DNA from: Lysobacterales bacterium
GTDB lineage: Bacteria > Pseudomonadota > Gammaproteobacteria > Xanthomonadales > Ahniellaceae
Assembly (NCBI GenBank): GCA_038330365.1
Contig: JBBQNY010000001.1
Location: 3,665-67,664 of the forward strand
Reading direction: 5' to 3'
Length of the DNA: 64,000 nucleotides
Shown: positions 1-64,000 of the stretch, piece after piece
How positions within the stretch are numbered: position 1 is the stretch's first letter
Layout: each line of letters begins with the position of its first letter
The notes under the pieces: model-generated
Databases searched by the model: none
Told to the model about the DNA's origin: nothing
What the model saw: only the letters and a program-made list of their open reading frames with translations
Made by a program: the position numbers and the translations under genes

Positions 1-410
1 CGCTTCGACAGCCAGGTGTCCGCAAGCGTCTTGTTCATCGCCTGGGAGGAAACGCGTGACTCGTTGCTCTCCAGCGGGCTCACTTCGACCGCGCCGTCAA
101 AACCCTTGGGCACGTCCAGGAGTTTCAGACGAACGCCGCCGAGTTCCATGATGGAGCCGCGCTTCACAATGGCGTTGCGTTCGCTGCGACCGTCGACCCG
201 CACGCCAGTCACGACCTTGGATTCGATTCGGGCCTTGCCGTTGCCGAGCGCGGTCAGAGTCGCGTGCGCCAGCGCCGCGCGCAGGTCGGTCAGGGCCACG
301 ACCTGGTCCGCGCCGCGGCCGATGGTCAGCGTGTCGCCGTCGAACGCGAAGTCCTGGTAACCGACGTTGCCTTTGCCCTTGCGGGTTATGCGGCGTACAA
401 ACCAACGCAT
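1..410 (-). CDS. FHA-domain protein, N-terminal part only (gene runs off the left edge)
   Basis: Not in the ORF track because it has no stop in the window. The reverse complement of 410..1 reads ATG MRWFVRRITRKGKGNVGYQDFAFDGDTLTIGRGADQVVALTDLRAALAHATL...VRVDGRSERNAIVKRGSIMELGGVRLKLLDVPKG... and stays open to position 1. Third codon positions are G/C-rich. The TIGR..D..L.D....HA...G..V...L..G..LxLG pattern is FHA-like. It starts 12 nt after the stop of the upstream gene. Confidence 0.6.
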   Translation of the reverse strand, partial: MRWFVRRITRKGKGNVGYQDFAFDGDTLTIGRGADQVVALTDLRAALAHATLTALGNGKARIESKVVTGVRVDGRSERNAIVKRGSIMELGGVRLKLLDVPKGFDGAVEVSPLESNESRVSSQAMNKTLADTWLSK

Positions 411-422
411 GCTTTAAGCGTC

Positions 423-1328
423 CTACCAGTAGAAGAAGACAATGATGATGTGCGCCGTCAACGCTGCCAGCAGCGCGAACGTCAGGGGCACATGTACGTA
501 CAGCCACAGTTCCATCAGGGACTGCAGCTGGATGTCGCGTCCGACCCGTGAAGCGAGGGATTTCTTGCGCGAAAGTGCGTCAACCAGCTTGCGCATGCCC
601 TCGGCCTGGGTGTCGGTCGCCTTGGCGGCGAGGAAGTCCACCATCGCGTACATGGTCGGCATTTCCTGTGTCTTGGGCTCGCCGGCCTGGCCTTCCTTTT
701 CGCGCTTCTCGAGCGCGTCGCGTACCTGACGGAGCGCCTGTTCGGAGGCATCGTTGGTCCGCAGCATCTCGAGCACGCCACCTCCGAAGTGGGTGTTGTC
801 TATCGATCGGGCCACGATGGCGTGCAGGCGCGCATCGATTCCATCCGCGAGTTGCAGAGATTGCTGGTCGAGACTGGATATTTCCTCCAGCATGGTCTGG
901 CGTGATGCGTTCTCGCGATTGCGCGTCATCAGCGCGGGATAGCGCAGGTAGGCAAAAACGCCGAAGAACCCGGACAGGATGACCAGTGTCATCAGCGTGA
1001 ATGCCAGCGTGTGGACATTCCAGCCGAACTGGAATCCCGAATGAAGCAACGCGATCAGTAGCAGCGCCGTGCCCAGGTACACATGCGCCGAGAGCCAGCC
1101 ACCGACCGAACCAAAGTTGCTCGCGTACGCTCGCTTGCGCAATCCAAAGGTCGTCAGCCAGTAGATCAGCAGCGCACCGATGGTTCCGAGCGTGTAACCG
1201 AGCCAGGTACCGCCGTTCGGATGGGGCGATGGGTCGTGCCAGATATACGCCACGATGCTGCCGAGCAGCAAAACCAGCGCGACCCAGAGATAGCGCTTGT
1301 TGGCGTAGGTGAGGAAGGAGTCATGCAT
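423..1328 (-). CDS. integral membrane protein with two HX13H helices (putative di-haem cytochrome b-like)
   Basis: 301-aa ORF with an ATG start. It has four N-terminal hydrophobic helices, a ~130-aa polar/coiled segment and one C-terminal helix. His82-x13-His96 (AHVYLGTALLLIALLH) and His279-x13-His293 (VHVPLTFALLAALTAH) are read directly. I recognise no named family. Confidence 0.85.
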   Translation of the reverse strand: MHDSFLTYANKRYLWVALVLLLGSIVAYIWHDPSPHPNGGTWLGYTLGTIGALLIYWLTTFGLRKRAYASNFGSVGGWLSAHVYLGTALLLIALLHSGFQFGWNVHTLAFTLMTLVILSGFFGVFAYLRYPALMTRNRENASRQTMLEEISSLDQQSLQLADGIDARLHAIVARSIDNTHFGGGVLEMLRTNDASEQALRQVRDALEKREKEGQAGEPKTQEMPTMYAMVDFLAAKATDTQAEGMRKLVDALSRKKSLASRVGRDIQLQSLMELWLYVHVPLTFALLAALTAHIIIVFFYW

Positions 1329-1379
1329 GAGGTTGAGCGATCTCCCTGAGGGTCCTTGTGCAGCGCGATGGATCGGACT

Positions 1380-3791
1380 TCATCGACGCGACTGCGCATA
1401 GGCCGGGAATTCCTCGGGCGAGATACGCACTGCAGCGCCCGTTGGACACGCTCGGACACAGGCAGGCCCACCGGCGAGATCCTTGCACATGTCGCACTTG
1501 ACGGCTTTTTTCGGCGCATCTTTCTTGGCCGCGGCGGTTTTCGCGTCGAGCTTCACTTCGCCCGGTCCCGGCCCCGCGCCGAACATGAGCCAGGAAAGCA
1601 GTCCCGGTTTCGTCGGCGGCTTGGACGCCATCTGGATCACCCCGTAGGGGCAGTTGCGCTTGCAATTGCCGCATCCGATGCAGTTGTCGGCAATGAAGAC
1701 TTCACCATTGGGCGCCCGGTGGATGGCGTCCGGCGGGCAGTCCTTCATGCAATGCGGATGTTCGCAGTGGCGGCAGGAGGTCGGCACGTGGATTTCCGCG
1801 AAACTCGGTCCGGCTTCGCGGTCGAGCCTTGAGGTACCCGCGTGCGTCTCCGCGCAAGCCTTCTCGCAATTGTCGCAACGCACGCAGAGCGACTCGTCGA
1901 TCAACAGAATGTCGGTCGCCTCACCCGCTCCCTGCGAGATGAGGAACGAGATCAGGTCGCCACCCGTAGGCAGATTCTGCAGCGCCAGGTTGGCGGCCGC
2001 TCGCTGGCGATATTCGGACTGGATCCGCAGTCGCAAAATCGGGTTCTTCAGCATCAGTTCCTTGAATGCAGTCCCGTCAACGCGAACGGTTTCCGTGGCG
2101 ATCGCGGCGGTAGCGGTGGCAGTGCGTTTGCCTTCGCCCATCATGGTCATCTCGCCGACGTAATTGCCGGCTGCGACGTACGAGAGCACCACCTCGCGTC
2201 CACCGATTTGCCGGGAGATGGTCAGCGAACCCACGCGCACGAGATGCAGGGAATCCCCTTCCTCGCCTTCCCGAAACAGCACGTCGCCGGCCTTGAACTT
2301 CTCGATGCGCGCCTCTTCGACCACGGAAGCAAGCTCGGCGTAGGAGGACTCCGGTGCGAAGCGACTCTGGATCGCGCGCAGAATGAAGATCGAATCGATT
2401 TCGCGCTTGATCGCCTCGACCGAGTTGATGAGCTTGTTCATGGACCGGCGTGGGGTCTCCACCAGCACGCAACCGGCGCCGGCGAGGACGGTGGCGGAGC
2501 GACGGCGACCCGAGATGAGACTCATCTCGCCGAAGAATTCACCACTCCCGAGCGAGACACGTTTCTCCTCGCTGATCACGACGTCCACCTGGCCATCGAC
2601 GATGGAATAGAAACTGTCGGTGTAGTCGTTGCGGGCGAAGATCTCTTCACCCGGTGCGGGTGTGCGGATCTCCGAGTCCAGCATGAACTCGCGCAGCTGC
2701 AGTGGCGTGATGTGCGAGAGCAGGCGAACATTTTTCTGCACGCGTTCGAGCGCCACCTGGACCGTTGTGAATCCGGGCATGCGACCGAACTTGCTGCGCA
2801 ACAGCGGTTCGTCCGCGGGTTCGATGGGGTTGCCGAGAATGTGCTCGACAACTTCGTAACCCTGGTTCATCGCCTGCTTGATGAGCGGATAGCCACCCAG
2901 CGCGCCCACGATGTAGAGACCCGGAACGTTGGATTCGTATTTCGGACTGATCGCGGGAACCGAGGCGGGATCCTTGTTGGGGAATTCCACGCCACAGCCC
3001 TCGACGAAAGAGCGGGGGGCGGTGGCGCCGAGCCGCGCGATGATGCGGTCCAGCGCGATTTCGGCCTTGCCGTTCGGGGTGGCGAGCGCCATGCGGCCCG
3101 GCTTCTTGCCGTCGGTGACCGCTTCCACCAGTTCGGGCGCAGAACCGAAGTAGCACTCGATGCGCCCTTCCTCGATCGCCTTGGTGATCGCGGAGAGATT
3201 GCCCTCCTTGGCGCGCGCGAACTCGTCGCGGCGGTTGATGATGATGACCTTGTTGTGCTCGGCCAGCGCCACGGCATTCTCGATGGCCGCGTCGCCCGCG
3301 CCAACGATGACGATGGTCTCGCCTTCGTATTCGTCCGGATCGTCGAGCTGGTACTGCACGAACTCGAGGTCTTCCCCCGTCACACCGAGTTTGCGGATGT
3401 TGCCCTGCAGACCGATGCCCATGACCACGGTGTCGGCTTCAATCTCGCGCCCGTTGGTGCATTCGAGCGCGAAATGCCCATCGGGCTGCCGCTGTATGGA
3501 CTTGACCTCGCAGCCGTGGGCGACGTTCGTCTTGTGTTGCGCGATGCCCTGGTCCCATTCACCGAGGATCTTCTCGCGCGTGCCGGCGGCAAAGGTAAGC
3601 GGAGAACGCAGCGGCAGCGCGTCTGGCTCCGCCATGACGTGCTTGCCCTTCTGGTACCGGTAGATCGTGTTGGAGAGGTGCGGCTCGCTTTCGAGCAGAA
3701 TATGGTTGACCCCAAGCTCGGCGGCGCGTGCCGCGGCGCTCAGTCCGCCCGGCCCGGATCCGACGATGGCGATCCGAAATCGCTCTGTCAT
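1380..3791 (-). CDS. FAD/NAD(P)-dependent pyridine nucleotide-disulfide-type oxidoreductase fused to two cNMP-binding domains and a 4x[4Fe-4S] ferredoxin domain
   Basis: 803 aa. N-terminus IAIVGSGPGGLSAA, second Rossmann motif IVIVGAGDAAIENA. Two phosphate-binding-cassette-like motifs: FGEMSLISGRRRSATV and VGEMTMMGEGKRTATA. The C-terminus has CVRCDNCEKAC, CRHCEHPHCMKDCP, CIGCGNCKRNCP and CDMC-x8-CVRACP (16 Cys). Confidence 0.9.
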   Translation of the reverse strand: MTERFRIAIVGSGPGGLSAAARAAELGVNHILLESEPHLSNTIYRYQKGKHVMAEPDALPLRSPLTFAAGTREKILGEWDQGIAQHKTNVAHGCEVKSIQRQPDGHFALECTNGREIEADTVVMGIGLQGNIRKLGVTGEDLEFVQYQLDDPDEYEGETIVIVGAGDAAIENAVALAEHNKVIIINRRDEFARAKEGNLSAITKAIEEGRIECYFGSAPELVEAVTDGKKPGRMALATPNGKAEIALDRIIARLGATAPRSFVEGCGVEFPNKDPASVPAISPKYESNVPGLYIVGALGGYPLIKQAMNQGYEVVEHILGNPIEPADEPLLRSKFGRMPGFTTVQVALERVQKNVRLLSHITPLQLREFMLDSEIRTPAPGEEIFARNDYTDSFYSIVDGQVDVVISEEKRVSLGSGEFFGEMSLISGRRRSATVLAGAGCVLVETPRRSMNKLINSVEAIKREIDSIFILRAIQSRFAPESSYAELASVVEEARIEKFKAGDVLFREGEEGDSLHLVRVGSLTISRQIGGREVVLSYVAAGNYVGEMTMMGEGKRTATATAAIATETVRVDGTAFKELMLKNPILRLRIQSEYRQRAAANLALQNLPTGGDLISFLISQGAGEATDILLIDESLCVRCDNCEKACAETHAGTSRLDREAGPSFAEIHVPTSCRHCEHPHCMKDCPPDAIHRAPNGEVFIADNCIGCGNCKRNCPYGVIQMASKPPTKPGLLSWLMFGAGPGPGEVKLDAKTAAAKKDAPKKAVKCDMCKDLAGGPACVRACPTGAAVRISPEEFPAYAQSRR

Positions 3792-4019
3792 TCAAGTCCC
3801 CCCTTCTTCGCCAACCCATGATAGACCCAACCGGCGGCATGAATGCGAGCGTCTGGCGCACGCGCGCATCGGGATTGCGGATTGGAGGCATTCTCGGCCA
3901 TGCTTGCCGTCCGATATCCGACGGGCGTTCGCGCCACGGCGGATCTCGCATGCACGGGTTCGTGGAAGTCTCTCGTCCGCGCTCCCCTCGATCGCCACAC
4001 TTGCGCAGGGTTGCACTTC

Positions 4020-5693
4020 ATGAGTCAGCGTTTCGCCGAGTTCCAGTCCGGCCTGCCGCGCTCGGAGACGGCCGGCGACCCGGTGTTGCCGGTCGACACA
4101 AAGCGGGTGGGTGCATGGATCGACGCCTTGCCCCTCGCCAACGCGCCTGCGGCCACCAGCCAGCTGCTTGATGGGCTCTCACGCCTCAACCGGCAGTCGG
4201 TTGCAGGCACGGACCGGCTCGCGGTGATGGAGCTGATGCGGCGACCCGTGCTGATGATGAGCGAGGTGCTTGACCGGCAGGTCATCGGGGCGAGCTTTCC
4301 TCTGCCGGCCGCCAAGGTCGCCATGGCCGGCCAGCTCATTGCGCTGCAACACGGGTTGGCTGTCGGCTATCGACTGGCGCTGCGCGAGATTGCGGGTGCC
4401 GACGGGCGCATCTCCTTTCTCCGCGGCAAGGCGGCCACCACCGCGGCAGTGCGTGGCAGCCTGCATCTCGCCGAGCTTCTGTGTCGCGATTACCTGATCT
4501 ACGCGAGCCCGGCGCCCGGTGCCTGGCGGGATCTTCACCGGCTGCATGCCTTCGCCGAGGAAGCGGGAATTGCCGGCAAGTCGCTCGAGGATCCCTTGCG
4601 AAAGGATATGGAATCCTCCACCAGCATCAATTACATGACGGCACTGCTGCACGCGCTGAGCAACCCGTACCGGATGTCGCAGCGCGATATCGTCGATGCA
4701 TTCGGGGTTGCGCGCATCCTCGCGCGGCAAACGCGCTTCGACATCGGCTGCACCGGCTCCAACAGTTTCGTGGTGGCGCCAGGCGAGGATCAGGGCCCCG
4801 GCTATCTGCCGGAAGAGCGCGCAGTTGCGGACGCCGCCGCGCTCTGCGTCGATCTCGAACCGGTGACCGCGTGGTTGGATCACGAACTCACCGGGCGGGC
4901 GATCGACGAACCTTTCGTGCTGCGCACCAAGGGTTCGGCGTCGATGTCGGTGACTCCGGAGGCGCTCACCCGCATGGTCTCGAACTGGCGACCGGCGCCG
5001 GAGCGCGAGCACCAGAGACTGTCCGCGGGACATCAGCTCGACACACTGGTCGGATTGTCCGCGCTTCACCATGCACTCGCGGGCGGCCTGGATGCCGATG
5101 CCATCGAACGCAGTTTCGGTGGCGAGTCCAGGCGCATTGGCGTGCAATCAACTGCCACCTGGAGCGAGCGCTACGGCGAGCCGCAACGTCCGCAGCGCCA
5201 TGCCGCACGCGTGCTCGACCAGAGTCTCGGCGGCTACCGGCTGGAATGGGACAACGTGGTCGGAGCGCGCCTCAGGGTCGGTGAAGTCGTGGGACTTGCT
5301 CCGGCCGGGCTGGCAGATGATGAGACCGACTGGATGGTGGGGCTCGTGCGCTGGATGCGCATCCAACCCGATGGCAGCGTCGATGCCGGGGTCGAGCTGC
5401 TTTCGCGACAGGCCCGGGCGGCGGCCCTCAGTACCTACGACGCGCAGCAGCGCAAGTCGCAGCCGCTGCGGGCGATCTCGATGCGTCCCAGCAAGGGCGG
5501 TGACGAAACGCGCGAAGTACTGGTGCCCAATCGCGTCGATCGCGGCGTGGTGATGTATCGACTGATCACGGCCCCCAATCCCTACGATCCGCTCGACGAG
5601 GCTTCACGCGAACGATTCGATGCCATGGACCCCATCGAGAACAACGGCGCCTACCTGCACGTTCGGACATCGCCACGGGATTCCGGGACCTGA
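4020..5693 (+). CDS. hypothetical protein with C-terminal PilZ-like motif
   Basis: The track ORF is 3843..5693. I prefer the ATG at 4020 (MSQRFAEF...), which leaves a 228-bp divergent promoter region. Near the C-terminus are RHAAR-VL-DQSLGG (RxxxR and DxSxxG) and an upstream EREHQR. The rest matches no family I can name. Confidence 0.7.
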   Translation: MSQRFAEFQSGLPRSETAGDPVLPVDTKRVGAWIDALPLANAPAATSQLLDGLSRLNRQSVAGTDRLAVMELMRRPVLMMSEVLDRQVIGASFPLPAAKVAMAGQLIALQHGLAVGYRLALREIAGADGRISFLRGKAATTAAVRGSLHLAELLCRDYLIYASPAPGAWRDLHRLHAFAEEAGIAGKSLEDPLRKDMESSTSINYMTALLHALSNPYRMSQRDIVDAFGVARILARQTRFDIGCTGSNSFVVAPGEDQGPGYLPEERAVADAAALCVDLEPVTAWLDHELTGRAIDEPFVLRTKGSASMSVTPEALTRMVSNWRPAPEREHQRLSAGHQLDTLVGLSALHHALAGGLDADAIERSFGGESRRIGVQSTATWSERYGEPQRPQRHAARVLDQSLGGYRLEWDNVVGARLRVGEVVGLAPAGLADDETDWMVGLVRWMRIQPDGSVDAGVELLSRQARAAALSTYDAQQRKSQPLRAISMRPSKGGDETREVLVPNRVDRGVVMYRLITAPNPYDPLDEASRERFDAMDPIENNGAYLHVRTSPRDSGT

Positions 5694-5795
5694 CCGGCAG
5701 AAATCGACCCGCAAGTCGGTCGGCGCCGGCTCACCGCCGATAGACTTGAGGACTCTCTGAAATTTTTCAGAGAATTCCCGAGTACCTGGATACCG

Positions 5796-7094
5796 ATGAG
5801 TTCCGCTTCCTCCAGCGCACCTGCATCTGTTGCCGCTACGGCATCGCCCGCGGTCGGAAATAATGCTGTAGACGCCTTCGAGGGGCGACGGCTGCGACGC
5901 AGCGTCAACATCGCTGGCGTCGAAGTCGGTGGCGGCGCGCCCGTCGTCGTGCAATCGATGACCAATACCGACACGGCCGATGTGGATGGCACCACCCGGC
6001 AGGTGGCGGAACTCTGGCGCGCAGGCTCGGAGCTGGTCCGGATCACCGTGAACACGCACGAGGCCGCCGCTGCTGTGCCCCGTATCCGCGAGAAGCTGGA
6101 CGCACTCAATGTGCGCGCTCCGCTGATCGGCGACTTCCATTACAACGGCCATGAATTGCTGGCACGGGAACCGGCCTGTGCCGACGCGCTGGCCAAGTAC
6201 CGCATCAATCCCGGCAATGTCGGCTTCGGTCGCAAGCGGGATACGCAGTTTGCCGCCATCGTCGAGCAGGCCATCGCCCGTTCGAAGCCGGTCCGTATCG
6301 GCGTCAACTGGGGCTCGCTTGACCGCCAGCTGGCAGCGCAGCTGATGGACGAGAATGCGGCACGCGCGACTCCCTGGCCGGCCGATGCCGTGTTGCGGGA
6401 GGCGCTGCTGCGTTCCGCGATCGACTCGGCCGAACGCGCGGTTGAACTCGGCCTCGCGCGCAATGCGATCGTCCTTTCCTGCAAGGTTTCGGGCGTGCCT
6501 GACCTGATCCGCGTCTATCGCCAACTCGCGGATCGCTGCGACTACGCGTTGCATCTGGGATTGACGGAAGCCGGCATCGGCAGCAAGGGCATTGTCGCCT
6601 CGGCGGCGGCGCTTTCGATTCTGCTGGGCGAGGGCATCGGCGACACTATCCGCATGTCACTGACGCCGGCGCCGGGAGAATCGCGCACACAGGAAGTGAT
6701 CGTTGCGCAGGAACTGCTGCAGACCATGGGGCTCAGGGCATTCGTCCCCATGGTCACGGCCTGTCCGGGTTGCGGCCGCACCACCAGTGAATTCTTCCAG
6801 CACCTGGCGCAAGTGGTACAGCAGCATGTACGTGCGCGCATGCCGGAGTGGAAGCTTGCCCATCCGGGCGCGGAGAACCTGACGCTGGCCGTCATGGGCT
6901 GCGTCGTCAATGGTCCCGGCGAGAGTCGTCACGCCCATATCGGTATCTCATTGCCGGGCACAGGGGAGGCGCCTGTGGCGCCCGTTTTCATCGACGGCGA
7001 GAAGGCGATGACGCTGCGCGGCGATGCAATCGCGGAAGAGTTTCTGGGTGTGATCGACGACTACGTCGCCCGCACCTACGTGCCAACCCGCTGA
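5796..7094 (+). CDS. ispG: 4-hydroxy-3-methylbut-2-en-1-yl diphosphate synthase (flavodoxin)
   Basis: [38 protein letters not shown] and [11 protein letters not shown] are typical IspG/GcpE motifs. The long Xanthomonas-like form. Confidence 0.95.
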
Positions 7095-7115
7095 CGCCAG
7101 CGTGCAACCGCGGGA

Positions 7116-8012
7116 TCACGCCAGCGTGTTGGCGTCGGCCGCGATGGCGCGCCTGGCCAGCACGGCTTCACGGTGCGCGATATAGGCGTTGGCGCCAAAC
7201 ACGACCAGTACTCCGGCGATCGTCCAGCGATCCACCACTTCGCCGAACAGTGCGAATCCCGCCAGAGCCACAATCGGCAGCTGCATGAAACTGATCGGTG
7301 TCAGTGCCGACACCTCGCCGATCCTGAAAGCCCGGGTCCACAGCATGTGCCCGGCCGTACCGAAGGCGCCGGTGACGATGACCCAGAACCAACCATTCGG
7401 GTCCGGCCACGTCCATACCCACAGCGCGGTGGGCAAGGACAGGGGCACCCACAGCAATGTGGTCATCAGCACGATCGCGTCGGGTCGCTCGGTGCGCGAG
7501 AGGAACTTTATGCTGATGGCGGTGCAGGCGCTCAGCAGAGCCCCCATCAGTGCCGCCAGCATGCCGGGAGAAACGCTGGTGAACCCGGGCCGCACGATCA
7601 GCAGGATGCCGGCGAAGCCGATGAGAACGGCACTCCAGCGGCGTGCCCGCACCGTCTCCCCGAGTGCGACGGTGGCACCGATGGTGACGAACAGGGGCGT
7701 CGCATAGGAAATCGACACAGCTTGAGCGAGCGGCAGCTGCGAGATGGCCCAGAAAGTGCAAAGCATGGACGTCAGTCCGATCACGCAACGCGCGAAGTAC
7801 AGCGGCAGTTTGCGCGTCTGCAGGAGACCCGGGCCGTGGCGGAAGAGCAGTGGCAGCGCGAACACCAGCCCGAAGAAATTCCGGAAGAAGGCCACTTCGA
7901 AGGCATGCATCTGCTGTGTCGCAAGCCGGATGCAGATGGTCATGAAACCAAACATGACCGTGGCCGCCAGCATCAGACCTGCGGCGCGCATTGGTCCTGG
8001 CCTTGCGGTCAT
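7116..8012 (-). CDS. DMT superfamily (EamA-like) transporter
   Basis: 298 aa and about 10 hydrophobic helices in two similar halves, a typical EamA pattern. The ATG overlaps the stop of the upstream LexA-like gene (ATGA at 8009-8012). Confidence 0.85.
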   Translation of the reverse strand: MTARPGPMRAAGLMLAATVMFGFMTICIRLATQQMHAFEVAFFRNFFGLVFALPLLFRHGPGLLQTRKLPLYFARCVIGLTSMLCTFWAISQLPLAQAVSISYATPLFVTIGATVALGETVRARRWSAVLIGFAGILLIVRPGFTSVSPGMLAALMGALLSACTAISIKFLSRTERPDAIVLMTTLLWVPLSLPTALWVWTWPDPNGWFWVIVTGAFGTAGHMLWTRAFRIGEVSALTPISFMQLPIVALAGFALFGEVVDRWTIAGVLVVFGANAYIAHREAVLARRAIAADANTLA

Positions 8013-9049
8013 CCGTGATGGATTCGGCGCATCAATCCGCGCACCACGCCCTGCACGCGTGCCCTTCCGGGCATGATGCGGCGCGGGGGAGCAGGCGGTG
8101 AATCGCTTTCCAGTACCAACAAGTCGCCGTCGTGGCGGAGCCGTCCGATCAGGTATTCGCTGTCGTCGATGGCGATGGCGACAAGATCGGACTCCACCGC
8201 TTCGACGCCCGCCGCAATCACCAGCAGATCACCCGTGTGGATTCGGAGATGCGCCCAGCGCTCGCCTTCTACGGAGAGCAGGAAGCCCTCGGGTATTGCG
8301 CCCATCCACGCGGGCAGGCGCAGCGATTCATAACGTCCCAGTGCCGACATGCGTCCGCTGGAGTCGACCCGACCCAGCCACGGCAGCCTGGCCTCCGGCA
8401 TCTCCCTGTTGCGTCGCAAGCGGACGCCCCGTTGCTTGCCCAGCATCGGCTCCACGAATCCCGCCTCCGTGAGGGCGACCACCTGCTTGTGCAAAGAGCC
8501 TCGCGATGCCAGGCCGAGCTCCGCGCATAGCTCAGCCAGTGTGGGCGCGCGCGATCCGTGCGTGCTGCGTGTCCTGAGATGTTCAAGTAACGCCTGCTGC
8601 CGGCGAGTGAGGGCGACACCGCCTTCGCCACTCGCAGGTTGCGGCGTGTGGGGACGCGGACGGCGGATTGGGTCGCCGGACCCGGGGGCATCCCGGTCTG
8701 CAACGGATGGATCGCCGGGAATCCCATTGCCCTCGAGCCGGGCTCGAGTATTCGCGGGCGGTATGGGGAGTTTCTCCGGTGCGGCGCTCTCGCTCTGGAC
8801 GGATGGCCGTGCGGATGCGCCTCGATCCGAAGACAGGTCAGCAGGCGGGCGGGTCGCGTCGTTCCCGCTGGCAGGGGCGCCTGCCGCCGGCACGGATTCC
8901 GCGGGCAGCTGCGATGCTGCTGGGCCCGACGTCCAGAGATCGAGCTGCGGGACGTCGCGGCGCCGACGCCGGCGCCGCGGCGGCGAATCGGGCGGCGGCG
9001 GCTTTGCGGTAGTCATTTTGAAAACCGACAAGGAACGAACGGGAAGCAT
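8009..9049 (-). CDS. LexA-like repressor homologue lacking the S24 catalytic dyad, with long Pro/Arg-rich N-terminal extension
   Basis: The C-terminal ~200 aa align by eye to LexA: wHTH LTRRQQALLEHL...APTLAELCAELGL...GKQRGVRL, then LPWLGRVDSSG, and a beta-domain ending VQGVVRGLMRR. The GMSM Ser motif reads GERW and the VKRL Lys reads IGRL. There is no in-frame ATG/GTG/TTG near the wHTH, so the start must be ATG 9049 or ATG 9016. Confidence 0.75.
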   Translation of the reverse strand: MLPVRSLSVFKMTTAKPPPPDSPPRRRRRRRDVPQLDLWTSGPAASQLPAESVPAAGAPASGNDATRPPADLSSDRGASARPSVQSESAAPEKLPIPPANTRARLEGNGIPGDPSVADRDAPGSGDPIRRPRPHTPQPASGEGGVALTRRQQALLEHLRTRSTHGSRAPTLAELCAELGLASRGSLHKQVVALTEAGFVEPMLGKQRGVRLRRNREMPEARLPWLGRVDSSGRMSALGRYESLRLPAWMGAIPEGFLLSVEGERWAHLRIHTGDLLVIAAGVEAVESDLVAIAIDDSEYLIGRLRHDGDLLVLESDSPPAPPRRIMPGRARVQGVVRGLMRRIHHG

Positions 9050-9257
9050 TGTACGCCGGCTCTCTCTTCCATTTCACGATTCCGAGCATCCGGTTCCCCA
9101 GCCGCCGCTTCGATCCACCCATTTCCGGTCTATCGGCATTGGGACGCTCTCCGGGTGGCTGCAAAAAATCATTCGTGATTTCCGCGCAAGCGCACTGTTG
9201 TCCGGAACGTGTTCATGGCGCGTTGCGTCGAGATATTCACGCCACACTCCCACACTT

Positions 9258-9283
9258 GTCATTCCCGGTTATTCGGGAATGAC
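9258..9283 (-). terminator. perfect 10-bp stem hairpin downstream of pbpC
   Basis: GTCATTCCCG-gttatt-CGGGAATGAC lies 33 nt past the pbpC stop. There is no clear U-tract, so it is a terminator or RNA-stability hairpin only. Confidence 0.35.
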
Positions 9284-9315
9284 GAGTGATCTTTGTTCCG
9301 GAGTCTGCAGACGCA

Positions 9316-11649
9316 TCAGCGTCCGCTGCTGGGCACCAGTCGGAAAGGCAGCCGCGCGAATCGTGACTGGGCGTCGATCGCCAACAGCTCACGTTCGCCC
9401 GTACCCGCCAGGCTCAACCGGAGCGTGCGCTCGGCCGGCAACCGCGCGACGTGTTTGCCATCCAGCAGCCAATCCACGGTTCCCGACGCGCCCAGCGCAC
9501 GTACTTCGATGCGTGGTTCACGGCCGCCGGGGGCGCGCACGAGTTCGGCGTTGGCCGGCAATCCGTCTATCGACAGCGAGTCCGATGGACCGGAACCACA
9601 GTCTTCGGTGCCCGTCCCGCGGCGACGATGCGGCGCCGGTACCCATGGCGCGAGTCGCGCCGGCCAGCTGACCTGCAACGGTACGCCGGCAGTGGATTCG
9701 CCCGAGCCTGCACAGGCTGAAGTAAGCAGCGGTCTTGCGCTGCGATCCTCGAAGGCAGCCAGCGTGGGTGGCGCGACCTGGTCCAGCAACCAGGCTTCCT
9801 GCCGCCGCAGGCACGCTCCGGCCGGCGTGTCGCTGGCGCGCAGGCCAAGCGGCCAGCAAATCTCGGTCTGAGACACCGCTGCGGGTCGCCCGCCAAACTG
9901 ACGGTGCTGACCCGGCATGCCATCCGCAATGGCGAAAAGAAGCGGCAGGGCCGTGATCGCGCCGTAATGGCCAGGAAGCGGAGAGCCATCCGGTCGCCCA
10001 ATCCAGACTCCGATCGTGTATTTGCCGGTGACGCCCAGTGCCCACGCATCACGGAATCCGAAACTGGTCCCCGTCTTCCATGCAAGATCCGGCCGTTGTC
10101 TCAGGTCCAGTCCGAGCAGCGCATCGCCGGGTCGTACGTGCGCCGCGAGGATGGAGCGTACGATCCAGGCGGCGCCCGGCGACAGCGCGCGCCGCTCAAT
10201 CCGGGGCTGGTCGACAAGCAGGCGTGGCGATCCTGCAAGGCCGTCGTGGCTGAGCGCGCGATAGGCCCCCGCCAGCTCTTCGAGCGTTGTCGCGGTGCCG
10301 CCGAGGACCAGCGAAAGATTCGGCCGCGCACCGCGCGGCAAGCGCAGGTGCACTCCTGCGTTCAACAGGCGGGACGCAAACGCCTCGGGGCCCACACGCG
10401 CCAGCAGATCGACCGCCGGCACGTTGAGCGAAAGGCGCAGCGCGTCGGCAGCGGCCACCGGGCCGTTGAATGTGTCAGCGAAGTTGGCCGGCCGGTAACC
10501 GTCGAATGACTGCGGCACGTCCGCCAGCAGGCTCTGCGAGTGGATCAGCCCTTCTTCGAGTGCCATTCCATAGACGAAGGGTTTGAGGGTGGAACCGGGC
10601 GAGCGATGTGCCCGGACCATGTCGACGTGGCCCAGACGATCAGGATCGGCGAACGAGCCCGATCCGATGTACGCGCGGACGCCTAGATCGTCATTGTCGA
10701 GCACGATCACCGCAGCGGAGGTCTGTATCGGCATCGGTTCGATGTAGTTGCCGACTTTTTCCTCGAGCTCGCGTTGCAGCGAGGCATCGATCAGCGTGCG
10801 TATGACGCGCCGCCCTGGCAGCGCGCTATGCAGCCGCTGCGCCAGCAGGGCCGCGGAACGGGGCGGACGCAAGCGCCGCGCCGCCACAATCTCCTGGCGC
10901 GCGGAAGCAATCTGGTCCGTCGACCAGACCTGTTGCAACTCCAGTCGGCCAAGCACCTTGTCGCGCGCCTGCTGCGCAGCTGCGGCATGGCGATCCGGGC
11001 GCAAGCGACTGGGTGCCTGTGGCAGCACGGCGAGCAGCGCTGCCTCGGAATGACTGAGCTGCCGCGCCGGCTTGCCGAGATAGGCCCAGGACGCAGCTTC
11101 AACTCCCTGGACCGTACCGCCGAACGGCGCGAGATTGAGATAGAGCTCGAGGATCCGGTCCTTGCGCAGGCGCCGCTCGATCTGCAGCGCCCGGAGCATC
11201 TGGCGGAACTTCCCGGACACGCTCCGCGGTGCCGGATCGATCAGCCGCGCCACCTGCATGGTCAGCGTCGATCCTCCCGACACAACCTCGCCGTGTTGGA
11301 TCGCCTGCGCCAACGCACGCACCATCGACAGAGGGTTGATACCCGGATGCGTGCGGAACCAGCGGTCCTCATAGCCCAGGAGGGCCTCGACATACAGCGG
11401 CGAGACGTCTTCGACCGACACGGGATAACGCCAGATCCCCCCGGATGCCGCGAAGGCGCGCAGCGGCGTGCCGTCCCGCGCGAGAACGATGGTCGCCCCC
11501 TCACGGCGCACGTCGGGGATCGGAGGCGGAAAGATCTGGTCACAGACCAGCGCCACCGCCAGCAGCATCGCCGTCACTGCGATAAAGCGCCGCCAACGGC
11601 GGATGCGCGTCTTTATCTGCGCGGGCACGGAGGTCGGCAGGTGGGACAC
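9316..11649 (-). CDS. pbpC: penicillin-binding protein 1C (transglycosylase/transpeptidase)
   Basis: 777 aa with a GTG start and an N-terminal TM anchor. Transglycosylase motif GGSTLTMQVARL, transpeptidase SxxK (GSTLKPF). It lies directly downstream of an alpha-2-macroglobulin gene, as in E. coli yfhM-pbpC. Confidence 0.93.
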   Translation of the reverse strand: MSHLPTSVPAQIKTRIRRWRRFIAVTAMLLAVALVCDQIFPPPIPDVRREGATIVLARDGTPLRAFAASGGIWRYPVSVEDVSPLYVEALLGYEDRWFRTHPGINPLSMVRALAQAIQHGEVVSGGSTLTMQVARLIDPAPRSVSGKFRQMLRALQIERRLRKDRILELYLNLAPFGGTVQGVEAASWAYLGKPARQLSHSEAALLAVLPQAPSRLRPDRHAAAAQQARDKVLGRLELQQVWSTDQIASARQEIVAARRLRPPRSAALLAQRLHSALPGRRVIRTLIDASLQRELEEKVGNYIEPMPIQTSAAVIVLDNDDLGVRAYIGSGSFADPDRLGHVDMVRAHRSPGSTLKPFVYGMALEEGLIHSQSLLADVPQSFDGYRPANFADTFNGPVAAADALRLSLNVPAVDLLARVGPEAFASRLLNAGVHLRLPRGARPNLSLVLGGTATTLEELAGAYRALSHDGLAGSPRLLVDQPRIERRALSPGAAWIVRSILAAHVRPGDALLGLDLRQRPDLAWKTGTSFGFRDAWALGVTGKYTIGVWIGRPDGSPLPGHYGAITALPLLFAIADGMPGQHRQFGGRPAAVSQTEICWPLGLRASDTPAGACLRRQEAWLLDQVAPPTLAAFEDRSARPLLTSACAGSGESTAGVPLQVSWPARLAPWVPAPHRRRGTGTEDCGSGPSDSLSIDGLPANAELVRAPGGREPRIEVRALGASGTVDWLLDGKHVARLPAERTLRLSLAGTGERELLAIDAQSRFARLPFRLVPSSGR

Positions 11650-11668
11650 GGTCGTCGGCTACGCCCCG

Positions 11669-14600
11669 TCAGGGCGGCACGATCTCGATCGTCGCGCTGG
11701 CGACGCTTCCCACTGCCCTCAGCTCTGGCCGGTACATGTCTTCGAACATGGGCGGTGGGTTGACGAACACGCCCGGCGAGACCGCGCGCACCAGGTAGAC
11801 CAGTTGCTTCGTGCTACCGGGCCAGAGTTCCACGGCCGCAACGAAGCGGTCGTCCCGATATTCGGAATAGCGGACGTCGCCGGACGCCAGCGCATCGGCG
11901 ACGGAAGTGCCTTCGATCTCGACCTCCTGCCATTGCGCAGGATCAACCAGGTTGAGGTTTTCCGCTTCCAGTCCGCCGGGCAGAAGGTCAGTCACCAACC
12001 CGTCGCGGATGCGTTGCGCCGAATCCAGCGTGAGTCGGACCAGCAGTGCCTCGCCTTCATGCAGCGCCTTGCCATCGTAGGGTTTGCCATCGGTCCGGAA
12101 CCACTCGCGCTTGATCGACATGGCCGCCGATGAGGTCGGCTCGAAACGTGCCGGCACGCCCGCGGTATCGATGCTCGCGTACAGCGGACCGCTGCCTTCG
12201 GGCACAACGCGCAGGGCGCCCGCATTGCCCGCCCGGGCCGTTGCCGTGATGAGGCTGGATGCGACCACAGCGCCCGGCCCCTCCGCGCCCGTGATGACAG
12301 CGTTGATCGGCGCGCGCTCGGACGCCAGTGCAAGACCGAGACGGAACAGCGCCGTCTGTTCCTGGGTGGACAGATACAGTTTCCCGGACGAGCCGCGGCC
12401 GCCGGCGAGATCGCGCGCAAGCTCGATCGCGCTTGCATCGAACGCGGGGCGTCCGAGTTTGTGCTGGTGGGTCAAGGCGATCATGAGTGCCGTGTCGCGC
12501 AGAGGGCTGCCGTAATCGCCGAGCCAGACGCTTTCGGCTCGCCGGGGCGCCTTGAACGCCTCTTCCAGGGCCTTGGCACCGCGCTCTCGATCACCCTGCA
12601 GACTGAGCGCGATGCCAAGGTGGACCAGCGGCAGCCCCGACTTGAGCTTGCCGCGCTCGTTGTCGAAGATCGCGCGCAGCGTGCCGAGTGGCGCGCGCTG
12701 CACCCGGGCGAGAACGTAGGCCCCGTAGGCCATTTCGGCGACGCGCAGGTGTGCCGCGGATTCCGCGGCCTCGTAGTGCGGGCGTCCGCCGCCGAGCAGA
12801 TCGCCCAGGATCCGGTCCAGCGCCTTGACCAGCACCGGCTCTGGAATCGCGAATCCGGCGTCGCGGGCATTGAGCATGAGCTCGACGATGTAGGGCGTCA
12901 GCCATGGCGCGGCTTCGCTCTCGCCGGGCCAGAACGAAAAATGCCCGCTGCCGTTCTGCATCGCCGACAGTCGCCCGAACGCATCGGCCAACTGGGCGCG
13001 CCGCACTTCCATGTCGCGCGCAGGCAAACCGAATCGTGTCGCGGCCTTTTCATCGAGCCAGATCAGCGGGTACGCGCGGCTGGATGTCTGCTCCGCACAA
13101 CCGTACGGATAGTCGATGAGACCTTCGAGCGCGGCGGTGAAGGGCAGGGGCGGCAGGGTTCCGACAGAGATCCGGGCCGTGACCGAATCCGGCACGAAGC
13201 CGCTCAGCAGTGACGGATCAACTGAGATGGGAGCGGCTTCCTCGAGCACCCGCACGGCGCTGCGGCGCACATTCGGCCACGGCGGGCGTATCGCGATCCG
13301 GTACACGCGATCCAGATCAACGCCCGGCCCCGTTGCCTCGACGTGCAGCACGCCGACCCCGAAACTGCCGTTGGCGCGCAGCGCGTAGCCGAGCGTGGTG
13401 CGTTCGCCCTCCTTCAGTGCCACGACTTTTTCGCTGCCGTCCACAGCTACCGGGCCTTCGGCTCGCACACGTACGCGATAACGCGCGTCGGCTCCGGAAA
13501 GATTGGTCAGATCGAGCGTGAAGCGACTGCGGTCCCCCATCGCCAGTACCCGGGGCAGGCTCGCCTCCGCCACCAGCGGCGCGCGCACGATGGTTTCGGT
13601 CGCGGCCGAGCCGAAGCGATCTGCAGCGAATACCAGCGCGCTGACACGCAGCGTGCCATTGAAGTCAGGCACTGCGAGCTTGACCGTTGCGGCGCCGCGC
13701 GCGTCGAGTTTCACGGGCGCGTTGAACAGATCGACCGTGCGCAGCTCGGTGTTCGGGCGCCGCCCCTGCGGCAGCGCCGGCAGGGCGGCATCACCGCCGA
13801 AGCGCAGTCGTGCCTGGCGGCCATCGAGGGACTCGATTACGCGGCCATAGAGGTCGTAAGCCTGCGTCGCGAGGCCGCGTCTACCGAAGAACCAGTCCGC
13901 GGCATCGGGTACTGGATAGCGCGTGAGATTGACGACACCTAGATCCGCCGCCACCACGCGCATCTGGGCGGTGTGCCCGGCCAGTGCGGGCGCGGCGACA
14001 CTGACCTGCATGTTGCGCTGCGGTCGCATGGTGGCCGCAGCGCGGATACCCACCGCGACGCGGCGGTCTGATCGCGCGAGCGGCACGTGCACGATGCCTA
14101 CAGAGCGGTTTGGGGTAACCCGGTCGACGCTCGAGCCGGGACGGAAAACGATGGCCGTGAGATAGAGATCGTGACGTTGCCACTCGGGCTTGATGGGAAT
14201 ATCCACCACCGCGCCCGCCTTGACCTGCAGTGTGCGGCTCCACAGCAGATGATCGCCCTCGAGGAGAAGCAGCGCGGAGCCGGCGTGCGGCGGTGTAATC
14301 GTGACGCGCGCGGTCTGCTCGGCCACATAACTCACGCGGTCCAGCGCCAGCTTGACCTTGTCGGGTCGCGCCTCTGCGCCGATGTTCTGGTTGTCCCAGC
14401 CCCAGCCGGCATTGAATGGCAGGCGCGTGACGAGCCTCGTCGCTGGATCGACGACCTCGATGCGATATCCGCCCCACTCGACGGGCAGATCGAGCTGGCC
14501 GCGGCCGCCGGCAGCGAACGAGAGCTTCTGCTCGCTTGCCTGCTCGAAACGCGCGGTGTAGTCCGAGCGCCAACCACTGCCTTCGACGTGAGTCCAGTGC

Positions 14601-16555
14601 CAGTCGCGCCGCTCGCGGATCAACCGGACAACGAGGTCCTTTGCCTCCAGCAACTCGCCCGCCACGTTGCTTCGAATCACCTCGAAGCTGGCCTTGCCGT
14701 TGGCCGGCGATCCGTCATCCAGATCAAACCTCGGGCGGATGCCGATCAGTTCGGTGGCCGGCCACACGCTGCGCTTCAGAACCCGGTTGACCGCACGACC
14801 ACCGGATTCGAAAACGCTGCCGGTGACCGCAAGTGCGACCGGCCCTGTCAGTGGAGTGTCTTGCAGTGGAATGGTTTCAAGGCCGGCGTGTCCACTGGTG
14901 TCCAGCTTGCCGTCGAACAGCTCCACCGGATCCTTCGGAAGTTGCATGAGCGCATCACCGAAATAGAAATCACGGTGAACATCGATCGCGTGCTGATCCG
15001 GAACGGCAACGAGTTTTGCGACGAAGCGGTTGCCACCCGCTGGCGCGCCATAGAGATAGTCGGCCTGGACCTCGATCTTGAGCGGCATCTTTGCGGCGAG
15101 CGGCGCCGTGTCGCTGTCCAGGTTGAGCTTCAGGCGCTCCGGCAGGAATTCTTCGACCCGAAATGCAAACGACTGGCCTTTTTCCGGTTTGCCCGGATCG
15201 GGGCTGAGTTCGAGTCTCCAGCGTCCCGTCGGCGCGTCGAGCGCAACGGTCTCCACAAATTCGAAATAGCCCAGGGCTTCGGGATCCAGCCGCCGGGTCG
15301 ACCGCAGCCGCCCGTCGGGCTGGCGCAGCGTTGCGAACAGGGACTGCGGCCGCACGCTGGCGCCATCCCCATCACGCATCAGGGCGGATACGCGCAGCGA
15401 CTCCCCCGGCCGGAACAGGTCCCGGCTCGACCAGGCGAATACGTCGATGTCGGTGTGACGGCGACCATCGATCGGAAATTCGGACAGGTCCAGGGCCGGC
15501 TGCGTGAACGACAGCATGGAGAAATCACTGCCTTGCGTTGCGCTCAGCAACTTCGCATCGCCGACCTTGTGAGCGAAGCGCGCCAGTCCGTGCACGTCGG
15601 TCGTCGCGCGTTCGATCCTGCCTGCCGCAAGCCGCAACTCCAGCGTGACGCCACCCTGGGGTCGGCCCGTCTTCAGCGATGCCGCGTGCAGCAGCATCGA
15701 ATCGGCATAGGCACGCACGTGCAGACCGATGTCCGACACCATGAACATCGAGGTCTCGAAACTGCCGTCGAAACGGCCCGCCTGCTTCATCACCGCGAAG
15801 TAGACGCCCGCTTTCGCGAGCTCCGGAATGTCGCGCACGGGCAGGTGACTGACGCCGCGTTCGTTGCGTGGCGTGTCGATCACGAAACGATTGGTGTAGA
15901 CGGACTCCGCCCATTTCGGCAGCTCCTCCAGTTGCCAGTAGCCGCGTTCGCCATTGCTGGCGTATTCGTCCACGAACTGCGCCAGCTGACCGTCGCGAAC
16001 GCGGAAGAACTCCACGTCGACTTCGGGCACATTGATGCTGATTACGGGAATGCCGCGCGACTCGTGAGTGGGCAGAATGCTTCCCTGACTGGCGAATCCC
16101 ACCAGCGACTGCACGTCACCGACGTCGATTACGTGATCGAACCCCTCAAGCGGCTTGCCCTGCGCGGACGCAAGCCCGGCTTTGGCGATCACCCGATACT
16201 TCTGATTGGGCTCCACGAACGGAAAGCGCAACACCCGTCCGCTTTCATCCAGCGACCAGCTTCCCTTGACCGCTCCGCCGTCAACCTCGGTGGTCTGCAG
16301 CAGCGCATCGAAGTTCTGGGTGGAGGCAAGCTTCTGTGAAAATTTCAGGGCGAGGCCGGGGCGGCCGTCGAATGATTCGGATTCGGCCTTTTCGAGCTTG
16401 AACGGAGCGGACACCGCAGCGGTGGATTGGGTCTCGCCGGCGCCGGCGTCCGTTCCGGCCGGGGCCGCCTTGTCGCGCGAACACCCGGCGAGAAGCGCGA
16501 CCAGCAGCAGACCGGGCAGGAGGCTTGAGCGAAAACTCATTGCGGGTTGTTCCAT
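11669..16555 (-). CDS. yfhM: bacterial alpha-2-macroglobulin family lipoprotein
   Basis: 1628 aa. Lipobox LLVALLAGCS. Thioester motif GCAEQ (CAEQ codons at 13088..13099). Size and the pbpC neighbour are typical. An alternative ATG lies at 16540. Confidence 0.93.
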   Translation of the reverse strand: MEQPAMSFRSSLLPGLLLVALLAGCSRDKAAPAGTDAGAGETQSTAAVSAPFKLEKAESESFDGRPGLALKFSQKLASTQNFDALLQTTEVDGGAVKGSWSLDESGRVLRFPFVEPNQKYRVIAKAGLASAQGKPLEGFDHVIDVGDVQSLVGFASQGSILPTHESRGIPVISINVPEVDVEFFRVRDGQLAQFVDEYASNGERGYWQLEELPKWAESVYTNRFVIDTPRNERGVSHLPVRDIPELAKAGVYFAVMKQAGRFDGSFETSMFMVSDIGLHVRAYADSMLLHAASLKTGRPQGGVTLELRLAAGRIERATTDVHGLARFAHKVGDAKLLSATQGSDFSMLSFTQPALDLSEFPIDGRRHTDIDVFAWSSRDLFRPGESLRVSALMRDGDGASVRPQSLFATLRQPDGRLRSTRRLDPEALGYFEFVETVALDAPTGRWRLELSPDPGKPEKGQSFAFRVEEFLPERLKLNLDSDTAPLAAKMPLKIEVQADYLYGAPAGGNRFVAKLVAVPDQHAIDVHRDFYFGDALMQLPKDPVELFDGKLDTSGHAGLETIPLQDTPLTGPVALAVTGSVFESGGRAVNRVLKRSVWPATELIGIRPRFDLDDGSPANGKASFEVIRSNVAGELLEAKDLVVRLIRERRDWHWTHVEGSGWRSDYTARFEQASEQKLSFAAGGRGQLDLPVEWGGYRIEVVDPATRLVTRLPFNAGWGWDNQNIGAEARPDKVKLALDRVSYVAEQTARVTITPPHAGSALLLLEGDHLLWSRTLQVKAGAVVDIPIKPEWQRHDLYLTAIVFRPGSSVDRVTPNRSVGIVHVPLARSDRRVAVGIRAAATMRPQRNMQVSVAAPALAGHTAQMRVVAADLGVVNLTRYPVPDAADWFFGRRGLATQAYDLYGRVIESLDGRQARLRFGGDAALPALPQGRRPNTELRTVDLFNAPVKLDARGAATVKLAVPDFNGTLRVSALVFAADRFGSAATETIVRAPLVAEASLPRVLAMGDRSRFTLDLTNLSGADARYRVRVRAEGPVAVDGSEKVVALKEGERTTLGYALRANGSFGVGVLHVEATGPGVDLDRVYRIAIRPPWPNVRRSAVRVLEEAAPISVDPSLLSGFVPDSVTARISVGTLPPLPFTAALEGLIDYPYGCAEQTSSRAYPLIWLDEKAATRFGLPARDMEVRRAQLADAFGRLSAMQNGSGHFSFWPGESEAAPWLTPYIVELMLNARDAGFAIPEPVLVKALDRILGDLLGGGRPHYEAAESAAHLRVAEMAYGAYVLARVQRAPLGTLRAIFDNERGKLKSGLPLVHLGIALSLQGDRERGAKALEEAFKAPRRAESVWLGDYGSPLRDTALMIALTHQHKLGRPAFDASAIELARDLAGGRGSSGKLYLSTQEQTALFRLGLALASERAPINAVITGAEGPGAVVASSLITATARAGNAGALRVVPEGSGPLYASIDTAGVPARFEPTSSAAMSIKREWFRTDGKPYDGKALHEGEALLVRLTLDSAQRIRDGLVTDLLPGGLEAENLNLVDPAQWQEVEIEGTSVADALASGDVRYSEYRDDRFVAAVELWPGSTKQLVYLVRAVSPGVFVNPPPMFEDMYRPELRAVGSVASATIEIVPP

Positions 16556-16752
16556 GCCGGACTGCGGCGCAGTATAGGTCGCCGGCGCGGCTGACCGCGG
16601 GCCGTTTCAAGGCTGATTCCGGTGCTTCGAATGGCGTGCAAGGGTCAGCGGGCCAACGCGCGCGCAGTGCAGGCAAGGCACGCGCTGCTTCATGCACGCA
16701 TTCATCGCACCCGATGAAGTGAGATGGGCACGTCACAGCTCCGGGCGACGTC

Positions 16753-18186
16753 TTGACTCGAATTCACTGGTTCCGGCGCGACCTGCGCCTTCGCGACAAT
16801 GCCGCGTTTGCAGCAGCGTGCAGTGGCGCGGATCGCCTGGCATGCGTTTACGTGCACGCCCCGGGCGAGGAGGCACCCTGGCAGCCGGGAGCGGCCAGCC
16901 GATGGTGGCTGCAGCGCTCGCTGTCGGCGCTCGACGCTGCGCTGCGACGGCGCGGCAATTCGCTCCTGATCCTGCGGGGGCCGAGCGCACAGGCTCTCGA
17001 AAATCTGGCTCGCGGGATCGGTGCGGAGCGCGTGTACGCGACGGCTCTCGTCGACCCTGCAGCCAGGCTGCGCGATCGGAGCGTGCGGGACGCGCTCTCC
17101 GATTGCAGCATCGAGCTGGTCCTGCACACTCCGGATCTGCTGCGCGATCCGGACTTGTTCCGAAGCGGTAGCGGCACGCCGTATCGCGTATTCACTCCGT
17201 TCTGGAAGGCATTGCGTCGAGATCTTGCCGAGGTGCCGGCGCGGCCAGCTCCCGAACGGTTGCCCCGGCCCGATGAGCGCGCGGGTGCGGGGGTGACGCT
17301 CGAGTCGCTCGGGCTGCAGCCTGCAATCGAGTGGGATCGTGGGCTCCGCGCCAACTGGGCGCCGGGAGAGGTCGCAGCGCACGCGCAGCTGGACGAATTT
17401 CTGCAGGATGAGGTAGCCCGTTACGCCGTGGATCGCAATCGCCCGGACCTGCCCGGCACTTCGAGACTTTCGCCGCATCTGCATTTCGGTGAGATCACGC
17501 CCGGCCAGATCGTGCGCGCGATGGTGGCTGGCGCGGGGATGGAGCGTCATGAGTCCTTCCTGCGCGAAATCGGCTGGCGCGAATTCAGCCATCACCTGCT
17601 GTGGCATTTCCCGCATACGAGCGATGCACCGATGGATGCCCGATTTGCGGCGTTTCCGTGGCAGGAGCCGCCCGATCCCGAGCAGCTGAAAGCGTGGCAA
17701 CAGGGTCGTACCGGCGTGCCGATCGTCGACGCCGGCATGCGCGAGCTCTGGCAGACCGGCTGGATGCACGGTCGTGTGCGGATGCTGGTCGCTTCCTTCC
17801 TGACCAAGAACCTTCGCCTGCACTGGCTACACGGTGCACGCTGGTTCTGGGACACGCTGGTGGACGCCGATCTTGCCAACAACAGCGCGGGCTGGCAGTG
17901 GGTCGCGGGATCGGGCGCCGACGCCGCGCCGTACTTCCGGATCTTCAATCCTGTCCTGCAGGGCACGCGTTTCGACCCGCGCGGGGATTACGTGCGGCGC
18001 TGGGTTCCCGAACTCGCCAACGTTCCGTCGAAGCACATCCATGCGCCCTGGATGATGGTCGAGGAGGAACTGCACGCATGCGCAATTGCCGGCACGGTTT
18101 ACGCGCGACCGCTGCTCGACCTGGCAAGCAGCCGTCGGGCCGCGCTGGCCGCCTATGACAAGGTGCGCTTGTTACCGCGCGGCTAG
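16753..18186 (+). CDS. phrB: deoxyribodipyrimidine photolyase
   Basis: TTG start giving MTRIHWFRRDLRLRDNAAF. WREFSHHLL, GWMHGRVRM and NSAGWQWVAGSGADAAPYFRIFNP are photolyase/cryptochrome signatures. Confidence 0.93.
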   Translation: MTRIHWFRRDLRLRDNAAFAAACSGADRLACVYVHAPGEEAPWQPGAASRWWLQRSLSALDAALRRRGNSLLILRGPSAQALENLARGIGAERVYATALVDPAARLRDRSVRDALSDCSIELVLHTPDLLRDPDLFRSGSGTPYRVFTPFWKALRRDLAEVPARPAPERLPRPDERAGAGVTLESLGLQPAIEWDRGLRANWAPGEVAAHAQLDEFLQDEVARYAVDRNRPDLPGTSRLSPHLHFGEITPGQIVRAMVAGAGMERHESFLREIGWREFSHHLLWHFPHTSDAPMDARFAAFPWQEPPDPEQLKAWQQGRTGVPIVDAGMRELWQTGWMHGRVRMLVASFLTKNLRLHWLHGARWFWDTLVDADLANNSAGWQWVAGSGADAAPYFRIFNPVLQGTRFDPRGDYVRRWVPELANVPSKHIHAPWMMVEEELHACAIAGTVYARPLLDLASSRRAALAAYDKVRLLPRG

Positions 18187-18270
18187 GGTGCTCCGGCGCC
18201 CTGTTCAAGTCGCACCGCGACTTGCACGGTCGGCGGGATTACCATCGGGTCACGACAGGGGAGTGCTTGG

Positions 18271-19737
18271 ATGCCGATGAGAATGCTGAGAGCGGGCAGC
18301 GAGCCCATGGCACGCGTCGACACTGCGTGGCTGCGGATGGAAGCGCCGACCAACCGGATGATGATCACAGGCGTCATGACCTTCGCTTCGCCGCTGGCGC
18401 TGGAGGATCTCAAGCAGGTGCTCACGCGACGGTTTCTTTCCTATCGCCGCTTCCAGCAGCGCGCCATCGACACCCCCGCCGGTGCGTTCTGGAGCGATGA
18501 CGAGCACTTCGATCTCGACTGGCACCTGCGCGCGACAGCGTTGCCGGGCCATGCCGGCAAAGCGGAGCTGCAGCATCTGGTGAGCCAGCTCGCATCGAGT
18601 CCGCTGGATCATTCCAGGCCACTCTGGCAGTTCCATCTGGTCGAGCGTTACGGCGGCGGATCGGCGCTCATCACGCGACTGCACCACTGCTACGCGGATG
18701 GCATGGCGCTGGTGCAGGTCCTGCTTTCGCTGACCGATGTGGAGGCGAAGCCCACGCACCGCGTGGAGCTGGAACGCGCATGGCTCAAGCGTGACCGCGG
18801 TTCGGTGACCGAGCGTCTTCTGGAGCCGGCGCGCGCCGGCTTGCAGAACGCGGCGCATCTTGGCGGCAAGGCGTTCCACAAGGTGCGCGAACTGATGGAT
18901 GACCCCGCCCAGGTCGAAACGCTGGCTCGGGGCGGTGGTGAAATACTGCGCGAACTGGCGATCGCACTGTCGCTCAGCGACGACCCCATCACGCGCCTCA
19001 AGGGCAGGCTCGGTCCAACCAAGCGGGTTGCCTGGGCCGAGCCCCTGTCGCTGGAGGAGGCCAAGACGCTTTCACGTGCGCTCGAATGCACCGTCAACGA
19101 CGTGTTGCTTGCCGCCGCCGCCGGTGCATTGCGCGCATGGCTGATCGAGAACGGCGATGGTGTCGATGGCATGACCATCCGTGCCACGGTGCCGGTCAAC
19201 CTGCGCCCGCTGGAGCATTCGCGCAAGCTGGGCAATCATTTCGGACTCGTGTTCCTAGATCTGCCCATCGGGGAATCCAATCCCCTGCGCCGGGTCGAGC
19301 GCGTGGCGGAATGCATGCGCGGGCTCAAGCGATCCAGGCAGGCTGCATTGACCTTTGGCTTGCTGGCTGCCGTGGGCATGGCGCCGGCGCCGGTGCAGCG
19401 GGCGGCACTCGAACTGTTCAGTCGCAAGGCGTCGGCGGTCGCGACCAATGTGCCGGGGCCGCAACAGCCCCTGTATCTCGCGGGCAGCCGGATTGACGAT
19501 CTCATGTTCTGGGTGCCGCAGACCGGCTCGGTCGGAGTAGGCATCAGCATCCTGTCCTACAACGGCCAGGTCCATTTCGGTCTGATCGCAGACGCGCAGC
19601 GCATTCCGGATCCGCAAGCCGTGATCGAGCGGTTTGCACCGGAATTCGAGAAACTCATGCTGATCGCACTCATGGAAGACTGGGACGCACCGATCACCGC
19701 GGCCGACGCGCAGGCGACGCTGGAAAAAATGGCCTGA
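18271..19737 (+). CDS. wax ester synthase / acyl-CoA:diacylglycerol acyltransferase (WS/DGAT) family
   Basis: Catalytic HHxxxDG motif HHCYADG at 18682..18702. Length and the C-terminal NVPGP motif are typical. The start could be ATG 18271 or ATG 18307 (MARVDTAWL). Confidence 0.9.
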   Translation: MPMRMLRAGSEPMARVDTAWLRMEAPTNRMMITGVMTFASPLALEDLKQVLTRRFLSYRRFQQRAIDTPAGAFWSDDEHFDLDWHLRATALPGHAGKAELQHLVSQLASSPLDHSRPLWQFHLVERYGGGSALITRLHHCYADGMALVQVLLSLTDVEAKPTHRVELERAWLKRDRGSVTERLLEPARAGLQNAAHLGGKAFHKVRELMDDPAQVETLARGGGEILRELAIALSLSDDPITRLKGRLGPTKRVAWAEPLSLEEAKTLSRALECTVNDVLLAAAAGALRAWLIENGDGVDGMTIRATVPVNLRPLEHSRKLGNHFGLVFLDLPIGESNPLRRVERVAECMRGLKRSRQAALTFGLLAAVGMAPAPVQRAALELFSRKASAVATNVPGPQQPLYLAGSRIDDLMFWVPQTGSVGVGISILSYNGQVHFGLIADAQRIPDPQAVIERFAPEFEKLMLIALMEDWDAPITAADAQATLEKMA

Positions 19738-19758
19738 AGCCTGGGGATCCGAGAGTCC

Positions 19759-20607
19759 CTATTCAATTTGCGATTGCGCGTACGCGGCATCCAGTGCCTC
19801 CATCGCGTCGCGCGGCGGCAGCGCGGCGGCACGCCCGTAAGCAGCCGCGGCTTCGTCCTCGCGCTTGTCCCCATGCAGCGCAAGCAGCATGTTGCCGTGT
19901 TCGATGTGGGCGATTGGCGATTTTGGTCCGAGTTTGAGCGCGGCCGTCATCAGCGCTTCCGCGGTCGCCGCTTTCGCCCCGTAAGTGAGCCCAGCGATCA
20001 GTTTGCCGACCTTCGACACGATCTCGGCGTGATAGAGCGACAGGGCGAGCATGGCCTCGGCGTGCTTCGGCGCCCGCTCGAGCGTGGCGTCGAGGCTGGT
20101 CTTGACCTTGCCCGCCAGACCCTGGCTCAAGGCCTGCGCGATGGAAATCGCCTGGCTGTAACGACCAAGCGAGTAGGCGTGCTGGTAGTGCGTGTTGGGC
20201 GCCGCAGGCCAGGCGTCCGCAGCGATGGCTGCGCGTTCAGCTGCTGCCAGGTAATCGCCCGCCTGCTGTTTCGGGTCCTGCACGAGTCGCGTCGCGTGGA
20301 TGGCCTGCGCGCGGCTGGCGAGGGAGGCGCCCCAGACGCCGAGGGCGTCGCCGCGGTCGAATGCATCGCCGAAGTCGCCACGATGGAACGCGCGCCAGGC
20401 ATCCTGCGCCGCCATTGCGAGTGCTGCCGGCGTGAGCTTGATGCGGGGCTGCGGCGCGGACGCGATCGCAGCGGCCGCCCACTTCGCGTCGGGAAATGGT
20501 TCCCGGTCGCCCTCGTGCAGCGCCGCCCAGCTGGACTTCAAACGGTCGCCGGCAAACTCGAAATCGTGGCCGGTCGATGCAAATGGAATCCAGCGGGTAC
20601 GGGCCAT
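19759..20607 (-). CDS. hypothetical protein (Ala-rich, helical-repeat-like)
   Basis: The track ORF extends to 20706. The ATG at 20607 (MARTRWIPF) avoids overlapping the promoter region of the divergent phasin gene. Codon bias is coding-like. No family recognised. Confidence 0.6.
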   Translation of the reverse strand: MARTRWIPFASTGHDFEFAGDRLKSSWAALHEGDREPFPDAKWAAAAIASAPQPRIKLTPAALAMAAQDAWRAFHRGDFGDAFDRGDALGVWGASLASRAQAIHATRLVQDPKQQAGDYLAAAERAAIAADAWPAAPNTHYQHAYSLGRYSQAISIAQALSQGLAGKVKTSLDATLERAPKHAEAMLALSLYHAEIVSKVGKLIAGLTYGAKAATAEALMTAALKLGPKSPIAHIEHGNMLLALHGDKREDEAAAAYGRAAALPPRDAMEALDAAYAQSQIE

Positions 20608-20754
20608 GGCAGTCGCTCGCGCAGGGCGGACCAGAATGCGGCATGCGTCGTTCGGCGGCAATGGCGAACGCCAAGGGAGCTCCCCAGGGTAGGGTGAATG
20701 CTCCATTGCGAGCGCCTACATTGGGTGCCTCAATCACGCAGTCCGGAAACCCTC

Positions 20755-21222
20755 ATGGCGAGTAGACAGATCCGCAGCACCCCCAAGCGCAACCCGTCGG
20801 CGCGCGAAATGCCACGTCAAATCTGGCTCGCCGGTCTCGGTGCATTCTCTTTCGCCCGCAAGCACGGCCGTTCAACCTTCAACCGCATGGTGAACGAGGG
20901 TGAGTCAGTGCGCGTCGATGCCGGCAAGCTGGCGCGTCAGCTGGACCATGACTTCCGTCGTGCAGCCGGCGACGTGGCCACCCGCGTTCAGGCTGGCTAC
21001 GCGCCACTGCGCAAGCGCGTGCTGGCGAATCTGCGCCAGACGGAGAAGAACATCGGGGCCGGTGCGGACGAGACGCTCGCGAAGGCGCGTTCGATCATTG
21101 ACCAGTCGCGCGCCGAGCTCAAGCGCGTGCGCGACAATGCCCGCGCCCGCCAGCGGCGTGCGGATGCACCCGCCACCGCGCGCAAGACCGCGCCGCGTCG
21201 CCGCAAGGCCGCAAACGCCTGA
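20755..21222 (+). CDS. phasin (PHA granule-associated protein family)
   Basis: ATG at 20755 (MASRQI...). IWLAGLGAFSFARKHG is the signature N-terminal motif of PhaF/PhaI-type phasins. It has a basic Arg/Ala/Lys C-terminal tail. Confidence 0.8.
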   Translation: MASRQIRSTPKRNPSAREMPRQIWLAGLGAFSFARKHGRSTFNRMVNEGESVRVDAGKLARQLDHDFRRAAGDVATRVQAGYAPLRKRVLANLRQTEKNIGAGADETLAKARSIIDQSRAELKRVRDNARARQRRADAPATARKTAPRRRKAANA

Positions 21223-21240
21223 TCCCCGCCGCGATACTCA

Positions 21241-21275
21241 ACGCGGCGCCGAGGAAGTCTTCCTCGGCGCCGCGT
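21241..21275. terminator. 17-bp-arm perfect palindrome between convergent phasin and pip genes
   Basis: ACGCGGCGCCGAGGAAG-t-CTTCCTCGGCGCCGCGT lies 19 nt after the phasin stop. There is no strong U-tract on either strand. Confidence 0.45.
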
Positions 21276-21370
21276 GCTGATTGCGATGAGGAGCCTGGGA
21301 ACGTTTGATCGGAATCTCCCTGCTCGAGAGCGTTGGACGAGGGCCCGCGCCAAGGGCGCGCCACGAGCGA

Positions 21371-22324
21371 TCAGCGATATCGATCCGTGGCTCGGACCAG
21401 CGCATCAGTGTTGCCCGCCTCGAAGGCCGAATGTCCGGCATCGCCGACGATCTCGAGTTCCGCCCGCGGCCAGGCCTGCTTGAGTTCCCACGCATTGGCC
21501 AGCGGACACACCACGTCGTAGCGGCCATGCACGATCGTGCCGGGTATGTCCGCCAGCTGCATGGCATCGCGCAGCAGCTGATTCTCCACCTCGAAGAACC
21601 CGCCGTGGACAAAGTAATGGCATTCGATCCGCGCGAACGCGAGTGCGAACTGCGCCTCGTCGTGTGACGCCACAAACTCCGCATCCGGCGTCAGGAAACT
21701 GGTGGCTCCCTCCCACGTCGCCCACGCGCGCGCCGCAGCCAGCCGTTCGTCTGCGTCAGCCGATGTCAGCCGGCGGTGGTATGCGGAAATCAGGTCATGC
21801 CGCTCGACCTCCGGAATTGCAGCTAGGAAATGCTGCCACGCGTCCGGATAGAGCCGCGACGCGCCTTGCTGGTAGAACCATTCCAGTTCCCAGCGTCGCA
21901 ACATGAAAATTCCGCGCAGCACCATCTCGGTGACGCGGGCCGGGTGCTTTTCCGCGTACGCCAACGCCAGCGTCGATCCCCAGGAACCGCCGAATACCTG
22001 CCAGCGCTCGATCCCGAGTCGCTCCCGCAGCTGTTCGATGTCGGCCACCAGGTCCCATGTGGTGTTGTCGACGAGATCGGCAGTCGGCGTGGAACGGCCG
22101 GATCCACGCTGGTCGAACAGCACGATGCGGTAGTGCGCGGGATCATGGAAGCACCGCATCTTGGCGTTGCACCCGCCGCCCGGCCCGCCGTGCAGCACGA
22201 CCACCGGCTTGCCTTGGGGATTGCCGCATTGCTCGAAATAGAGCGTATGCCTGTCGTCGACCTTCATCGTGCCGCTGTCGTAGGGCTCGATGCCAGGGTA
22301 GAGCGTGCGCCGCGATGCATTCAT
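21371..22324 (-). CDS. pip: prolyl aminopeptidase (proline iminopeptidase)
   Basis: MNASRRTLYPGIEPY...VDDRHTLYFEQCGNPQGKPVVVLHGGPGGG and GGSWGSTLAL (GxSxG). An alternative ATG at 22351 would overlap the TetR stop (ATGA). Confidence 0.92.
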   Translation of the reverse strand: MNASRRTLYPGIEPYDSGTMKVDDRHTLYFEQCGNPQGKPVVVLHGGPGGGCNAKMRCFHDPAHYRIVLFDQRGSGRSTPTADLVDNTTWDLVADIEQLRERLGIERWQVFGGSWGSTLALAYAEKHPARVTEMVLRGIFMLRRWELEWFYQQGASRLYPDAWQHFLAAIPEVERHDLISAYHRRLTSADADERLAAARAWATWEGATSFLTPDAEFVASHDEAQFALAFARIECHYFVHGGFFEVENQLLRDAMQLADIPGTIVHGRYDVVCPLANAWELKQAWPRAELEIVGDAGHSAFEAGNTDALVRATDRYR

Positions 22325-22347
22325 GCGTGGGCCTTGTGAGTCGATGA

Positions 22348-22980
22348 TCATTTCAGATACTGGGTCGCGAGGTTGTGCAGGTGCAGCCGCTCGGCATCGC
22401 GCAGGAAAGGCGCGAGAAGCATCATGACCTGGTAGATCCCGCGGGTGAGATCGGTCGCTTCGCGCTCAAGATGTCCTCCGCGCACCGCGTTGTAACTCAT
22501 CCAGAAGCTCGTCACGAGCAGCACGTTTTCGGCTGTCGCCTCGATTTCGGCGCGTGACGCGCGCATCTCGCCGCTGCTCGCAAGCCCGCGCAGCACGACC
22601 TCGGCATTGGCCGTCGCGCGCTTGAGGATCCGCGAGAAATGCAGCCGCAATTTGCGGTTGCGGCTGGTGATGTCCACCAGGTCCCGGTAGATGAAACGAA
22701 AGTCCCACATGCACTCGAAGGCGACGTGCAGCTGCAGCCAGATGTCTTCCAGCGTCGGCAGCCGGTCTTCGGGCTGGACCAGCGCCTCTTCGATACGGAC
22801 TTCATAGCGTGCGAACAAATGCTCGACGATGTCGTCCTTGTTGCGGAAATGGTAGTAGAGGTTGCCCGGACTGATCTCGAGTTCGTCCGCGATGTGATTG
22901 GTGGTGACATTCGGCTCGCCGCGCTCGTTGAACATGCCGAGGCTGGCATCGAGGATTCGATCGCGGGTCTTGCTGGCCAT
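22348..22980 (-). CDS. TetR/AcrR family transcriptional regulator
   Basis: The ATG at 22980 gives MASKTRDRILDASLGMFNERGEPNVTTNHIADELEISPGNLYYHFRNK, a TetR HTH. The upstream part of the track ORF is antisense/low quality. Confidence 0.9.
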   Translation of the reverse strand: MASKTRDRILDASLGMFNERGEPNVTTNHIADELEISPGNLYYHFRNKDDIVEHLFARYEVRIEEALVQPEDRLPTLEDIWLQLHVAFECMWDFRFIYRDLVDITSRNRKLRLHFSRILKRATANAEVVLRGLASSGEMRASRAEIEATAENVLLVTSFWMSYNAVRGGHLEREATDLTRGIYQVMMLLAPFLRDAERLHLHNLATQYLK

Positions 22981-23005
22981 TTGGGCTCCCTCTTCTGCCC
23001 TCGGC

Positions 23006-23263
23006 TCAGCCGGCGAGCTTGTCCACCAGGTCGGCGTACTGCTGCTGCGCCTTGTCCGGCGGGGTGCCCTTGAGCTTGGACCACGCGTCGTACTTCGCTC
23101 CACCCTTGAAGTCGAAGAAGGCCGGCCGCTCGCCGCTGACGTCGCCCTCGCTGCCCTGCTTGTAGAGGGCGTACAGACGCAACAGCATCGCGTCGTCGGG
23201 ACGATCGGTCAGCGTCTTGATCTTCTGCTGGGCGGCTTCGAATCGTGTTCCGGGATCGGCCAT
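23006..23263 (-). CDS. acyl-CoA-binding protein (ACBP)
   Basis: 85 aa from the ATG at 23263: MADPGTRFEAAQQKIKTL...LLRLYALYKQGSEGD...KYDAWSKLKG, the classic ACBP four-helix signature. Confidence 0.88.
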   Translation of the reverse strand: MADPGTRFEAAQQKIKTLTDRPDDAMLLRLYALYKQGSEGDVSGERPAFFDFKGGAKYDAWSKLKGTPPDKAQQQYADLVDKLAG

Positions 23264-23466
23264 GTGCGTTGTTTCCAGGCGGGATGGTTGCAGGGATCCT
23301 CCGAACAATGCCACGTCGGCGGCACGATGCCCAGAAGGGCCGAAGCAGGATCACGGATCAACGCGCTTCCTGCCCGCAGCTCGCGCGCTTCTGGTCAAGC
23401 CCGCACGGGATGGCTATCTTGCTGCGACGGGCGTGCACGGCGCCGCTGGCGACTTGCGGGGAAGTC

Positions 23467-25449
23467 ATGAGCTATTTCATCACGGGCGGCACCGGGTTCA
23501 TTGGCCGACATCTGGTCGAGCGTCTGCTCGCGCGCAGTGGCAAGATCCATGTGCTGGTGCGCCGCGGGTCCGAAGCAAAATTCGACCAGCTGGTGGCGCA
23601 GAGCGGAGCCGCCAAGGGCAGGCTGGTGAAGGTGACGGGAGATCTCGCCAAGCCCAGGCTCGGACTTGCGCCCGCCGCCATCGCAAAACTCCGCGGCAAA
23701 GTGCGCCATTTCTTCCATCTGGCCGCGATCTACGATCTCACCGCGGATGCCGAAACCCAGGAAGACATCAACGTAGGTGGCACCCGGCGCGCCCTGGAGC
23801 TGGCGTCGGCAATCGGCGCGGGTACGTTCCATCATGTGAGTTCGATCGCGGCTGCAGGCCTTTATCCCGGCGTATTCAAGGAAGACATGTTCAGCGAGGC
23901 TGAAGGACTGGACGATCCGTACTTCCGCACCAAACACGACTCCGAGGGGCTGGTGCGCGCGCAGGACGAGATCCCTTTCCGAATCTACCGGCCGGCGATC
24001 GTGGTGGGCGACTCGCGTACAGGCGAAATCGACAAGATCGACGGCCCCTACTATTTCTTCCGCCTGATCAAGAAGACCCGCGAACTGTTGCCCAAGTGGA
24101 TGCCCACCATCGGTATCGAGGGCAGTCGCATCAATGTCGTGCCGGTCGATTTCGTCGCGGCCGCCATCGATCACATCGCGCACAAAAGGGGACTGGACGG
24201 GCAGGCCTTCCACCTCGTGGATCCCGCACCGCTGCGCGTTGGCGAGGTCCTCAACATTTTTGCGCGAGCTGCCCACGCGCCCGAGATGACCATGCGTATC
24301 GATGCCCGCATGTTCGCGGTCGTGCCCCCGTTCATCCGCAGCGCGCTGGGCAACCTGCCACCGGTGAAACGTCTCACCGGCATGGTCATGAAAGATCTCG
24401 GGATTCCGCGCGAGGTGCTGAAGTACATCAGTTATCCGACGCGTTTCGATACCCGCGAGGCGGAGCGCGCGCTCAAGGGCAGCGGGATCGAGGTGCCGCC
24501 GCTCGAGTCGTATGCGTGGAAGCTCTGGGACTACTGGGAACGTCATCTCGATCCGGAACTGTTCCTCGATCATTCACTGAACGGGCGCGTACGTGGCAAA
24601 AGAGTGCTGATCACCGGCGGCTCAGCGGGTATCGGGCGCGCGGCCGCACTCAAGATCGCAGCGGCGGGAGCGGAAGTGATCATCGTCGCGCGCAAGCAGG
24701 AAGAGCTCGACAGCGTGCGTGCCGAGATCGAGGGTGCAGGCGGCATATGCCATTGCTACACCGCGGACATCGCCGAGCTGGACCAGTGCGACCGGCTGGT
24801 GGCATCGGTGCTGGCGGAGCATGGTCCACTCGATGTGCTCATCAACAACGCGGGGCGGTCGATCCGGCGTTCGGTCGCACTCTCCTACGATCGTTTCCAT
24901 GATTTCGAGCGCACCATGCAGCTCAACTATTTCGGGGCGTTGCGACTCATCCTCGGCTTCCTGCCGACGATGGCGGAGCGTCGCCGCGGCCACGTGATCA
25001 ATATCTCGTCAATCGGCGTACTGGCGAACTCGCCGCGTTTCTCGGCCTATGTGGCCTCGAAGTCCGCGCTCGACGCGTTCTCGAACTGTGCGCAGGGCGA
25101 GTTCTCGGATCTTGGTATCGCGTTCACCACCATCAACATGCCGCTGGTGCGAACGGCAATGATCGGGCCGACGAAGATGTATGACAGCGTGCCCACGCTG
25201 TCGCCGGAAGAGGCAGCCGACATGATCTCGACCGCGATCATCCGGCGGCCGAGCCGTATCGCGACCCGGCTCGGGGTTTTCTCGTCGGTGTTGAACGCCG
25301 TGGCGCCCAAGGCTTACGAGGTCGTGATGAACACCGCGTACAACCTCTTCCCCGATTCAGCGGCAGCCAAGGGCATGAAGGGCAGGGATGAGAAGCCCTC
25401 GAACGAGCAGGTGGCATTCGCTGCCGTCATGCGTGGCGTGCACTGGTAG
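23467..25449 (+). CDS. two-domain fatty acyl-CoA reductase-like SDR (N-terminal thioester-reductase/male-sterility-type domain plus C-terminal classical SDR)
   Basis: The ATG at 23467 gives MSYFITGGTGFIGRHL. A second Rossmann motif VLITGGSAGIGRAAAL lies about 400 aa in, and YVASKSA is the SDR catalytic motif. At 660 aa it has the size and layout of the Marinobacter 661-aa alcohol-forming fatty acyl-CoA reductase, as I recall it. Confidence 0.8.
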   Translation: MSYFITGGTGFIGRHLVERLLARSGKIHVLVRRGSEAKFDQLVAQSGAAKGRLVKVTGDLAKPRLGLAPAAIAKLRGKVRHFFHLAAIYDLTADAETQEDINVGGTRRALELASAIGAGTFHHVSSIAAAGLYPGVFKEDMFSEAEGLDDPYFRTKHDSEGLVRAQDEIPFRIYRPAIVVGDSRTGEIDKIDGPYYFFRLIKKTRELLPKWMPTIGIEGSRINVVPVDFVAAAIDHIAHKRGLDGQAFHLVDPAPLRVGEVLNIFARAAHAPEMTMRIDARMFAVVPPFIRSALGNLPPVKRLTGMVMKDLGIPREVLKYISYPTRFDTREAERALKGSGIEVPPLESYAWKLWDYWERHLDPELFLDHSLNGRVRGKRVLITGGSAGIGRAAALKIAAAGAEVIIVARKQEELDSVRAEIEGAGGICHCYTADIAELDQCDRLVASVLAEHGPLDVLINNAGRSIRRSVALSYDRFHDFERTMQLNYFGALRLILGFLPTMAERRRGHVINISSIGVLANSPRFSAYVASKSALDAFSNCAQGEFSDLGIAFTTINMPLVRTAMIGPTKMYDSVPTLSPEEAADMISTAIIRRPSRIATRLGVFSSVLNAVAPKAYEVVMNTAYNLFPDSAAAKGMKGRDEKPSNEQVAFAAVMRGVHW

Positions 25450-25599
25450 CGCGGACGCCGCCGCCCGTCAGGCTCACACGGAGCCAAAGGCGCTCCGCAG
25501 ACATCGACCAGTCCCGGACTCTCTGGTTCAGAACGTGCCGATGTTCACCGACCGAGATTCGCCGGCCCGGTCGATGTCGCCGACATCACTGCGCTGGCG

Positions 25600-26229
25600 T
25601 CAGCTCTTCGTTCGAGCGCTGCGGGCGCGCTTGCCCGTGCTTTTGACGGCGGTTTTGCGACCACCTGGCTTGCGGGTGGCGGTCTTGCCGGCCGCAGAAT
25701 TTTTCCCGGACGTGCTGGCACCCGACGCCTTGCCCGCAGGAGATTTCCGAGCGGCGCCGCGCGCAGCCGGCTTGTTCGCCGGAGCAGACGTGGGACGCGC
25801 AGCCGACGCGCTGTAAGCCTGCTGCGCGCGCACACTGCGGTTGAGCTCTTCGATGCGCTCGACCAGTGCGTGCATCTCGTCGCGTCCGGGCACACCAAGA
25901 CGGGTAAGAGCGCGTGAGACGCGATCTTCGAAAACCTTTTCCAGCCGGTCCCAGGTATCGGCAGCACGTTCTTTTACATTGCCCACGGTGTTCTCCATGC
26001 GGTCGCGCACGTCATTGGCGCGGCCCGACGTGAAATGACGGGTTTTGGATTCGATCGTCTGGCCTTCGCGGATCAGCGCCTCGAACAGTTTCGAGCCCTG
26101 GTCCTGCGCGCGGGAAAACGCGCCGAGGCCAGCCATCCAGATGTGCTGGGCGGATTCGAGCAACTTGCCTTGCGCGTCGCTCGGCGGCGTGCCGGTTCCG
26201 GATTTCTTCTTGAATCGGGGTTCGGTCAT
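25600..26229 (-). CDS. PhaF-like phasin with histone-H1-like Ala/Lys/Pro tail
   Basis: The ATG at 26229 gives MTEPRFKK... with the phasin signature IWMAGLGAFSRAQDQG. The C-terminal ~70 aa are AKP/GK-rich (AARPTSAPANKPAARGAARKSPAGKASG...KRARSARTKS). Confidence 0.82.
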   Translation of the reverse strand: MTEPRFKKKSGTGTPPSDAQGKLLESAQHIWMAGLGAFSRAQDQGSKLFEALIREGQTIESKTRHFTSGRANDVRDRMENTVGNVKERAADTWDRLEKVFEDRVSRALTRLGVPGRDEMHALVERIEELNRSVRAQQAYSASAARPTSAPANKPAARGAARKSPAGKASGASTSGKNSAAGKTATRKPGGRKTAVKSTGKRARSARTKS

Positions 26230-26352
26230 GGATGCGGTCTCGGATCGGGGGAGAGGCATGCTGGAACGGATTTCTCGAATAGACAATCTACGCGCGCACT
26301 TGCCGCCCGGGCAAGCGCTAGGACTCGATCCCCCCGCGTCTCCGGGACAGTG

Positions 26353-27669
26353 TCACCGCTGCACCCGCCTCCTGGGCCTGCGAGCGGGCTTCCCTGGCGC
26401 GCCCGCGTCGGGTGCTGCGCGACGGACACTTTCGTCCAGGTCGTCGAGAGCACGACGCAGTTTGCGCGACTGCTCGGTCGCTCTCGGGCGTGGGGCACGC
26501 AATCGATCCAGCAGGCGCACCGCAGGATTGTCCAGTACTTCGTCGCGCAGGCGGATGCCGTGACGGGCCAGCAGCGGCGCCAGGGTGGCACGCTGTCGCC
26601 GGAGGTCGGCCAGCGTCGACTGGAACGCATGTTCGGCGACCGTCCGGCGATTGCCGTAGCTGAACAGACTCGCGAAGAAGACGTCGCTGTCGTTGGCGTC
26701 GGGCTCAAACAGAACCAGGTCCGATGCGGGAAACTGCTGTCGATACTTTTCCAGACCGACCTGCATGCGGGACTTGAGCAGGGTGCGAAACGTCTGTGAC
26801 AGTACCGCTGGCAGGCCGCTTTTGCTCAGGGATGCGAATCGTCGTCGTGCACCCTGATTTCGGGAATCAGGGGAGTCGGATCCGGATGCGTTTTCCGCAT
26901 CGAAGGGCACCAGCGGATTGAGCGCGAGCACCAGATCCGCGCCGTCAGCCATGGCCACCGATGCATGCATGGTGCGGCGCAGGGCGCCATCCACGTAGTG
27001 GCGGCCGTCGATCTCGACCGGCGGATACAGACCCGGCAACGCGGAACTCGCCTGTACCGCCCTGGAAATCGGCACGTGATCGAATCCGGGCGCTCCGAAT
27101 CGCACCACCGCCCCGGTATCCAGGTCGACGGCCACCACGAACAGGCGGCGCGGCAGTTCGCGGAAGTCGTTGCTGCGGCCGTAGTAGGCGAACACATCCC
27201 GCAGATAGCGATCAATGGGCTCGTTGTCGAACAGTCCTGCTGGCACCAGCGCGCCGAAGCGCGCGAATCCGCTGCTCCACCAGCCTTGCAGCGGATGACG
27301 CAGGCGGTCAGCCGCCCAGCCGAGCAGCACGCCCGGCGCTGCGCCCATGCGACTCATGTACTCCGCGAACGCCGGGCGCAAGAACTGTTCCGGACGGAAA
27401 TTGACCCGCGGCGCCTTGCCCGTGATGAACAGTCGGCAGATCTCGTCGATATCGATGCCGTTGGCGAGACCCGCGGCCAGAAACGCGCCGGAACTCACGC
27501 CCACGTACACATCCAGACGGGTCAGATCGCAGCCTTCCAGCGCCCGGTCGAGGGCACTGAGCGCGCCGACCTCGTACATGCCGCCAACCGGTCCGCCGCC
27601 GGCTATGGCGATGCCCACGCGGGAACGCTTGGCGCGACGCGGCGAGTCGCCGGTTTGAACGATCAGCAT
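26353..27669 (-). CDS. patatin-like phospholipase/lipase
   Basis: ATG at 27669 (MLIVQTGD...). Oxyanion motif IAGGGPVGG, nucleophile GVSSG (GxSxG), Asp dyad YVDGAL. The upstream 169 codons of the track ORF are not supported. Confidence 0.88.
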   Translation of the reverse strand: MLIVQTGDSPRRAKRSRVGIAIAGGGPVGGMYEVGALSALDRALEGCDLTRLDVYVGVSSGAFLAAGLANGIDIDEICRLFITGKAPRVNFRPEQFLRPAFAEYMSRMGAAPGVLLGWAADRLRHPLQGWWSSGFARFGALVPAGLFDNEPIDRYLRDVFAYYGRSNDFRELPRRLFVVAVDLDTGAVVRFGAPGFDHVPISRAVQASSALPGLYPPVEIDGRHYVDGALRRTMHASVAMADGADLVLALNPLVPFDAENASGSDSPDSRNQGARRRFASLSKSGLPAVLSQTFRTLLKSRMQVGLEKYRQQFPASDLVLFEPDANDSDVFFASLFSYGNRRTVAEHAFQSTLADLRRQRATLAPLLARHGIRLRDEVLDNPAVRLLDRLRAPRPRATEQSRKLRRALDDLDESVRRAAPDAGAPGKPARRPRRRVQR

Positions 27670-27792
27670 GCAGGACTGCAGTCGGACGGACGGAGCGCGA
27701 TTGTAGGGGATGCGCAGCGGCGGCCTCGGGTCTGCGTGCACTCCTGGCGTAGAGTTGAGCGCCGAATTTCGAGACAAAGGCCCCCGACTGGT

Positions 27793-28527
27793 ATGGATCA
27801 CGCCCGCCGCATCGAGGAAATGGCGCGCCAGTTGCGCGATGTGCGAGATCCCGTGCGCGAGCCCGGCAACCGCTCTCCGTGGATGGCCGCGGTGCAGCGC
27901 TGGCAAGCCGAGCGCCTTGCGGCAAGCTTTTCCGATCTGGCCGGCGACCCGCGGTTTGCACGCGCGACGCGCTTCTTTCTGCAGGATCTCTATGGGGAGC
28001 AGGATGTGGCCTGGCGCGACCGCGACGTCGTGCGCATCCTGCCGACCATGCGGCGCTGGTTGCCCGAGCGCCTGATCGCCGCGGTCGCGCAAGCACTTGA
28101 GCTGGACCTCGCCACGCATCGTCTGGATCTGGCACTGGCCGCCGAGCTGGAAAAGGCGCATGGACTGCAGCGTCAACCACGCCTGGACCTGGCGCGGTAT
28201 ATCGCAGCTTACCGAACGTCATCGACCCCCGAATCGCGGCAGGAACAGCTTGGCCTGCTGCTCGGTGTCGGCGCCGAACTCGATCGACTGGCGCGCAACC
28301 CGGTTCTGGGCGGATTGCTGAAGGTTGCCCGCGCACCCGCGCGTGCTGCCGGACTCGATCGCATGCAGCGATTTCTCGAGGAAGGTTTCGCGGCCTGCCG
28401 GGCAATGGGACGCGACGGCGCCGAATTCCTGTCACGTATCGGCGAACGTGAAGCTGCCGCTCTGGAACGGCTGTTCGAGGGCGACGCGGACCCTTTCACG
28501 CCGAGAGTCGTTCGGCGATCCGATTGA
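27793..28527 (+). CDS. conserved hypothetical protein with an FFLQDLY motif (resembles the family labelled FFLEELY-motif protein)
   Basis: Only the last 244 codons of track ORF 26965..28527 are non-antisense. The ATG at 27793 gives MDHARRIEEM... and contains ATRFFLQDLYGEQD. The family name is from memory and unverified. Confidence 0.6.
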   Translation: MDHARRIEEMARQLRDVRDPVREPGNRSPWMAAVQRWQAERLAASFSDLAGDPRFARATRFFLQDLYGEQDVAWRDRDVVRILPTMRRWLPERLIAAVAQALELDLATHRLDLALAAELEKAHGLQRQPRLDLARYIAAYRTSSTPESRQEQLGLLLGVGAELDRLARNPVLGGLLKVARAPARAAGLDRMQRFLEEGFAACRAMGRDGAEFLSRIGEREAAALERLFEGDADPFTPRVVRRSD

Positions 28528-28564
28528 CCGGGCGTTGAGCCTGGAAGTCCCTCACCGCGTCGTT

Positions 28565-28849
28565 TCAGCGGTGTTTGCCGAATTCCTTGTCAAGATACTT
28601 CTCGATTTCGGATTCGACCGTCCCGCGCAATGCGCCGAACAGGAAACCGAGTTCCGCGACGACCTCCACCAATCCGGGCAAGAGATGGATTGCACCTTCC
28701 ACTCCCATGCGCTGGAAGTGGAGCGAATCGCCTTCCCAGCGATAGTCGACCTGGAATTTCTCGGCCAGCAGAAGGGCCACACGCTCCACCGATTTGCGCG
28801 AAGCGGCGGGCGACTTCGAGTGATTGCGCTTGACTAGGATACGGGCCAT
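28565..28849 (-). CDS. polyhydroxyalkanoic acid system family protein (PHA_gran_rgn-like)
   Basis: 94 aa: MARILVKRNHSKS...AEKFQVDYRWEGDSLHFQRMGVEGAIHL...VVAELGFLFGALRGTVESEIEKYLD. This matches the small PHA-system protein pattern as I remember it. Confidence 0.7.
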   Translation of the reverse strand: MARILVKRNHSKSPAASRKSVERVALLLAEKFQVDYRWEGDSLHFQRMGVEGAIHLLPGLVEVVAELGFLFGALRGTVESEIEKYLDKEFGKHR

Positions 28850-28983
28850 GGAGGATGTTTCACGTCGGCAGGGTGGATCGGGGAAGAATACGGTATGCAG
28901 CCGGGAGGTCGCTTGATCAGGGGAACCGTGTTCGCCGTGTGGTCCCGGCCTTTGCTACAGTCGCCGTGCCGCCGCGCTGGAGC

Positions 28984-29874
28984 GTGCATGTGCGACTGAG
29001 TTTTCCAAACGGCGAGCACGCCGACGTCAAGCTTTCACCGGGCGAGATCCGGATTGGCAGCGACCCCGACAACGAGGTCGTGCTGCAAGGCGATGGCGTG
29101 CGACCGCGACACGCGAGCGTTGTGATCGACCGGCGTGGAACGCTGCTGCGTGTGCAGTCCCGCGACGCGCTCACGCATCTCAACTCGCGGCCAGTCATCG
29201 AACTCGCGCTGCTGCGCGTCGGCGATCTGGTGACGCTCGACGCCATTCGCATCGCGCTCAAGCCGCAGGATGAAACCGCGATCAAGTCGGCGGGAAAGTC
29301 GTCGGAGGATGCCGAGGCGGAGGATTTCGGCGCGGGTTCCCGGGTGGCGCTGCGGGGCCTGTCCGGCCGCTATTTCGGCCGGGCGATTCCGCTCCTGAAG
29401 CCGCTGACCATTGGCTGCGACAGCAAATGCGACATCGTGCTGGACTCCGACAGCAGTTTGCCGTCGCGCATGGCGACACTCGAGATCTCGCCGGTAGGCG
29501 CGTATCTGCGCGGTGTCGACAAGACCTGCGTGTTTGAGGTCAATGGCGTCGAGCGCAGCGACGTGACGCTGCACGGGGGCGACCAGATCGCCTTTGACCA
29601 GGAACGTTTTGCGCTTGAGGCGCCTGGATTGCCGGCGCGTGGCAATGTGCAGCCGGCTGCCGCCGTCGCCGGTCCGCCGGTCCCGATCACGCAAACGCTG
29701 CGCGCGATCACGGCGGAAGACGTTGCCGGCGTGAATTCGGCTCCGCCCCCGCCCGAACCTGAAGCGGACGAAGGCGACGGGCCTCCGGCTGCCAGTCCGT
29801 GGTTGCTGGTGCTCGCGGGCGCGCTGATTGCGGCCGCGCTGGCGATGTTGTTCCTGCACGGCAGCGGTCCCTGA
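28984..29874 (+). CDS. membrane-anchored protein with two FHA domains
   Basis: GTG start at 28984 (or 28990). FHA 1: IRIGSDPDNEVVLQGDGVRPRHASVV...LNSRPV...LRVGDLVTLDAIRIAL. FHA 2: LTIGCDSKCDIVLDSDSSLPSRMATLE...VNGVERSDVTLHGGDQIAFDQERFAL. The C-terminal TM is WLLVLAGALIAAALAMLFL. Confidence 0.75.
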   Translation: MHVRLSFPNGEHADVKLSPGEIRIGSDPDNEVVLQGDGVRPRHASVVIDRRGTLLRVQSRDALTHLNSRPVIELALLRVGDLVTLDAIRIALKPQDETAIKSAGKSSEDAEAEDFGAGSRVALRGLSGRYFGRAIPLLKPLTIGCDSKCDIVLDSDSSLPSRMATLEISPVGAYLRGVDKTCVFEVNGVERSDVTLHGGDQIAFDQERFALEAPGLPARGNVQPAAAVAGPPVPITQTLRAITAEDVAGVNSAPPPPEPEADEGDGPPAASPWLLVLAGALIAAALAMLFLHGSGP

Positions 29875-29911
29875 GCCCAGCGTTCGGCTTCGCGCGATGC
29901 ATCTGGCTCGT

Positions 29912-30004
29912 GTAGGAGCGCGCTTGCGCGCAATGGCGTCATCGCAGGGTGAAGCGCGAGGCACGGTCCATACATGGCGCCATCGCGCGCGAGCGCGCTC
30001 CTGC
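29912..30004. repeat. REP-like inverted-repeat pair
   Basis: Left arm GTAGGAGCGCGCTTGCGCGCAATGGCG (29912-29938). Right arm CGCCATCGCGCGCGAGCGCGCTCCTGC (29978-30004) is its reverse complement with 3 mismatches. A single related copy lies at 49336. Confidence 0.7.
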
Positions 30005-30162
30005 GAAAGGTGTGGCGCACCAGTGCCTGGGAATTGCCCGAGGCGCCTTCGTTTGGGGTTGCCCGCGGGCGCAAACGTGCTGCGTCAATCCAGAACGAGT
30101 GCCGGCTTGTGCCTCATGTTGCAGTGCGGCATGCTGCGCCAATGCCTTTATGGAGTGCGCGC

Positions 30163-31245
30163 GTGAGCCGAGCTTTCAATTTCAGCGCAGGACCTGCGGC
30201 GCTGCCGGAGCCGGTGCTTCGTCGCGCGCAGAGCGAGTTGCTCGACTGGCACGGTGCCCATGCTTCCGTGATGGAGATCAGCCACCGCAGCCCGGAATTT
30301 GTGGCATGTGCGGAAGCGGCCGAGCAGTCGCTCCGGCGGTTGCTCGCCGTCCCGTCGGGATACCAGGTCCTGTTCCTCCAGGGTGGCGCCACCCAGCACT
30401 TCGCCCAGATCCCGATGAATATCGCGAGCGGTCGGTCGGCGGACTACATCGTCACCGGTCACTGGGGTCAGAAAGCCGTCTCCGAAGCACGCGGCGTCTG
30501 CGACGTGCGTGTCGTTGCCGATACCGCAGAGGGATCGTTCCGTTCGCTTCCGGATCTGGCGCAGGCGGAATTCAACGACAAGGCGGCGTACCTGCACTAC
30601 ACCCCCAACGAAACCATCCACGGGGTCGAATTTCACGGTATTCCCGACTCGGGATCGGTGCCACTGGTTGCGGATGCCTCATCCAACATCCTGTCCATGC
30701 CCGTGGACGTGTCGCGCTTCGGCATCCTCTATGCGGGCGCGCAGAAGAACATTGGACCTTCCGGACTGGTGCTCCTGATCGTGCGTGAGGATCTGCTCGA
30801 GCGCGCGCCCGAAACGTTGCCGCCCATCCTCAGGTACCGGGCGCAGGCGTCGAGCGATTCGATGCTCAATACGCCCAATACCTTCGCCTGGTACCTGTCC
30901 GGACTGGTGTTCGACTGGCTTGAGAGCCAGGGTGGTCTCGAGGCCATGCAGGCGCGCAACGCGGAGAAGTCAGAGCTCCTTTATCGCACCATCGATGGCA
31001 GCGGCGGGTTCTATTCCAATCCCGTCGAGCCTGCTGCGCGCTCGCGCATGAATGTTCCGTTCGTGCTGGCTGACTCCGCGCTCGATGCGGACTTTTTGAA
31101 GGAATCGGAACTCGCGGGTCTGCTCGCACTCAAGGGACACCGCGCCGTCGGCGGCATGCGCGCCTCGCTGTACAACGCCATGCCGCTCGAAGGCGTGGTG
31201 GCGCTGGTGGACTTCATGCGCGAATTTGCGCGGACACGCGGATGA
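30163..31245 (+). CDS. serC: 3-phosphoserine/phosphohydroxythreonine aminotransferase
   Basis: The GTG at 30163 gives VSRAFNFSAGPAALPEPVL, matching the E. coli SerC N-terminus. An alternative ATG lies at 30142. The rest is SerC-like throughout. Confidence 0.92.
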   Translation: MSRAFNFSAGPAALPEPVLRRAQSELLDWHGAHASVMEISHRSPEFVACAEAAEQSLRRLLAVPSGYQVLFLQGGATQHFAQIPMNIASGRSADYIVTGHWGQKAVSEARGVCDVRVVADTAEGSFRSLPDLAQAEFNDKAAYLHYTPNETIHGVEFHGIPDSGSVPLVADASSNILSMPVDVSRFGILYAGAQKNIGPSGLVLLIVREDLLERAPETLPPILRYRAQASSDSMLNTPNTFAWYLSGLVFDWLESQGGLEAMQARNAEKSELLYRTIDGSGGFYSNPVEPAARSRMNVPFVLADSALDADFLKESELAGLLALKGHRAVGGMRASLYNAMPLEGVVALVDFMREFARTRG

Positions 31246-31261
31246 TCGAGGAGCTGCCGAC

Positions 31262-32434
31262 ATGAGTCACGCCCGTTTCAATATCCGCACGCACAATGCC
31301 ATTTCCGCCAGTGGTCTTGAGCGACTGCCGGCGCCACGTTTCCGTGTTGGCGACGATGTCGAGGCACCCGATGCCTTGCTGGTTCGCTCGGCCGATCTCA
31401 ATGCGGCGCCCATCGGTGAATCGGTCAAGGCGGTAGCGCGTGCCGGCGCTGGCACCAACAACATTCCGGTCGCCGCACTTTCGGCGCGTGGAATTCCCGT
31501 GTTCAACGCGCCGGGAGCCAACGCCAACGCGGTCAAGGAGCTGGTGGTCGCGGGCATGCTGCTGGCGGCGCGCAACCTGCCGGGTGCGCTTGAATTCGTG
31601 CGCCAGCTGGGGGATGTCGAGGACCCGGAGAAGGCCATGGAGGCGCGCAAGAAGGAATTCGCCGGAATCGAGCTTGCGGGTCGCACACTCGGCGTCATCG
31701 GGCTCGGCGCGATCGGCGTGCGCGTGGCCAACGCGGCGTACGCGCTGGGCATGAAAGTGCTGGGTTTCGATCCCCACATGACGGTGGATGGCGCCTGGGC
31801 GCTGTCGGCAGAAGTCGGTCGCGCGGCCGATCTGGCGGATCTTCTCGCGCGCAGCGATTTCGTTTCCGTACACGTGCCGCTGTCGGACGCCACTCGGGGG
31901 CTGATCGATGCGAAGGCCTTCGGTGCCCTGCGCGAGGACGCCGTATTGCTCAATTTCTCGCGTGCAGCCGTTATCGATGACGCTGCACTCCGCGCCGCGC
32001 TCGATGCGGGTTCGATCGGTCGTTACGTCACCGATTTTCCGCTTGCAGATCGACTCGATGATGCGCGCATCATCGCCTTGCCGCACCTCGGCGCGTCCAC
32101 AAGCGAGGCCGAGGAGAACTGCGCGGTGATGGTGGCGGACGACCTGCGTGAGTTCCTCGAACACGGCAACGTCGGCCACAGCGTGAACTTTCCGCGCCTG
32201 CGCATGGGACGTGCCGGCCGCGCGCGGTTGGCCATCGCCAACCGCAACGTGCCCAACATGATTGGCCAGATCTCGCAGGTGCTCGGCGCGAACGCGCTCA
32301 ACATTGCGCAGATGCACAACGCCTCGCGCGGCGAGATCGCCTACAACCTGGTGGATGTCGATGACGAGGTTCCGCCGCAGGCCGTGCGCGATCTCTGCGC
32401 CATCGAGGGCGTGCTCTCGGTGCGTGCGCTGTAA
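31262..32434 (+). CDS. serA: D-3-phosphoglycerate dehydrogenase (short form with C-terminal ACT domain)
   Basis: ATG 31262. NAD motif LGVIGLGAIGVRVA, catalytic region ALPHLGASTSEAEEN, ACT-like C-terminus. Its stop shares one base with the pheA ATG (TAATG). Confidence 0.85.
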   Translation: MSHARFNIRTHNAISASGLERLPAPRFRVGDDVEAPDALLVRSADLNAAPIGESVKAVARAGAGTNNIPVAALSARGIPVFNAPGANANAVKELVVAGMLLAARNLPGALEFVRQLGDVEDPEKAMEARKKEFAGIELAGRTLGVIGLGAIGVRVANAAYALGMKVLGFDPHMTVDGAWALSAEVGRAADLADLLARSDFVSVHVPLSDATRGLIDAKAFGALREDAVLLNFSRAAVIDDAALRAALDAGSIGRYVTDFPLADRLDDARIIALPHLGASTSEAEENCAVMVADDLREFLEHGNVGHSVNFPRLRMGRAGRARLAIANRNVPNMIGQISQVLGANALNIAQMHNASRGEIAYNLVDVDDEVPPQAVRDLCAIEGVLSVRAL

Positions 32435-33633
32435 TGTCTGACCGTCGCGCTCGAGCAGGCAAGTCGGCGCCAGTCAAGTCGGTCGCGAAGTCGACGGCCA
32501 AGAAGAATCCACACGCTGCGTCTGCCCGGACGCCGGCGCCAACTGCGACCAAGACCACGACGGCGCTCGACGAGGTTCGCGCCCGCATCGACGGGATTGA
32601 TCGCCACATACAGCAGCTGATCCAGGAGCGTGCGCGCTTTGCCGCCCAGGTCGGCAAGGCCAAGGGACCACTGGCTGCCGCCATCGACTACTACCGGCCC
32701 GAGCGCGAAGCCAAAGTGCTGCGCATGGTTGTGGACCGCAACGAGGGACCGCTGGCGGACGAGGTACTGGTGCGACTGTTCCGCGAGATCATGTCGGCGT
32801 GCCTCGCGCAGCAGGAACCGTTGAAAATCGGCTTTCTTGGTCCCCGGGGCACTTTCAGTGAGCAGGCCGTGCTGAAGCACTTCGGCCATTCCGCACACGG
32901 ACTGCCGTTGGCATCCATCGAAGAGGTGTTCCAGGAAGTCGAGAGCGGCAGTGCGGATTTCGGCGTGGTGCCGGTCGAGAATTCCGGACAGGGCACGATC
33001 CAGTCGACGCTCGACATGTTTCTGACGTCAAAGCTCATGATCTGCGGTGAAGTTGAGCTGCGCGTGCACCAGTTCCTGCTCTCACGCAGCGGTCGCATGG
33101 AAGATATCGAGCGCGTCTATTCGCATCCCCAGTCCCTCGCACAGTGCAAGGCGTGGCTACGACAGAACCTGCCGGATGTCGAACTGACGCCGCTCGCCAG
33201 CAACGCCGAGGCGGCCCGTCGTGCGCGCAATGCGGACGATGCCGCGGCCATCGCCGGCGAGTCTGCCGGGCACGTCTACGGCCTCAAGGCCGTGGCGGGT
33301 CCGATCGAGGATCGCCCCGACAACACCACCCGGTTCCTGGTGCTCGGGCGCGAGATCTTCCCGCCCTGCGGCAACGACCGTACCTCGCTGCTGGTGTCCG
33401 TGGACGATGCGCCCGGTGCCCTGTTCAACCTGCTCAGTCCGTTCGCGGCCAACGGCGTGAGCATGAATCGGATCGAGTCGCGGCCCTCGCATCGCGGGCG
33501 CTGGCAGTATGCGTTCTTCATCGATGTCTCCGGTCACGTCGAGGACCCGGGCGTGGCGGCAGCCATCTCCGAGCTGTCCTCGCTCACGACCCAGGTGCGC
33601 GTGCTCGGGTCCTATCCAGTGGCCGTGCTCTGA
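32434..33633 (+). CDS. pheA: bifunctional chorismate mutase / prephenate dehydratase (P-protein)
   Basis: CM domain LDEVRARIDGIDRHIQQLIQERARFA. PDT domain IGFLGPRGTFSEQA...TRFLVLG. ACT domain at the C-terminus. It is preceded by a ~45-aa Lys/Ala/Thr-rich extension. Confidence 0.93.
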   Translation: MSDRRARAGKSAPVKSVAKSTAKKNPHAASARTPAPTATKTTTALDEVRARIDGIDRHIQQLIQERARFAAQVGKAKGPLAAAIDYYRPEREAKVLRMVVDRNEGPLADEVLVRLFREIMSACLAQQEPLKIGFLGPRGTFSEQAVLKHFGHSAHGLPLASIEEVFQEVESGSADFGVVPVENSGQGTIQSTLDMFLTSKLMICGEVELRVHQFLLSRSGRMEDIERVYSHPQSLAQCKAWLRQNLPDVELTPLASNAEAARRARNADDAAAIAGESAGHVYGLKAVAGPIEDRPDNTTRFLVLGREIFPPCGNDRTSLLVSVDDAPGALFNLLSPFAANGVSMNRIESRPSHRGRWQYAFFIDVSGHVEDPGVAAAISELSSLTTQVRVLGSYPVAVL

Positions 33634-33640
33634 GTCGACG

Positions 33641-34765
33641 ATGCAAGCGCCTGCGCCGGTTGCCATCGTTGCGGCGCTCAGGGCCTACGACCCGGGCCAT
33701 GATCTCGCACGGCTGCGACAGCAAGGGGGCGACCTGCCGCTGATCGAGCTTGGTTCGAACGAGAACGCGTTCGGTGCCGGAGCGGCCGCGTTGGCGGTGA
33801 TCCGCGGCGCAAGTCGGGATACTGTGCGCCGGTACCCTGATCCGCGCGGCGGTGAACTCCTCCACGCACTCTCCGCGCATCACGCCATCGACCCGGCTTG
33901 CATCGCACTCGGCAACGGATCGCACGAGCTGCTGATGCTGCTTGCGCAGGCGTTCGCCGCAGCCGGCAGTGAGGTGCTCTACAGCCAGTTCGGCTTCGCG
34001 GTGTATGCGATCGCGGCTGCGAGTGCGGGCGCGCAGGGTACGAGTGCAGCGGCGCTGCCGCAGGACCATCCCGTAGCGCCGAGGGGCCATGATCTCGAAG
34101 CCATGGCGGCGGCCCTGACGCCGGCGACCCGCCTTGTCTATCTCGCCAATCCGAACAACCCGACCGGCACCGCGTTTTCCGTGGAAGCTTTCGAGCAATG
34201 GATGAGGCGCGTGCCGCCGCAGGTACTGGTTGTCGTCGACGAGGCCTACGTCGAGTATGCGGACGATCCGGACATCGCGAGCGTTCGGCCCCTGCTGGAA
34301 GTGTTTCCCAATCTGGCGCTCACGCGTACGTTCTCGAAGATCCATGGGCTGGCCGGATTGCGCATCGGTTACCTGCTGGCGCATCCGCGCGTGACAGCAA
34401 CCATCGATCGCCTGCGGGAAACGTTCAACACCAGTGCGGTGGCACAGGCCGCTGCGGTCGCGGCGCTGGCGGATCTCGAACACCTCGAGCGCAGTCGCCG
34501 CGGCAATCTCATCCAGCGCCAGAGGCTCACTGCAGAGCTTCGGCAGCTGGGCCTGTTCGTCCCCGATTCGGCGGGCAACTTCGTACTCGCGGACTTCACG
34601 AATGCCGGGCGCTCGGCCAACGAGGTGGAAACTGCATTGCTCAAGGCGAATGTGGTCGTGCGCCCCATGGCAGGCTACGGACTGACTGAGTGCCTGCGCA
34701 TCACGGTGGGCACTGAGCCGGAACAGGAACGATTGCTGGCGGCCATGGCAAGCGCACTCGCATGA
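33641..34765 (+). CDS. hisC: histidinol-phosphate/aromatic aminotransferase (class II)
   Basis: ATG 33641. PLP-lysine motif TFSKIHGLAGLRIGY. Its position between pheA and aroA matches Pseudomonas hisC2. Confidence 0.88.
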   Translation: MQAPAPVAIVAALRAYDPGHDLARLRQQGGDLPLIELGSNENAFGAGAAALAVIRGASRDTVRRYPDPRGGELLHALSAHHAIDPACIALGNGSHELLMLLAQAFAAAGSEVLYSQFGFAVYAIAAASAGAQGTSAAALPQDHPVAPRGHDLEAMAAALTPATRLVYLANPNNPTGTAFSVEAFEQWMRRVPPQVLVVVDEAYVEYADDPDIASVRPLLEVFPNLALTRTFSKIHGLAGLRIGYLLAHPRVTATIDRLRETFNTSAVAQAAAVAALADLEHLERSRRGNLIQRQRLTAELRQLGLFVPDSAGNFVLADFTNAGRSANEVETALLKANVVVRPMAGYGLTECLRITVGTEPEQERLLAAMASALA

Positions 34766-36147
34766 GTTCGGCCGGGCCGCGCGAGGACTGGGTCGTGCGT
34801 GGCGGCGGCGCGCTGCGCGGCGCAGTTGAAGTGCCCGGCGACAAGTCCATTTCCCATCGAGCGCTGATGCTGGCGTCCATCGCGGATGGCAGCAGTGAAG
34901 TGCGCAATTTCCTCGATGCCGCCGATCCCATGGCAACGCTGAGAATTTTCCAGTCACTGGGTGTCGCCATCGAACGCACTGCGCCCGGGCAGTTGCGGAT
35001 CGAAGGCGTGGGACGCGATGGATTGATCCCACCTTCAGTACCTCTCGACTGCGGCAACGCGGGCACCGCGATGCGGCTTCTGGCCGGCCTGCTTTGCGGC
35101 CAGCGCTTCGACAGCTTCCTGATTGGCGATGAGTCGTTGTCGCGTCGGCCGATGGGGCGAGTGATCGAGCCCCTGCAGCGCATGGGCGCGGTGGTGGGGG
35201 CGAATGACACCGGCTTGCCTCCATTGCGGATCGCGGGTGAGCGTCTGCTCCACGGCATCGATTACGCCACACCCGTGCCGAGCGCGCAGATCAAGTCAGC
35301 GGTGCTGCTGGCGGGCCTTTACGCCAACGGCAGCACCTGCGTGACCGAATCGCGCCCGACGCGCGACTACACCGAGACGATGCTGCGTGATTTCGGCTAT
35401 CCGGTCGATTTCGCACCGGGCCGTGCGCGTCTGGTGGGTGGGGGGAGATTGACGGCGCAAGATGTCGATGTGCCCGCCGACTTTTCCGCCGCGGCCTTCT
35501 GGCTGGTCGCCGCCTGCATCGTGCCGGGATCAAGAATCTCGATGGCAGACGTTGGCTTCGAGCCCCATCGCAATGGTCTGTGGCGGGCACTGACGCTTAT
35601 GGGGGCGGAGCTGCAGGCGACAGCGGCCACGCGATCGACGGCGAACCGCATCGCATGCCTCGAGGCCAGCACATCGCGCCTGCGGGGTATCGAGCTGCCG
35701 CCTGAGCTTGTGCCGGACATGATCGACGAGATGCCCGCGTTGTTCGTTGCCGCCTGTCTGGCGCAGGGGGACACGCTCGTTACCGGCGCGTCCGAGTTGC
35801 GCGTCAAGGAGTCGGACCGGATCGCGGTCATGGTCCGTGCGCTGACAGCGCTCGGCGCCTCAATCCAGGAGCGGCCGGATGGCGCCCTCATTCGCGGCGG
35901 CGCGCGGCTTTACGGCGCCGATGTGGACGCCGCCGGGGACCATCGCTGTGCGATGGCGCTGGCGATCGCCGCGCTCGCGACGGACGGTCAAGTGCGAATC
36001 CGCGACTGCGCGAATGTCGCCACTTCGTATCCCGCTTTCGCAAACCAGCTACGGCGCATCGGCGCCTGCGTTACCGTGGAGATCGACGCTTCAAATCCGA
36101 TGCCCGTACCCACAGCCGCCAGACCTCCGGAGAACGCCTCACCATGA
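34762..36147 (+). CDS. aroA: 3-phosphoshikimate 1-carboxyvinyltransferase (EPSP synthase)
   Basis: [20 protein letters not shown] and [15 protein letters not shown] motifs. ATGA overlap with the hisC stop. Confidence 0.93.
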
Positions 36148-36839
36148 CCACCAGAATCGCACCGGTGCTGACGGTGGATGGTCCTTCGGGCGCGGGCAAG
36201 GGCACCATCAGCCGGCTGGTCGCGCATTCGCTCAGCTGGCGCTTTCTCGACTCCGGGGCCCTCTATCGCGCCGTTGGACTGGCAGCGAGCTGGGCCGACG
36301 CGGATTTTTCCGATCAGGAGACGCTGGCGCGCCACGCCCGCGACACCCGAGTGCGATTCGAACCGCGCGGGCACGACGACCCGGCCGTATTCGTCAACGG
36401 CGTCGAGGCGGGGGCCGAATTGCGCAGTGAAACCTGTGCGGCGGCGGCGTCCGCGATCGCGGCTGTGCCGGCGGTACGCGACGCTCTGGTCGCAAAACAG
36501 CGGGCTTTTCGCCACATGCCCGGCCTCGTGGCAGACGGCCGCGACATGGGTACCGTCATTTTCCCCGATGCGTTCGTCAAGATATTCTTGACCGCGAGTG
36601 CCGAGGAGCGGGCGAGAAGGCGCTATAAACAGTTGAAGCAAAAGGGATTGACGGTTAGACTCGCCGACCTTTTGGAGGAAATACGCGCGCGGGACGCGCG
36701 CGACGCAGGACGCGCCGTGGCGCCGCTCACGCCGGCTGCCGACGCGGTCGTGCTCGACAGCACCGCGATCGACGTCGCCGAAGTAGTGCAGCGGGTGCTG
36801 GCGCTGGTGGAAGAGCGGCGGCGGGAAAGGGGGAGCTGA
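36144..36839 (+). CDS. cmk: (d)CMP kinase
   Basis: P-loop [10 protein letters not shown] and a typical Cmk sequence. ATGA overlap with the aroA stop. Confidence 0.93.
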
Positions 36840-37025
36840 CATCGGGCGCTGCATGCAGGCGCCTGGCCGTGAGGGGGGTCTCGCCGTGTCACGCGGCAGT
36901 CCAGGTGGGTCCGGATTCGTTTCAAAGCCCCGCGCAAGCGGGTTCTCAACGCCGCTTGTTGCGGCATCAACGGGTGGAAGGCTCCGGCAAGACCGGGCAT
37001 TCCGATCGATCAATCAGGATTATTT

Positions 37026-38699
37026 ATGACCGAGAGTTTTGCTGAACTGTTCGAACAGAGCGAGTCGATCTCCAAGCTGAAGCCGGGCGCCATTGTGCTC
37101 GGCACCATCGTCGAGATCCGCTCCGATGTCGTCGTGATCAACGCCGGACTCAAGTCCGAAGGCATCGTTCCCATCGAGCAGTTCCGGGAAGAGGATGGAG
37201 AACTTCGGATCGCCGTCGGCGACCAGATCAAGGTAGCGCTCGACGCCATCGAGAACGGCTTCGGCGAGACAGTGCTCTCGCGCGAGAAGGCCATGCGTTC
37301 CATGGTCTGGGACGACCTCGAAGAGGCGTTCGAGAAGCAGTCCACCATTACCGGCCGCATCTCGGGCAAGGTCAAGGGTGGCTTCACCGTCGACATCCGC
37401 GACGTACGCGCGTTCCTGCCGGGTTCCCTGGTGGACGTGCGTCCGGTGCGCGATCCGGTGTACCTGGAGGGCAAGGAACTCGAGTTCAAGATCCTCAAGC
37501 TCGATCGCAAGCGCAACAACGTGGTGGTTTCGCGCCGCGCGGTCGTCGAGAGCGAGTTCAGTGAGGAGCGCGAGAAGCTGCTCGAGCGCCTGACGGAGAA
37601 TTCCGTGATCAAGGGCGTGGTCAAGAACCTCACCGATTACGGCGCGTTCGTCGACCTCGGTGGCATCGACGGTCTGCTGCACATCACCGACATGGCGTGG
37701 AAGCGCGTGCGCCATCCGTCTGAAGTCGTGAACGTGGGCGACGAACTCGACGTGCGTGTGTTGCGCTTCGATCGTGAGCGCAATCGCGTGTCCCTCGGTC
37801 TCAAGCAGCTGGGCGAAGATCCGTGGGTCAATATCTCGCGTCGCTACCCGACGGGTACGCGCGTGTTCGGCAAGGTTTCCAACGTCACCGATTACGGCTG
37901 TTTCGTCGAAATCGAACCGGGCGTCGAAGGCCTCGTGCACGTCTCCGAAATGGACTGGACCAACAAGAACGTCAATCCGGCCAAGGTGGTCCAGGTCGGC
38001 GATGACGTCGAGGTCATGGTGCTGGATGTGGACGAGGAGCGTCGCCGCATCTCGCTCGGCATCAAGCAGACCCGCTCGAATCCGTGGGAAGCCTTTGCGG
38101 CGATCCACAAGAAGGGCGACAAGGTTTCCGGTCAGATCAAGTCGATCACCGACTTCGGTATTTTCATCGGTCTCGACGGCGGCATCGATGGTCTCGTACA
38201 CCTGTCGGACATCTCGTGGCAGGGCACGGGTGAGGATCTGGTCCGCAACTTCAAGAAGGGCGATGACCTCGAGGCCGTGGTGCTGGCGGTCGACCCGGAG
38301 CGCGAGCGCATTTCGCTCGGCGTGAAGCAGATGGAGCAGGATCCGTTCGGTCAGTTCATGGCGGCCAACCCGCGCGGCACGATCCTCACCGGTACGGTGC
38401 GGGAAGTCGACGCCAAGGGCGCCACCATCGACATCAGCGAGGGTGTCGAGGGTTACCTGCGCGCGTCTGACATCTCCAAGGAGCGGGTCGACGACGCCAC
38501 GCAGCACCTGAAGGTGGGCGACAGCGTGGAAGCCAAGTTCATGGGCATGGATCGCAAGGGCCGCAGTCTGCAGCTGTCGATCCGCGGCAAGGACGAAGCC
38601 GACGTCGCCGACACGCTTTCGGATTACCAGTCGGCATCGGGCGGCACTACCAAGCTGGGCGCGCTACTCAAGGAACAGCTCGACAACCGCGGCGAATAA
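37026..38699 (+). CDS. rpsA: 30S ribosomal protein S1
   Basis: 557 aa with six S1 repeats: [12 protein letters not shown]... and a repeated GxVxxxxxFGAFVxL pattern. Confidence 0.98.
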
Positions 38700-38750
38700 T
38701 GCAATGCACGCGGAGGGAGAACGACACGTTCCCCTCCGTGTGCATGCATT
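38698..38750 (+). terminator. long imperfect stem-loop immediately after the rpsA stop
   Basis: AATGCAATGCACGCGGAGGG...CCCTCCGTGTGCATGCATT with an inner GAACG-aca-CGTTC stem. It is followed by GTTCGG, not a clean U-run, so it is either an attenuating terminator or a processing structure between rpsA and ihfB. Confidence 0.4.
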
Positions 38751-38789
38751 GTTCGGTGCGCTTTCCGGGCGTTTCCTGATCCGTCTGCA

Positions 38790-39086
38790 ATGACCAAATC
38801 CGATCTCATCCATGCGCTGGCTCTGCGCCAGACGCACCTTGCCTTCGGCGATGTGGAAATGGCGGTGCGCGAAGTGCTGGAGCAGGTCAGCTCCTCGCTC
38901 GCGAATGGCGAACGCATCGAGATCCGTGGATTCGGAAGTTTTTCCCTGCATTTCCGTCCGGCGCGAATCGGCCGCAATCCGAAGACGGGCGCGTCGGTTG
39001 CCTTGCCGGGAAAGCACGTTCCGCACTTCAAACCCGGCAAGGAATTGCGCGATCGCGTCAACGGGCGCGCGACCAGCATCCGCTGA
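38790..39086 (+). CDS. ihfB: integration host factor subunit beta
   Basis: [10 protein letters not shown]...[46 protein letters not shown]. Confidence 0.97.
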
Positions 39087-39449
39087 AGCACACCCGTTGC
39101 GGCTGCATCTTTTCGATTTTCCTCGCGTGGGAAACGGTGTCCGACGGGCGGATGAGTCGCCACCCACACGCCTTGTCGACAGGTGCTGCTTCGCGTACCG
39201 GAGATCGATGACGATCCCACATCTCCACCCGAGCCTATCCCGGGGCATCGCCGGTGATGCCGGGCACTTGCATCCACTCTTCTGCCTGTTCCAGGGCACG
39301 CAGGCCTCCAACGTGAGCCGGGGCATTCCTGATACCTGTCCGCAGAGCGGACTTCGTGTTGTCGAAATGCCCGGGTTAGACTTGCGTGCCCGTCCGCCGG
39401 TTGCCTGCACTCGCGCGGACGCGGATCCCCTTGCCATCGCTGCTGGCTG

Positions 39450-40625
39450 ATGACCTTCGATCTGGCGCTCTTCTGGTTGCTGCTGCCGCTCGCCGCCGCC
39501 AGCGGCTGGTGGATAGCGCGTCGCGAACACGCGAACCAGAGCGGCGCCGAGGTGAAGGCGCTGCGCAGCAACTATTTCCGCGGGCTGAACTATCTGCTGA
39601 CCGAGCAGCAGGACAAGGCGCTCGAAGTATTTCTCGGCATGGCCGAGTCCGATGTGGGCACCGTGGAAACGCAGCTGGCACTCGGCAGCCTGTTCCGGCG
39701 CAGGGGTGAGGTCGATCGCGCCATCCGGCTGCACCAGAACCTCGTGGCCCGGGTCGAACTCGACGACGAGCAGAAGACACAGGCAATGGTTGCATTGGGT
39801 GAGGACTACATGCGGGCTGGATTGCTCGATCGTGCGGAAGCGATTTTCTCCGATGTGGTGGGAGCCGCTGCCGACACCCCGGCCGCGCTACGGCAGCTGT
39901 TGACGATCTACCAGCAGGAGCGCGACTGGCCCAAGGCGATCGAGCAGGCGGAGCGCCTGCAGCAATCCACCGGCGACTCCCAGCGCCAACTCATCGCCCA
40001 GCTCAAGTGCGAGATGGTCGAGCAGTTCCGCGCCAGCGCCAATTCCGAACAGGGCGATCGGCTGCTGGACGACGCCTTGCGCATTGACCCTGCCTGCGTC
40101 CGCGCCTGGTTGCTGCGCGGCGAGTCCGCACGCCGCAAGGGTCGGCACGAGGACGCACTGGCGGCGTACCTGAAAGCGGTGGAACTCGATGCCCAGATCG
40201 TGCCCGAAGCCCTCGACCCGATCATCGCCTCGTTGGACGCGCTGGCAGATCCGGCGCGCAAGCTGCGCTGCCTGGAGCAGCTTTCCGCCCAGTACGACGG
40301 CATCTCGCCGGTGCTGGCGCTGGTCGAGTTGCTACATCGCCAGCACGGAATCGAGGTTGCGATCGACCGGCTGATGGCAGCGCTTCGCATACGTCCATCG
40401 GTTCGCGGGCTGCTGATGCTGACAGACCTTCTGGGAACCCAGGGCGAGGCGCAGTCAGCGCAGCAGCTCAAGCTGGTGAGCGACGTGGCTCAGGCGATGA
40501 TCAGCGGTCGCAGCAACTATCGCTGCACGCGCTGTGGTTTCAGTTCCCGCCAGTTGCACTGGCTGTGTCCCGGCTGCCGCAGCTGGGGAAGTGCGCGGCC
40601 CATTCACGGCGTGACGGGCGACTGA
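39450..40625 (+). CDS. lapB: lipopolysaccharide assembly protein LapB (YciM)
   Basis: N-terminal TM, TPR repeats and a C-terminal rubredoxin-like YRCTRCGFSSRQLHWLCPGCRSWGS. Confidence 0.9.
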   Translation: MTFDLALFWLLLPLAAASGWWIARREHANQSGAEVKALRSNYFRGLNYLLTEQQDKALEVFLGMAESDVGTVETQLALGSLFRRRGEVDRAIRLHQNLVARVELDDEQKTQAMVALGEDYMRAGLLDRAEAIFSDVVGAAADTPAALRQLLTIYQQERDWPKAIEQAERLQQSTGDSQRQLIAQLKCEMVEQFRASANSEQGDRLLDDALRIDPACVRAWLLRGESARRKGRHEDALAAYLKAVELDAQIVPEALDPIIASLDALADPARKLRCLEQLSAQYDGISPVLALVELLHRQHGIEVAIDRLMAALRIRPSVRGLLMLTDLLGTQGEAQSAQQLKLVSDVAQAMISGRSNYRCTRCGFSSRQLHWLCPGCRSWGSARPIHGVTGD

Positions 40626-40630
40626 GCGCT

Positions 40631-41674
40631 GTGGCGGCCGGTGCATTGATGCTGGGGCTGATCTGCGTGGGCGCAGCACTACTGGGTTTCGCCGGGACCG
40701 GTCTCGTGATCGCGCGCGCGCGGCACGGCGCATGGCTGGATCAGCCCGGGCCCGATCGCATGCATTCGAGTCCAGTGCCACGGGGCGGCGGCGTGGGCTT
40801 TGTGCTGGGCTGGCTGCTGTTGGGGTTGCTGCCCGCCATCGTCGTCGTACAGGCGGGCGCGGGACACATCGCCGCAGCCTGGCAAGCAGCGGGTCTCGTG
40901 CTGGTGGCGACGGTGGGCTGGGCAGATGATCACAGCGGACTGCCGGTATGGCCCCGCCTGCTGGCGCATGGATTGGCCGGAGTCTGCGTGGCTGTCGCCT
41001 GGCACGGGGGCATCACCGAGCCCACGCAGCCGGCGTGGATCGCAACGGCCTTCGTGCTGGTCGCCGTGAGCACGGTGGCTTCCATCAATCTGCACAATTT
41101 CTTCGATGGCGCGGACGGGCTGTTGGCCCTGCACGCATTGGTGGTGATGATCGTGCTGGCATTTCTGGCTTGGCACGTCGACCATGCCGCGCTCGCGATT
41201 TCGTGTGCTGCGCTCGCGGCTGGTATCGCGGGCTTCCTGCCACGCAATATTGCTCCGGCCCGCGTGTTCATGGGCGATGTCGGTAGCGGCGTCATCGGCT
41301 TCGCCATCGCCGCGTCCTCGGTTGTCGCGTTGCGCGATGGCGTGCTCACTTTGCCGCAGATCCTGATACTCCTCTCGGGCGCGTTGCTCGATACCGTTCC
41401 CACGCTGCTGCGGCGCGTGGTGCGGGGAGAGCGGTTCTGGTTGCGGCATCGCGAACACCTGTACCAGTGGCTGCTGCATTCGGGCTGGTCGCATGGACGC
41501 ACCGCCACCGCGTGGCTGTGCTGGAACCTGTTGGTGGCGCTGCCCGCGCTCTCGGTTGCCCGCAGCTGGCCTGCTGCCGACTGGCTGGTAGCGACGATCG
41601 TCTATGCTTTCGGAATGTCGCTCTGGATACTCCTCAAGCGCCGATTGGGCCCGATCTCGGGGGCGGCAGCATGA
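40631..41674 (+). CDS. polyprenyl-phosphate N-acetylhexosamine-1-phosphate transferase (WecA/WbpL/MraY family)
   Basis: Polytopic membrane protein with NLHNFFDGADGL and VFMGDVGS motifs. Start at GTG 40631, just after the lapB stop, or ATG 40649. The track start 40565 overlaps lapB. Confidence 0.82.
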   Translation: MAAGALMLGLICVGAALLGFAGTGLVIARARHGAWLDQPGPDRMHSSPVPRGGGVGFVLGWLLLGLLPAIVVVQAGAGHIAAAWQAAGLVLVATVGWADDHSGLPVWPRLLAHGLAGVCVAVAWHGGITEPTQPAWIATAFVLVAVSTVASINLHNFFDGADGLLALHALVVMIVLAFLAWHVDHAALAISCAALAAGIAGFLPRNIAPARVFMGDVGSGVIGFAIAASSVVALRDGVLTLPQILILLSGALLDTVPTLLRRVVRGERFWLRHREHLYQWLLHSGWSHGRTATAWLCWNLLVALPALSVARSWPAADWLVATIVYAFGMSLWILLKRRLGPISGAAA

Positions 41675-43560
41675 GGTCGGTACTGCGGCGCGTGTTGGGC
41701 GCGGTGCATCCGCGTGCCGCCGTGGTGCTGCACGATCTCGGCATGGTTGGCCTTGCCTGGTTTCTGGCCAACTGGTTGCCCTGGAACCTGCGGCCCGAAC
41801 CCATCATCGTGCTGCCCGTCAGCATCAACGCGTTGCTGGTGATCGCCGTGCAGGGGGCCGTGCTGTGGTGGACCGGTCTGTATCGGGGCCTGTGGCGATT
41901 CGCGAGTCTGCCTGATCTGTGGAATATCGCCCGCGCAGCTGTTATCGGCACGCTCGCCATCACGATGGTGCTGTTCCTGTATGCGCGCCTCGAGCATGTT
42001 CCGCGCTGGAGCCTCTTCATCTACCCCCTGGCTTTGACCGTGGTGCTGGGCGCTCCTCGTCTCCTGTACCGCTACTGGAAGGACGGTCGCGCCGATGCCG
42101 AACGCGTCAATCCGCAGCTGCGGGTGCTGGTAATCGGCGCCGGCCGCGCAGGCGACGCTCTGGTGCGTGACCTCAAGCGCGAGTCCCGGTTTCTCCCCGT
42201 TGGATTCCTCGACGACGACGAGGCACTGCGTGGTGCCCGCGTGCAGGGTCTGCCGGTGCTGGGACGTGTGACGCAGCTGCAGCAGATCGCTGAACAGGTG
42301 GCGGCGCAGATGCTGGTCATCGCAATGCCGAGCGCTAGTTCGCGTGAGATGCGCGCCGTGGTCGAGGCCTGCGAAGAGGCCGCACTGCCGTTCCGGACCC
42401 TGCCGCGAATCGAGGATGTCATCGCCGGTCGCTCGGCCGTCAACGAATTGAAAGAGGTCGCGATCGAGGATCTGCTCGGCCGGCGCCAGGTGACGCTCGA
42501 CTGGGAAGCGATTCGTTCCGTGGTGGCGGGTCACCGTCTGGTCGTGACCGGCGGTGGTGGATCGATCGGGGCCGAACTCTGTCGCCAGATCGCAAGGCTG
42601 GGTGTTGCGTCCCTGATCGTGCTCGATCTTTCCGAGTTCAACCTGTACTCGATCGAGCAGGAGCTCAGGCGCGAGTTTCCGGATCTGCTGCTGCATTGCC
42701 ACCTCGGTGACTGCGGCGACGTTGCGACCGTGGGCACCCTGCTGCGTCGTCATAGACCGCATGCGGTGTTCCACGCCGCGGCGTTCAAGCATGTACCGAT
42801 GCTGGAGGGTCAGTTGCGCGAGGCCATGCGCAACAACCTCATGGCCACCGCAACGCTCGCGCTTGCTTGCGACGAGGCGGGCGTCGAAAGCTTTGTGCTG
42901 ATCTCCACCGACAAGGCGGTCAATCCGACCAATGTCATGGGCGCCACCAAACGCGCGGCCGAAATCGTCTGCCAGAGCCTCGCCGAGCGCTCGCAAACCC
43001 GGTTCACCACCGTGCGCTTCGGCAATGTGCTCGATTCCGCCGGCAGCGTAGTGCCGCTATTCCGCGAACAGATCCGCCAGGGTGGCCCGGTGACCGTGAC
43101 CCATCCCGAGATCACGCGCTATTTCATGACGATCCCCGAGGCCTGCCAGCTGATTCTGCAGGCGGCGGTGCTGGGATCGGGCGGCGAGGTCTTCGCGCTG
43201 GACATGGGCGAGCCGGTGCAGATCCGTTATCTCGCCGAGCAGATGATCCGGCTGGCGGACAAGGTGCCGGATCGCGACATCGACATCGTGTACACCGGCT
43301 TGCGGGCGGGCGAAAAGCTGTTCGAAGAAATTTTTCACGAGCAGGAGGTCTACGCCGCGACCGCGCATTCCAAGATTCTGCTGGCGGGTCCGCGAACGCT
43401 GGAATGGAACCGGGTCAACGGCATGCTGCGCAAGGTCGAAGCGGCAGTGCGCGTGTTCGACGAGCCGGCCCTGGCCGGCATGCTCAGTGAGTGGGTGCCC
43501 GAGCTCACGCTCGATCCGCAACGCGGTGTCGTACGTCTTGCCAGCGAACCTGCCGCCTGA
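41671..43560 (+). CDS. membrane-bound nucleotide-sugar 4,6-dehydratase (WbpM/CapD/PglF family)
   Basis: The ATG at 41671 overlaps the upstream stop (ATGA). Four N-terminal TM helices, then VLVIGAGRAG and VVTGGGGSIGAEL Rossmann motifs, then STDKAVNPTNVMGATKR. Confidence 0.9.
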   Translation: MRSVLRRVLGAVHPRAAVVLHDLGMVGLAWFLANWLPWNLRPEPIIVLPVSINALLVIAVQGAVLWWTGLYRGLWRFASLPDLWNIARAAVIGTLAITMVLFLYARLEHVPRWSLFIYPLALTVVLGAPRLLYRYWKDGRADAERVNPQLRVLVIGAGRAGDALVRDLKRESRFLPVGFLDDDEALRGARVQGLPVLGRVTQLQQIAEQVAAQMLVIAMPSASSREMRAVVEACEEAALPFRTLPRIEDVIAGRSAVNELKEVAIEDLLGRRQVTLDWEAIRSVVAGHRLVVTGGGGSIGAELCRQIARLGVASLIVLDLSEFNLYSIEQELRREFPDLLLHCHLGDCGDVATVGTLLRRHRPHAVFHAAAFKHVPMLEGQLREAMRNNLMATATLALACDEAGVESFVLISTDKAVNPTNVMGATKRAAEIVCQSLAERSQTRFTTVRFGNVLDSAGSVVPLFREQIRQGGPVTVTHPEITRYFMTIPEACQLILQAAVLGSGGEVFALDMGEPVQIRYLAEQMIRLADKVPDRDIDIVYTGLRAGEKLFEEIFHEQEVYAATAHSKILLAGPRTLEWNRVNGMLRKVEAAVRVFDEPALAGMLSEWVPELTLDPQRGVVRLASEPAA

Positions 43561-43612
43561 ATTTTCAGCACCGGCGGCGCCCCGATACTTGGTTTCCAGC
43601 ACAGGATCATCC

Positions 43613-44503
43613 ATGCGATTGCGTAAAGCGGTTTTTCCGGTGGCCGGTCTCGGCACGCGACTTCTTCCCGCCACCAAGGTGCTGGCGAAGGAAATGCTGC
43701 CCATCATCGACACGCCGCTCATCCAGTTCGCGGTCGACGAGGCGGTGGCCGCAGGATGCGACACGCTGGTGTTCGTGACCAATCGCTACAAGCACGCGAT
43801 CGCGGATTACTTCGATCGCTCGTTTGAACTCGAACATGGGCTGCTCAAGGCCGGCAAAAACGCCCAGGTGGATGCGCTGAGACGAATCCTGCCCGCGCAC
43901 GTGCGTTGTGTTTTCGTGACTCAGCGCGAGCCGCTTGGCCTCGGTCATGCCGTGCTGTGCGCGCGGCCCGTGATCGGCGACGAGCCCTTCGCGGTGATGC
44001 TGCCTGACGACCTCCTGTTTGGCCGCGCGCAGCCGGTGCTGGCGCAAATGGTGGCCGAGGCCACTCGACTGCAGGCCTCAGCCCTGGTCGCGGTGGAACG
44101 TGTTCCGCGCGAAGACGTCTCAAGATATGGCATCGCGGATGTGGAAGGGCAGGACGGTGCGTCCAGTCGCATGCGGCGCGTGGTGGAGAAGCCGGCGCCC
44201 GCCGACGCGCCGGGCGACCTTGCGATCGTCGGCCGCTACCTGTTCGAGCCTTCGATTTTTCCCCTGCTGGAGGCCACGGCGGCCGGAGTGGGCGGCGAGA
44301 TCCAGCTCACCGATGCGATTGCTGCGCTGATCCAGCAGTCGGACGTCTACGCGTATCGCTTCGACGGGGTGCGGCACGATTGCGGCAACCGTGCCGGGGT
44401 GGTGCAGGCGATGCTTGACGTGGCCATGCAGAGCGAGGACACGCGCGCAGCTGTCACAGCATTCTGCGCGGCACGCGGGGTGCAGTTGGGCAAGCGGGAC
44501 TGA
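43613..44503 (+). CDS. galU: UTP--glucose-1-phosphate uridylyltransferase
   Basis: The ATG at 43613 gives MRLRKAVFPVAGLGTRLLPATKVLAKEMLP, plus the VEKP motif. Confidence 0.93.
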   Translation: MRLRKAVFPVAGLGTRLLPATKVLAKEMLPIIDTPLIQFAVDEAVAAGCDTLVFVTNRYKHAIADYFDRSFELEHGLLKAGKNAQVDALRRILPAHVRCVFVTQREPLGLGHAVLCARPVIGDEPFAVMLPDDLLFGRAQPVLAQMVAEATRLQASALVAVERVPREDVSRYGIADVEGQDGASSRMRRVVEKPAPADAPGDLAIVGRYLFEPSIFPLLEATAAGVGGEIQLTDAIAALIQQSDVYAYRFDGVRHDCGNRAGVVQAMLDVAMQSEDTRAAVTAFCAARGVQLGKRD

Positions 44504-44529
44504 CTGCCGACGGGATCTCCCGTCGTCAG
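44504..44529. terminator. hairpin between convergent galU and a membrane-protein gene
   Basis: CTGCCGACGGGA-tc-TCCCGTCGTCAG (one mismatch) lies directly after the galU stop and overlaps the stop of the minus-strand gene. Confidence 0.35.
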
Positions 44530-45302
44530 AATTGGCGCCAGACCAGCGCGAAGGTGGCAACCAGCAGCGATACCGCGACGACGGAAAGCGCCATCGCAAA
44601 ATGGAGGAAGGCCGCGCCGCTGCGCTCGGCGTCGATGCCACGCAGCAGCGCGGGCGGACGCAGGTGCTGCGGCCGCCGCGGTGGAAACTCCCGATAGCGT
44701 CGCGTGCCGCGCCAGATCTGCAGCGCACTCCGGATCAGCAGAAGCGAAATCAACAGAGCAACTCCGCCCGCAAGCGCGAGCGCCTGCTGGCGACGGATGA
44801 GTGTGTAAGGGGCGAATGCGGAATTGGGATCCACATCGATCGCGTAGACCAGCATCACACTCCACAGACCAATGGCAAGAATGCCGGCCACCGCCACGCA
44901 GAAAAAATACGTGGAAGGACGCACATTGCGGCGCATGCGCTGGTAGATGGAGCTGTGGGAACGCACGCCGCGCGACGCGTCGCGCAGCAGCTGCTTCTGC
45001 GACGCGCGGGGGGTCGAACCGGTCCGGGCTGGGGCGGTACTGGCCGCCAGTACCGCGGAAGAATTCGCGGCCGCGATACCCGACTCTTCGAAGTACCGGT
45101 CGATCACATCCTCGAACAGCGATTCGGAGCTCGACGCGCGTGAGTCGGCGCCAGCAGGCGGTTGCCCGGCCGTGGACCGGGCGGAGCGTTCTCCAGCCAT
45201 CGTTGTTCGAGCCGAGCTGGATCCAGACTCGGACTCGGCCGTCGACTCGGGTTTACTGGAACTCGTCTCGGACTCCGTTCGCGGTTCTGCTGGATCGATC
45301 AA
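44526..45302 (-). CDS. hypothetical membrane protein with acidic Ser-rich N-terminal region
   Basis: The track start 45302 is TTG, with an alternative ATG at 45200. The N-terminal ~120 aa are low complexity (SETSSSKPESTAESESGSSS). About 4 hydrophobic helices follow. Confidence 0.6.
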   Translation of the reverse strand: MIDPAEPRTESETSSSKPESTAESESGSSSARTTMAGERSARSTAGQPPAGADSRASSSESLFEDVIDRYFEESGIAAANSSAVLAASTAPARTGSTPRASQKQLLRDASRGVRSHSSIYQRMRRNVRPSTYFFCVAVAGILAIGLWSVMLVYAIDVDPNSAFAPYTLIRRQQALALAGGVALLISLLLIRSALQIWRGTRRYREFPPRRPQHLRPPALLRGIDAERSGAAFLHFAMALSVVAVSLLVATFALVWRQF

Positions 45303-45441
45303 GGGCCCATTCCATAGTCACCGGCCACAAACGCCGATCCTGTCAGGATAACGCCTCCGGAATTTCCTGCCGTGCACGAGACTCTCTCGGGTCGACCCCA
45401 TTCATGTGCGGCACCTGAAGCCGCGTGAATGCAGGTGTGCG

Positions 45442-45470
45442 TTGACGTTGCTGGATGCATCACGTAACCT
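45442..45470 (+). promoter_or_regulatory. candidate sigma-70 promoter of the tRNA-Ala/tRNA-Glu operon
   Basis: TTGACG (45442-47), 17-nt spacer, TAACCT (45465-70). A GC-rich discriminator GCCGCG follows, and tRNA-Ala begins 19 nt after the -10. Confidence 0.5.
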
Positions 45471-45488
45471 GCCGCGTCTTTCCCGCGT

Positions 45489-45564
<76 letters not shown>

Positions 45565-45578
45565 CGCGTTTTACTTGG

Positions 45579-45654
45579 GTCCCCATCGTCTAGAGGCCTA
45601 GGACACAACCCTTTCACGGTTGCGACCGGGGTTCGAATCCCCGTGGGGACGCCA
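45579..45654 (+). tRNA. tRNA-Glu (anticodon UUC)
   Basis: 76 nt. GTCCCCA acceptor, anticodon loop CTTTCAC, T-arm CGGGGTTCGAATCCCCG, encoded CCA. It starts 14 nt after tRNA-Ala. Confidence 0.95.
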
Positions 45655-45662
45655 TCTTTTAT

Positions 45663-46085
45663 GTCTGGACGAGTCCATCCTGGACTCGCCAGACGTCGCT
45701 CGCTGCGGACGCGGTCCACAGCGGCTCCCGCTGCGCGGGCGGTGCATCCATGCACCGCAGCCCTCACGCTTCTTCGCCTGGTGTGGATTTCTCGGGCGCC
45801 GGGCATCCGTGCACCGCAGCGCTCACGCTTCTTCGCGAAATCCTCTTGCGCCCGCTTCAAGGTCGTCATCAGGTGTGTCTGGTTGCGCTCATCCTGGACT
45901 CGCCAGACGTCGCTCGCTGCGGACGTGGTCCACAGCGGTTCCCGCTGCGCGGGCGGTGCATCCCTGCACCGCAACCCTCACGCTTCTTCGCGAAATCCTC
46001 TTGCGCCCGCTTCAAGGGCGTCATCAGGCGTGTCTGGACGCACTCACCCTGGACTCGCCAGTCGTCGCACGCTGCGGATTCGTTG
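45663..46085 (+). repeat. tandem array of a ~155-bp unit (2 full copies plus 1 truncated; copy 1 has an internal partial duplication)
   Basis: Units begin with GTCTGG at 45663, 45877 and 46032. Copies 1 and 2 differ at about 9 of the first 115 nt. A 34-nt piece GCATCC(A/G)TGCACCGCAGC(C/G)CTCACGCTTCTTCGC occurs twice in copy 1. Each unit carries the palindrome GCGGTGCAT..ATGCACCGC (for example 45739-45758). Confidence 0.85.
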
Positions 46086-46159
46086 AAGCGGACGTGCCAG
46101 TGCTTTGGGTGGCATCCCGGGTGCTGTCACAATCGGGTTCCGTATCTCCAGGCGTAACC

Positions 46160-47992
46160 ATGTCGTATCAGGTGCTCGCGCGGCAGTGGCGACCGCGCGC
46201 TTTTGCGGAGCTGGTTGGGCAGCAGCATGTGGTGCGTGCGCTCAGCCATGCGCTGGATTCCGGCCGCATCCATCACGCTTTCCTGTTTTCCGGTACGCGC
46301 GGAGTTGGCAAGACCACGATCGCGCGCATTCTGGCGAAGTCGCTCAATTGCGACACCGGCACCAGCTCGACTCCGTGCGGTGTCTGTCCGACCTGCGTCG
46401 ACATCGACGAGGGGCGCTATCCGGATCTGCTGGAAATCGACGCGGCGTCGCGCACCAAGGTCGATGACACGCGCGAGCTGCTCGACAACGTCGTGTACGC
46501 GCCTTCGCGGGGCCGCTTCAAGGTGTACCTGATCGACGAGGTACACATGCTGTCCACCAGCAGCTTCAATGCGCTGCTGAAAACGCTGGAGGAGCCGCCT
46601 CCGCACGTCAAATTCCTGCTGGCGACAACTGACCCGCAGCGTCTGCCGGTCACCGTGCTCTCGCGATGCCTGCAGTTCAACCTGCGCCGGCTGGAAGAAG
46701 ACGAGATCGCCGGGCAACTGGAGCGCATCGTCACGGCTGAGAAAATCGATTTCGATGCCGACGCGCTGGCGCAGCTCGCGCGCGCCGGCAACGGGTCCAT
46801 GCGCGACGCACTCTCGCTGCTGGATCAGGCCATTTCGCATGGGGGCGGCGCGATCGCCGGCGACGACGTACGTCAGATGCTGGGTACGCTTTCCCGCGCC
46901 GATGTGGCGAGCCTGCTCGAATCCATCGCCGACGACGATGCTGCCGGACTCCTTGCCGGCATCGAACGCGCCGCGGTGAATGCGCCAGACTTCCTGCTGG
47001 TACTGGACGAGTTGGCAACGCTCGTGCATCGACTCCAGGTCGGCAAGTACCTGCCCGACCAGCTTGCAGCCTGGGCGAAGTCCGAGCTCTTGCTGACCCG
47101 GCTGGACAAGAAACTTGATGCGCCGACGCTGCAGCTCTTCTATCAGCTCGCCATCATGGGTCGCCGCGATCTGCCGCTGGCGCCGTCGCCGCGTGCGGGT
47201 TTCGAGATGTGTCTGCTGCGGATGCTCGCGTTCCGGCCGGAGCGGGCGCTTGATGCGCCCGAATCCGCCGCACCGCGCCAGACCGCAGCGGAGGGGGCAT
47301 CGAAGTCCGCGGGGGCGCGTGTGGATTCAGGGACGGCCGCTGCCTTGTCCGTGCGCGAACCCGCTGCCGCCATGGTCGCAACCCGCGTCGGGCACCTGGC
47401 GAATCCTGCGGTCGCCAGTGGGTCGCTGCCGACGCAGGAGGGATCGCCTCGCCCAAGTCGAGCACCGGCATCAGTGGCCGCCGCAACGCAGGCGGCACCC
47501 GTTCCTGCGCCGCCGACGCTCTCGACCCTGGACACCGCACCCGCGCCGACGCCGGCGCCGACGCCGCGACAAGTCATGCAGGGTTTGCTCGATCACGCGC
47601 AGTGGCTGGATATCCCGGAAGTGCTTGGTCTGCGCGGTGCGGTCAAGGAACTCGCGGCCAACAGCGTGCTGCTTTCCCACGCGGGCGACGTGATACGGCT
47701 CGGCCTGAAGCCGCAGCAGAGCCACCTGCGCAGCGAATTGCTCGCGCGCCAGTTGCAGCAGGCACTGATACCGCGTTGCGGGAGCGAAATCCTGGTTCGA
47801 CTCGAGGTGACCGAGGATGTGGCGGAACGCTCGACTGCGGCGACACGTGCGAACGAAGCGACGCGGCAGCGCCAGCAGGACGCGGAGGCCGCCGTAGCCG
47901 AAGATCCGCTGGTGCGTCAGTTGATGCAATCGTTCGACGCCCGCATTTTGCCGGGCAGTGTGAAAGTCCAGGATACGGAGCTGCGCAAATGA
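46160..47992 (+). CDS. dnaX: DNA polymerase III subunits gamma and tau
   Basis: The ATG at 46160 gives [24 protein letters not shown]. Walker [10 protein letters not shown], Zn module [16 protein letters not shown], and a Pro/Ala-rich linker. The track ORF start 45620 lies inside tRNA-Glu and the repeats and is rejected. Confidence 0.95.
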
Positions 47993-48312
47993 AGACGGGG
48001 CTGGGTGGTTTGATGCAGCAGGCGCAGAAGATGCAGGAGGATTTGGCGCGTGTGCAGCAGGAGATCGCAGCCATGGAAGTCGAGGGCGAAGCCGGCGGCG
48101 GCATGGTCCGGGTGGCCATGAACGGTGCGCATCAGACACGCCGAATCACCATTGAGCGGAGTCTGCTCCAGGATGATCCCGAGATGCTGGAGGACCTCAT
48201 CGCTGCAGCGTTCAACGATGCCGTCAACCGCGTGGCCGAAGGCAGCCAGGCAAAGATGGGTCAGGTCGCTGGTGGCATGAATCTGCCGCCCGGCTTCAAG
48301 TTGCCGTTCTGA
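47989..48312 (+). CDS. ybaB: nucleoid-associated protein YbaB/EbfC
   Basis: The ATG overlaps the dnaX stop (ATGA). [26 protein letters not shown]...PPGFKLPF. Confidence 0.93.
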
Positions 48313-48926
48313 TGGCGCGCGAAGGCGCCGTGCCACTTTTGCAACAGATGATCGACGCCTTGCGCTGCCTGCCCGGGGTAGGCGCAAAGACGGCCCAGCG
48401 CATGGCTCTGCATCTGCTGGAGCGCGATCGCGACGGTGCTCGCCATCTGGCCCGGACTGTCATGGAAGCCGCCGAACGCATCGGCAACTGCCGGCGCTGC
48501 CGCAATCTCAGCGAGACGGCGGAGTGCGCCATCTGCAGCAATCCATCGCGCGACGCGTCGTTGCTCTGCGTGGTGGAGGGCCCGGTGGACCTGATCGCCG
48601 TTGAACAGGCCACCGGGTTTCGCGGCCTCTACTTCGTGCTGTTCGGCCGTCTGTCGCCTCTGGACGCACTGGGACCGGCCGAGCTTGGGCTGGACCTGCT
48701 GCAGCAACGACTCGACTCGGAGGAATTGCGGGAGTTGATCGTCGCGACCAATCCCACGGTCGAGGGCGAAGCGACCGCGCACTATCTGGCCCAGATGGCA
48801 GCGCAGGCGGGCGTCCCCGCCACGCGGCTGGCGCACGGCGTACCGCTCGGTGGCGAGCTTGAATTCATCGATCGGGGCACACTGGCGCACGCTTTCGGCG
48901 CGCGCGCCTCGCTGGGAACCCTCTGA
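48312..48926 (+). CDS. recR: recombination protein RecR
   Basis: [17 protein letters not shown] HhH motif, zinc finger [16 protein letters not shown] and a Toprim domain. Confidence 0.95.
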
Positions 48927-48928
48927 GC

Positions 48929-49273
48929 ATGAATGAGACCGTGTTTGATCGCATTATCCGCCGCGAGATTCCAGCCGATATCGTGTTCGAGGACGACGAG
49001 CTCCTCGCGTTTCGCGACGTCAATCCCCAGGCGCCGCAGCACATCCTCTTCATTCCCAAGCGTCGAGTGCCGACGCTTGACGACCTCGTCGAGGACGACG
49101 CGGAGCTGATGGGCAGACTGGTGTTTGCGGCCACCCGCTACGCACGGGACGCGGGCATCGCGCAGGATGGCTACCGATTGGTCATCAACTGCGGTCGCGA
49201 TGGCGGGCAAAGCGTCGACCATATCCACCTGCACCTGCTCGCAGGGCGTCGCATGTCGTGGCCACCGGGGTAG
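48929..49273 (+). CDS. histidine triad (HIT) nucleotide-binding protein
   Basis: MNETVFDRIIRREIPADIVFEDDELLAFRDVNPQAP and the HIT motif HIHLHLLAG. Confidence 0.9.
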   Translation: MNETVFDRIIRREIPADIVFEDDELLAFRDVNPQAPQHILFIPKRRVPTLDDLVEDDAELMGRLVFAATRYARDAGIAQDGYRLVINCGRDGGQSVDHIHLHLLAGRRMSWPPG

Positions 49274-49335
49274 CACGCAGCAGCGGATGCGCAACGACAC
49301 CCGCGATCCACCCACCCCGAAGCTTCAACGCTGTT

Positions 49336-49364
49336 GTAGGAGCGCGCTAGCGCGCGATGGCGCC
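49336..49364. repeat. single REP-like element, same family as 29912-30004
   Basis: GTAGGAGCGCGCTAGCGCGCGATGGCGCC differs from the 29912 arm at a few positions. It is intergenic, between the HIT gene and the slp-like gene. Confidence 0.6.
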
Positions 49365-49456
49365 ATGGGCGCCCGTGCCCAAATGTTCCGTTCCCCAAGT
49401 CACCCTGTCTCCGTCGCGCCCAACGGCGCACCCACAGAGGCCGCAGAAGAAACCCT

Positions 49457-49987
49457 TCAGCGATGCCGGTGGAGACGCGGCCGATGAATCAGCACCGGCC
49501 GGCTGTAGCCGAATCCGAAAGGCGACGAATAGAAGATCGGGCCCGGCCGATAATCGACGATGATGTCGCTCCGTTTGGGCCACAGATACACCGCGTCTGA
49601 CTCGACGCGCGGATAGTCATACGGATACTTGCCCACGTTTCGCGTCTCGTGCCCGCGCAGCGTTCCCGTCACCGTGATGTCGCGGCCCTTGGCGAAGACC
49701 GCTGGATCGTAGAAGCCTGACCGGCAGGCAAGGAATCGTCCCTGGCTGGCGTCCACGGTCCTCGGCCTCGCCTGCACGTCGAGACTCCGGCCCAGCACCT
49801 CGAAGCAGGTTTCAGCAGCGCGCGTCTCCACGCCGACGATGCTGCCGCCCCAACGCACGCGCACGCCCTCGGAACGTGCGGATGCCTGCGCCGGCACGAC
49901 GCTGGCGTATTCGCCCTGCAGGGGGCGGGGTGCAGTCGCACAACCGGCCAATAGCGCCGGAACCAGACACCATGCGAAACATTTCAT
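49457..49987 (-). CDS. Slp family outer-membrane lipoprotein
   Basis: Lipobox LLAGCA. VRWGGSIVGVE...CFEVL...RFLA...GFYDPAVFAKGRDITVTG is the Slp pattern. Confidence 0.8.
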   Translation of the reverse strand: MKCFAWCLVPALLAGCATAPRPLQGEYASVVPAQASARSEGVRVRWGGSIVGVETRAAETCFEVLGRSLDVQARPRTVDASQGRFLACRSGFYDPAVFAKGRDITVTGTLRGHETRNVGKYPYDYPRVESDAVYLWPKRSDIIVDYRPGPIFYSSPFGFGYSRPVLIHRPRLHRHR

Positions 49988-50028
49988 GTGAGCACCTCGA
50001 TGCTGTCGATTCGATGCTGCAGGACGAT

Positions 50029-52089
50029 TCAGGGCGCGGCAGCGTCGCGGCTACGCTGCAGACGCAGCGCCCGAATCTGTCGCGACAGACTGTCGAACCT
50101 GACGGATTCCCTGCCGTCGTCCCGCTCCTCCGGAGCATATCGAAGCGCGATGAATCCCGACGCAATCCCGAGAATGGCATCGGCGCTCTCCGGATGCGCC
50201 AGCGCCGCCCGCTGTGCGAAGTCGCGTGGGCCTTCCGAGGACGCGCGTGGGACACCGGCGCGCGCAAGACGGTGTTCGAATTCGCGATACAGCGAGCGCC
50301 AGCGGGAGTCGCGCACGGTGCCACGCAGCATGAGCAACAAACCTGCCAGACCGAGCGCGGACAGCGTCATCGCGCCCCAGACCAGCAAACTCTGGAGTCG
50401 ATCGTTGGCTTCGACGCCCAGTCGCTCGAGCACGTTTTGCTGGCGCAGCGCGTCGAATTCGATCACCGCCCTTTGCCACCACGCGCCCAGGAGATCGGCC
50501 CGATCCCGGAGCCCGTTCCACCATCCGGACGATGCGAACCAGGCATTGCCCGACACCTCACTGCTGTAGGCGGCGCCTCCGCGCAACACCCGTTCGGGCG
50601 CAACGGCGGCCGTCGGGTCGACGCGTACCCAACCGCGATTCTGCAGCCAGACCTCGGCCCAGGCGTGCGCGTCGGACTGCCGCACGATCCAGTAGCCGCC
50701 TGCGGCATTGCGATAGCCGCCCTGATAGCCCGTGACAATGCGTGCCGGAATGCCGGCCGCGCGCATGAGGAACACGAAGCTCGACGCGTAGTGTTCGCAG
50801 AACCCGATGCGGGTGCGGAAAAGAAATTCGTCGATCGCATTGCGGTCAAGCGGCGGCGGATCGAGAGAGTAGACAAATCGCGCACGCACCATCGCGAGGG
50901 CTTCGCCGATCACCGCGTCGTCATCGCCAGGATGGGCAGTACGCCATCGCAGCGCGAGCTCGCGGGCGCGAGGATTCGACTGCTCCGGCAAGCTCAGGGC
51001 CGATTCGCGCTGCTCCTCGGGCAAGCGCGCCTGCAACCGGTAGCTGGGGCTGGAAATAGCGCGGTAGCGACGTTCCGCGCGTGATCCCGCCTCGCCGCGG
51101 GCTTGCAGGTCGACTCCAATCTCGATGTCCGGGGTGGCCGAAAGCGGCGCGTCCAGCACGAATCGCCACTCGCGCGGCGCCGATGCCAGCATCACTTCGT
51201 AGTCGTAGCGCGGGGTTCCTGCTTCCACCGGAACCGGGCCGCGCAGCCGCGCAAAGCGCCGGGAGCCGCGCCACACGCGACCGTCGAAGGTCCAGAGCAC
51301 GAGCGCTCGCCAGTAGCGGTCGCGTGAGGCAGGCGCGTTGCCATCGCCAAGGAATCGAACCCGGAACGCGGGCGAGTCGTCCAGCGCCAATCCCGACAGA
51401 GAGCCGAGTTCCAGTTCATCATCAATGCCGATCCGACTCCGCGGCGTCGTGTCGGGACTCCCCCAGAGCGGCGAGCCCAGGCGGGGAAAGAACATGAAGG
51501 ACGCGATGGCAAAAGGGATCACGATCGCGAGCGTGAACGCCGCCTGCCGCAGTGCTGTCGGCAGGTCGGCCGCGACCCGTCGGAAGGGCATGCGTGCAGG
51601 GCCCCCGGTTGCGTCGTCGCGCAGCCACCGGAGCGCGACCAGCACCAGCAGTAGCAGCAGCGTGGTGGCGATCATCTGTCCGATGCCCTGATCCTGCAGG
51701 AAGGCAGCCATGGCCAGAAAGTTCGCGACCATGACCACGAGGCGGGCATCGCGCACGCTGGTCGTCTCGAGCAGCTTGAGCACGAGCATGGAAGCGAGCA
51801 GCGCCGCTCCGGCCTCGCGTCCGAAAAAGCTCGGCTGCGTCGCGGTGATGGCGGCGCAAACCGCCACCAGCAACAGCAATCGCCAGAGTGCAGGCACAGG
51901 GCCGGCACCCCGCCACCGCGCCACCAGCGCGAGCACGGTCACGGGCAGCGCCGTGCCCACGAGCCACAACGGCAGCCACTTCGCGTGCAGCAAGAGCGCG
52001 ACGGTGAGGACCGCGCCCACCGCGAGCAGCGATCGAGCCGAGGGCGGTGGCGGCAGGGGTTTCACAGCAGCGCCAGTGCCGTGAGGCAT
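50029..52089 (-). CDS. tgpA: transglutaminase TgpA-family membrane protein
   Basis: 686 aa. The N-terminus is polytopic (DUF3488-like). Transglutaminase core GFCEHYASSFVFLMRAAGIPARIVTGYQGG...DAHAWAEVW (Cys-His-Asp). Confidence 0.88.
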   Translation of the reverse strand: MPHGTGAAVKPLPPPPSARSLLAVGAVLTVALLLHAKWLPLWLVGTALPVTVLALVARWRGAGPVPALWRLLLLVAVCAAITATQPSFFGREAGAALLASMLVLKLLETTSVRDARLVVMVANFLAMAAFLQDQGIGQMIATTLLLLLVLVALRWLRDDATGGPARMPFRRVAADLPTALRQAAFTLAIVIPFAIASFMFFPRLGSPLWGSPDTTPRSRIGIDDELELGSLSGLALDDSPAFRVRFLGDGNAPASRDRYWRALVLWTFDGRVWRGSRRFARLRGPVPVEAGTPRYDYEVMLASAPREWRFVLDAPLSATPDIEIGVDLQARGEAGSRAERRYRAISSPSYRLQARLPEEQRESALSLPEQSNPRARELALRWRTAHPGDDDAVIGEALAMVRARFVYSLDPPPLDRNAIDEFLFRTRIGFCEHYASSFVFLMRAAGIPARIVTGYQGGYRNAAGGYWIVRQSDAHAWAEVWLQNRGWVRVDPTAAVAPERVLRGGAAYSSEVSGNAWFASSGWWNGLRDRADLLGAWWQRAVIEFDALRQQNVLERLGVEANDRLQSLLVWGAMTLSALGLAGLLLMLRGTVRDSRWRSLYREFEHRLARAGVPRASSEGPRDFAQRAALAHPESADAILGIASGFIALRYAPEERDDGRESVRFDSLSRQIRALRLQRSRDAAAP

Positions 52090-53060
52090 CGATCGCGGAA
52101 TGCCGCGCCGTGATCCGGCCCCAGTGACTGCTGCGGCAGTTCAAGCGCGAAGCGGCGGCCCGTCTTCGCCGCATCCAGAACCCAGCGCGTCAGTCGACTG
52201 ACGCGGGCTTCGAAGGGCAGGGTGGCGGTATCACTCCAGCGAAGTCTGAGTGGCCCGTCGGCCGGCAACGCGGGCTCGCGCACCAGCAATCGATCGACGC
52301 GCGCCGAGGGCTTCCACGCCACGCGCCGGGGCGGGTCGCCGGGGCGGTAGTCGCGGAGACTATCCCAGTCGTCGCCCTCTGCGTGTCGAGTCCGGCCATC
52401 GGTTTCCATGCCCGTGTCGGGCAGCGGACATGAGTCCGCTTCCGGCCGCGGCCAGATGAGTGCCGATTGCCGGGGCCGGAGCACGCTCCAGGCCCTGAAG
52501 AATCCGAACGGCGCATCGCTTGCAGCCGTGATGCAGGGCAGCGGCTGCCAACCTCGGTGTTCCGTGGAAAACCCCAAGGCGCATTCGCCGCCCGCGCTGA
52601 GATCGACATTTGCAGTGCCCAAGGGTCCCGCGAGTTCAATGCCGGCCCGCTCGCGCTGGCTCTCCGCCGCGAATGAGCACGCCAGCTCAGCGCTATCCCC
52701 GGCATGGACGGGCCTGCATTCCACGCGTTCCAGACTGACTCCCTGGAGCGACTGCACCGCGCGCAGCGGACTCAGAAACAGGATGCCGGCGAGCGAGAAT
52801 GTCAGCAGCAGTGCGGCATTGTTGTTGAAGTTCAGCGCACCGAGCAGCATGACGGCGAGCAGTACCCCGGCGTAGAGGCCGAATCGCGTGGGCAGGATAT
52901 AGATGCGCCGGCGGTGCAGTCGGATCGGCAGCGGCTCGGGCTTCCGGTAGCGAGTCAGTGCAGGCAGCCGGCGCTCGGCGAATGCGCCTATCCGCGCGCG
53001 CAGGCCAGCACGTGGATGTGGATCCGGATTCCCTGAATGGCTGGAACGTTCGCTGCGCAT
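52062..53060 (-). CDS. DUF58 domain protein
   Basis: DWDSLRDYRPGDPPRRVAWK is the DUF58 signature, with two N-terminal TM helices. It overlaps the tgpA start by 28 nt. Confidence 0.85.
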   Translation of the reverse strand: MRSERSSHSGNPDPHPRAGLRARIGAFAERRLPALTRYRKPEPLPIRLHRRRIYILPTRFGLYAGVLLAVMLLGALNFNNNAALLLTFSLAGILFLSPLRAVQSLQGVSLERVECRPVHAGDSAELACSFAAESQRERAGIELAGPLGTANVDLSAGGECALGFSTEHRGWQPLPCITAASDAPFGFFRAWSVLRPRQSALIWPRPEADSCPLPDTGMETDGRTRHAEGDDWDSLRDYRPGDPPRRVAWKPSARVDRLLVREPALPADGPLRLRWSDTATLPFEARVSRLTRWVLDAAKTGRRFALELPQQSLGPDHGAAFRDRCLTALALL

Positions 53061-53093
53061 GGGGGCATCACGACGGCCGGCAACGCCGTGCCC

Positions 53094-54062
53094 CTATTGC
53101 CGGTCCACCGGCACGCTCGCGATGAGTTGCCGCGCCAGTTCATCGCGATCGGTTCCATCCATGCCAGGCACCAGTCGGTGGCCTGCAGTCGCGACGAACA
53201 CAGCCTGCACGTCTTCCGGCAGCACAAAGTCGCGGTTTCCGAGCAGTGCCCAGGCGCGCGCCGCATGCAGCAATGCGAGGCCCGCGCGTGGCGAAAGTCC
53301 CGTGCGCAGCTGCGCACGCGTGCGGGAAGCCAGCAACAGGGCCTGCAGATAATCAAGCAGCGCAGGACGGACGACGACCGCGTCGACGCGTCGACGCAGC
53401 GCCATCAGTGCGCCGGCATCGAGCTGCGGCGAGAGCTCGTCGAGCAACTCGCGGCGGTCGCGCGAGGTCAGCATTTCGCGTTCGGCTTCAGGCGGTGGAT
53501 AGCCGAGGCTGATGCGCAGCAGGAAACGGTCGAGCTGGGAGTCCGGCAAGGGATAAGTGCCGGCAAGGTCGAGCGGATTCTGGGTTGCAATAACCACGAA
53601 GGGCTCGCGCAGCGGGTGCATTTCGCCATCGACCGTGACTTGATGCTCCGCCATCGCCTCAAGCAGCGCGCTTTGTGTCTTGGGGGTGGCGCGGTTGATC
53701 TCGTCCGCCATGACCAGTTGCGCGAACACAGGTCCGGGATGAAATCTAAACGTCGAATGCTCCCGCTCGAATACGGATACGCCGATAATGTCGGATGGCA
53801 GCAGATCGCTGGTGAACTGGATGCGCGAGAAAGTGAGCCCGAGGGTCGCAGCCAGTGCGTGGGCGAGCGTCGTCTTGCCCATGCCGGGCAGATCTTCAAG
53901 CAGCAGGTGGCCGCCCGCGAGCACGCCCGCGAATGCAAGCCGCACGGCGTGACGCTTGCCGAGCACGATACGGTTGACCTGCTCGATGGCTGCGGCAAGC
54001 CGAGCCCGTTCTTCGTGCAGGGAGGGTTCGGTGCCAGTGTCCAATGCCTCTGCCTTCGCCAT
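53094..54062 (-). CDS. MoxR-family AAA+ ATPase
   Basis: Walker A LEDLPGMGKTTLA, Walker B VMADEINRA, plus VIATQNP. I prefer the ATG at 54062 (MAKAEAL...). The track start 54128 is a GTG giving 22 extra residues. Confidence 0.9.
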   Translation of the reverse strand: MAKAEALDTGTEPSLHEERARLAAAIEQVNRIVLGKRHAVRLAFAGVLAGGHLLLEDLPGMGKTTLAHALAATLGLTFSRIQFTSDLLPSDIIGVSVFEREHSTFRFHPGPVFAQLVMADEINRATPKTQSALLEAMAEHQVTVDGEMHPLREPFVVIATQNPLDLAGTYPLPDSQLDRFLLRISLGYPPPEAEREMLTSRDRRELLDELSPQLDAGALMALRRRVDAVVVRPALLDYLQALLLASRTRAQLRTGLSPRAGLALLHAARAWALLGNRDFVLPEDVQAVFVATAGHRLVPGMDGTDRDELARQLIASVPVDRQ

Positions 54063-54106
54063 CAGCGGGGTCGCAAATTCGACCACCGACCGAGTGTAAC
54101 CAGTCG

Positions 54107-56032
54107 GTGGTGAGCCCGGAGTCGACACGGGCTGCAGGCGAAATCAGCCCCTGGCGGAAGCCGTCGCCGCGCGCACTGTTCGTCGCTTTCTGGTCGCTGC
54201 TGGTTGCAATCAAGTTGGGACTGGCAGCCCGGCTCGATCTGTTCGCCGATGAGGCGTTCTACCGTCTGGAGGCCTTCCATCCCGCGCTGGGCTATAGCGA
54301 CCTGCCGCCGCTCACGGCGTGGCTTGGTGCGATCTCGATGTCGGTGTTCGGCGACAACCACCTCGCGCTGCGGCTGCCGTTCCTGCTGCTCGGCTCCGCG
54401 GTGCCGTGGCTGGTGCTGCTATGGGCCGCGCGCTTCCCCGCCACGGCGCCGTTTCGCTGGCAGGCAGCCCTGCTGGCCTGCCTGCTGCCGCTCGCCGGGC
54501 AGCTCGGAATATTTGCCTTGCCGGACGTGCCCCTGACCGTGGCGATGCTGCTGTCTGCGATCGCGCTCGATCGCGCGCTTGAAAAAGGCCACAGCATCGA
54601 CTGGCTGCTGCTGGGCGTGGCACTCGCCATCGGCTGGTTGAGTCATTACCGGTTCGTGTTCTGGTACGCGGCCGGCGCGTTGTGGCTGATTGCCAGCGGC
54701 CCAAGGGAGTGGCGTCGAAGCGGGTTCTGGATCGCGCAGATCATTGGCCTCATGGGTTTGTTGCCGAGCGTTCTCTTCAATTCGGAACACGCCTGGTCGG
54801 CACTGCGCTTCCAGTTCGTCGACCGGCACCCGTGGCAGTGGCACGCCGATGGACTGCTTGATCCCGCGTGGCAGGCGCTGATTGCGACACCGCCTTTGTT
54901 CATCGCCATGATTTTCGCCATGGTCGTTCTCGGGCGGAGCGCGCGCGCAGACAATGTGCGCGCGCGCGCGGCCGCGTTTTCGAGCGTGGGACTGCTCGTG
55001 CTCGTCTGGACCGTGGGCCTGTTCGCCGACTCCCTGCGCAGCCGCTTTCACTGGACGCTGCCCGCATGGCTGCTGATCCTGCCGTGGGCTGCGGCGTGGA
55101 TTCCAGTGCAATCCGCGCGCGTCGGCGGGTCTGGATTCCGGCGTCTCGTGGCGAGCCTCAGCACTCCCGTCGCGGCTACCGGCCTCAGCCTTGCCCTCAT
55201 CTGCCTCACGCTGATGGCGGGCGGCGTTGATCGGGCGCGCTACTGGCGTGCACCACTGCCCGACAACCTTCTGGGCTGGCGTGAGGTCGCAGCCTGGGTC
55301 GACGCGTTGCGGGTCGACGATGCGGACACGCGCCTGGTCGCCGACAATTTCGTGCTCGCCGCCGAACTGGACGATCAGCTGCACCAACCTGTGGCCACGC
55401 TCGACCACCGATTGAACCAAAAGCATGGGCGGAGCGCCCAGCTGGCGCTCTGGCGACGTGACGAGTCTTCGCTGCGCGATTGGGACGAAGGCGAAGCCGG
55501 ATGGCTGGTGGCGGAACCCGGCGCTCTGGCGGTGGTGGACTGGGCCGCCTGGCAAATGCACTTTTGCAGCCTCTTTGCTCAGGTGGAGCTGCGGTCCGAA
55601 CTGGTTGTGCCGACCACGCGCGACCGCTGGGTCGCTTATCGCGTGTCACGCAATACAACGGGTGCGGGCCGGCGCTGCGCCCTCGCTCCGGTCGGCAGGC
55701 TGGACTATCCCGCATCCTCGAGGCCCGTCACTGCCGGGGCGTCGGTCGAAGTCGCAGGCTGGGTGTTTCTCGGCAACGAGAAGATACGCGCACTCGAGCT
55801 GGCGCTGGGAAACGGTCCACGTACCCCGGCGATCTATGGATTGGCACGGCCGGACGTGCCGCCTCTGTTCGCCGAAGGCGGGCCTGCGGACGCGGCCATT
55901 GGCTTTCGCGCCACGCTCGACGCCCGTCACGCCGAACCCGGCGTGCTGCGTGTGCGGGGATGGGCCGTGACCGGGTCAGGCAGGGAAGTGGGATTCGAAT
56001 TGCCGCAGGGCGTTGAGCTGCGCCGGCGCTGA
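54107..56032 (+). CDS. ArnT/PMT-like (GT39/GT83-type) polytopic glycosyltransferase with extra C-terminal soluble domain
   Basis: The DEAFY motif in the first loop (LFADEAFYRLEAF) and ~11 TM helices are typical of the ArnT/PMT fold. The C-terminal ~180 aa are non-membrane. The start is uncertain. ATG 54044 would overlap the divergent moxR start, so GTG 54107 or 54110 is preferred. Confidence 0.75.
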   Translation: MVSPESTRAAGEISPWRKPSPRALFVAFWSLLVAIKLGLAARLDLFADEAFYRLEAFHPALGYSDLPPLTAWLGAISMSVFGDNHLALRLPFLLLGSAVPWLVLLWAARFPATAPFRWQAALLACLLPLAGQLGIFALPDVPLTVAMLLSAIALDRALEKGHSIDWLLLGVALAIGWLSHYRFVFWYAAGALWLIASGPREWRRSGFWIAQIIGLMGLLPSVLFNSEHAWSALRFQFVDRHPWQWHADGLLDPAWQALIATPPLFIAMIFAMVVLGRSARADNVRARAAAFSSVGLLVLVWTVGLFADSLRSRFHWTLPAWLLILPWAAAWIPVQSARVGGSGFRRLVASLSTPVAATGLSLALICLTLMAGGVDRARYWRAPLPDNLLGWREVAAWVDALRVDDADTRLVADNFVLAAELDDQLHQPVATLDHRLNQKHGRSAQLALWRRDESSLRDWDEGEAGWLVAEPGALAVVDWAAWQMHFCSLFAQVELRSELVVPTTRDRWVAYRVSRNTTGAGRRCALAPVGRLDYPASSRPVTAGASVEVAGWVFLGNEKIRALELALGNGPRTPAIYGLARPDVPPLFAEGGPADAAIGFRATLDARHAEPGVLRVRGWAVTGSGREVGFELPQGVELRRR

Positions 56033-56047
56033 CTCGCGCAGGGCAGC

Positions 56048-56638
56048 TCAGGCCAGCACTTCAAAGCCCGCCTGCCGGAGCAGAGTGGCCGTTGCAATAA
56101 GCGGCAGTCCGATCAGGGCAGTCGGGTCGTCGCTGCGGATCCATTCGAACAGCGCGATGCCGAGACCTTCCGCCTTGAAGCTTGCGGCGCAGTCGAGCGG
56201 TCGTTCGCGCGCAACGTAGCGTTCGATTTCGCCGAGTCCGAGCGTGCGCAGGTGCACCGCCGTCTCGACCTGCCGGTACAGGTATCGGCCCGACGCGCCG
56301 TCGAGCACGCACAGGCCGGTCAGGAACTGGACGGTCTGCCCGGATATCGAATGCAGTTGCTGCACCGCATCCTCCGCTGTCCCGGGTTTGCCGAGCCTCC
56401 TGCCATCCGCGGTCAGCGCAATCTGGTCGGAGCCGATGATGATCGCCTCTGGATATCGGCAGCGTACGGCCTGCGCCTTGGCAATCGACAGACGCTGCAC
56501 CTGCTCCACGGCGGATTCTTCGGGAACAGACGCTTCATCGATGTTGGGCACTTCGGTATCGAATTTCGGCACCAGTCGACCGAGCAATTCCGCGCGATAC
56601 GTCGAACCCGATGCGAGCACGATGCGCCGGCTGTTCAC
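56048..56638 (-). CDS. maf: Maf-family nucleoside triphosphate pyrophosphatase
   Basis: GTG start. IVLASGSTYRAELL...IIGSDQIAL...GKPGTAEDA is the Maf pattern. GTGA overlap with the upstream gene. Confidence 0.9.
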   Translation of the reverse strand: MNSRRIVLASGSTYRAELLGRLVPKFDTEVPNIDEASVPEESAVEQVQRLSIAKAQAVRCRYPEAIIIGSDQIALTADGRRLGKPGTAEDAVQQLHSISGQTVQFLTGLCVLDGASGRYLYRQVETAVHLRTLGLGEIERYVARERPLDCAASFKAEGLGIALFEWIRSDDPTALIGLPLIATATLLRQAGFEVLA

Positions 56639-57114
56639 TCGACGGGAGCACGCGCGGCGCGGGCGGATTTACGCAGCGACGCGGCGCTGGCGTAGGCGTC
56701 GGTCAGTTCGCCACGAACGATGTCGAGGCGCGCGAGCTGCACATCCACCGAGTGCTTGGACGACGCCAGGGCTCCGCGCGCAGTCTTCAGTTCGCGCAGG
56801 GAAGCGGCAGCGGAATGGTCCCGGATCCACAGGCGATGGGCGAGGACCTCACGCAGCGCCTGCTGGAAAGCGTCGCCCGCGTCGAGCGACGAATTGGCAT
56901 TGGCCGCCATCTCGCTGGGCAGGCGTCCCAGCATCTTCTGCAACTCGCCCATGCGCTCGCGGCAGCGCTGCAGGCTGACCTCAAGCGCGTCCGCACCATC
57001 GACCAGGCTCCGCTGCAGATTGCGGTGCGCCAACCGCCGCCAGCCGAGCGTCAGGAAAACGATCGCCACCGCGGCCAACAGGAAGGTCACCACCATCCAA
57101 CCCACAACACCCAT
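56635..57114 (-). CDS. hypothetical membrane-anchored coiled-coil protein
   Basis: 159 aa with one N-terminal TM (VVGWMVVTFLLAAVAIVFLTL), then a helical Ala/Leu/Arg-rich region. Translationally coupled to maf. Confidence 0.65.
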   Translation of the reverse strand: MGVVGWMVVTFLLAAVAIVFLTLGWRRLAHRNLQRSLVDGADALEVSLQRCRERMGELQKMLGRLPSEMAANANSSLDAGDAFQQALREVLAHRLWIRDHSAAASLRELKTARGALASSKHSVDVQLARLDIVRGELTDAYASAASLRKSARAARAPVE

Positions 57115-57254
57115 CGATCTCTCCGCTCAAGAATCAAGCAGTGTGCCGCAGCCCTGCCTGTCGCGAAACCGGCCCGGCTCAGGCCGCGGTCACGTCATAA
57201 TAAAAAACATTAGAAACACACTGTAATGCATTGATAAATAAATAACATGAGCAG

Positions 57255-57282
57255 AAAAAAGGCCCGGATACAATCCGGGCCC
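57255..57282 (-). terminator. rho-independent terminator of ssrA
   Basis: On the minus strand: GGCCCGGA-uugua-UCCGGGCC followed by UUUUUU, beginning 7 nt after the tmRNA CCA end. Confidence 0.8.
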
Positions 57283-57288
57283 TGAAGT

Positions 57289-57645
57289 TGGTGGAGGCGG
57301 CGGGAATCGAACCCGCGTCCGAGAATGCTCTATCCCCAGATCTACATGCTTAGCGCGGCGTTTGATCTCATCCGACGGAAACACGACGCGCGAAGCACTC
57401 CGGCGGACCAGTTCGTTAAGTTTTAGCTGCCGACCGACAAACCGCAGTCTGCTCGCGATCCCGTGTAAATGACCGAAGGCTCACCCGCACGGACACAGGT
57501 GGCAATCGGGTCACGCGGCCTTAGGCCGCGAGAGCGTAGACGTCGTCGTTGGCGTCTGAGTTTTTGCCGCTGGATTAACGAGGAAAGCTGCCCCCTCGGC
57601 ATGCACCAAGTGATTTCGCTACCCCCGTCGAAGCCGATCGCCCCC
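57289..57645 (-). ncRNA. ssrA: tmRNA (SsrA), tag reading frame ANDDVYALAA
   Basis: 5' GGGGGCGATCGGCTTCGACGGGGG..., 3' ...GGACGCGGGTTCGATTCCCGCCGCCTCCACCA. The acceptor stem has a G3:U pair. The tag ORF GCC AAC GAC GAC GTC TAC GCT CTC GCG GCC TAA lies at 57553..57521. It sits next to smpB. Confidence 0.95.
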
Positions 57646-57667
57646 GGGTGAGTTTCGTCACGGGACC

Positions 57668-57695
57668 AGTATAGGGGCAGAAGTCGGCCGCTCAA
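57668..57695 (-). promoter_or_regulatory. candidate sigma-70 promoter of ssrA
   Basis: Minus strand: TTGAGC (57695-57690), 16 nt, TATACT (57673-57668). The -10 ends 22 nt upstream of the mature 5' end. Confidence 0.5.
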
Positions 57696-57804
57696 GGCAA
57701 CGTCGATCCTGCGTTCATCGCACATCGCGTTTTTTCGAGCGCAACCGATCCGACCGGGGCAGCGGGGCACTGACTCCCGTTCACGACATGGCTCCCCGAA
57801 AACC

Positions 57805-58317
57805 CTAGCTCGCGCGGTTGTGCGAGCGCATGACGCGCAGCTTGTCGCGCTGCCAGTCGCGTTCCTTTTCGACGTCGCGCTTGTCGTGCTCCTGCTTGCC
57901 CTTGGCGAGTCCGAGTTCCAGCTTCACCCGGTTTTTCGACCAGTACATGGCGGTCGGCACCAGGGTGAATCCCTTGCGCTCCACCGCTCCGATCAACTCG
58001 TCGATCTGGCCGCGATGCAGGAGCAGCTTGCGGGTGCGCCGGGCCTCGGGTACGACGTGGGTGGACGCGGACAGCAGCGGCGCGATCTGCGCGCCGAACA
58101 GGAAGATCTCGCCCTCGCGGATGACCGCGTAGGCGTCGGTCAGCTGACCCTTGCCGGCGCGCAGGCTCTTGATCTCCCAGCCTTCCAGCACGATCCCGGC
58201 CTCGAAGCGCTCGTCGATATGGAACTCGTACCGCGCACGCTTGTTGAGCGCGATCGTGCCGCCCCGGCCGCTGTCACCCGCGGTCTTTGCGCCCTTGCTG
58301 CCTGCCTGCTTCGCCAT
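57805..58317 (-). CDS. smpB: SsrA-binding protein
   Basis: ATG at 58317 (MAKQAGSK...). [32 protein letters not shown]...LLLHRGQI. The track start 58347 is 10 codons longer. Confidence 0.93.
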
Positions 58318-58400
58318 GCCTGACCTATTCAATGTGGAGAACGCCAAGGGCGCCTTCTCCTACTAGACTTCCAGCTTGTTCCCACGTTTTGACCGCATTC

Positions 58401-58838
58401 TTGAGTCGAATCAAGCGACAGGCCCTGGTATCGCTGCCCGCCGAGCGGATGTTCGCGCTGGTCAATGACGTGGCAGCGTACCCGAAGCATTTCGACTGGT
58501 GCGACGCGGCCTCGGTGTCGAAGGATGCCTCGGGCGCCGTATTGGCACATTTGTCGGTCCGCTTCAGCGGTGTCGCTGCGTCCTTCACCACCCGCAATCG
58601 CGCCGAGGCTCCGGGCAGAATCCACCTCGAACTCGTCGAGGGGCCGTTCCGCCGACTTGATGGTGAATGGCGCTTCATCGCGCTGGCGGAGGATGCCTGC
58701 CGGGTCGAGCTGGATCTTGAGTTCGGCTTCGCCGGCAATCTGATCGGGTCGGCGCTGGCAATCGGTTTCCGTTCCTTCGCCGACCGGCTGGTGCAGGAAT
58801 TCGTGCGCGCGGCGCGGGTGTTCGAGGGTCCGGAGTGA
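58401..58838 (+). CDS. ratA: RatA-family SRPBCC protein (ribosome association toxin / CoQ-binding type)
   Basis: The TTG at 58401 gives (M)SRIKRQALVSLPAERMFALVNDVAAYPKHFDWC, which aligns with E. coli RatA MPQISRTALVPYSAEQMYQLVNDVQSYPQF. Confidence 0.85.
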   Translation: MSRIKRQALVSLPAERMFALVNDVAAYPKHFDWCDAASVSKDASGAVLAHLSVRFSGVAASFTTRNRAEAPGRIHLELVEGPFRRLDGEWRFIALAEDACRVELDLEFGFAGNLIGSALAIGFRSFADRLVQEFVRAARVFEGPE

Positions 58839-59143
58839 GCGGCGCGTGGATTGAAGTGGAACTCGCCTGCGCCGGTCCCGAGAACCAGTCGGCGGTATTT
58901 CTGACTCTTCCTGCAGGCGCCCGGGTGGCGGACGCCATCGCAGCGGCGCCGACCCATGCACTGCCTCCGGGCGGTCGCGATCAGGATTTCTCGGGTCGGG
59001 TAGGCGTATTCGGCCAGCGCTGCAGCCTGGAGCGTGAACTCTCACCTGGCGATCGGGTGGAGTTCTACCGGCCGCTTGAGCTGGACGCCAAGGCCGCGCG
59101 TCGGCAGCGCGCGCGGGAAAGCCGGATCAAAGCTGCATCCTGA
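58835..59143 (+). CDS. rnfH: RnfH-family ubiquitin-fold protein
   Basis: The GTG start overlaps the ratA stop (GTGA). VGVFGQRCSLERELSPGDRVEFYRPL is the RnfH C-terminal pattern. Confidence 0.85.
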   Translation: MSGAWIEVELACAGPENQSAVFLTLPAGARVADAIAAAPTHALPPGGRDQDFSGRVGVFGQRCSLERELSPGDRVEFYRPLELDAKAARRQRARESRIKAAS

Positions 59144-59148
59144 GCGAT

Positions 59149-59565
59149 CTACTCAGCCTTGCGGCGCTTCTTGCCGGTATCGGGTGTTTCGTCGTCGAAG
59201 GTGGCGCCCGCCTTGCGCAGCCTGAGATTCTCCTTCAGGAGTTCGGCGTCCTGCTCGGAAAGATAGTCGCCCTCGATGGTCACGAGTGCATCATTCTCGA
59301 AACGCAGGCTCAGATTCTTGAGCTCAGCCTCTCGGCCCCGTCGGCTGACACTGGTGGTGTAGTTCCACTGGTCCTGATCGAAGGGGCTGACGATGGACGG
59401 CGTGCCGAGCAGCAGGGAAACCTGCCGTTTGGTCATGCCCACCTCAACTTCCTTGACGCGATCAGCGTCGAGCAGATTGCCCTGGGGCACGGTGACTTTG
59501 TAGATCAGGCCGCAGCCGCCGAGGGCCGCGATCAACACAAACATCAGAAGCGTACGCAGCAGCAT
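59149..59565 (-). CDS. bamE: outer membrane protein assembly factor BamE (SmpA/OmlA)
   Basis: The ATG at 59565 gives MLLRTLLMFVLIAALGGCG (lipobox), then VPQGNLLD...VGMTKRQVSLLLGTP. The rest of track ORF 59149..60156 is antisense to fur. Confidence 0.9.
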   Translation of the reverse strand: MLLRTLLMFVLIAALGGCGLIYKVTVPQGNLLDADRVKEVEVGMTKRQVSLLLGTPSIVSPFDQDQWNYTTSVSRRGREAELKNLSLRFENDALVTIEGDYLSEQDAELLKENLRLRKAGATFDDETPDTGKKRRKAE

Positions 59566-59691
59566 TGATCGGGAATTCCAGAGGCGCGAAGGCCGCGAAT
59601 GATACACTGGGCAGCGTCCTTGGCGCCGCATCCGACCCGGCACTACCCGGATGCGCAATCCGTCCGTTGCAGCCCTCTGGAGACTGACCCC

Positions 59692-60117
59692 TTGGAATCG
59701 CAGGACCTGCGCAGGGCCGGGCTCAAGGTCACGCTGCCGCGCATGCGCATTCTCGAGATTCTCGAGTCCGCCGGCGAGCGGCACATGTCGGCTGAAGACA
59801 TCTTCCGGGAATTGCTCGAACATCGGGACGACATCGGACTGGCCACGGTCTATCGCGTATTGACCCAGTTCGAGGCAGCGGGGCTGGTGCTCAAGCACAA
59901 TTTCGAGGGCGGCCAGGCCGTATTCGAGATCGACAGCGGCAAGCATCACGACCATATGGTCGATCTGGACACCGGCAAGGTCGTCGAATTCACGAGCGAG
60001 GAGATCGAGCGCCTCCAGCACGAGATCGCCGCGCGTCACGGCTACGACATCGAAGACCATAGTCTGGTGCTGTACGTCCGGGCTCGCCGCAAGTCCCGCT
60101 CCGACAAAGGTCGCTGA
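59692..60117 (+). CDS. fur: ferric uptake regulator
   Basis: LRRAGLKVTLPRMRILEIL...GLATVYRVLTQFEAAGLV...HHDHMVDLDTGKVVEF is Pseudomonas-type Fur. The TTG at 59692 with GGAG 9 nt upstream reproduces the conserved N-terminus. The track start ATG 59599 adds 31 non-conserved residues. Confidence 0.88.
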   Translation: MESQDLRRAGLKVTLPRMRILEILESAGERHMSAEDIFRELLEHRDDIGLATVYRVLTQFEAAGLVLKHNFEGGQAVFEIDSGKHHDHMVDLDTGKVVEFTSEEIERLQHEIAARHGYDIEDHSLVLYVRARRKSRSDKGR

Positions 60118-60194
60118 GCTTCGCGGGGGATCGCGTCTCCTTCCGGGAGACGGCAATTCGAAGAGGTGATGTTGGGCGGTGCAGGGACAGTTGC

Positions 60195-61904
60195 TCAGGC
60201 AGGGTCGCGGGAGGCGGCGCTGGCTGCGGCGTTGCGCAGCATGCTGCGCGCATGGGCCAGCGTTTCACTGCGAAGTTCAATGCCGCCCATCATGCGCGCG
60301 ATCTCGTTGGGGCGCTCCGCGACCTTCAGGGTCCGCATGTCCGTGAGCGTGCTGCCGTCCTGCTCGGCCTTGCTCGCCACGAGGTGATGGTCAGCCTGTG
60401 CGGCTACCTGCGCCAGGTGCGTCACTGACAGCACCTGGGCGCGTTCGGCAAGCCGGTGCAACAGGCGTCCCACGACTTCTGCGACGGCGCCACCAATGCC
60501 GCTGTCGACTTCGTCGAATATCAGTGTCGGAGCGGGTCGCTGCGCACGCGCCGCAACCTGCAGCGCCAAAGCAATGCGCGAGAGCTCGCCGCCGGAGGCG
60601 ACCTTCCGCAGCGGCCGCAGCGGTTGCCCGGCATTTGCGCTGACCTGCATTTCCACGCTGTCGGCCCCGTGCATCACCGGTGCATCGCTAGCGGTGGTCT
60701 CGATCTCGATGGCGAAGCGTCCGCCCGCCATTCCGAGTTGTGCCATCAGCGTTCCCGTATCACGCGACAGGGCGGCTGCAGCTTCGCGCCGCGCCGCCGA
60801 AAGCCTGGCCGCCGCCGCGCGGTATTCCTGCACGACGCTTTCCTGCTGCGTGCGCAGCGCGTCAATGGTCGCGGCGGCGCTGCGGACTTCCTCGCACCGC
60901 TCGCGCAGGTCAGCGCGCAGCGCGGCAAGGTGCTCGGGCTTTGATCGGTGCTTGCGAGCGAGCGCGTGCAATTCGGTCAGACGACGATCCATCTCCTCCA
61001 GCTGGGACGGGTCGGCCTCCTGCCGGTCGAGGTAACGGTTCAGTTCGAGCGAGGCGTCATCGGCCCCCGTCGAGGCTTGCATCAGAGCGTCGCGCACGGC
61101 CGTCAGCGAGGGATCGACGGCAAGCAGCGACCCGGTGAGTGCGAGTGCTGCAGCGACGCGACCGGAGATGCCAGCACCGTCGCTGCCGCTGCCGCCTTCG
61201 AGCATTGATGTGAGTTGCCGGGTCCCGTCCAGCAGATCCTGGAAATGCGCGGCGCGACGGTGGTCAGTAGCCAGTTGTTCGAGCGCGTCGGGATCGAGCT
61301 CGAAACCCTCGAGCTCTGCGAGCTGGTGCTCCATCAGTTCCATCGCTGCGGCGTCGGTCGCGCCCAGTGCATCCAGCTCTGCCAGGCGGCGTTCGCCCTG
61401 ACGCCACCGCACCGTGGCTTCCGCCACCTCCGACAGCAGCGCGTCGTGACCGGCGACGCTGTCGAGCATCGCCATCTGCCTTCTTCGTTCCAGCAGCGAC
61501 TGGTGCTCGTGCTGGCCGTGAATCTCGATCAGATGCGATGCCAGCTCACGCAGCAGGGAGACGCTCACGCTGCGGTCGTTGATGTATGCACGCGAGCCGC
61601 CATCCGCGCGCAAGGTCCGTCGGAGACGGCAGGCGTGTCCTTCCTCCTCCAGCTCGTGGCTGCAGAGCCAGGCGCGGGCATCTGCCAGTTGGGAAACATC
61701 GAACTCGGCTTCGATTTCCGCCCGCGCCGCTCCCTCGCGGACCCACGAGGTATCGCCGCGGGCGCCCGCGATCAGCGACAGCGCGTCGACAATCAGCGAC
61801 TTGCCGGCCCCGGTCTCGCCCGTGACCACGCTGAAGCCGGCCGCAAACTCGATCTCGATGCGGTCGACAATGGCGAAGTCCCGCACACTCAGAAGCTGCA
61901 ACAT
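60195..61904 (-). CDS. recN: DNA repair protein RecN
   Basis: The ATG at 61904 gives MLQLLSVRDFAIVDRIEIEFAAGFSVVTGETGAGKSLIVDAL. The signature motif ASGGELSRIALAL and Walker B LIFDEVD are present. Confidence 0.95.
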   Translation of the reverse strand: MLQLLSVRDFAIVDRIEIEFAAGFSVVTGETGAGKSLIVDALSLIAGARGDTSWVREGAARAEIEAEFDVSQLADARAWLCSHELEEEGHACRLRRTLRADGGSRAYINDRSVSVSLLRELASHLIEIHGQHEHQSLLERRRQMAMLDSVAGHDALLSEVAEATVRWRQGERRLAELDALGATDAAAMELMEHQLAELEGFELDPDALEQLATDHRRAAHFQDLLDGTRQLTSMLEGGSGSDGAGISGRVAAALALTGSLLAVDPSLTAVRDALMQASTGADDASLELNRYLDRQEADPSQLEEMDRRLTELHALARKHRSKPEHLAALRADLRERCEEVRSAAATIDALRTQQESVVQEYRAAAARLSAARREAAAALSRDTGTLMAQLGMAGGRFAIEIETTASDAPVMHGADSVEMQVSANAGQPLRPLRKVASGGELSRIALALQVAARAQRPAPTLIFDEVDSGIGGAVAEVVGRLLHRLAERAQVLSVTHLAQVAAQADHHLVASKAEQDGSTLTDMRTLKVAERPNEIARMMGGIELRSETLAHARSMLRNAAASAASRDPA

Positions 61905-62033
61905 TCCCGGATCCGACGCGTCGATGAGATGGACGGCCTGCGATGTTAGCGAAAGGCACGCACGGGAGCCGCAACGTCCCGGATAGAGGCCCCCTTCCTG
62001 GGCGCCGCATCGAAGATGCCGTCGACGCGCGCC

Positions 62034-62060
62034 ATTGCCACGCGGCGAATGCGCCCATAT
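62034..62060 (+). promoter_or_regulatory. weak sigma-32-like promoter candidate upstream of hrcA
   Basis: ATTGCCA, 12-13 nt, GCCCATAT, compared with the consensus CTTGAAA-N13-14-CCCCATNT. It lies 55 nt upstream of the hrcA ATG. The -35 is poor. Confidence 0.3.
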
Positions 62061-62114
62061 GTAGGACACTGCAGCGCGGCGGACCCGTGCTTCTCCCTAC
62101 TTGCGGAAACCGAG

Positions 62115-63170
62115 ATGTCGCCCAAGACCGAGAATCAGCTCGACCCGCGCGCCCGCCATCTGCTGCGGGCGCTCGTGGCCCAGTATGTACGGGACGGCCA
62201 GCCGGTCGGCTCGCGCACGCTGGCGCAAGCCTGTGGTCTCGACGTCAGTCCCGCGACCATCCGCAACGTGATGGCGGATCTCGAGGAATCCGGGTTCCTG
62301 TCGGCCGCGCATACGTCCGCCGGCCGCATACCCACACCCCGCGGTTATCGACTCTTCGTGGATTCGCTGCTGCAGATGCAGCCGCTGGGCGAGGCCGACA
62401 TGGAGTCAATCCGCCGACAACTGCCGCCCACGGCGGGCACTTCCGACCTGCTCGCCAGCGTATCGAACATGCTTTCGGGCATCACGCGGTTCGTCGGGAT
62501 CGTGACGGTGCCGCGGCGCGAGCACTTCGCGTTCCGGCACATCGACTTTGTGGCGCTCGACGCGACGCGGGTGATGGTGATCCTCGTATTCACCGATCAG
62601 GAGGTCCAGAACCGCATCGTGGAACTGGCGCGGCCGCTGGCCACCGGAGAGCTTGAGTGGATCGCGAACTATCTCAACGCCAACTTCGCCGGCTTGACGC
62701 TTGACGAGATCCGGCGGCGGCTGGTGCGCGAGCTGGACGGCGACCGCGTCCGGCTGGATCGGATGATGGCCGCGACCGTGTTGCTCGCTGACGCGGCGCT
62801 TCGTCCCGAGGGCGACACCGACGTGGTCATGACCGGGCAGAACAATCTGCTCGGCGTGCAGGAACTCTCGGACATCGATCGACTGCGCGAGCTGTTTGAT
62901 GCCTTCGCGCGCAAGCAGGACCTGCTGCGCGTGCTGGAGGGCTGTATCCATGCTGACGGCGTGCGCCTATTCATCGGCGAGGAGTCGGGCGTGGCGTCGC
63001 TGGAACAGTGCAGCGTGGTGGCGACGCCGTATGGCGCCGGCGGCAAGGTGCTCGGTGTGCTGGGCGTCATCGGACCCACGCGCATGCGCTACGAGCGCGT
63101 CATTCCGGTCGTGCAGGCGACCGCCCAGGCGCTGTCGCAGGCCTTGAACGTGGCGGCGCCGACCCCATAG
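62115..63170 (+). CDS. hrcA: heat-inducible transcription repressor HrcA
   Basis: ATG at 62115. LDPRARHLLRALVAQYVRDGQPVGSRTLA...VSPATIRNVMADLEESGFL...HTSAGRIPT. Confidence 0.93.
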   Translation: MSPKTENQLDPRARHLLRALVAQYVRDGQPVGSRTLAQACGLDVSPATIRNVMADLEESGFLSAAHTSAGRIPTPRGYRLFVDSLLQMQPLGEADMESIRRQLPPTAGTSDLLASVSNMLSGITRFVGIVTVPRREHFAFRHIDFVALDATRVMVILVFTDQEVQNRIVELARPLATGELEWIANYLNANFAGLTLDEIRRRLVRELDGDRVRLDRMMAATVLLADAALRPEGDTDVVMTGQNNLLGVQELSDIDRLRELFDAFARKQDLLRVLEGCIHADGVRLFIGEESGVASLEQCSVVATPYGAGGKVLGVLGVIGPTRMRYERVIPVVQATAQALSQALNVAAPTP

Positions 63171-63237
63171 CGCCGGTTCGATTTACGCAACCCATTATTG
63201 CTTCCCGCAACCCATCTTGAAAACGGACAGGTCAATC

Positions 63238-63747
63238 ATGCCGAACACTTCCCCGGATCAACCCATCGAAGAGGAAGCAGTGCCTGCACTCGATGCCGAT
63301 GAGCTTGCTGCGGCAGACGAGATTGGCGAGCTGCTGAAATCGCGCGAAGAGTCGCTGCGCCTGCTGGCCGAGATGGACAATCTTCGCAAGCGGGCGGCGC
63401 GTGAAGTCGAGGTGGCGCGCAAGTTTGCGGCGGAGCGCCTGCTCGAGGACCTGCTGCCGGTAATCGACAGCCTTGAGCGCGGCGTGAGTACCAGCGACGC
63501 CGATCCCGCCAAGGTTCGCGAGGGTCTGCGGTTGACGCTCTCGATGCTGCGCAATGCGCTCATCAAGCACGGCATGAAGGAAGTCGATCCCGCGGGGTCG
63601 AATTTTGACCCGGAGCTGCATCAGGCAATGAGCACGATTGCCGCAGGCGAGCTCGGTGCCGGGAAGGTCGCGCAGGTGTACCAGAAGGGCTACACGCTCA
63701 ACGATCGGCTGGTGCGACCGGCGCTGGTGGTAGTGACCGAGGGCTGA
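63238..63747 (+). CDS. grpE: nucleotide exchange factor GrpE
   Basis: ATG at 63238. LRLLAEMDNLRKRAAREVEVARKFAAERLLEDLLPVIDSLERG...GYTLNDRLVRPALVVV. Confidence 0.95.
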   Translation: MPNTSPDQPIEEEAVPALDADELAAADEIGELLKSREESLRLLAEMDNLRKRAAREVEVARKFAAERLLEDLLPVIDSLERGVSTSDADPAKVREGLRLTLSMLRNALIKHGMKEVDPAGSNFDPELHQAMSTIAAGELGAGKVAQVYQKGYTLNDRLVRPALVVVTEG

Positions 63748-63784
63748 GTCGGCTCCGGAAACACATCGCGCCCAGCGCCCCTGA

Positions 63785-64000
<216 letters not shown>

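Follow-up and report, generated by a model that had tools for sequence, protein, structure and literature searches.

Systems resembling the locus

Clusters resembling the three genes analyzed here have been described independently in two recent preprints, by likeness of the authors' descriptions and not of sequence. The ptdABCDEFG operon of marine oxygen-deficient-zone Alphaproteobacteria, whose function is stated to be completely unknown (bioRxiv 10.1101/2023.11.21.568154), includes ptdEFG as part of a putative porin-cytochrome cluster. These consecutive genes encode a cNMP-binding 4Fe-4S protein, a membrane protein called "ferric reductase-like" and a decahaem cytochrome of the periplasm. 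There the FAD/NAD(P) oxidoreductase, PtdC, has a gene of its own, whereas here the flavoprotein shares one chain with the cNMP/Fe-S protein; the ptd partners are penta- and tetra-haem proteins and a porin encoded upstream, compared with an HbpS-like lipoprotein, a barrel and a decahaem/LVIVD protein encoded downstream here. In Ferrigenium straubiae, the "NHC" cluster, which was expressed in every condition tested, encodes a [4Fe-4S] protein, a five-helix membrane protein that matches nothing in InterPro and a multi-haem cytochrome c that is anchored by a single helix and has its FHA domain in the cytosol. According to the authors, FHA and multi-haem domains had not been reported together before (bioRxiv 10.64898/2026.01.22.701106, section 6.3.2). 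The cluster differs from the present locus in carrying nine haems instead of ten and in its neighbourhood (nirK and an SHP-like gene). A "forkhead-associated protein, 10 haems" is also found in 27 Gallionellaceae genomes (PMC10734462, Table 1). The suggestion of an earlier note that the locus is an undescribed system holds insofar as no characterized system is so composed, but similar trios, with no function assigned, are present in the two preprints.

The NADPH oxidases and ferric reductases (NOX/FRE/FRD) pass electrons from NADPH through a flavin to two stacked bis-His b haems on parallel HX13H-type helices, and on to an outside acceptor. This is the working principle proposed here; however, no FNR-type dehydrogenase is fused to the membrane part, which would instead be fed by a thioredoxin-reductase (TrxR)-type flavoprotein through four Fe/S clusters, and the membrane protein has five helices with a 140-aa insert, not six. 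A 16-Cys four-cluster wire beside a di-haem membrane protein recalls FdnH/FdnI, HybA, NarH/NarI and HycB, but there is no molybdopterin or [NiFe] catalytic subunit here, and the wire shares its chain with a flavoprotein and cNMP-binding domains and scores far below the equivalog thresholds. The order of an anchored periplasmic multi-haem protein, a putative outer-membrane barrel and a large outer multi-haem protein is shared with MtrCAB, PCC3 and the Geobacter Ext conduits. The decahaem protein is nevertheless not an MtrA/DmsE member (19 bits vs 192), the outer partners differ (HbpS-like protein, LVIVD propeller), the outer decahaem protein matches ExtM only partially (61.7 bits vs 800), and the feeder is a cytoplasmic flavo-Fe/S protein and not a quinol dehydrogenase such as CymA, CbcL or ImcH.

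A conserved trio at the head of a six-gene cluster

The three genes lie at the start of the window (the whole 64-kb stretch of DNA analyzed), all on the minus strand, and the ORF list and the sequence confirm the 51- and 12-nt spacing reported for them:

3791..1380, minus: gene 1, 803 aa, flavo-cNMP-Fe/S protein (ORF list, Pfam, NCBIfam, PDB sequence search, 58 homologues)
2787..3791, minus: gene 1 aa 1-335, thioredoxin-reductase-type FAD/NAD(P)H module (Pfam, PDB search)
1992..2768, minus: gene 1 aa 342-600, tandem cNMP-binding domains (Pfam, PDB search)
1422..1919, minus: gene 1 aa 625-790, 16-Cys four-cluster ferredoxin of HycB/HydN/DmsB type
1329..1379, minus: gene 1-gene 2 spacer, 51 nt, with GGGAGA 12 nt before the ATG
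1328..423, minus: gene 2, 301 aa, five-helix inner-membrane protein, candidate di-haem b cytochrome (ORF list, sequence)
1083-1085, 1041-1043, 492-494 and 450-452, minus: gene 2 codons for H82, H96, H279 and H293
411..422, minus: gene 2-gene 3 spacer, 12 nt (sequence)
410..1, minus: gene 3, cut off by the window start after 136 codons
111-353, minus: gene 3 FHA-fold domain, about aa 20-100, cytoplasmic, followed by a linker

A scan of both gaps found no terminator-like site or hairpin, and the gene 2-gene 3 spacers of relatives are typically short, several below about 20 nt with some reaching hundreds of nucleotides. The trio is syntenic across genomes: gene 2 is accompanied by gene 1 in 55/59 and by gene 3 in 72/72 one-genome-per-species loci, and relatives of gene 2 itself occur in at least 600 species genomes (2267 clusters at 50% identity). 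In one genome (GCA_039908105.1) genes 1 and 2 are naturally fused, the Fe/S module running into the membrane protein at its cytoplasmic N terminus, and the gene for the FHA-cytochrome follows. These observations bear out the reading of the three genes as one unit; since gene 1 is missing beside gene 2 in 4/59 loci, its flavoprotein is not obligatory in cis.

As a complete system, the trio stood up only in part, being conserved together but heading a six-gene cluster whose remainder is outside the window. Three further downstream genes, kept in 38/46 one-genome-per-species loci, encode an HbpS-like lipoprotein, a probable outer-membrane barrel and a decahaem/LVIVD protein (genes 4-6, which lie beyond the window edge and are read from a 92%-identical relative). 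The second-messenger theme seen in the PilZ-like neighbour reduces to lineage-level synteny (27/48 loci, all Lysobacterales), and class III nucleotide cyclases directly adjoin the module in 3/80 loci.

The flavo-Fe/S protein and its candidate di-haem partner

Public annotation of gene 1 gives merely a "cyclic nucleotide-binding domain-containing protein". Its product is cytoplasmic, with neither signal peptide nor membrane helix, and consists of a flavin module, tandem cNMP-binding domains and a four-cluster ferredoxin, for all of which profile searches returned Pfam matches above threshold (Pyr_redox_2/3, cNMP_binding and Fer4 dicluster families). The flavin module (Pyr_redox_3, 103 bits; Pyr_redox_2, 88 bits) carries the two expected Rossmann motifs, GSGPGG at aa 11 and GAGDAA at aa 164, and its closest solved relatives are TrxR-type ferredoxin-NADP reductases (6gar, 8c3m, 5ygq) and YpdA/Bdr; it lacks the CxxC redox disulphide. 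It also carries NRRDEFAR, which resembles HRRDGFRA, the NADPH 2'-phosphate site of E. coli TrxR. The cNMP_binding match reaches 120.5 bits over two stretches, and aa 342-591 align with the tandem domains of PKA regulatory subunits and PKG (E ~1e-17, PDB sequence search). Both domains retain the phosphate-binding cassette, as FGEMSLISGRRRSAT and VGEMTMMGEGKRTAT, with the G-E and R-x-A residues at least 90% conserved among the 58 homologues. The 16 Cys of the ferredoxin lie between aa 636 and 782 as CX2CX2CX3C / CX2CX4CX3C / CX2CX2CX3C / CX2CX8CX3C, all 16 invariant in the 58 homologues; Fer4_11 and others score above threshold, and aa 629-790 match HycB (7z0s_B) at E 1.2e-16 (PDB sequence search). 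By its domains, gene 1 plausibly moves electrons from a pyridine nucleotide into the four-cluster wire.

No Pfam family scores above threshold for the gene 2 product (haem family, 18.1 bits vs a cutoff of 30.1), and it has no significant PDB relative by sequence or by fold. The AF2 model gives five helices with confidence (pLDDT 90.4, pTM 0.83). The N terminus is assigned to the inside and the C terminus to the outside; judged by where Lys and Arg fall along the chain, the helix 2-3 loop and the helical insert of about 140 aa between helices 4 and 5 are cytoplasmic, as is the N terminus. Two HX13H pairs and not one, H82/H96 and H279/H293, sit with their 13-residue spacing on two parallel helices, and all four His are invariant among 45 sequences of 33-55% identity, which argues for two haems. 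Sub-threshold matches to families of cytochrome b561 type recur among the 45 relatives (Ni_hydr_CYTB in 38, DUF4405 in 14), those to Ferric_reduct in only 3/45, a further difference from the NOX/FRE/FRD group. Compared by profile with FdnI, MsrQ and YodB of E. coli, the protein gave no significant match, and the register of the last helix with the HX13H helix of FdnI (H279/H293 opposite H155/H169) comes from an alignment that is not significant. The di-haem histidine geometry read by the earlier note is thus conserved, and we regard the protein as a candidate di-haem b cytochrome.

Such a protein might instead be a quinol- or quinone-reactive di-haem b anchor like FdnI, HyaC or NarI, making the system an NADPH:quinone oxidoreductase, or a quinol:decahaem oxidoreductase like CymA, CbcL or ImcH, to which gene 1 would add a second, regulated input; we consider this possible but unlikely. 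Four-cluster ferredoxins with di-haem b pairs are usually quinone-coupled, so that a quinone site in gene 2 is possible. The best family and structure matches of the gene 1 ferredoxin are four-cluster subunits from enzymes coupled to quinone (ArrB, DmsB, NrfC, FDH-beta, HybA, DsrO, HycB), Ni_hydr_CYTB, weakly matched by gene 2 relatives, includes FdnI and HyaC, which react with quinone, and genes 2 and 3 are kept in the four loci without gene 1. However, no quinone-site motif was identified in gene 2, its haem ligands are arranged 2+2 on two helices whereas those of FdnI are 1+1+2, and the NADPH-type flavoprotein fused to an Fe/S wire, together with the gene 1-gene 2 fusion, suggests a direct path from cytoplasm to periplasm. 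A link to quinone is also proposed in the Ferrigenium preprint (bioRxiv 10.64898/2026.01.22.701106), whose authors consider their membrane protein non-redox and the flow inward, in contrast to the two haems for which the invariant His argue here.

An FHA-fold decahaem cytochrome and the proposed course of the electrons

The window edge cuts gene 3, so that its description as an FHA protein covers just its first quarter. Its relatives, among them those of loci L001 and L003, from which the full-length architecture is taken, are about 570 aa long, with an FHA-fold domain in the cytoplasm joined through one membrane helix to a decahaem cytochrome c in the periplasm; complete copies among 80 loci have 10 CXXCH motifs and the helix at about aa 140, a few contig-truncated copies showing fewer. 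The window copy is below threshold for the FHA clan (Yop-YscD_cpl, 22.2 bits vs 33.2; FHA, 13.2 vs 20.7), but FHA is matched by 37/37 aligned relatives (best E 2.3e-12, Pfam census), and the family profile matches the solved FHA domain of GarA (E 1.9e-12). The FHA assignment was therefore sound as to fold; judged from these relatives, the window segment belongs to a decahaem cytochrome c anchored in the membrane, of which it forms the cytoplasmic head, and not to a signalling FHA protein.

The proposed tie to Ser/Thr phosphorylation fared poorly. A head that reads phosphothreonine on a partner such as the gene 1 or gene 2 product, thereby switching electron flow, would agree with the confirmed fold and with the Gly-Arg pair invariant in the gene 3 alignment, its Arg being a phosphate ligand in canonical FHA domains; one distant relative has a PP2C phosphatase and a tandem-FHA protein downstream, and Hanks kinases lie within a few kb in 4 loci. 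Yet the canonical SxxH Ser is replaced by Ala or Pro and the canonical Asn by Ala or Thr in nearly all members, the Gly-Arg pair is lost in loci L084 and L071, and the whole domain is absent in four Arenicella loci. Hanks kinases or PP2C phosphatases are near the cluster in just about 6/87 loci, usually on the opposite strand, and the 64-kb window yielded neither a Hanks-type kinase, with a PknB kinase domain as query, nor a relative of the single PP2C gene with which it was searched. We thus consider this reading distinctly unlikely; the head more likely serves in docking or regulation inside the complex.

Our preferred explanation, to which we give a probability of about 0.5, is that genes 1-3 encode the module through which electrons enter a multi-haem conduit at the inner membrane. 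The flavoprotein, akin to the TrxR-type ferredoxin-NADP reductases and probably preferring NADPH, would reduce its own fused chain of four [4Fe-4S] clusters, which would dock on the cytoplasmic face of the five-helix protein; electrons would cross the membrane over two bis-His b haems (H82+H279 near the cytoplasm, H96+H293 near the periplasm), bypassing the quinone pool, to be received outside by the ten c haems of the gene 3 product. The tandem cNMP-binding domains, lying between flavin and Fe/S wire, would gate this flow on cAMP or cGMP. On textbook bioenergetics, outward flow from NADPH (about -320 mV) would be redox-downhill and favored by the membrane potential. Observed are the domains, the invariant ligand residues, the reasoning on topology that they allow, the synteny and the gene fusion; cofactor binding, the preference for NADPH, the direction and gating of the flow, the quinone bypass and the final acceptor are inferred.

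The reverse course, in which electrons from Fe(II) oxidases of the outer membrane, or from other external donors, would be gathered by the decahaem protein and handed through gene 2 to the Fe/S-flavoprotein or to quinone, seems very unlikely to us. Multi-haem conduits can run both ways (PMC10734462), and trios similar by description occur in Gallionellaceae Fe(II) oxidizers (the NHC cluster and the cluster with the 10-haem FHA protein). Flow to NADP+, however, is on textbook grounds redox-uphill and against the membrane potential, and the cluster encodes no coupling device. The carriers found here belong mostly to Lysobacterales, Arenicella, Alcanivorax and Oceanibacterium, which are known as aerobic heterotrophs and not as lithotrophs. 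We give still less credence, indeed very little, to the trio as a sensor that would inform the cytoplasm of the redox state of the periplasm or of the cell exterior while passing on few electrons in all. Regulatory-type domains (cNMP-binding, FHA) are embedded in its redox proteins, and the HbpS-like protein encoded downstream recalls HbpS, part of a redox-sensing system in Streptomyces; but the three proteins have no output domain (kinase, DNA-binding or cyclase; Pfam/NCBIfam), and twenty c haems, four clusters and a putative outer-membrane barrel would be a heavy cost for sensing alone.

The interpretation given in the earlier note is thus partly supported. As the likely inner-membrane entry module of a larger multi-haem cytochrome system, the trio probably takes electrons from NADPH in the cytoplasm to the other side of the membrane, controlled by a cyclic nucleotide, and in this lineage they would pass on to the HbpS-like lipoprotein, the probable outer-membrane barrel and the decahaem/LVIVD protein, toward a final acceptor outside. 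The system is an uncharacterized variant of the transmembrane electron-transfer systems, with an inferred mechanism.

Arrangement and synteny of the gene cluster

Three tightly packed genes on the minus strand open the window, an arrangement that the earlier note had proposed and that is borne out by both the sequence and the list of ORFs:

3791..1380, minus strand: gene 1, 803 aa, flavoprotein/tandem cNMP-binding/ferredoxin protein
1328..423, minus strand: gene 2, 301 aa, candidate di-haem membrane protein
410..1, minus strand: gene 3, FHA-domain and (in relatives) decahaem cytochrome c protein, cut by the window start so that 136 codons lie inside

The sequence leaves a spacer of 51 nt between genes 1 and 2 (1329-1379) and of 12 nt between genes 2 and 3 (411-422), and a scan of both detected no terminator-like hairpin in either. 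An Rfam scan of the whole window returned a tmRNA gene (57289-57645, minus strand) and two adjacent tRNA genes (45489-45561 and 45579-45651, plus strand), all unrelated to the trio.

Conservation of the neighborhood, which had been suggested as a check on the trio, was evaluated over 80 one-per-species loci, each counted only where its flanking sequence sufficed. A collinear gene 1 with all three of its modules was found in 55 of 59 loci, and a decahaem gene 3 in every locus counted (72/72); this synteny rules out a chance adjacency of genes 1-3. Besides one alphaproteobacterium, the carriers are Gammaproteobacteria, Lysobacterales among them; the closest is an Ahniellaceae MAG at 89% identity. 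One homologous locus, L087 (GCA_039908105.1), carries genes 1 and 2 naturally fused into one 1110-aa ORF (8001-11333), followed by an FHA-decahaem-type gene, with genes 4-6 (described below) absent. Two further loci, L045 and L049, encode genes 2-4 with unrelated hydrolase and radical-SAM MiaB-like genes in the upstream position of gene 1, so that the flavo-Fe/S protein is not in every case encoded alongside them.

The unit is also larger than the trio first recognized: genes 4-6 follow downstream on the same strand in 38/46 loci. This continuation, which lies beyond the window edge, was read from the homologous loci L001 (92% identical) and L003 (70-72% identical), both of which encode:

Gene 4: HbpS-like lipoprotein, about 685 aa
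Gene 5: about 600 aa, signal peptide, C-terminal aromatic residue, no Pfam match
Gene 6: about 1320 aa, ten CXXCH motifs, LVIVD repeats

From its sequence, gene 5 is a probable outer-membrane barrel.

Domain composition of the three proteins

The existing public annotation of gene 1 is merely "cyclic nucleotide-binding domain-containing protein." Its sequence has neither a signal peptide nor a membrane helix, and the protein is therefore cytoplasmic; a Tat-exported periplasmic ferredoxin module was rejected, as the Rossmann fold starts from residue 5 and the sequence lacks a twin-arginine signal. In Pfam, Pyr_redox_3/2 scores above threshold at aa 5-311, where the Rossmann motifs GSGPGG (aa 11) and GAGDAA (aa 164) are located, and no CxxC occurs in aa 1-335, judged by the sequence and by conservation among homologues. 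With no CxxC and with scores far below the equivalog thresholds of thioredoxin reductase (TIGR01292, 57.4 bits against 343) and YpdA bacillithiol disulfide reductase (TIGR04018, 109.6 bits against 339.9), a role as either disulfide reductase is excluded. The closest solved structures in a PDB sequence search are TrxR-type ferredoxin-NADP reductases (6gar, 8c3m, 5ygq and 8c16, matching aa 3-300 with E 1e-9 to 1e-11); the two dinucleotide-binding motifs, the lack of CxxC and the likeness to solved members place the module in the TrxR-type ferredoxin-NADP+ reductases. The NRRDEFAR motif, which resembles the NADPH 2'-phosphate site of TrxR, would suggest a preference for NADPH.

The cNMP_binding profile (PF00027) matches two stretches of gene 1 with 120.5 bits against a gathering threshold of 27.5, and the tandem aligns with those of PKA-R and PKG (E about 1e-17 to 1e-19, PDB sequence search). 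Both domains keep the phosphate-binding cassette G-E...R-[ST]-A (FGEMSLISGRRRSAT and VGEMTMMGEGKRTAT), the key residues of which are at least 90% conserved across 58 gene 1 homologues, and the tandem is thus predicted to bind cyclic nucleotides. The same protein ends in a ferredoxin module. Several Fer4 dicluster families score above threshold in Pfam at aa 630-790 (Fer4_11 with 39.0 bits against 26.2), 16 Cys fall into four groups (aa 636-646, 673-685, 704-714 and 766-782), all of them invariant among the 58 homologues (54-87% identity), and HycB (7z0s_B) aligns with aa 629-790 at E 1.2e-16 in the PDB sequence search. The Cys groups together with the profile and structure-sequence matches identify a four-cluster ferredoxin of the HycB/HydN/DmsB type.

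Gene 2 belongs to a large family, with more than 6400 matches in a 90%-clustered collection, 2267 clusters at 50% identity (E <=1e-3) and relatives in at least 600 species genomes. It has two HX13H motifs, H82/H96 in helix 3 and H279/H293 in helix 5, and these four His are among only 12 invariant columns in an alignment of 45 relatives (33-55% identity to the window protein); within the same set H106 is at least 90% conserved, and three other His are not conserved. The AlphaFold model is confident (pLDDT 90.4, pTM 0.83), with helices at 12-30, 42-66, 75-97 and 105-138, a helical insert and one long helix at 239-299. The distribution of Lys and Arg in the sequence puts the N terminus, the loop between helices 2 and 3 (RKR) and the insert on the cytoplasmic side; helices 3 and 5 are therefore parallel, which would pair H82 with H279 on the cytoplasmic side and H96 with H293 on the periplasmic side. 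The protein thus has two His pairs on membrane helices, placed for haems at opposite faces, a paired-His geometry seen in cytochrome b and NOX-type ferric reductase domains.

Known cytochrome b profiles match this family weakly. Ni_hydr_CYTB (PF01292) gives 18.1 bits for gene 2, below its gathering threshold of 30.1, and the top scores of this type are 17-20 bits in ten relatives; among the 45 relatives, weak matches were found to Ni_hydr_CYTB in 38 (best E 3.8e-8), to DUF4405 in 14 and to Ferric_reduct in 3. The cytochrome b matches span helices 1-4 and helix 5, collinear with the profile. Searches of the PDB by sequence, profile and fold returned no relative (best Foldseek E of the model 0.37), and no known fold is assigned to gene 2 for this reason. 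Likewise, hhalign of the family against single E. coli FdnI, MsrQ and YodB sequences gave no significant match; the nonsignificant FdnI alignment sets H279/H293 opposite H155/H169, and this His register is the one suggestive feature of the comparisons. On these sequence features gene 2 is a candidate di-haem transmembrane cytochrome b, the family membership of which is not established. In the likeliest of the four rival readings we weighed, gene 2 would be a quinone-coupled anchor.

Complete relatives of gene 3 are about 550-600 aa long and carry an FHA-like domain at the N terminus, a single membrane helix near aa 140 and ten CXXCH motifs. The 136 codons in the window stay below threshold for the FHA clan (FHA 13.2 bits vs 20.7; Yop-YscD_cpl 22.2 vs 33.2). 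The N-terminal domains of all aligned relatives (37/37) match Pfam FHA (best E 2.3e-12), and the profile of this family matches the solved FHA domain of GarA (E 1.9e-12), so that fold and profile assign the gene 3 family to the FHA domains (PF00498). The haem domain lies outside the window; in relatives, it scores 19 bits against the 192.2 of TIGR03508 (MtrA/DmsE), well short of that family. A word-indexed protein search with the 136-aa fragment returned no match despite 86%-identical full-length relatives in JGI/ENA contigs, which may be a limitation of this search.

The FHA domain is wholly missing in four loci from Arenicella and relatives (L056, L064, L072 and L073), in which the decahaem protein is about 490 aa long and has its membrane helix near aa 22. 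Two of them, L056 and L064, have a divergently oriented tetrahaem gene upstream of gene 1, of which the copy in L056, the one profiled, matches Cytochrome_C554.

Links to phosphorylation and second messengers

The earlier note had tied the trio to Ser/Thr phosphorylation through its FHA domain, and a phosphothreonine switch is second in likelihood among the rival readings. The FHA-fold assignment speaks for it, as do two contigs with the same gene set (L084 and L085) in which the trio is succeeded, after a gap of 314 nt, by genes for a PP2C phosphatase and for a protein with a pair of strong FHA domains:

L084, 9348-11206, and L085, 6219-7708: PP2C phosphatase and tandem-FHA gene

These contigs represent a distant relative (gene 2 at 35% identity), and the FHA-like domain of the trio in L084 has lost the Gly-Arg pair. 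In the gene 3 alignment G31-R32 is invariant and H49 nearly so; aligned to GarA, the family has Ala or Pro where the phosphothreonine-binding Ser would be and Ala or Thr at the Asn position, and thus lacks the full binding set (Arg of G-R, Ser of S-x-x-H, Asn of N-G). Hanks kinases occur within a few kb of the cluster in only 4/87 loci. Within the 64-kb window, no Hanks-type kinase was detected with a PknB kinase-domain query, nor any relative of the L084/L085 PP2C gene. Given the lost Ser and Asn and the rarity of kinases, the proposed link to phosphorylation is weak.

A second-messenger theme had also been suggested from a PilZ-like motif in the divergent neighbor:

4020-5693, plus strand: protein 38% identical to an L003 protein with a FimW_N match and a weak PilZ match

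The neighbor keeps an RxxxR...DQSLGG motif. Homologues occupy the divergent position upstream of gene 1 in 27/48 loci, all of them Lysobacterales, and the neighbor may therefore reflect lineage synteny instead of a functional link. In three loci the module adjoins a class III nucleotide cyclase:

L071, 7632-9869, minus strand: CHASE2-cyclase adjoining the module; gene 1 absent from the locus
L075, 7235-9517, minus strand: CHASE2-cyclase adjoining the module; gene 1 absent from the locus
L083, 1-3249, plus strand: cyclase-containing ORF of >1082 aa, N-terminus SAM-domain-like by eye

A candidate electron route and its precedents

The most economical reading of these sequence features is that the trio would form an inner-membrane electron-entry module. 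The interpretation in the earlier note is partly supported; its phosphorylation link is weak and its unit was drawn too small. Electrons would pass from NADPH to FAD and on to the four [4Fe-4S] clusters within gene 1, then over two b haems across the membrane in gene 2 to ten c haems of gene 3 in the periplasm; in this lineage the outer components would receive them from gene 3. Set between flavin and Fe/S wire, the tandem cNMP domains would act as a gate, and the FHA-fold head of gene 3 may be an internal docking or regulatory piece. Among the rivals, inward uptake comes third in likelihood and a reading of the trio as a sensor last. We infer that redox and membrane potential favor outward flow, and not inward flow to NADP+.

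Similar trios have been noticed before. The ptdABCDEFG genes were named in a 2024 preprint, with their function "completely unknown"; PtdE combines cNMP binding with 4Fe-4S clusters, PtdF is a membrane protein resembling ferric reductases and PtdG is a decahaem protein (bioRxiv 10.1101/2023.11.21.568154). Ferrigenium straubiae encodes, in its NHC cluster, a [4Fe-4S] protein, a five-helix protein without an InterPro match and an FHA-nonahaem cytochrome, and the FHA/multi-haem combination was called previously unreported there (bioRxiv 10.64898/2026.01.22.701106). A 10-haem "forkhead-associated protein" was found in 27 genomes of a Gallionellaceae pangenome (PMC10734462). In its order of a cNMP/4Fe-4S protein, a multi-helix membrane protein and a membrane-anchored multi-haem cytochrome (with FHA in NHC), the trio fits the ptdEFG and Ferrigenium NHC genes as their authors describe them, and our literature search found no related genes beyond these three reports. 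An identification of genes 1-3 with Tenderiales LVIVD/uet proteins was dropped, that paper being unrelated. The unit, which the earlier note had offered as its best candidate for an undescribed system, has by these descriptions already been reported, although it has never been characterized.

A broader proposal, which we hold to be on the unlikely side, is that the trio represents a bacterial counterpart of NADPH oxidase, widespread across at least 600 species genomes. A flavo-Fe/S protein gated by a second messenger would then drive electrons from NADPH straight through a hitherto unrecognized family of di-haem membrane proteins and the decahaem protein to the surface, without involving the quinone pool. 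Most carriers found are presumably obligately aerobic soil and marine heterotrophs, so on the NADPH oxidase-like reading the expected function would be that of a regulated extracellular reductase and not classical metal respiration, for example to acquire iron or manganese, to balance redox or to produce extracellular superoxide. Cultured carriers (Tahibacter, Pseudomarimonas, Alcanivorax sp. 1008 and Oceanibacterium) make genetics feasible.

If the electron path proposed above for the trio is right, it would be a new bacterial inner-membrane electron route, direct from NADPH and quinone-independent, and the first such flow gated by a cyclic nucleotide. It would also give a redox role to the "hypothetical" gene 2 family, which has no Pfam model or solved structure, and a testable inner-membrane partner to the multi-haem clusters of marine oxygen-deficient zones and of iron oxidizers.

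Follow-up and report, generated by a model that had tools for sequence, protein, structure and literature searches.

What do genes for phasins and a PHA-system protein do among the genes of wax-ester synthesis, and which kind of inclusion do their products serve? The question is raised by a locus in the 64,000-nt stretch of Lysobacterales DNA analyzed here (the window), which a sequence-only reading had interpreted as a PHA-type cluster rebuilt around neutral-lipid enzymes, with phasins that coat wax-ester bodies. The gene inventory of that reading held up: profile searches located every gene where it had been placed, each above the curated cut-off of its family, and gene starts were refined relative to the first calls. 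With moderate confidence, and judging from sequence, we favor the interpretation that this is a conserved neutral-lipid storage locus, most likely for wax esters, whose products would make, coat, and mobilize droplets.

The wax ester synthase / diacylglycerol acyltransferase (WS/DGAT) gene (18271-19737, plus strand) encodes 488 aa with the motif HHCYADG; the protein matched TIGR02946 at 415 bits (cut-off 310) as well as PF03007 and PF06974. The two-domain fatty acyl-CoA reductase (FAR; 23467-25449, plus strand, 660 aa) had been described as divergent. Instead, it belongs to the PRK07201 family as a full-length protein with a high score (NF005539/PRK07201, 978 bits, cut-off 549) and combines an N-terminal NAD_binding_4 domain with a C-terminal SDR domain; the genome collection contained 596 confirmed relatives. 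From family membership, FAR would convert a fatty acyl-CoA to a fatty alcohol, which WS/DGAT would then join to a second acyl-CoA to give an ester. In the wax-ester pathway of Marinobacter aquaeolei VT8 and Acinetobacter baylyi, a fatty acyl-CoA reductase (Maqu_2507 or Acr1) acts with WS/DGAT, and the two catalytic steps, with a PRK07201-type two-domain reductase and an HHxxxDG WS/DGAT, are the same. Unlike that pathway, however, the cluster here adds a TetR-ACBP operon, two PF05597 phasins, PHA_gran_rgn, a patatin, an FFLEELY protein, and a TPR-like protein.

The operon is read away from FAR. It comprises the genes for an acyl-CoA-binding protein (ACBP; 23006-23263, minus strand; 85 aa, PF00887 at 91 bits), a TetR-family regulator (22348-22980, minus strand; 210 aa, with PF00440 and a C-terminal PF13972 at 138 bits), and, as its last gene here, a prolyl aminopeptidase (Pip; 21371-22351, minus strand; TIGR01249 at 486 bits), whose start shares 4 nt with the end of the TetR gene. 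Pip lies beside the cluster in 2 of 48 loci, those of the two nearest relatives only, and is probably a passenger. As a member of its family, ACBP would buffer or deliver the acyl-CoA substrate, and the co-transcribed TetR may control the divergent FAR promoter; the solved structures nearest to this regulator, 3nnr and 3rh2, are both uncharacterized TetRs. ACBP and FAR are separated by a divergent promoter region at 23264-23466. Across 72 orthologous ACBP/FAR regions, conserved words resemble promoter boxes, with CGTTGACC toward ACBP and either CTCTGGCAA or TGGTCA-N17-TATCTT toward FAR. A convincing palindrome that might serve as a TetR operator was sought in the orthologous regions, and none was found.

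Of the two phasins, the small PF05597 phasin-like protein (20755-21222, plus strand; 155 aa with a short basic tail) scored 45 bits with PF05597 (cut-off 28.8) and 41 bits with TIGR01837, below the cut-off of 94.7. The PhaF-like phasin (25600-26229, minus strand, starting at 26229 or 26259) exceeded that TIGR01837 cut-off with 108 bits, scored 145 bits with PF05597, and ends in a basic, histone-like tail of ~70 residues rich in Ala, Lys, Pro, and Gly. The small PHA_gran_rgn protein (28565-28849, minus strand; 94 aa) matched PF09650 at 93 bits. Comparative genomics suggests that the two phasins and PHA_gran_rgn would coat and organize a hydrophobic inclusion, and that the stored lipid would be mobilized by the patatin-like lipase/esterase (26353-27669, minus strand; 438 aa, PF01734 at 105 bits, motifs GGGPVG, GVSSG, and DGA). 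Divergent from the patatin gene lies that of the FFLEELY-family protein (27793-28527, plus strand; 244 aa, motif FFLQDLY, NF047641 at 208 bits with a cut-off of 55). Its AlphaFold model is all-helical (pLDDT 93.8) and gave no match among PDB folds (best E 0.26).

One further conserved gene, absent from the first list, lies at 19759-20607 on the minus strand and encodes an all-helical TPR-like protein of 282 aa that had no match in a Pfam search. The top PDB fold for its AlphaFold model (pLDDT 93.8) is the bacterial sterol transporter 7t1s (E 2.4e-5, TM 0.56/0.65), followed by the PTPIP51 TPR domain 7cc7 and TPAT 8g52; the predicted fold possibly resembles that of lipid-binding TPR proteins. 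Gene association across genomes suggests that this protein and the FFLEELY protein could have accessory roles in this system.

The sequence-only reading had also reported no PHA synthase. This is correct for the window, in which no PhaC was found, but not for the genome, since a search of the remainder revealed PhaC, PhaE, PhaR, and Phasin_2. A complete class III PHA locus (PhaB-like SDR, PhaR, SDR, PhaC, PhaE) is present on contig C2, where PhaC scored 517 bits with TIGR01836 (cut-off 365) and lies next to PhaE, PhaR, and two PhaB-like SDRs; the gene for a PhaP-type phasin (Phasin_2) is on a third contig, C94. Because the C2 locus is syntenic with a same-genus genome at 83-87% amino-acid identity, it does not represent contamination. 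The organism probably makes both polymers, and given the PHA locus, the phasins described here could act on PHA granules, on wax-ester bodies, or on both kinds of inclusion.

The mcl-PHA cluster of Pseudomonas putida (phaC1-phaZ-phaC2-phaD, phaF-phaI, and a neighboring TIGR02610/PF09650 gene) shares with this locus PF05597 phasins, one of them (PhaF) with a histone-like basic tail, and in both PHA_gran_rgn, a regulator of the TetR family, and a hydrolase also adjoin the enzyme that forms the polymer. The common logic is to make, coat, regulate, and mobilize. In contrast to P. putida, the locus has neither a class II PhaC nor the alpha/beta-hydrolase PhaZ; WS/DGAT and FAR occupy the synthase position, a patatin is the hydrolase, and this genome's only PhaC belongs to class III, lies on a different contig, and has a Phasin_2 of its own.

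It is conceivable, though in our judgment unlikely, that the phasins, PHA_gran_rgn, and the patatin (as a depolymerase) serve the PhaC/PhaE PHA granules, and that proximity to the wax-ester genes reflects co-regulation or history. Besides the complete class III locus, this would fit the inclusion of PF05597 and PF09650 among phasin families (PMC5658603). It would also fit PhaZh1 of Haloferax mediterranei, a patatin-like depolymerase of PHA granules in the account available via PMC6520949, which, like the patatin here, is a patatin-fold hydrolase encoded with a protein-coated storage inclusion, the one on which PhaZh1 acts.

Phylogenetic profiles of 151 Lysobacterales genomes, each at least 95% complete, argue against this explanation (associations by Fisher tests, with shared ancestry ignored). 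FAR was present in 104 of the 151, all of which had WS/DGAT. The PF05597 phasin occurred in 105/106 genomes with WS/DGAT versus 20/45 without, the FFLEELY family in 73/106 versus 0/45, and PHA_gran_rgn, found in 138/151 overall, in 105/106 versus 33/45. There was no association of the PF05597 phasin with PhaC (69/86 with, 56/65 without). It is Phasin_2, of which this genome has one, that shadows PhaC (78/86 versus 1/65). In 56 genomes, FAR and WS/DGAT were present and PhaC was absent, as called by two models, TIGR01836 and PF07167; nevertheless, 55 of these had the phasin and all 56 had PHA_gran_rgn. Similarly, in the Rhodanobacteraceae-like family f11, PhaC was found in 20/21 genomes, yet PF05597 in only 7, including all 5 with FAR. 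The whole module can be present or absent within a genus (2/4 in f7/g26, 4/7 in f7/g38).

Unlike PhaZh1, the patatin ortholog was confined to genomes with WS/DGAT (93/106 versus 0/45); it was found in none of the 36 genomes with PhaC but without WS/DGAT and in 52 of the 65 without PhaC. This restriction, together with its frequency in the absence of PhaC, suggests that the substrate is a neutral lipid and not PHA. However, a Xanthomonas-like clade (f2: g8, g18, g48, g59) has PhaC and retains adjacent genes for PhaF and PHA_gran_rgn but lacks WS/DGAT, FAR, patatin, and FFLEELY, which favors a role at PHA granules and indicates that these coat proteins work without the wax-ester enzymes and are not exclusive to wax esters. 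Taken across the genomes, the profiles support the conclusion that the genes for the PF05597 phasin, PHA_gran_rgn, the patatin, and FFLEELY track WS/DGAT and FAR instead of PhaC. For the proposal that phasins and the PHA-system protein act on wax-ester bodies, this distribution is favorable, while its premise of an organism without PhaC has fallen.

The gene association that the sequence-only reading presupposed is strongly conserved in relatives. Among 80 species-level loci (upstream counts over 48, downstream over 53), the order TetR-ACBP / FAR / PhaF-like phasin / patatin / FFLEELY / PHA_gran_rgn recurred in dozens of Lysobacterales species. ACBP and TetR were upstream of FAR in 46/48 loci, with ACBP divergently oriented in 46/48, and the 282-aa gene was upstream of TetR in 33/48. 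Downstream of FAR, patatin was present in 42 of the 53 loci, PHA_gran_rgn in 40, FFLEELY in 39, and the PhaF-like phasin in at least 31. In the nearest relatives, WS/DGAT adjoins the cluster; it does so too in loci of the Wenzhouxiangellaceae type, where the small-phasin position likewise holds a phasin. The cluster is present, with no PhaC match, in the genomes of the isolates Arenimonas fontis 3729k and Wenzhouxiangella sp. XN79A and in a complete Wenzhouxiangellaceae chromosome. Among genomes that lack PhaC, at least 25 have a phasin gene within 3 kb of FAR and at least 16 have one within 1.5 kb of patatin.

This tight linkage of a dedicated lipase, ACBP, and two amphipathic coat-type proteins to the synthesis genes is consistent with a make-coat-mobilize cycle. 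It speaks against the idea, which we consider quite improbable, that FAR and WS/DGAT make alcohols or esters for envelope lipids or for acyl-CoA/alcohol detoxification, with the phasin-like proteins being mainly nucleoid-associated or stress-protective. Such roles would agree with the histone-like tail of the PhaF-like protein and with our literature search, which found no wax ester, TAG, or droplet reported for any member of the order and no storage lipid for these genera. Among the nine genomes with neither storage system, three retain a phasin (1) or PHA_gran_rgn (2), but eight have lost the phasin. Finally, a chance or lineage-specific grouping without functional meaning, as the unrelated neighbors (Pip, photolyase, serC, possibly an FHA gene) and the presence of WS/DGAT within 8 kb in only 11/48 loci might suggest, is close to refuted, because the core order is kept over many genera and at least eight family-level groups, the same set is found in a Burkholderiales MAG (L081) and on Betaproteobacteria-assigned scaffolds (PMC10351704), and patatin and FFLEELY are each absent from all 45 genomes without WS/DGAT.

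A neutral-lipid storage unit of this kind had been thought undescribed, and this is mostly right. To our knowledge, no coat proteins of Gram-negative wax-ester bodies have been described, and a literature search for them found none. Part of the arrangement was noted in passing in a study of ws/dgat neighborhoods on scaffolds from Antarctic and Subantarctic sediment metagenomes (PMC10351704, PLoS One 2023). There, ws/dgat adjoins ACBP, a Maqu_2507-like SDR, and a 'polyhydroxyalkanoic acid system family protein', with a phasin on one scaffold; for SDR genes in contexts of this kind, the study gives 59-62% identity to Maqu_2507. The study counted the phasin and PHA-system genes among PHA-related neighbors; it did not mention a patatin, propose a droplet coat, or compare the distribution of these genes with that of PhaC.

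The PF05597 and PHA_gran_rgn proteins may be general coats of hydrophobic inclusions rather than wax-ester-specific ones. Across the relatives of this organism, it is the wax-ester enzymes, instead of the bioplastic synthase, that the "bioplastic-granule" coat genes follow.

The cluster at 18271-28849 opens with a WS/DGAT (wax ester synthase/diacylglycerol acyltransferase) gene on the + strand, followed by a conserved gene for a 282-aa protein (19759-20607, - strand) and a + strand gene for a small PF05597 phasin. Genes for Pip, TetR and ACBP, all on the - strand, lie between this phasin and a 660-aa two-domain fatty acyl-CoA reductase (FAR, + strand). After the reductase come a PhaF-like phasin (- strand), a patatin hydrolase (26353-27669, - strand), an FFLEELY-family protein (27793-28527, + strand) and, last in order, the small PHA_gran_rgn protein (- strand); the starts of the 282-aa, patatin and FFLEELY genes were refined against orthologs. 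The genes listed in the sequence-only reading are present, each exceeds the curated threshold of its Pfam or NCBIfam family, and the quoted motifs occur in the translations.

In profile searches, the WS/DGAT scored 415 bits against TIGR02946 (cut-off 310), 121 bits against PF03007 and 143 bits against PF06974, and its catalytic HHxxxDG motif is present as HHCYADG; with both domains and the motif, it belongs to the family and is a predicted acyl-CoA:fatty alcohol and/or acyl-CoA:diacylglycerol acyltransferase. The reductase, which had been described as divergent, is not so, given an end-to-end match to NF005539/PRK07201 (978 bits, cut-off 549) that covers profile positions 1-657. Its N-terminal domain is a thioester-reductase-like NAD_binding_4 domain (PF07993, 164 bits) and its C-terminal domain a classical SDR (PF00106, 173 bits); no close relative was found among solved structures. 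The PhaF-like phasin matches PF05597 (145 bits) and TIGR01837 (108 bits, cut-off 94.7), and the small phasin passes PF05597 at 45 bits and fails TIGR01837 at 41 bits. PHA_gran_rgn scored 92.7 bits against PF09650 (cut-off 26.6). The patatin (PF01734, 105 bits) has an oxyanion GGGPVG, a nucleophile GVSSG and a catalytic DGA, and the FFLEELY protein (NF047641, 208 bits, cut-off 55) has its motif as FFLQDLY.

The 282-aa protein, a conserved, cytoplasmic, TPR-like protein that the first reading did not mention, has a confident all-helical AlphaFold model (pLDDT 93.8). Its best solved folds are the bacterial sterol transporter BstC (7t1s), PTPIP51's lipid-transfer TPR domain (7cc7) and TPAT (8g52), with Foldseek E values of 2.4e-5 (7t1s) and 1.3e-4, TM scores of 0.55-0.68 and 17-20% identity, although generic TPR proteins match too. 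These model-based similarities suggest that the protein may bind lipid. The FFLEELY protein also gave a confident all-helical model (pLDDT 93.8), which resembles no solved structure in the PDB (best E 0.26) and may represent a new fold.

With the reductase as probe, 596 relatives were confirmed in a collection of genomes at species level; we retrieved the best 80 loci and mapped them by tblastn. These came from Arenimonas, Lysobacter, Luteimonas, Pseudoxanthomonas, Thermomonas, Chiayiivirga, Rudaea, Dokdonella, Wenzhouxiangella and many MAGs. The gene association is kept across these relatives. Upstream of FAR, 46 of the 48 loci with 8 kb or more of flanking sequence have ACBP and TetR, 33 have the 282-aa gene, 11 have WS/DGAT and 2 have Pip; downstream, 42 of 53 loci have the patatin, 40 have PHA_gran_rgn, 39 have FFLEELY and at least 31 have PhaF. 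The complete arrangement was found again in the nearest relatives (loci L003 and L005), and it recurs in Wenzhouxiangellaceae-type loci and one Burkholderiales MAG (L081), where a phasin separates the 282-aa gene from TetR. In many Lysobacteraceae, FAR and PhaF are separated by 1.3-3 kb; in Arenimonas fontis the gap is occupied by the gene for a predicted membrane protein of 339 aa (12039-13058 of locus L018) that has no relation to the cluster. An FHA-domain gene (28855-29874; PF00498, with PF16697 matched in two stretches) is divergent from PHA_gran_rgn in the window. It adjoins PHA_gran_rgn in 34/53 loci, the pair sometimes being inverted together (L033, L035, L058), and may be part of the unit or merely a stable neighbor.

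We collected 74 orthologous ACBP-FAR intergenic regions for an operator search and counted conserved words in 72. These words resemble -35/-10 promoter elements rather than palindromes. The six intergenic regions of the window yielded no shared 14-mer of note at two or fewer mismatches and no significant common motif; their palindromes (18206-18224 and 26299-26315) are weak as operator candidates, and the one at 26299-26315 is not conserved in the related loci L004 or L005. No convincing TetR operator emerged, and a shared operator was rejected as evidence. The palindrome at 18206-18224, CAAGTCGC-ACC-GCGACTTG, is perfect over its 8-bp arms and falls downstream of the photolyase stop codon and ahead of the start of WS/DGAT, where it may serve as a terminator or a protein-binding site. 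TetR itself drew only generic AcrR/TetR labels in a large protein database, and its nearest solved relatives, 3nnr and 3rh2, are both uncharacterized. Acyl-CoA sensing by this regulator would be in keeping with the co-transcribed ACBP.

A profile search of the window gave no PhaC_N or class III PhaC match, as the sequence-only reading had claimed. When the whole assembly (3.29 Mb, 310 contigs, 93% complete, 6.7% contamination), in which the window lies on contig C1, was searched for phaC, a class III PhaC was found on another contig, C2 (TIGR01836, 517 bits, cut-off 365), within a complete PHA locus. Thus, the absence of a PHA synthase is true of the window only and does not extend to the genome. 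The locus (6302-11734 of fetched locus L083) encodes, in order, an SDR, PhaR (PF07879 and PF05233), a second SDR, a 158-aa protein of unknown function, PhaC and, adjoining it, PhaE (PF09712, 160 bits); both SDRs are PhaB-like. PhaE has an Ala/Lys-rich basic tail that is phasin-like. A Phasin_2 (PhaP-type) gene lies apart from this locus, on contig C94 (about 571-1215 of L084). Contamination as the source of PhaC was ruled out, since housekeeping genes (GluQ-RS, PNPase, TruB and IF-2) border the locus on its contig, its GC content is similar, and in one genome of the same genus it is syntenic at 83-87% amino-acid identity, the range in which the cluster of the window also matches that relative.

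We then profiled 151 genomes of the order, each at least 95% complete and several of them fragmented, with nine queries. PhaC of any class was found in 86 genomes; PF07167 added none to the TIGR01836 set, which disposes of class I/II synthases missed by the class III model. WS/DGAT was found in 106 genomes and FAR in 104, all of the latter with WS/DGAT (104/106 vs 0/45 without it). The PF05597 phasin (125/151) was present in 105/106 genomes with WS/DGAT and 20/45 without. It is not linked to a PHA synthase: PhaC is on a different contig in the source genome, and the phasin occurs in 69/86 genomes with PhaC and 56/65 without, with no association across the 151 genomes (p = 0.39, uncorrected for kinship, as are all statistics of this profile). 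The PHA_gran_rgn family is named for its occurrence with PHA synthesis genes. In this order it shows no such tie, being found in 138/151 genomes, 80/86 with PhaC and 58/65 without, and in 105/106 with WS/DGAT vs 33/45 without. FFLEELY (73/151) was confined to WS/DGAT carriers (73/106 vs 0/45) and occurred in 43/86 genomes with PhaC and 30/65 without. Phasin_2 (79/151) followed PhaC (78/86 vs 1/65) and was found in 48/106 genomes with WS/DGAT and 31/45 without.

The patatin bears on a competing explanation, that the phasins, PHA_gran_rgn and the patatin serve PHA granules and that the patatin is a PhaZh1-like depolymerase. Its main basis is the patatin-like PhaZh1, a PHA-granule depolymerase of Haloferax mediterranei cited in PMC6520949. 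The patatin ortholog (93/151 genomes), however, was found in 41/86 genomes with PhaC vs 52/65 without, and in 93/106 genomes with WS/DGAT vs 0/45 lacking it, and we consider this explanation unlikely.

Fifty-six genomes have FAR and WS/DGAT without PhaC; 55 of these have the phasin and all 56 have PHA_gran_rgn. Among the nine genomes with neither system, the phasin was found in one and PHA_gran_rgn in two. Within two genera the whole module is all-present or all-absent, being present in 2/4 genomes of one (f7/g26) and 4/7 of the other (f7/g38). In family f11, with PhaC in 20/21 genomes, only 7/21 have the PF05597 phasin, and all five FAR genomes are among those seven. In family f9, FAR, WS/DGAT, phasin, patatin and PHA_gran_rgn were present in 21/21 genomes and PhaC, Phasin_2 and FFLEELY in 0/21; here the phasin and patatin genes are adjacent in at least 13/21, with FAR and WS/DGAT located elsewhere. 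Physical linkage was measured from listed coordinates for the best 150 phasin matches, so that the counts are lower bounds: at least 54/97 genomes, 25 of them PhaC-less, have a PF05597 gene no more than 3 kb from FAR, and at least 48/88, 16 of them PhaC-less, have one no more than 1.5 kb from a patatin gene. Arenimonas fontis 3729k, Wenzhouxiangella sp. XN79A and one complete Wenzhouxiangellaceae chromosome have the cluster with a phasin, and their genomes gave no PhaC match. The profile therefore resolves into two modules, one made up of PhaC(E) and Phasin_2, the other of WS/DGAT, FAR, the PF05597 phasin, the patatin and, frequently, FFLEELY. Nearly all genomes with either module have PHA_gran_rgn.

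A Xanthomonas-like group (family f2: g8, g18, g48, g59) departs from this division. Its members have PhaC, Phasin_2, the PF05597 phasin and PHA_gran_rgn, and are without WS/DGAT, FAR, patatin and FFLEELY. The phasin and PHA_gran_rgn genes are directly adjacent, e.g., at 396565 and 396967 of contig C1 in genome G078. In the g18 genomes G012, G022, G031, G057, G071, G078, G113, G125 and G136, this pair is found together with PhaC and mostly Phasin_2, and looks like a remnant of the larger cluster. Both proteins are therefore independent of the wax-ester enzymes. They are probably better seen as general coats for hydrophobic inclusions, and the patatin and FFLEELY are the parts predicted to be specific to the neutral-lipid module.

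From the sequence evidence, the cluster is most likely a cassette that synthesizes, coats and mobilizes wax esters, and its host probably makes PHA as well. Wax ester would be its product, the phasins and PHA_gran_rgn would lie on the droplet surface, and the patatin would be the mobilizing lipase. The original proposal, a pha-like locus rebuilt around wax-ester enzymes, survives in its gene identities, cluster conservation and co-occurrence; what falls away is the lack of a PHA synthase beyond the window. In a Pseudomonas-type pha cluster, a class II PhaC and PhaZ adjoin the TetR-type PhaD and PhaF/PhaI; the cluster described here differs in being without PhaC and in having a patatin as its hydrolase.

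Previous work (PMC10351704, 2023) described ws/dgat scaffolds with ACBP, a Maqu_2507-like SDR and a 'polyhydroxyalkanoic acid system family protein', one of them with a phasin, and treated the phasin and PHA-system protein as PHA genes. SDRs in similar contexts were 59-62% identical to Maqu_2507 in that study. A phasin review (PMC5658603) recognizes four families, PF05597, PF09602, PF09650 and PF09361. In our literature search, no publication located phasins on wax-ester bodies or reported wax esters in these Lysobacterales genera.

The annotation 'phasin' or 'PHA system protein' thus does not imply PHA metabolism. For tests, Arenimonas fontis and Wenzhouxiangella sp. XN79A are cultivable carriers that lack PhaC, and Lysobacter and Luteimonas are cultivable with both systems; the genes could also supply parts for engineered wax-ester production, e.g., for droplet size control and mobilization. 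Much work exists on the proteins of PHA granules and of actinobacterial and eukaryotic droplets, but to our knowledge little on those that cover and service the neutral-lipid droplets of Gram-negative bacteria, for which the locus names candidates: the two phasins, PHA_gran_rgn, the patatin, FFLEELY and the TPR-like protein. Tentatively, and at slightly less than an even chance, the main role of the PF05597 phasins and PHA_gran_rgn in Lysobacterales and some Betaproteobacteria would be a structural one in wax-ester droplets. On this reading, these candidates would form the first dedicated Gram-negative lipid-droplet proteome described, the 'PHA' names of the PF05597 and PHA_gran_rgn families would be partly misnomers, and the real PHA-granule phasin of the order would be Phasin_2.
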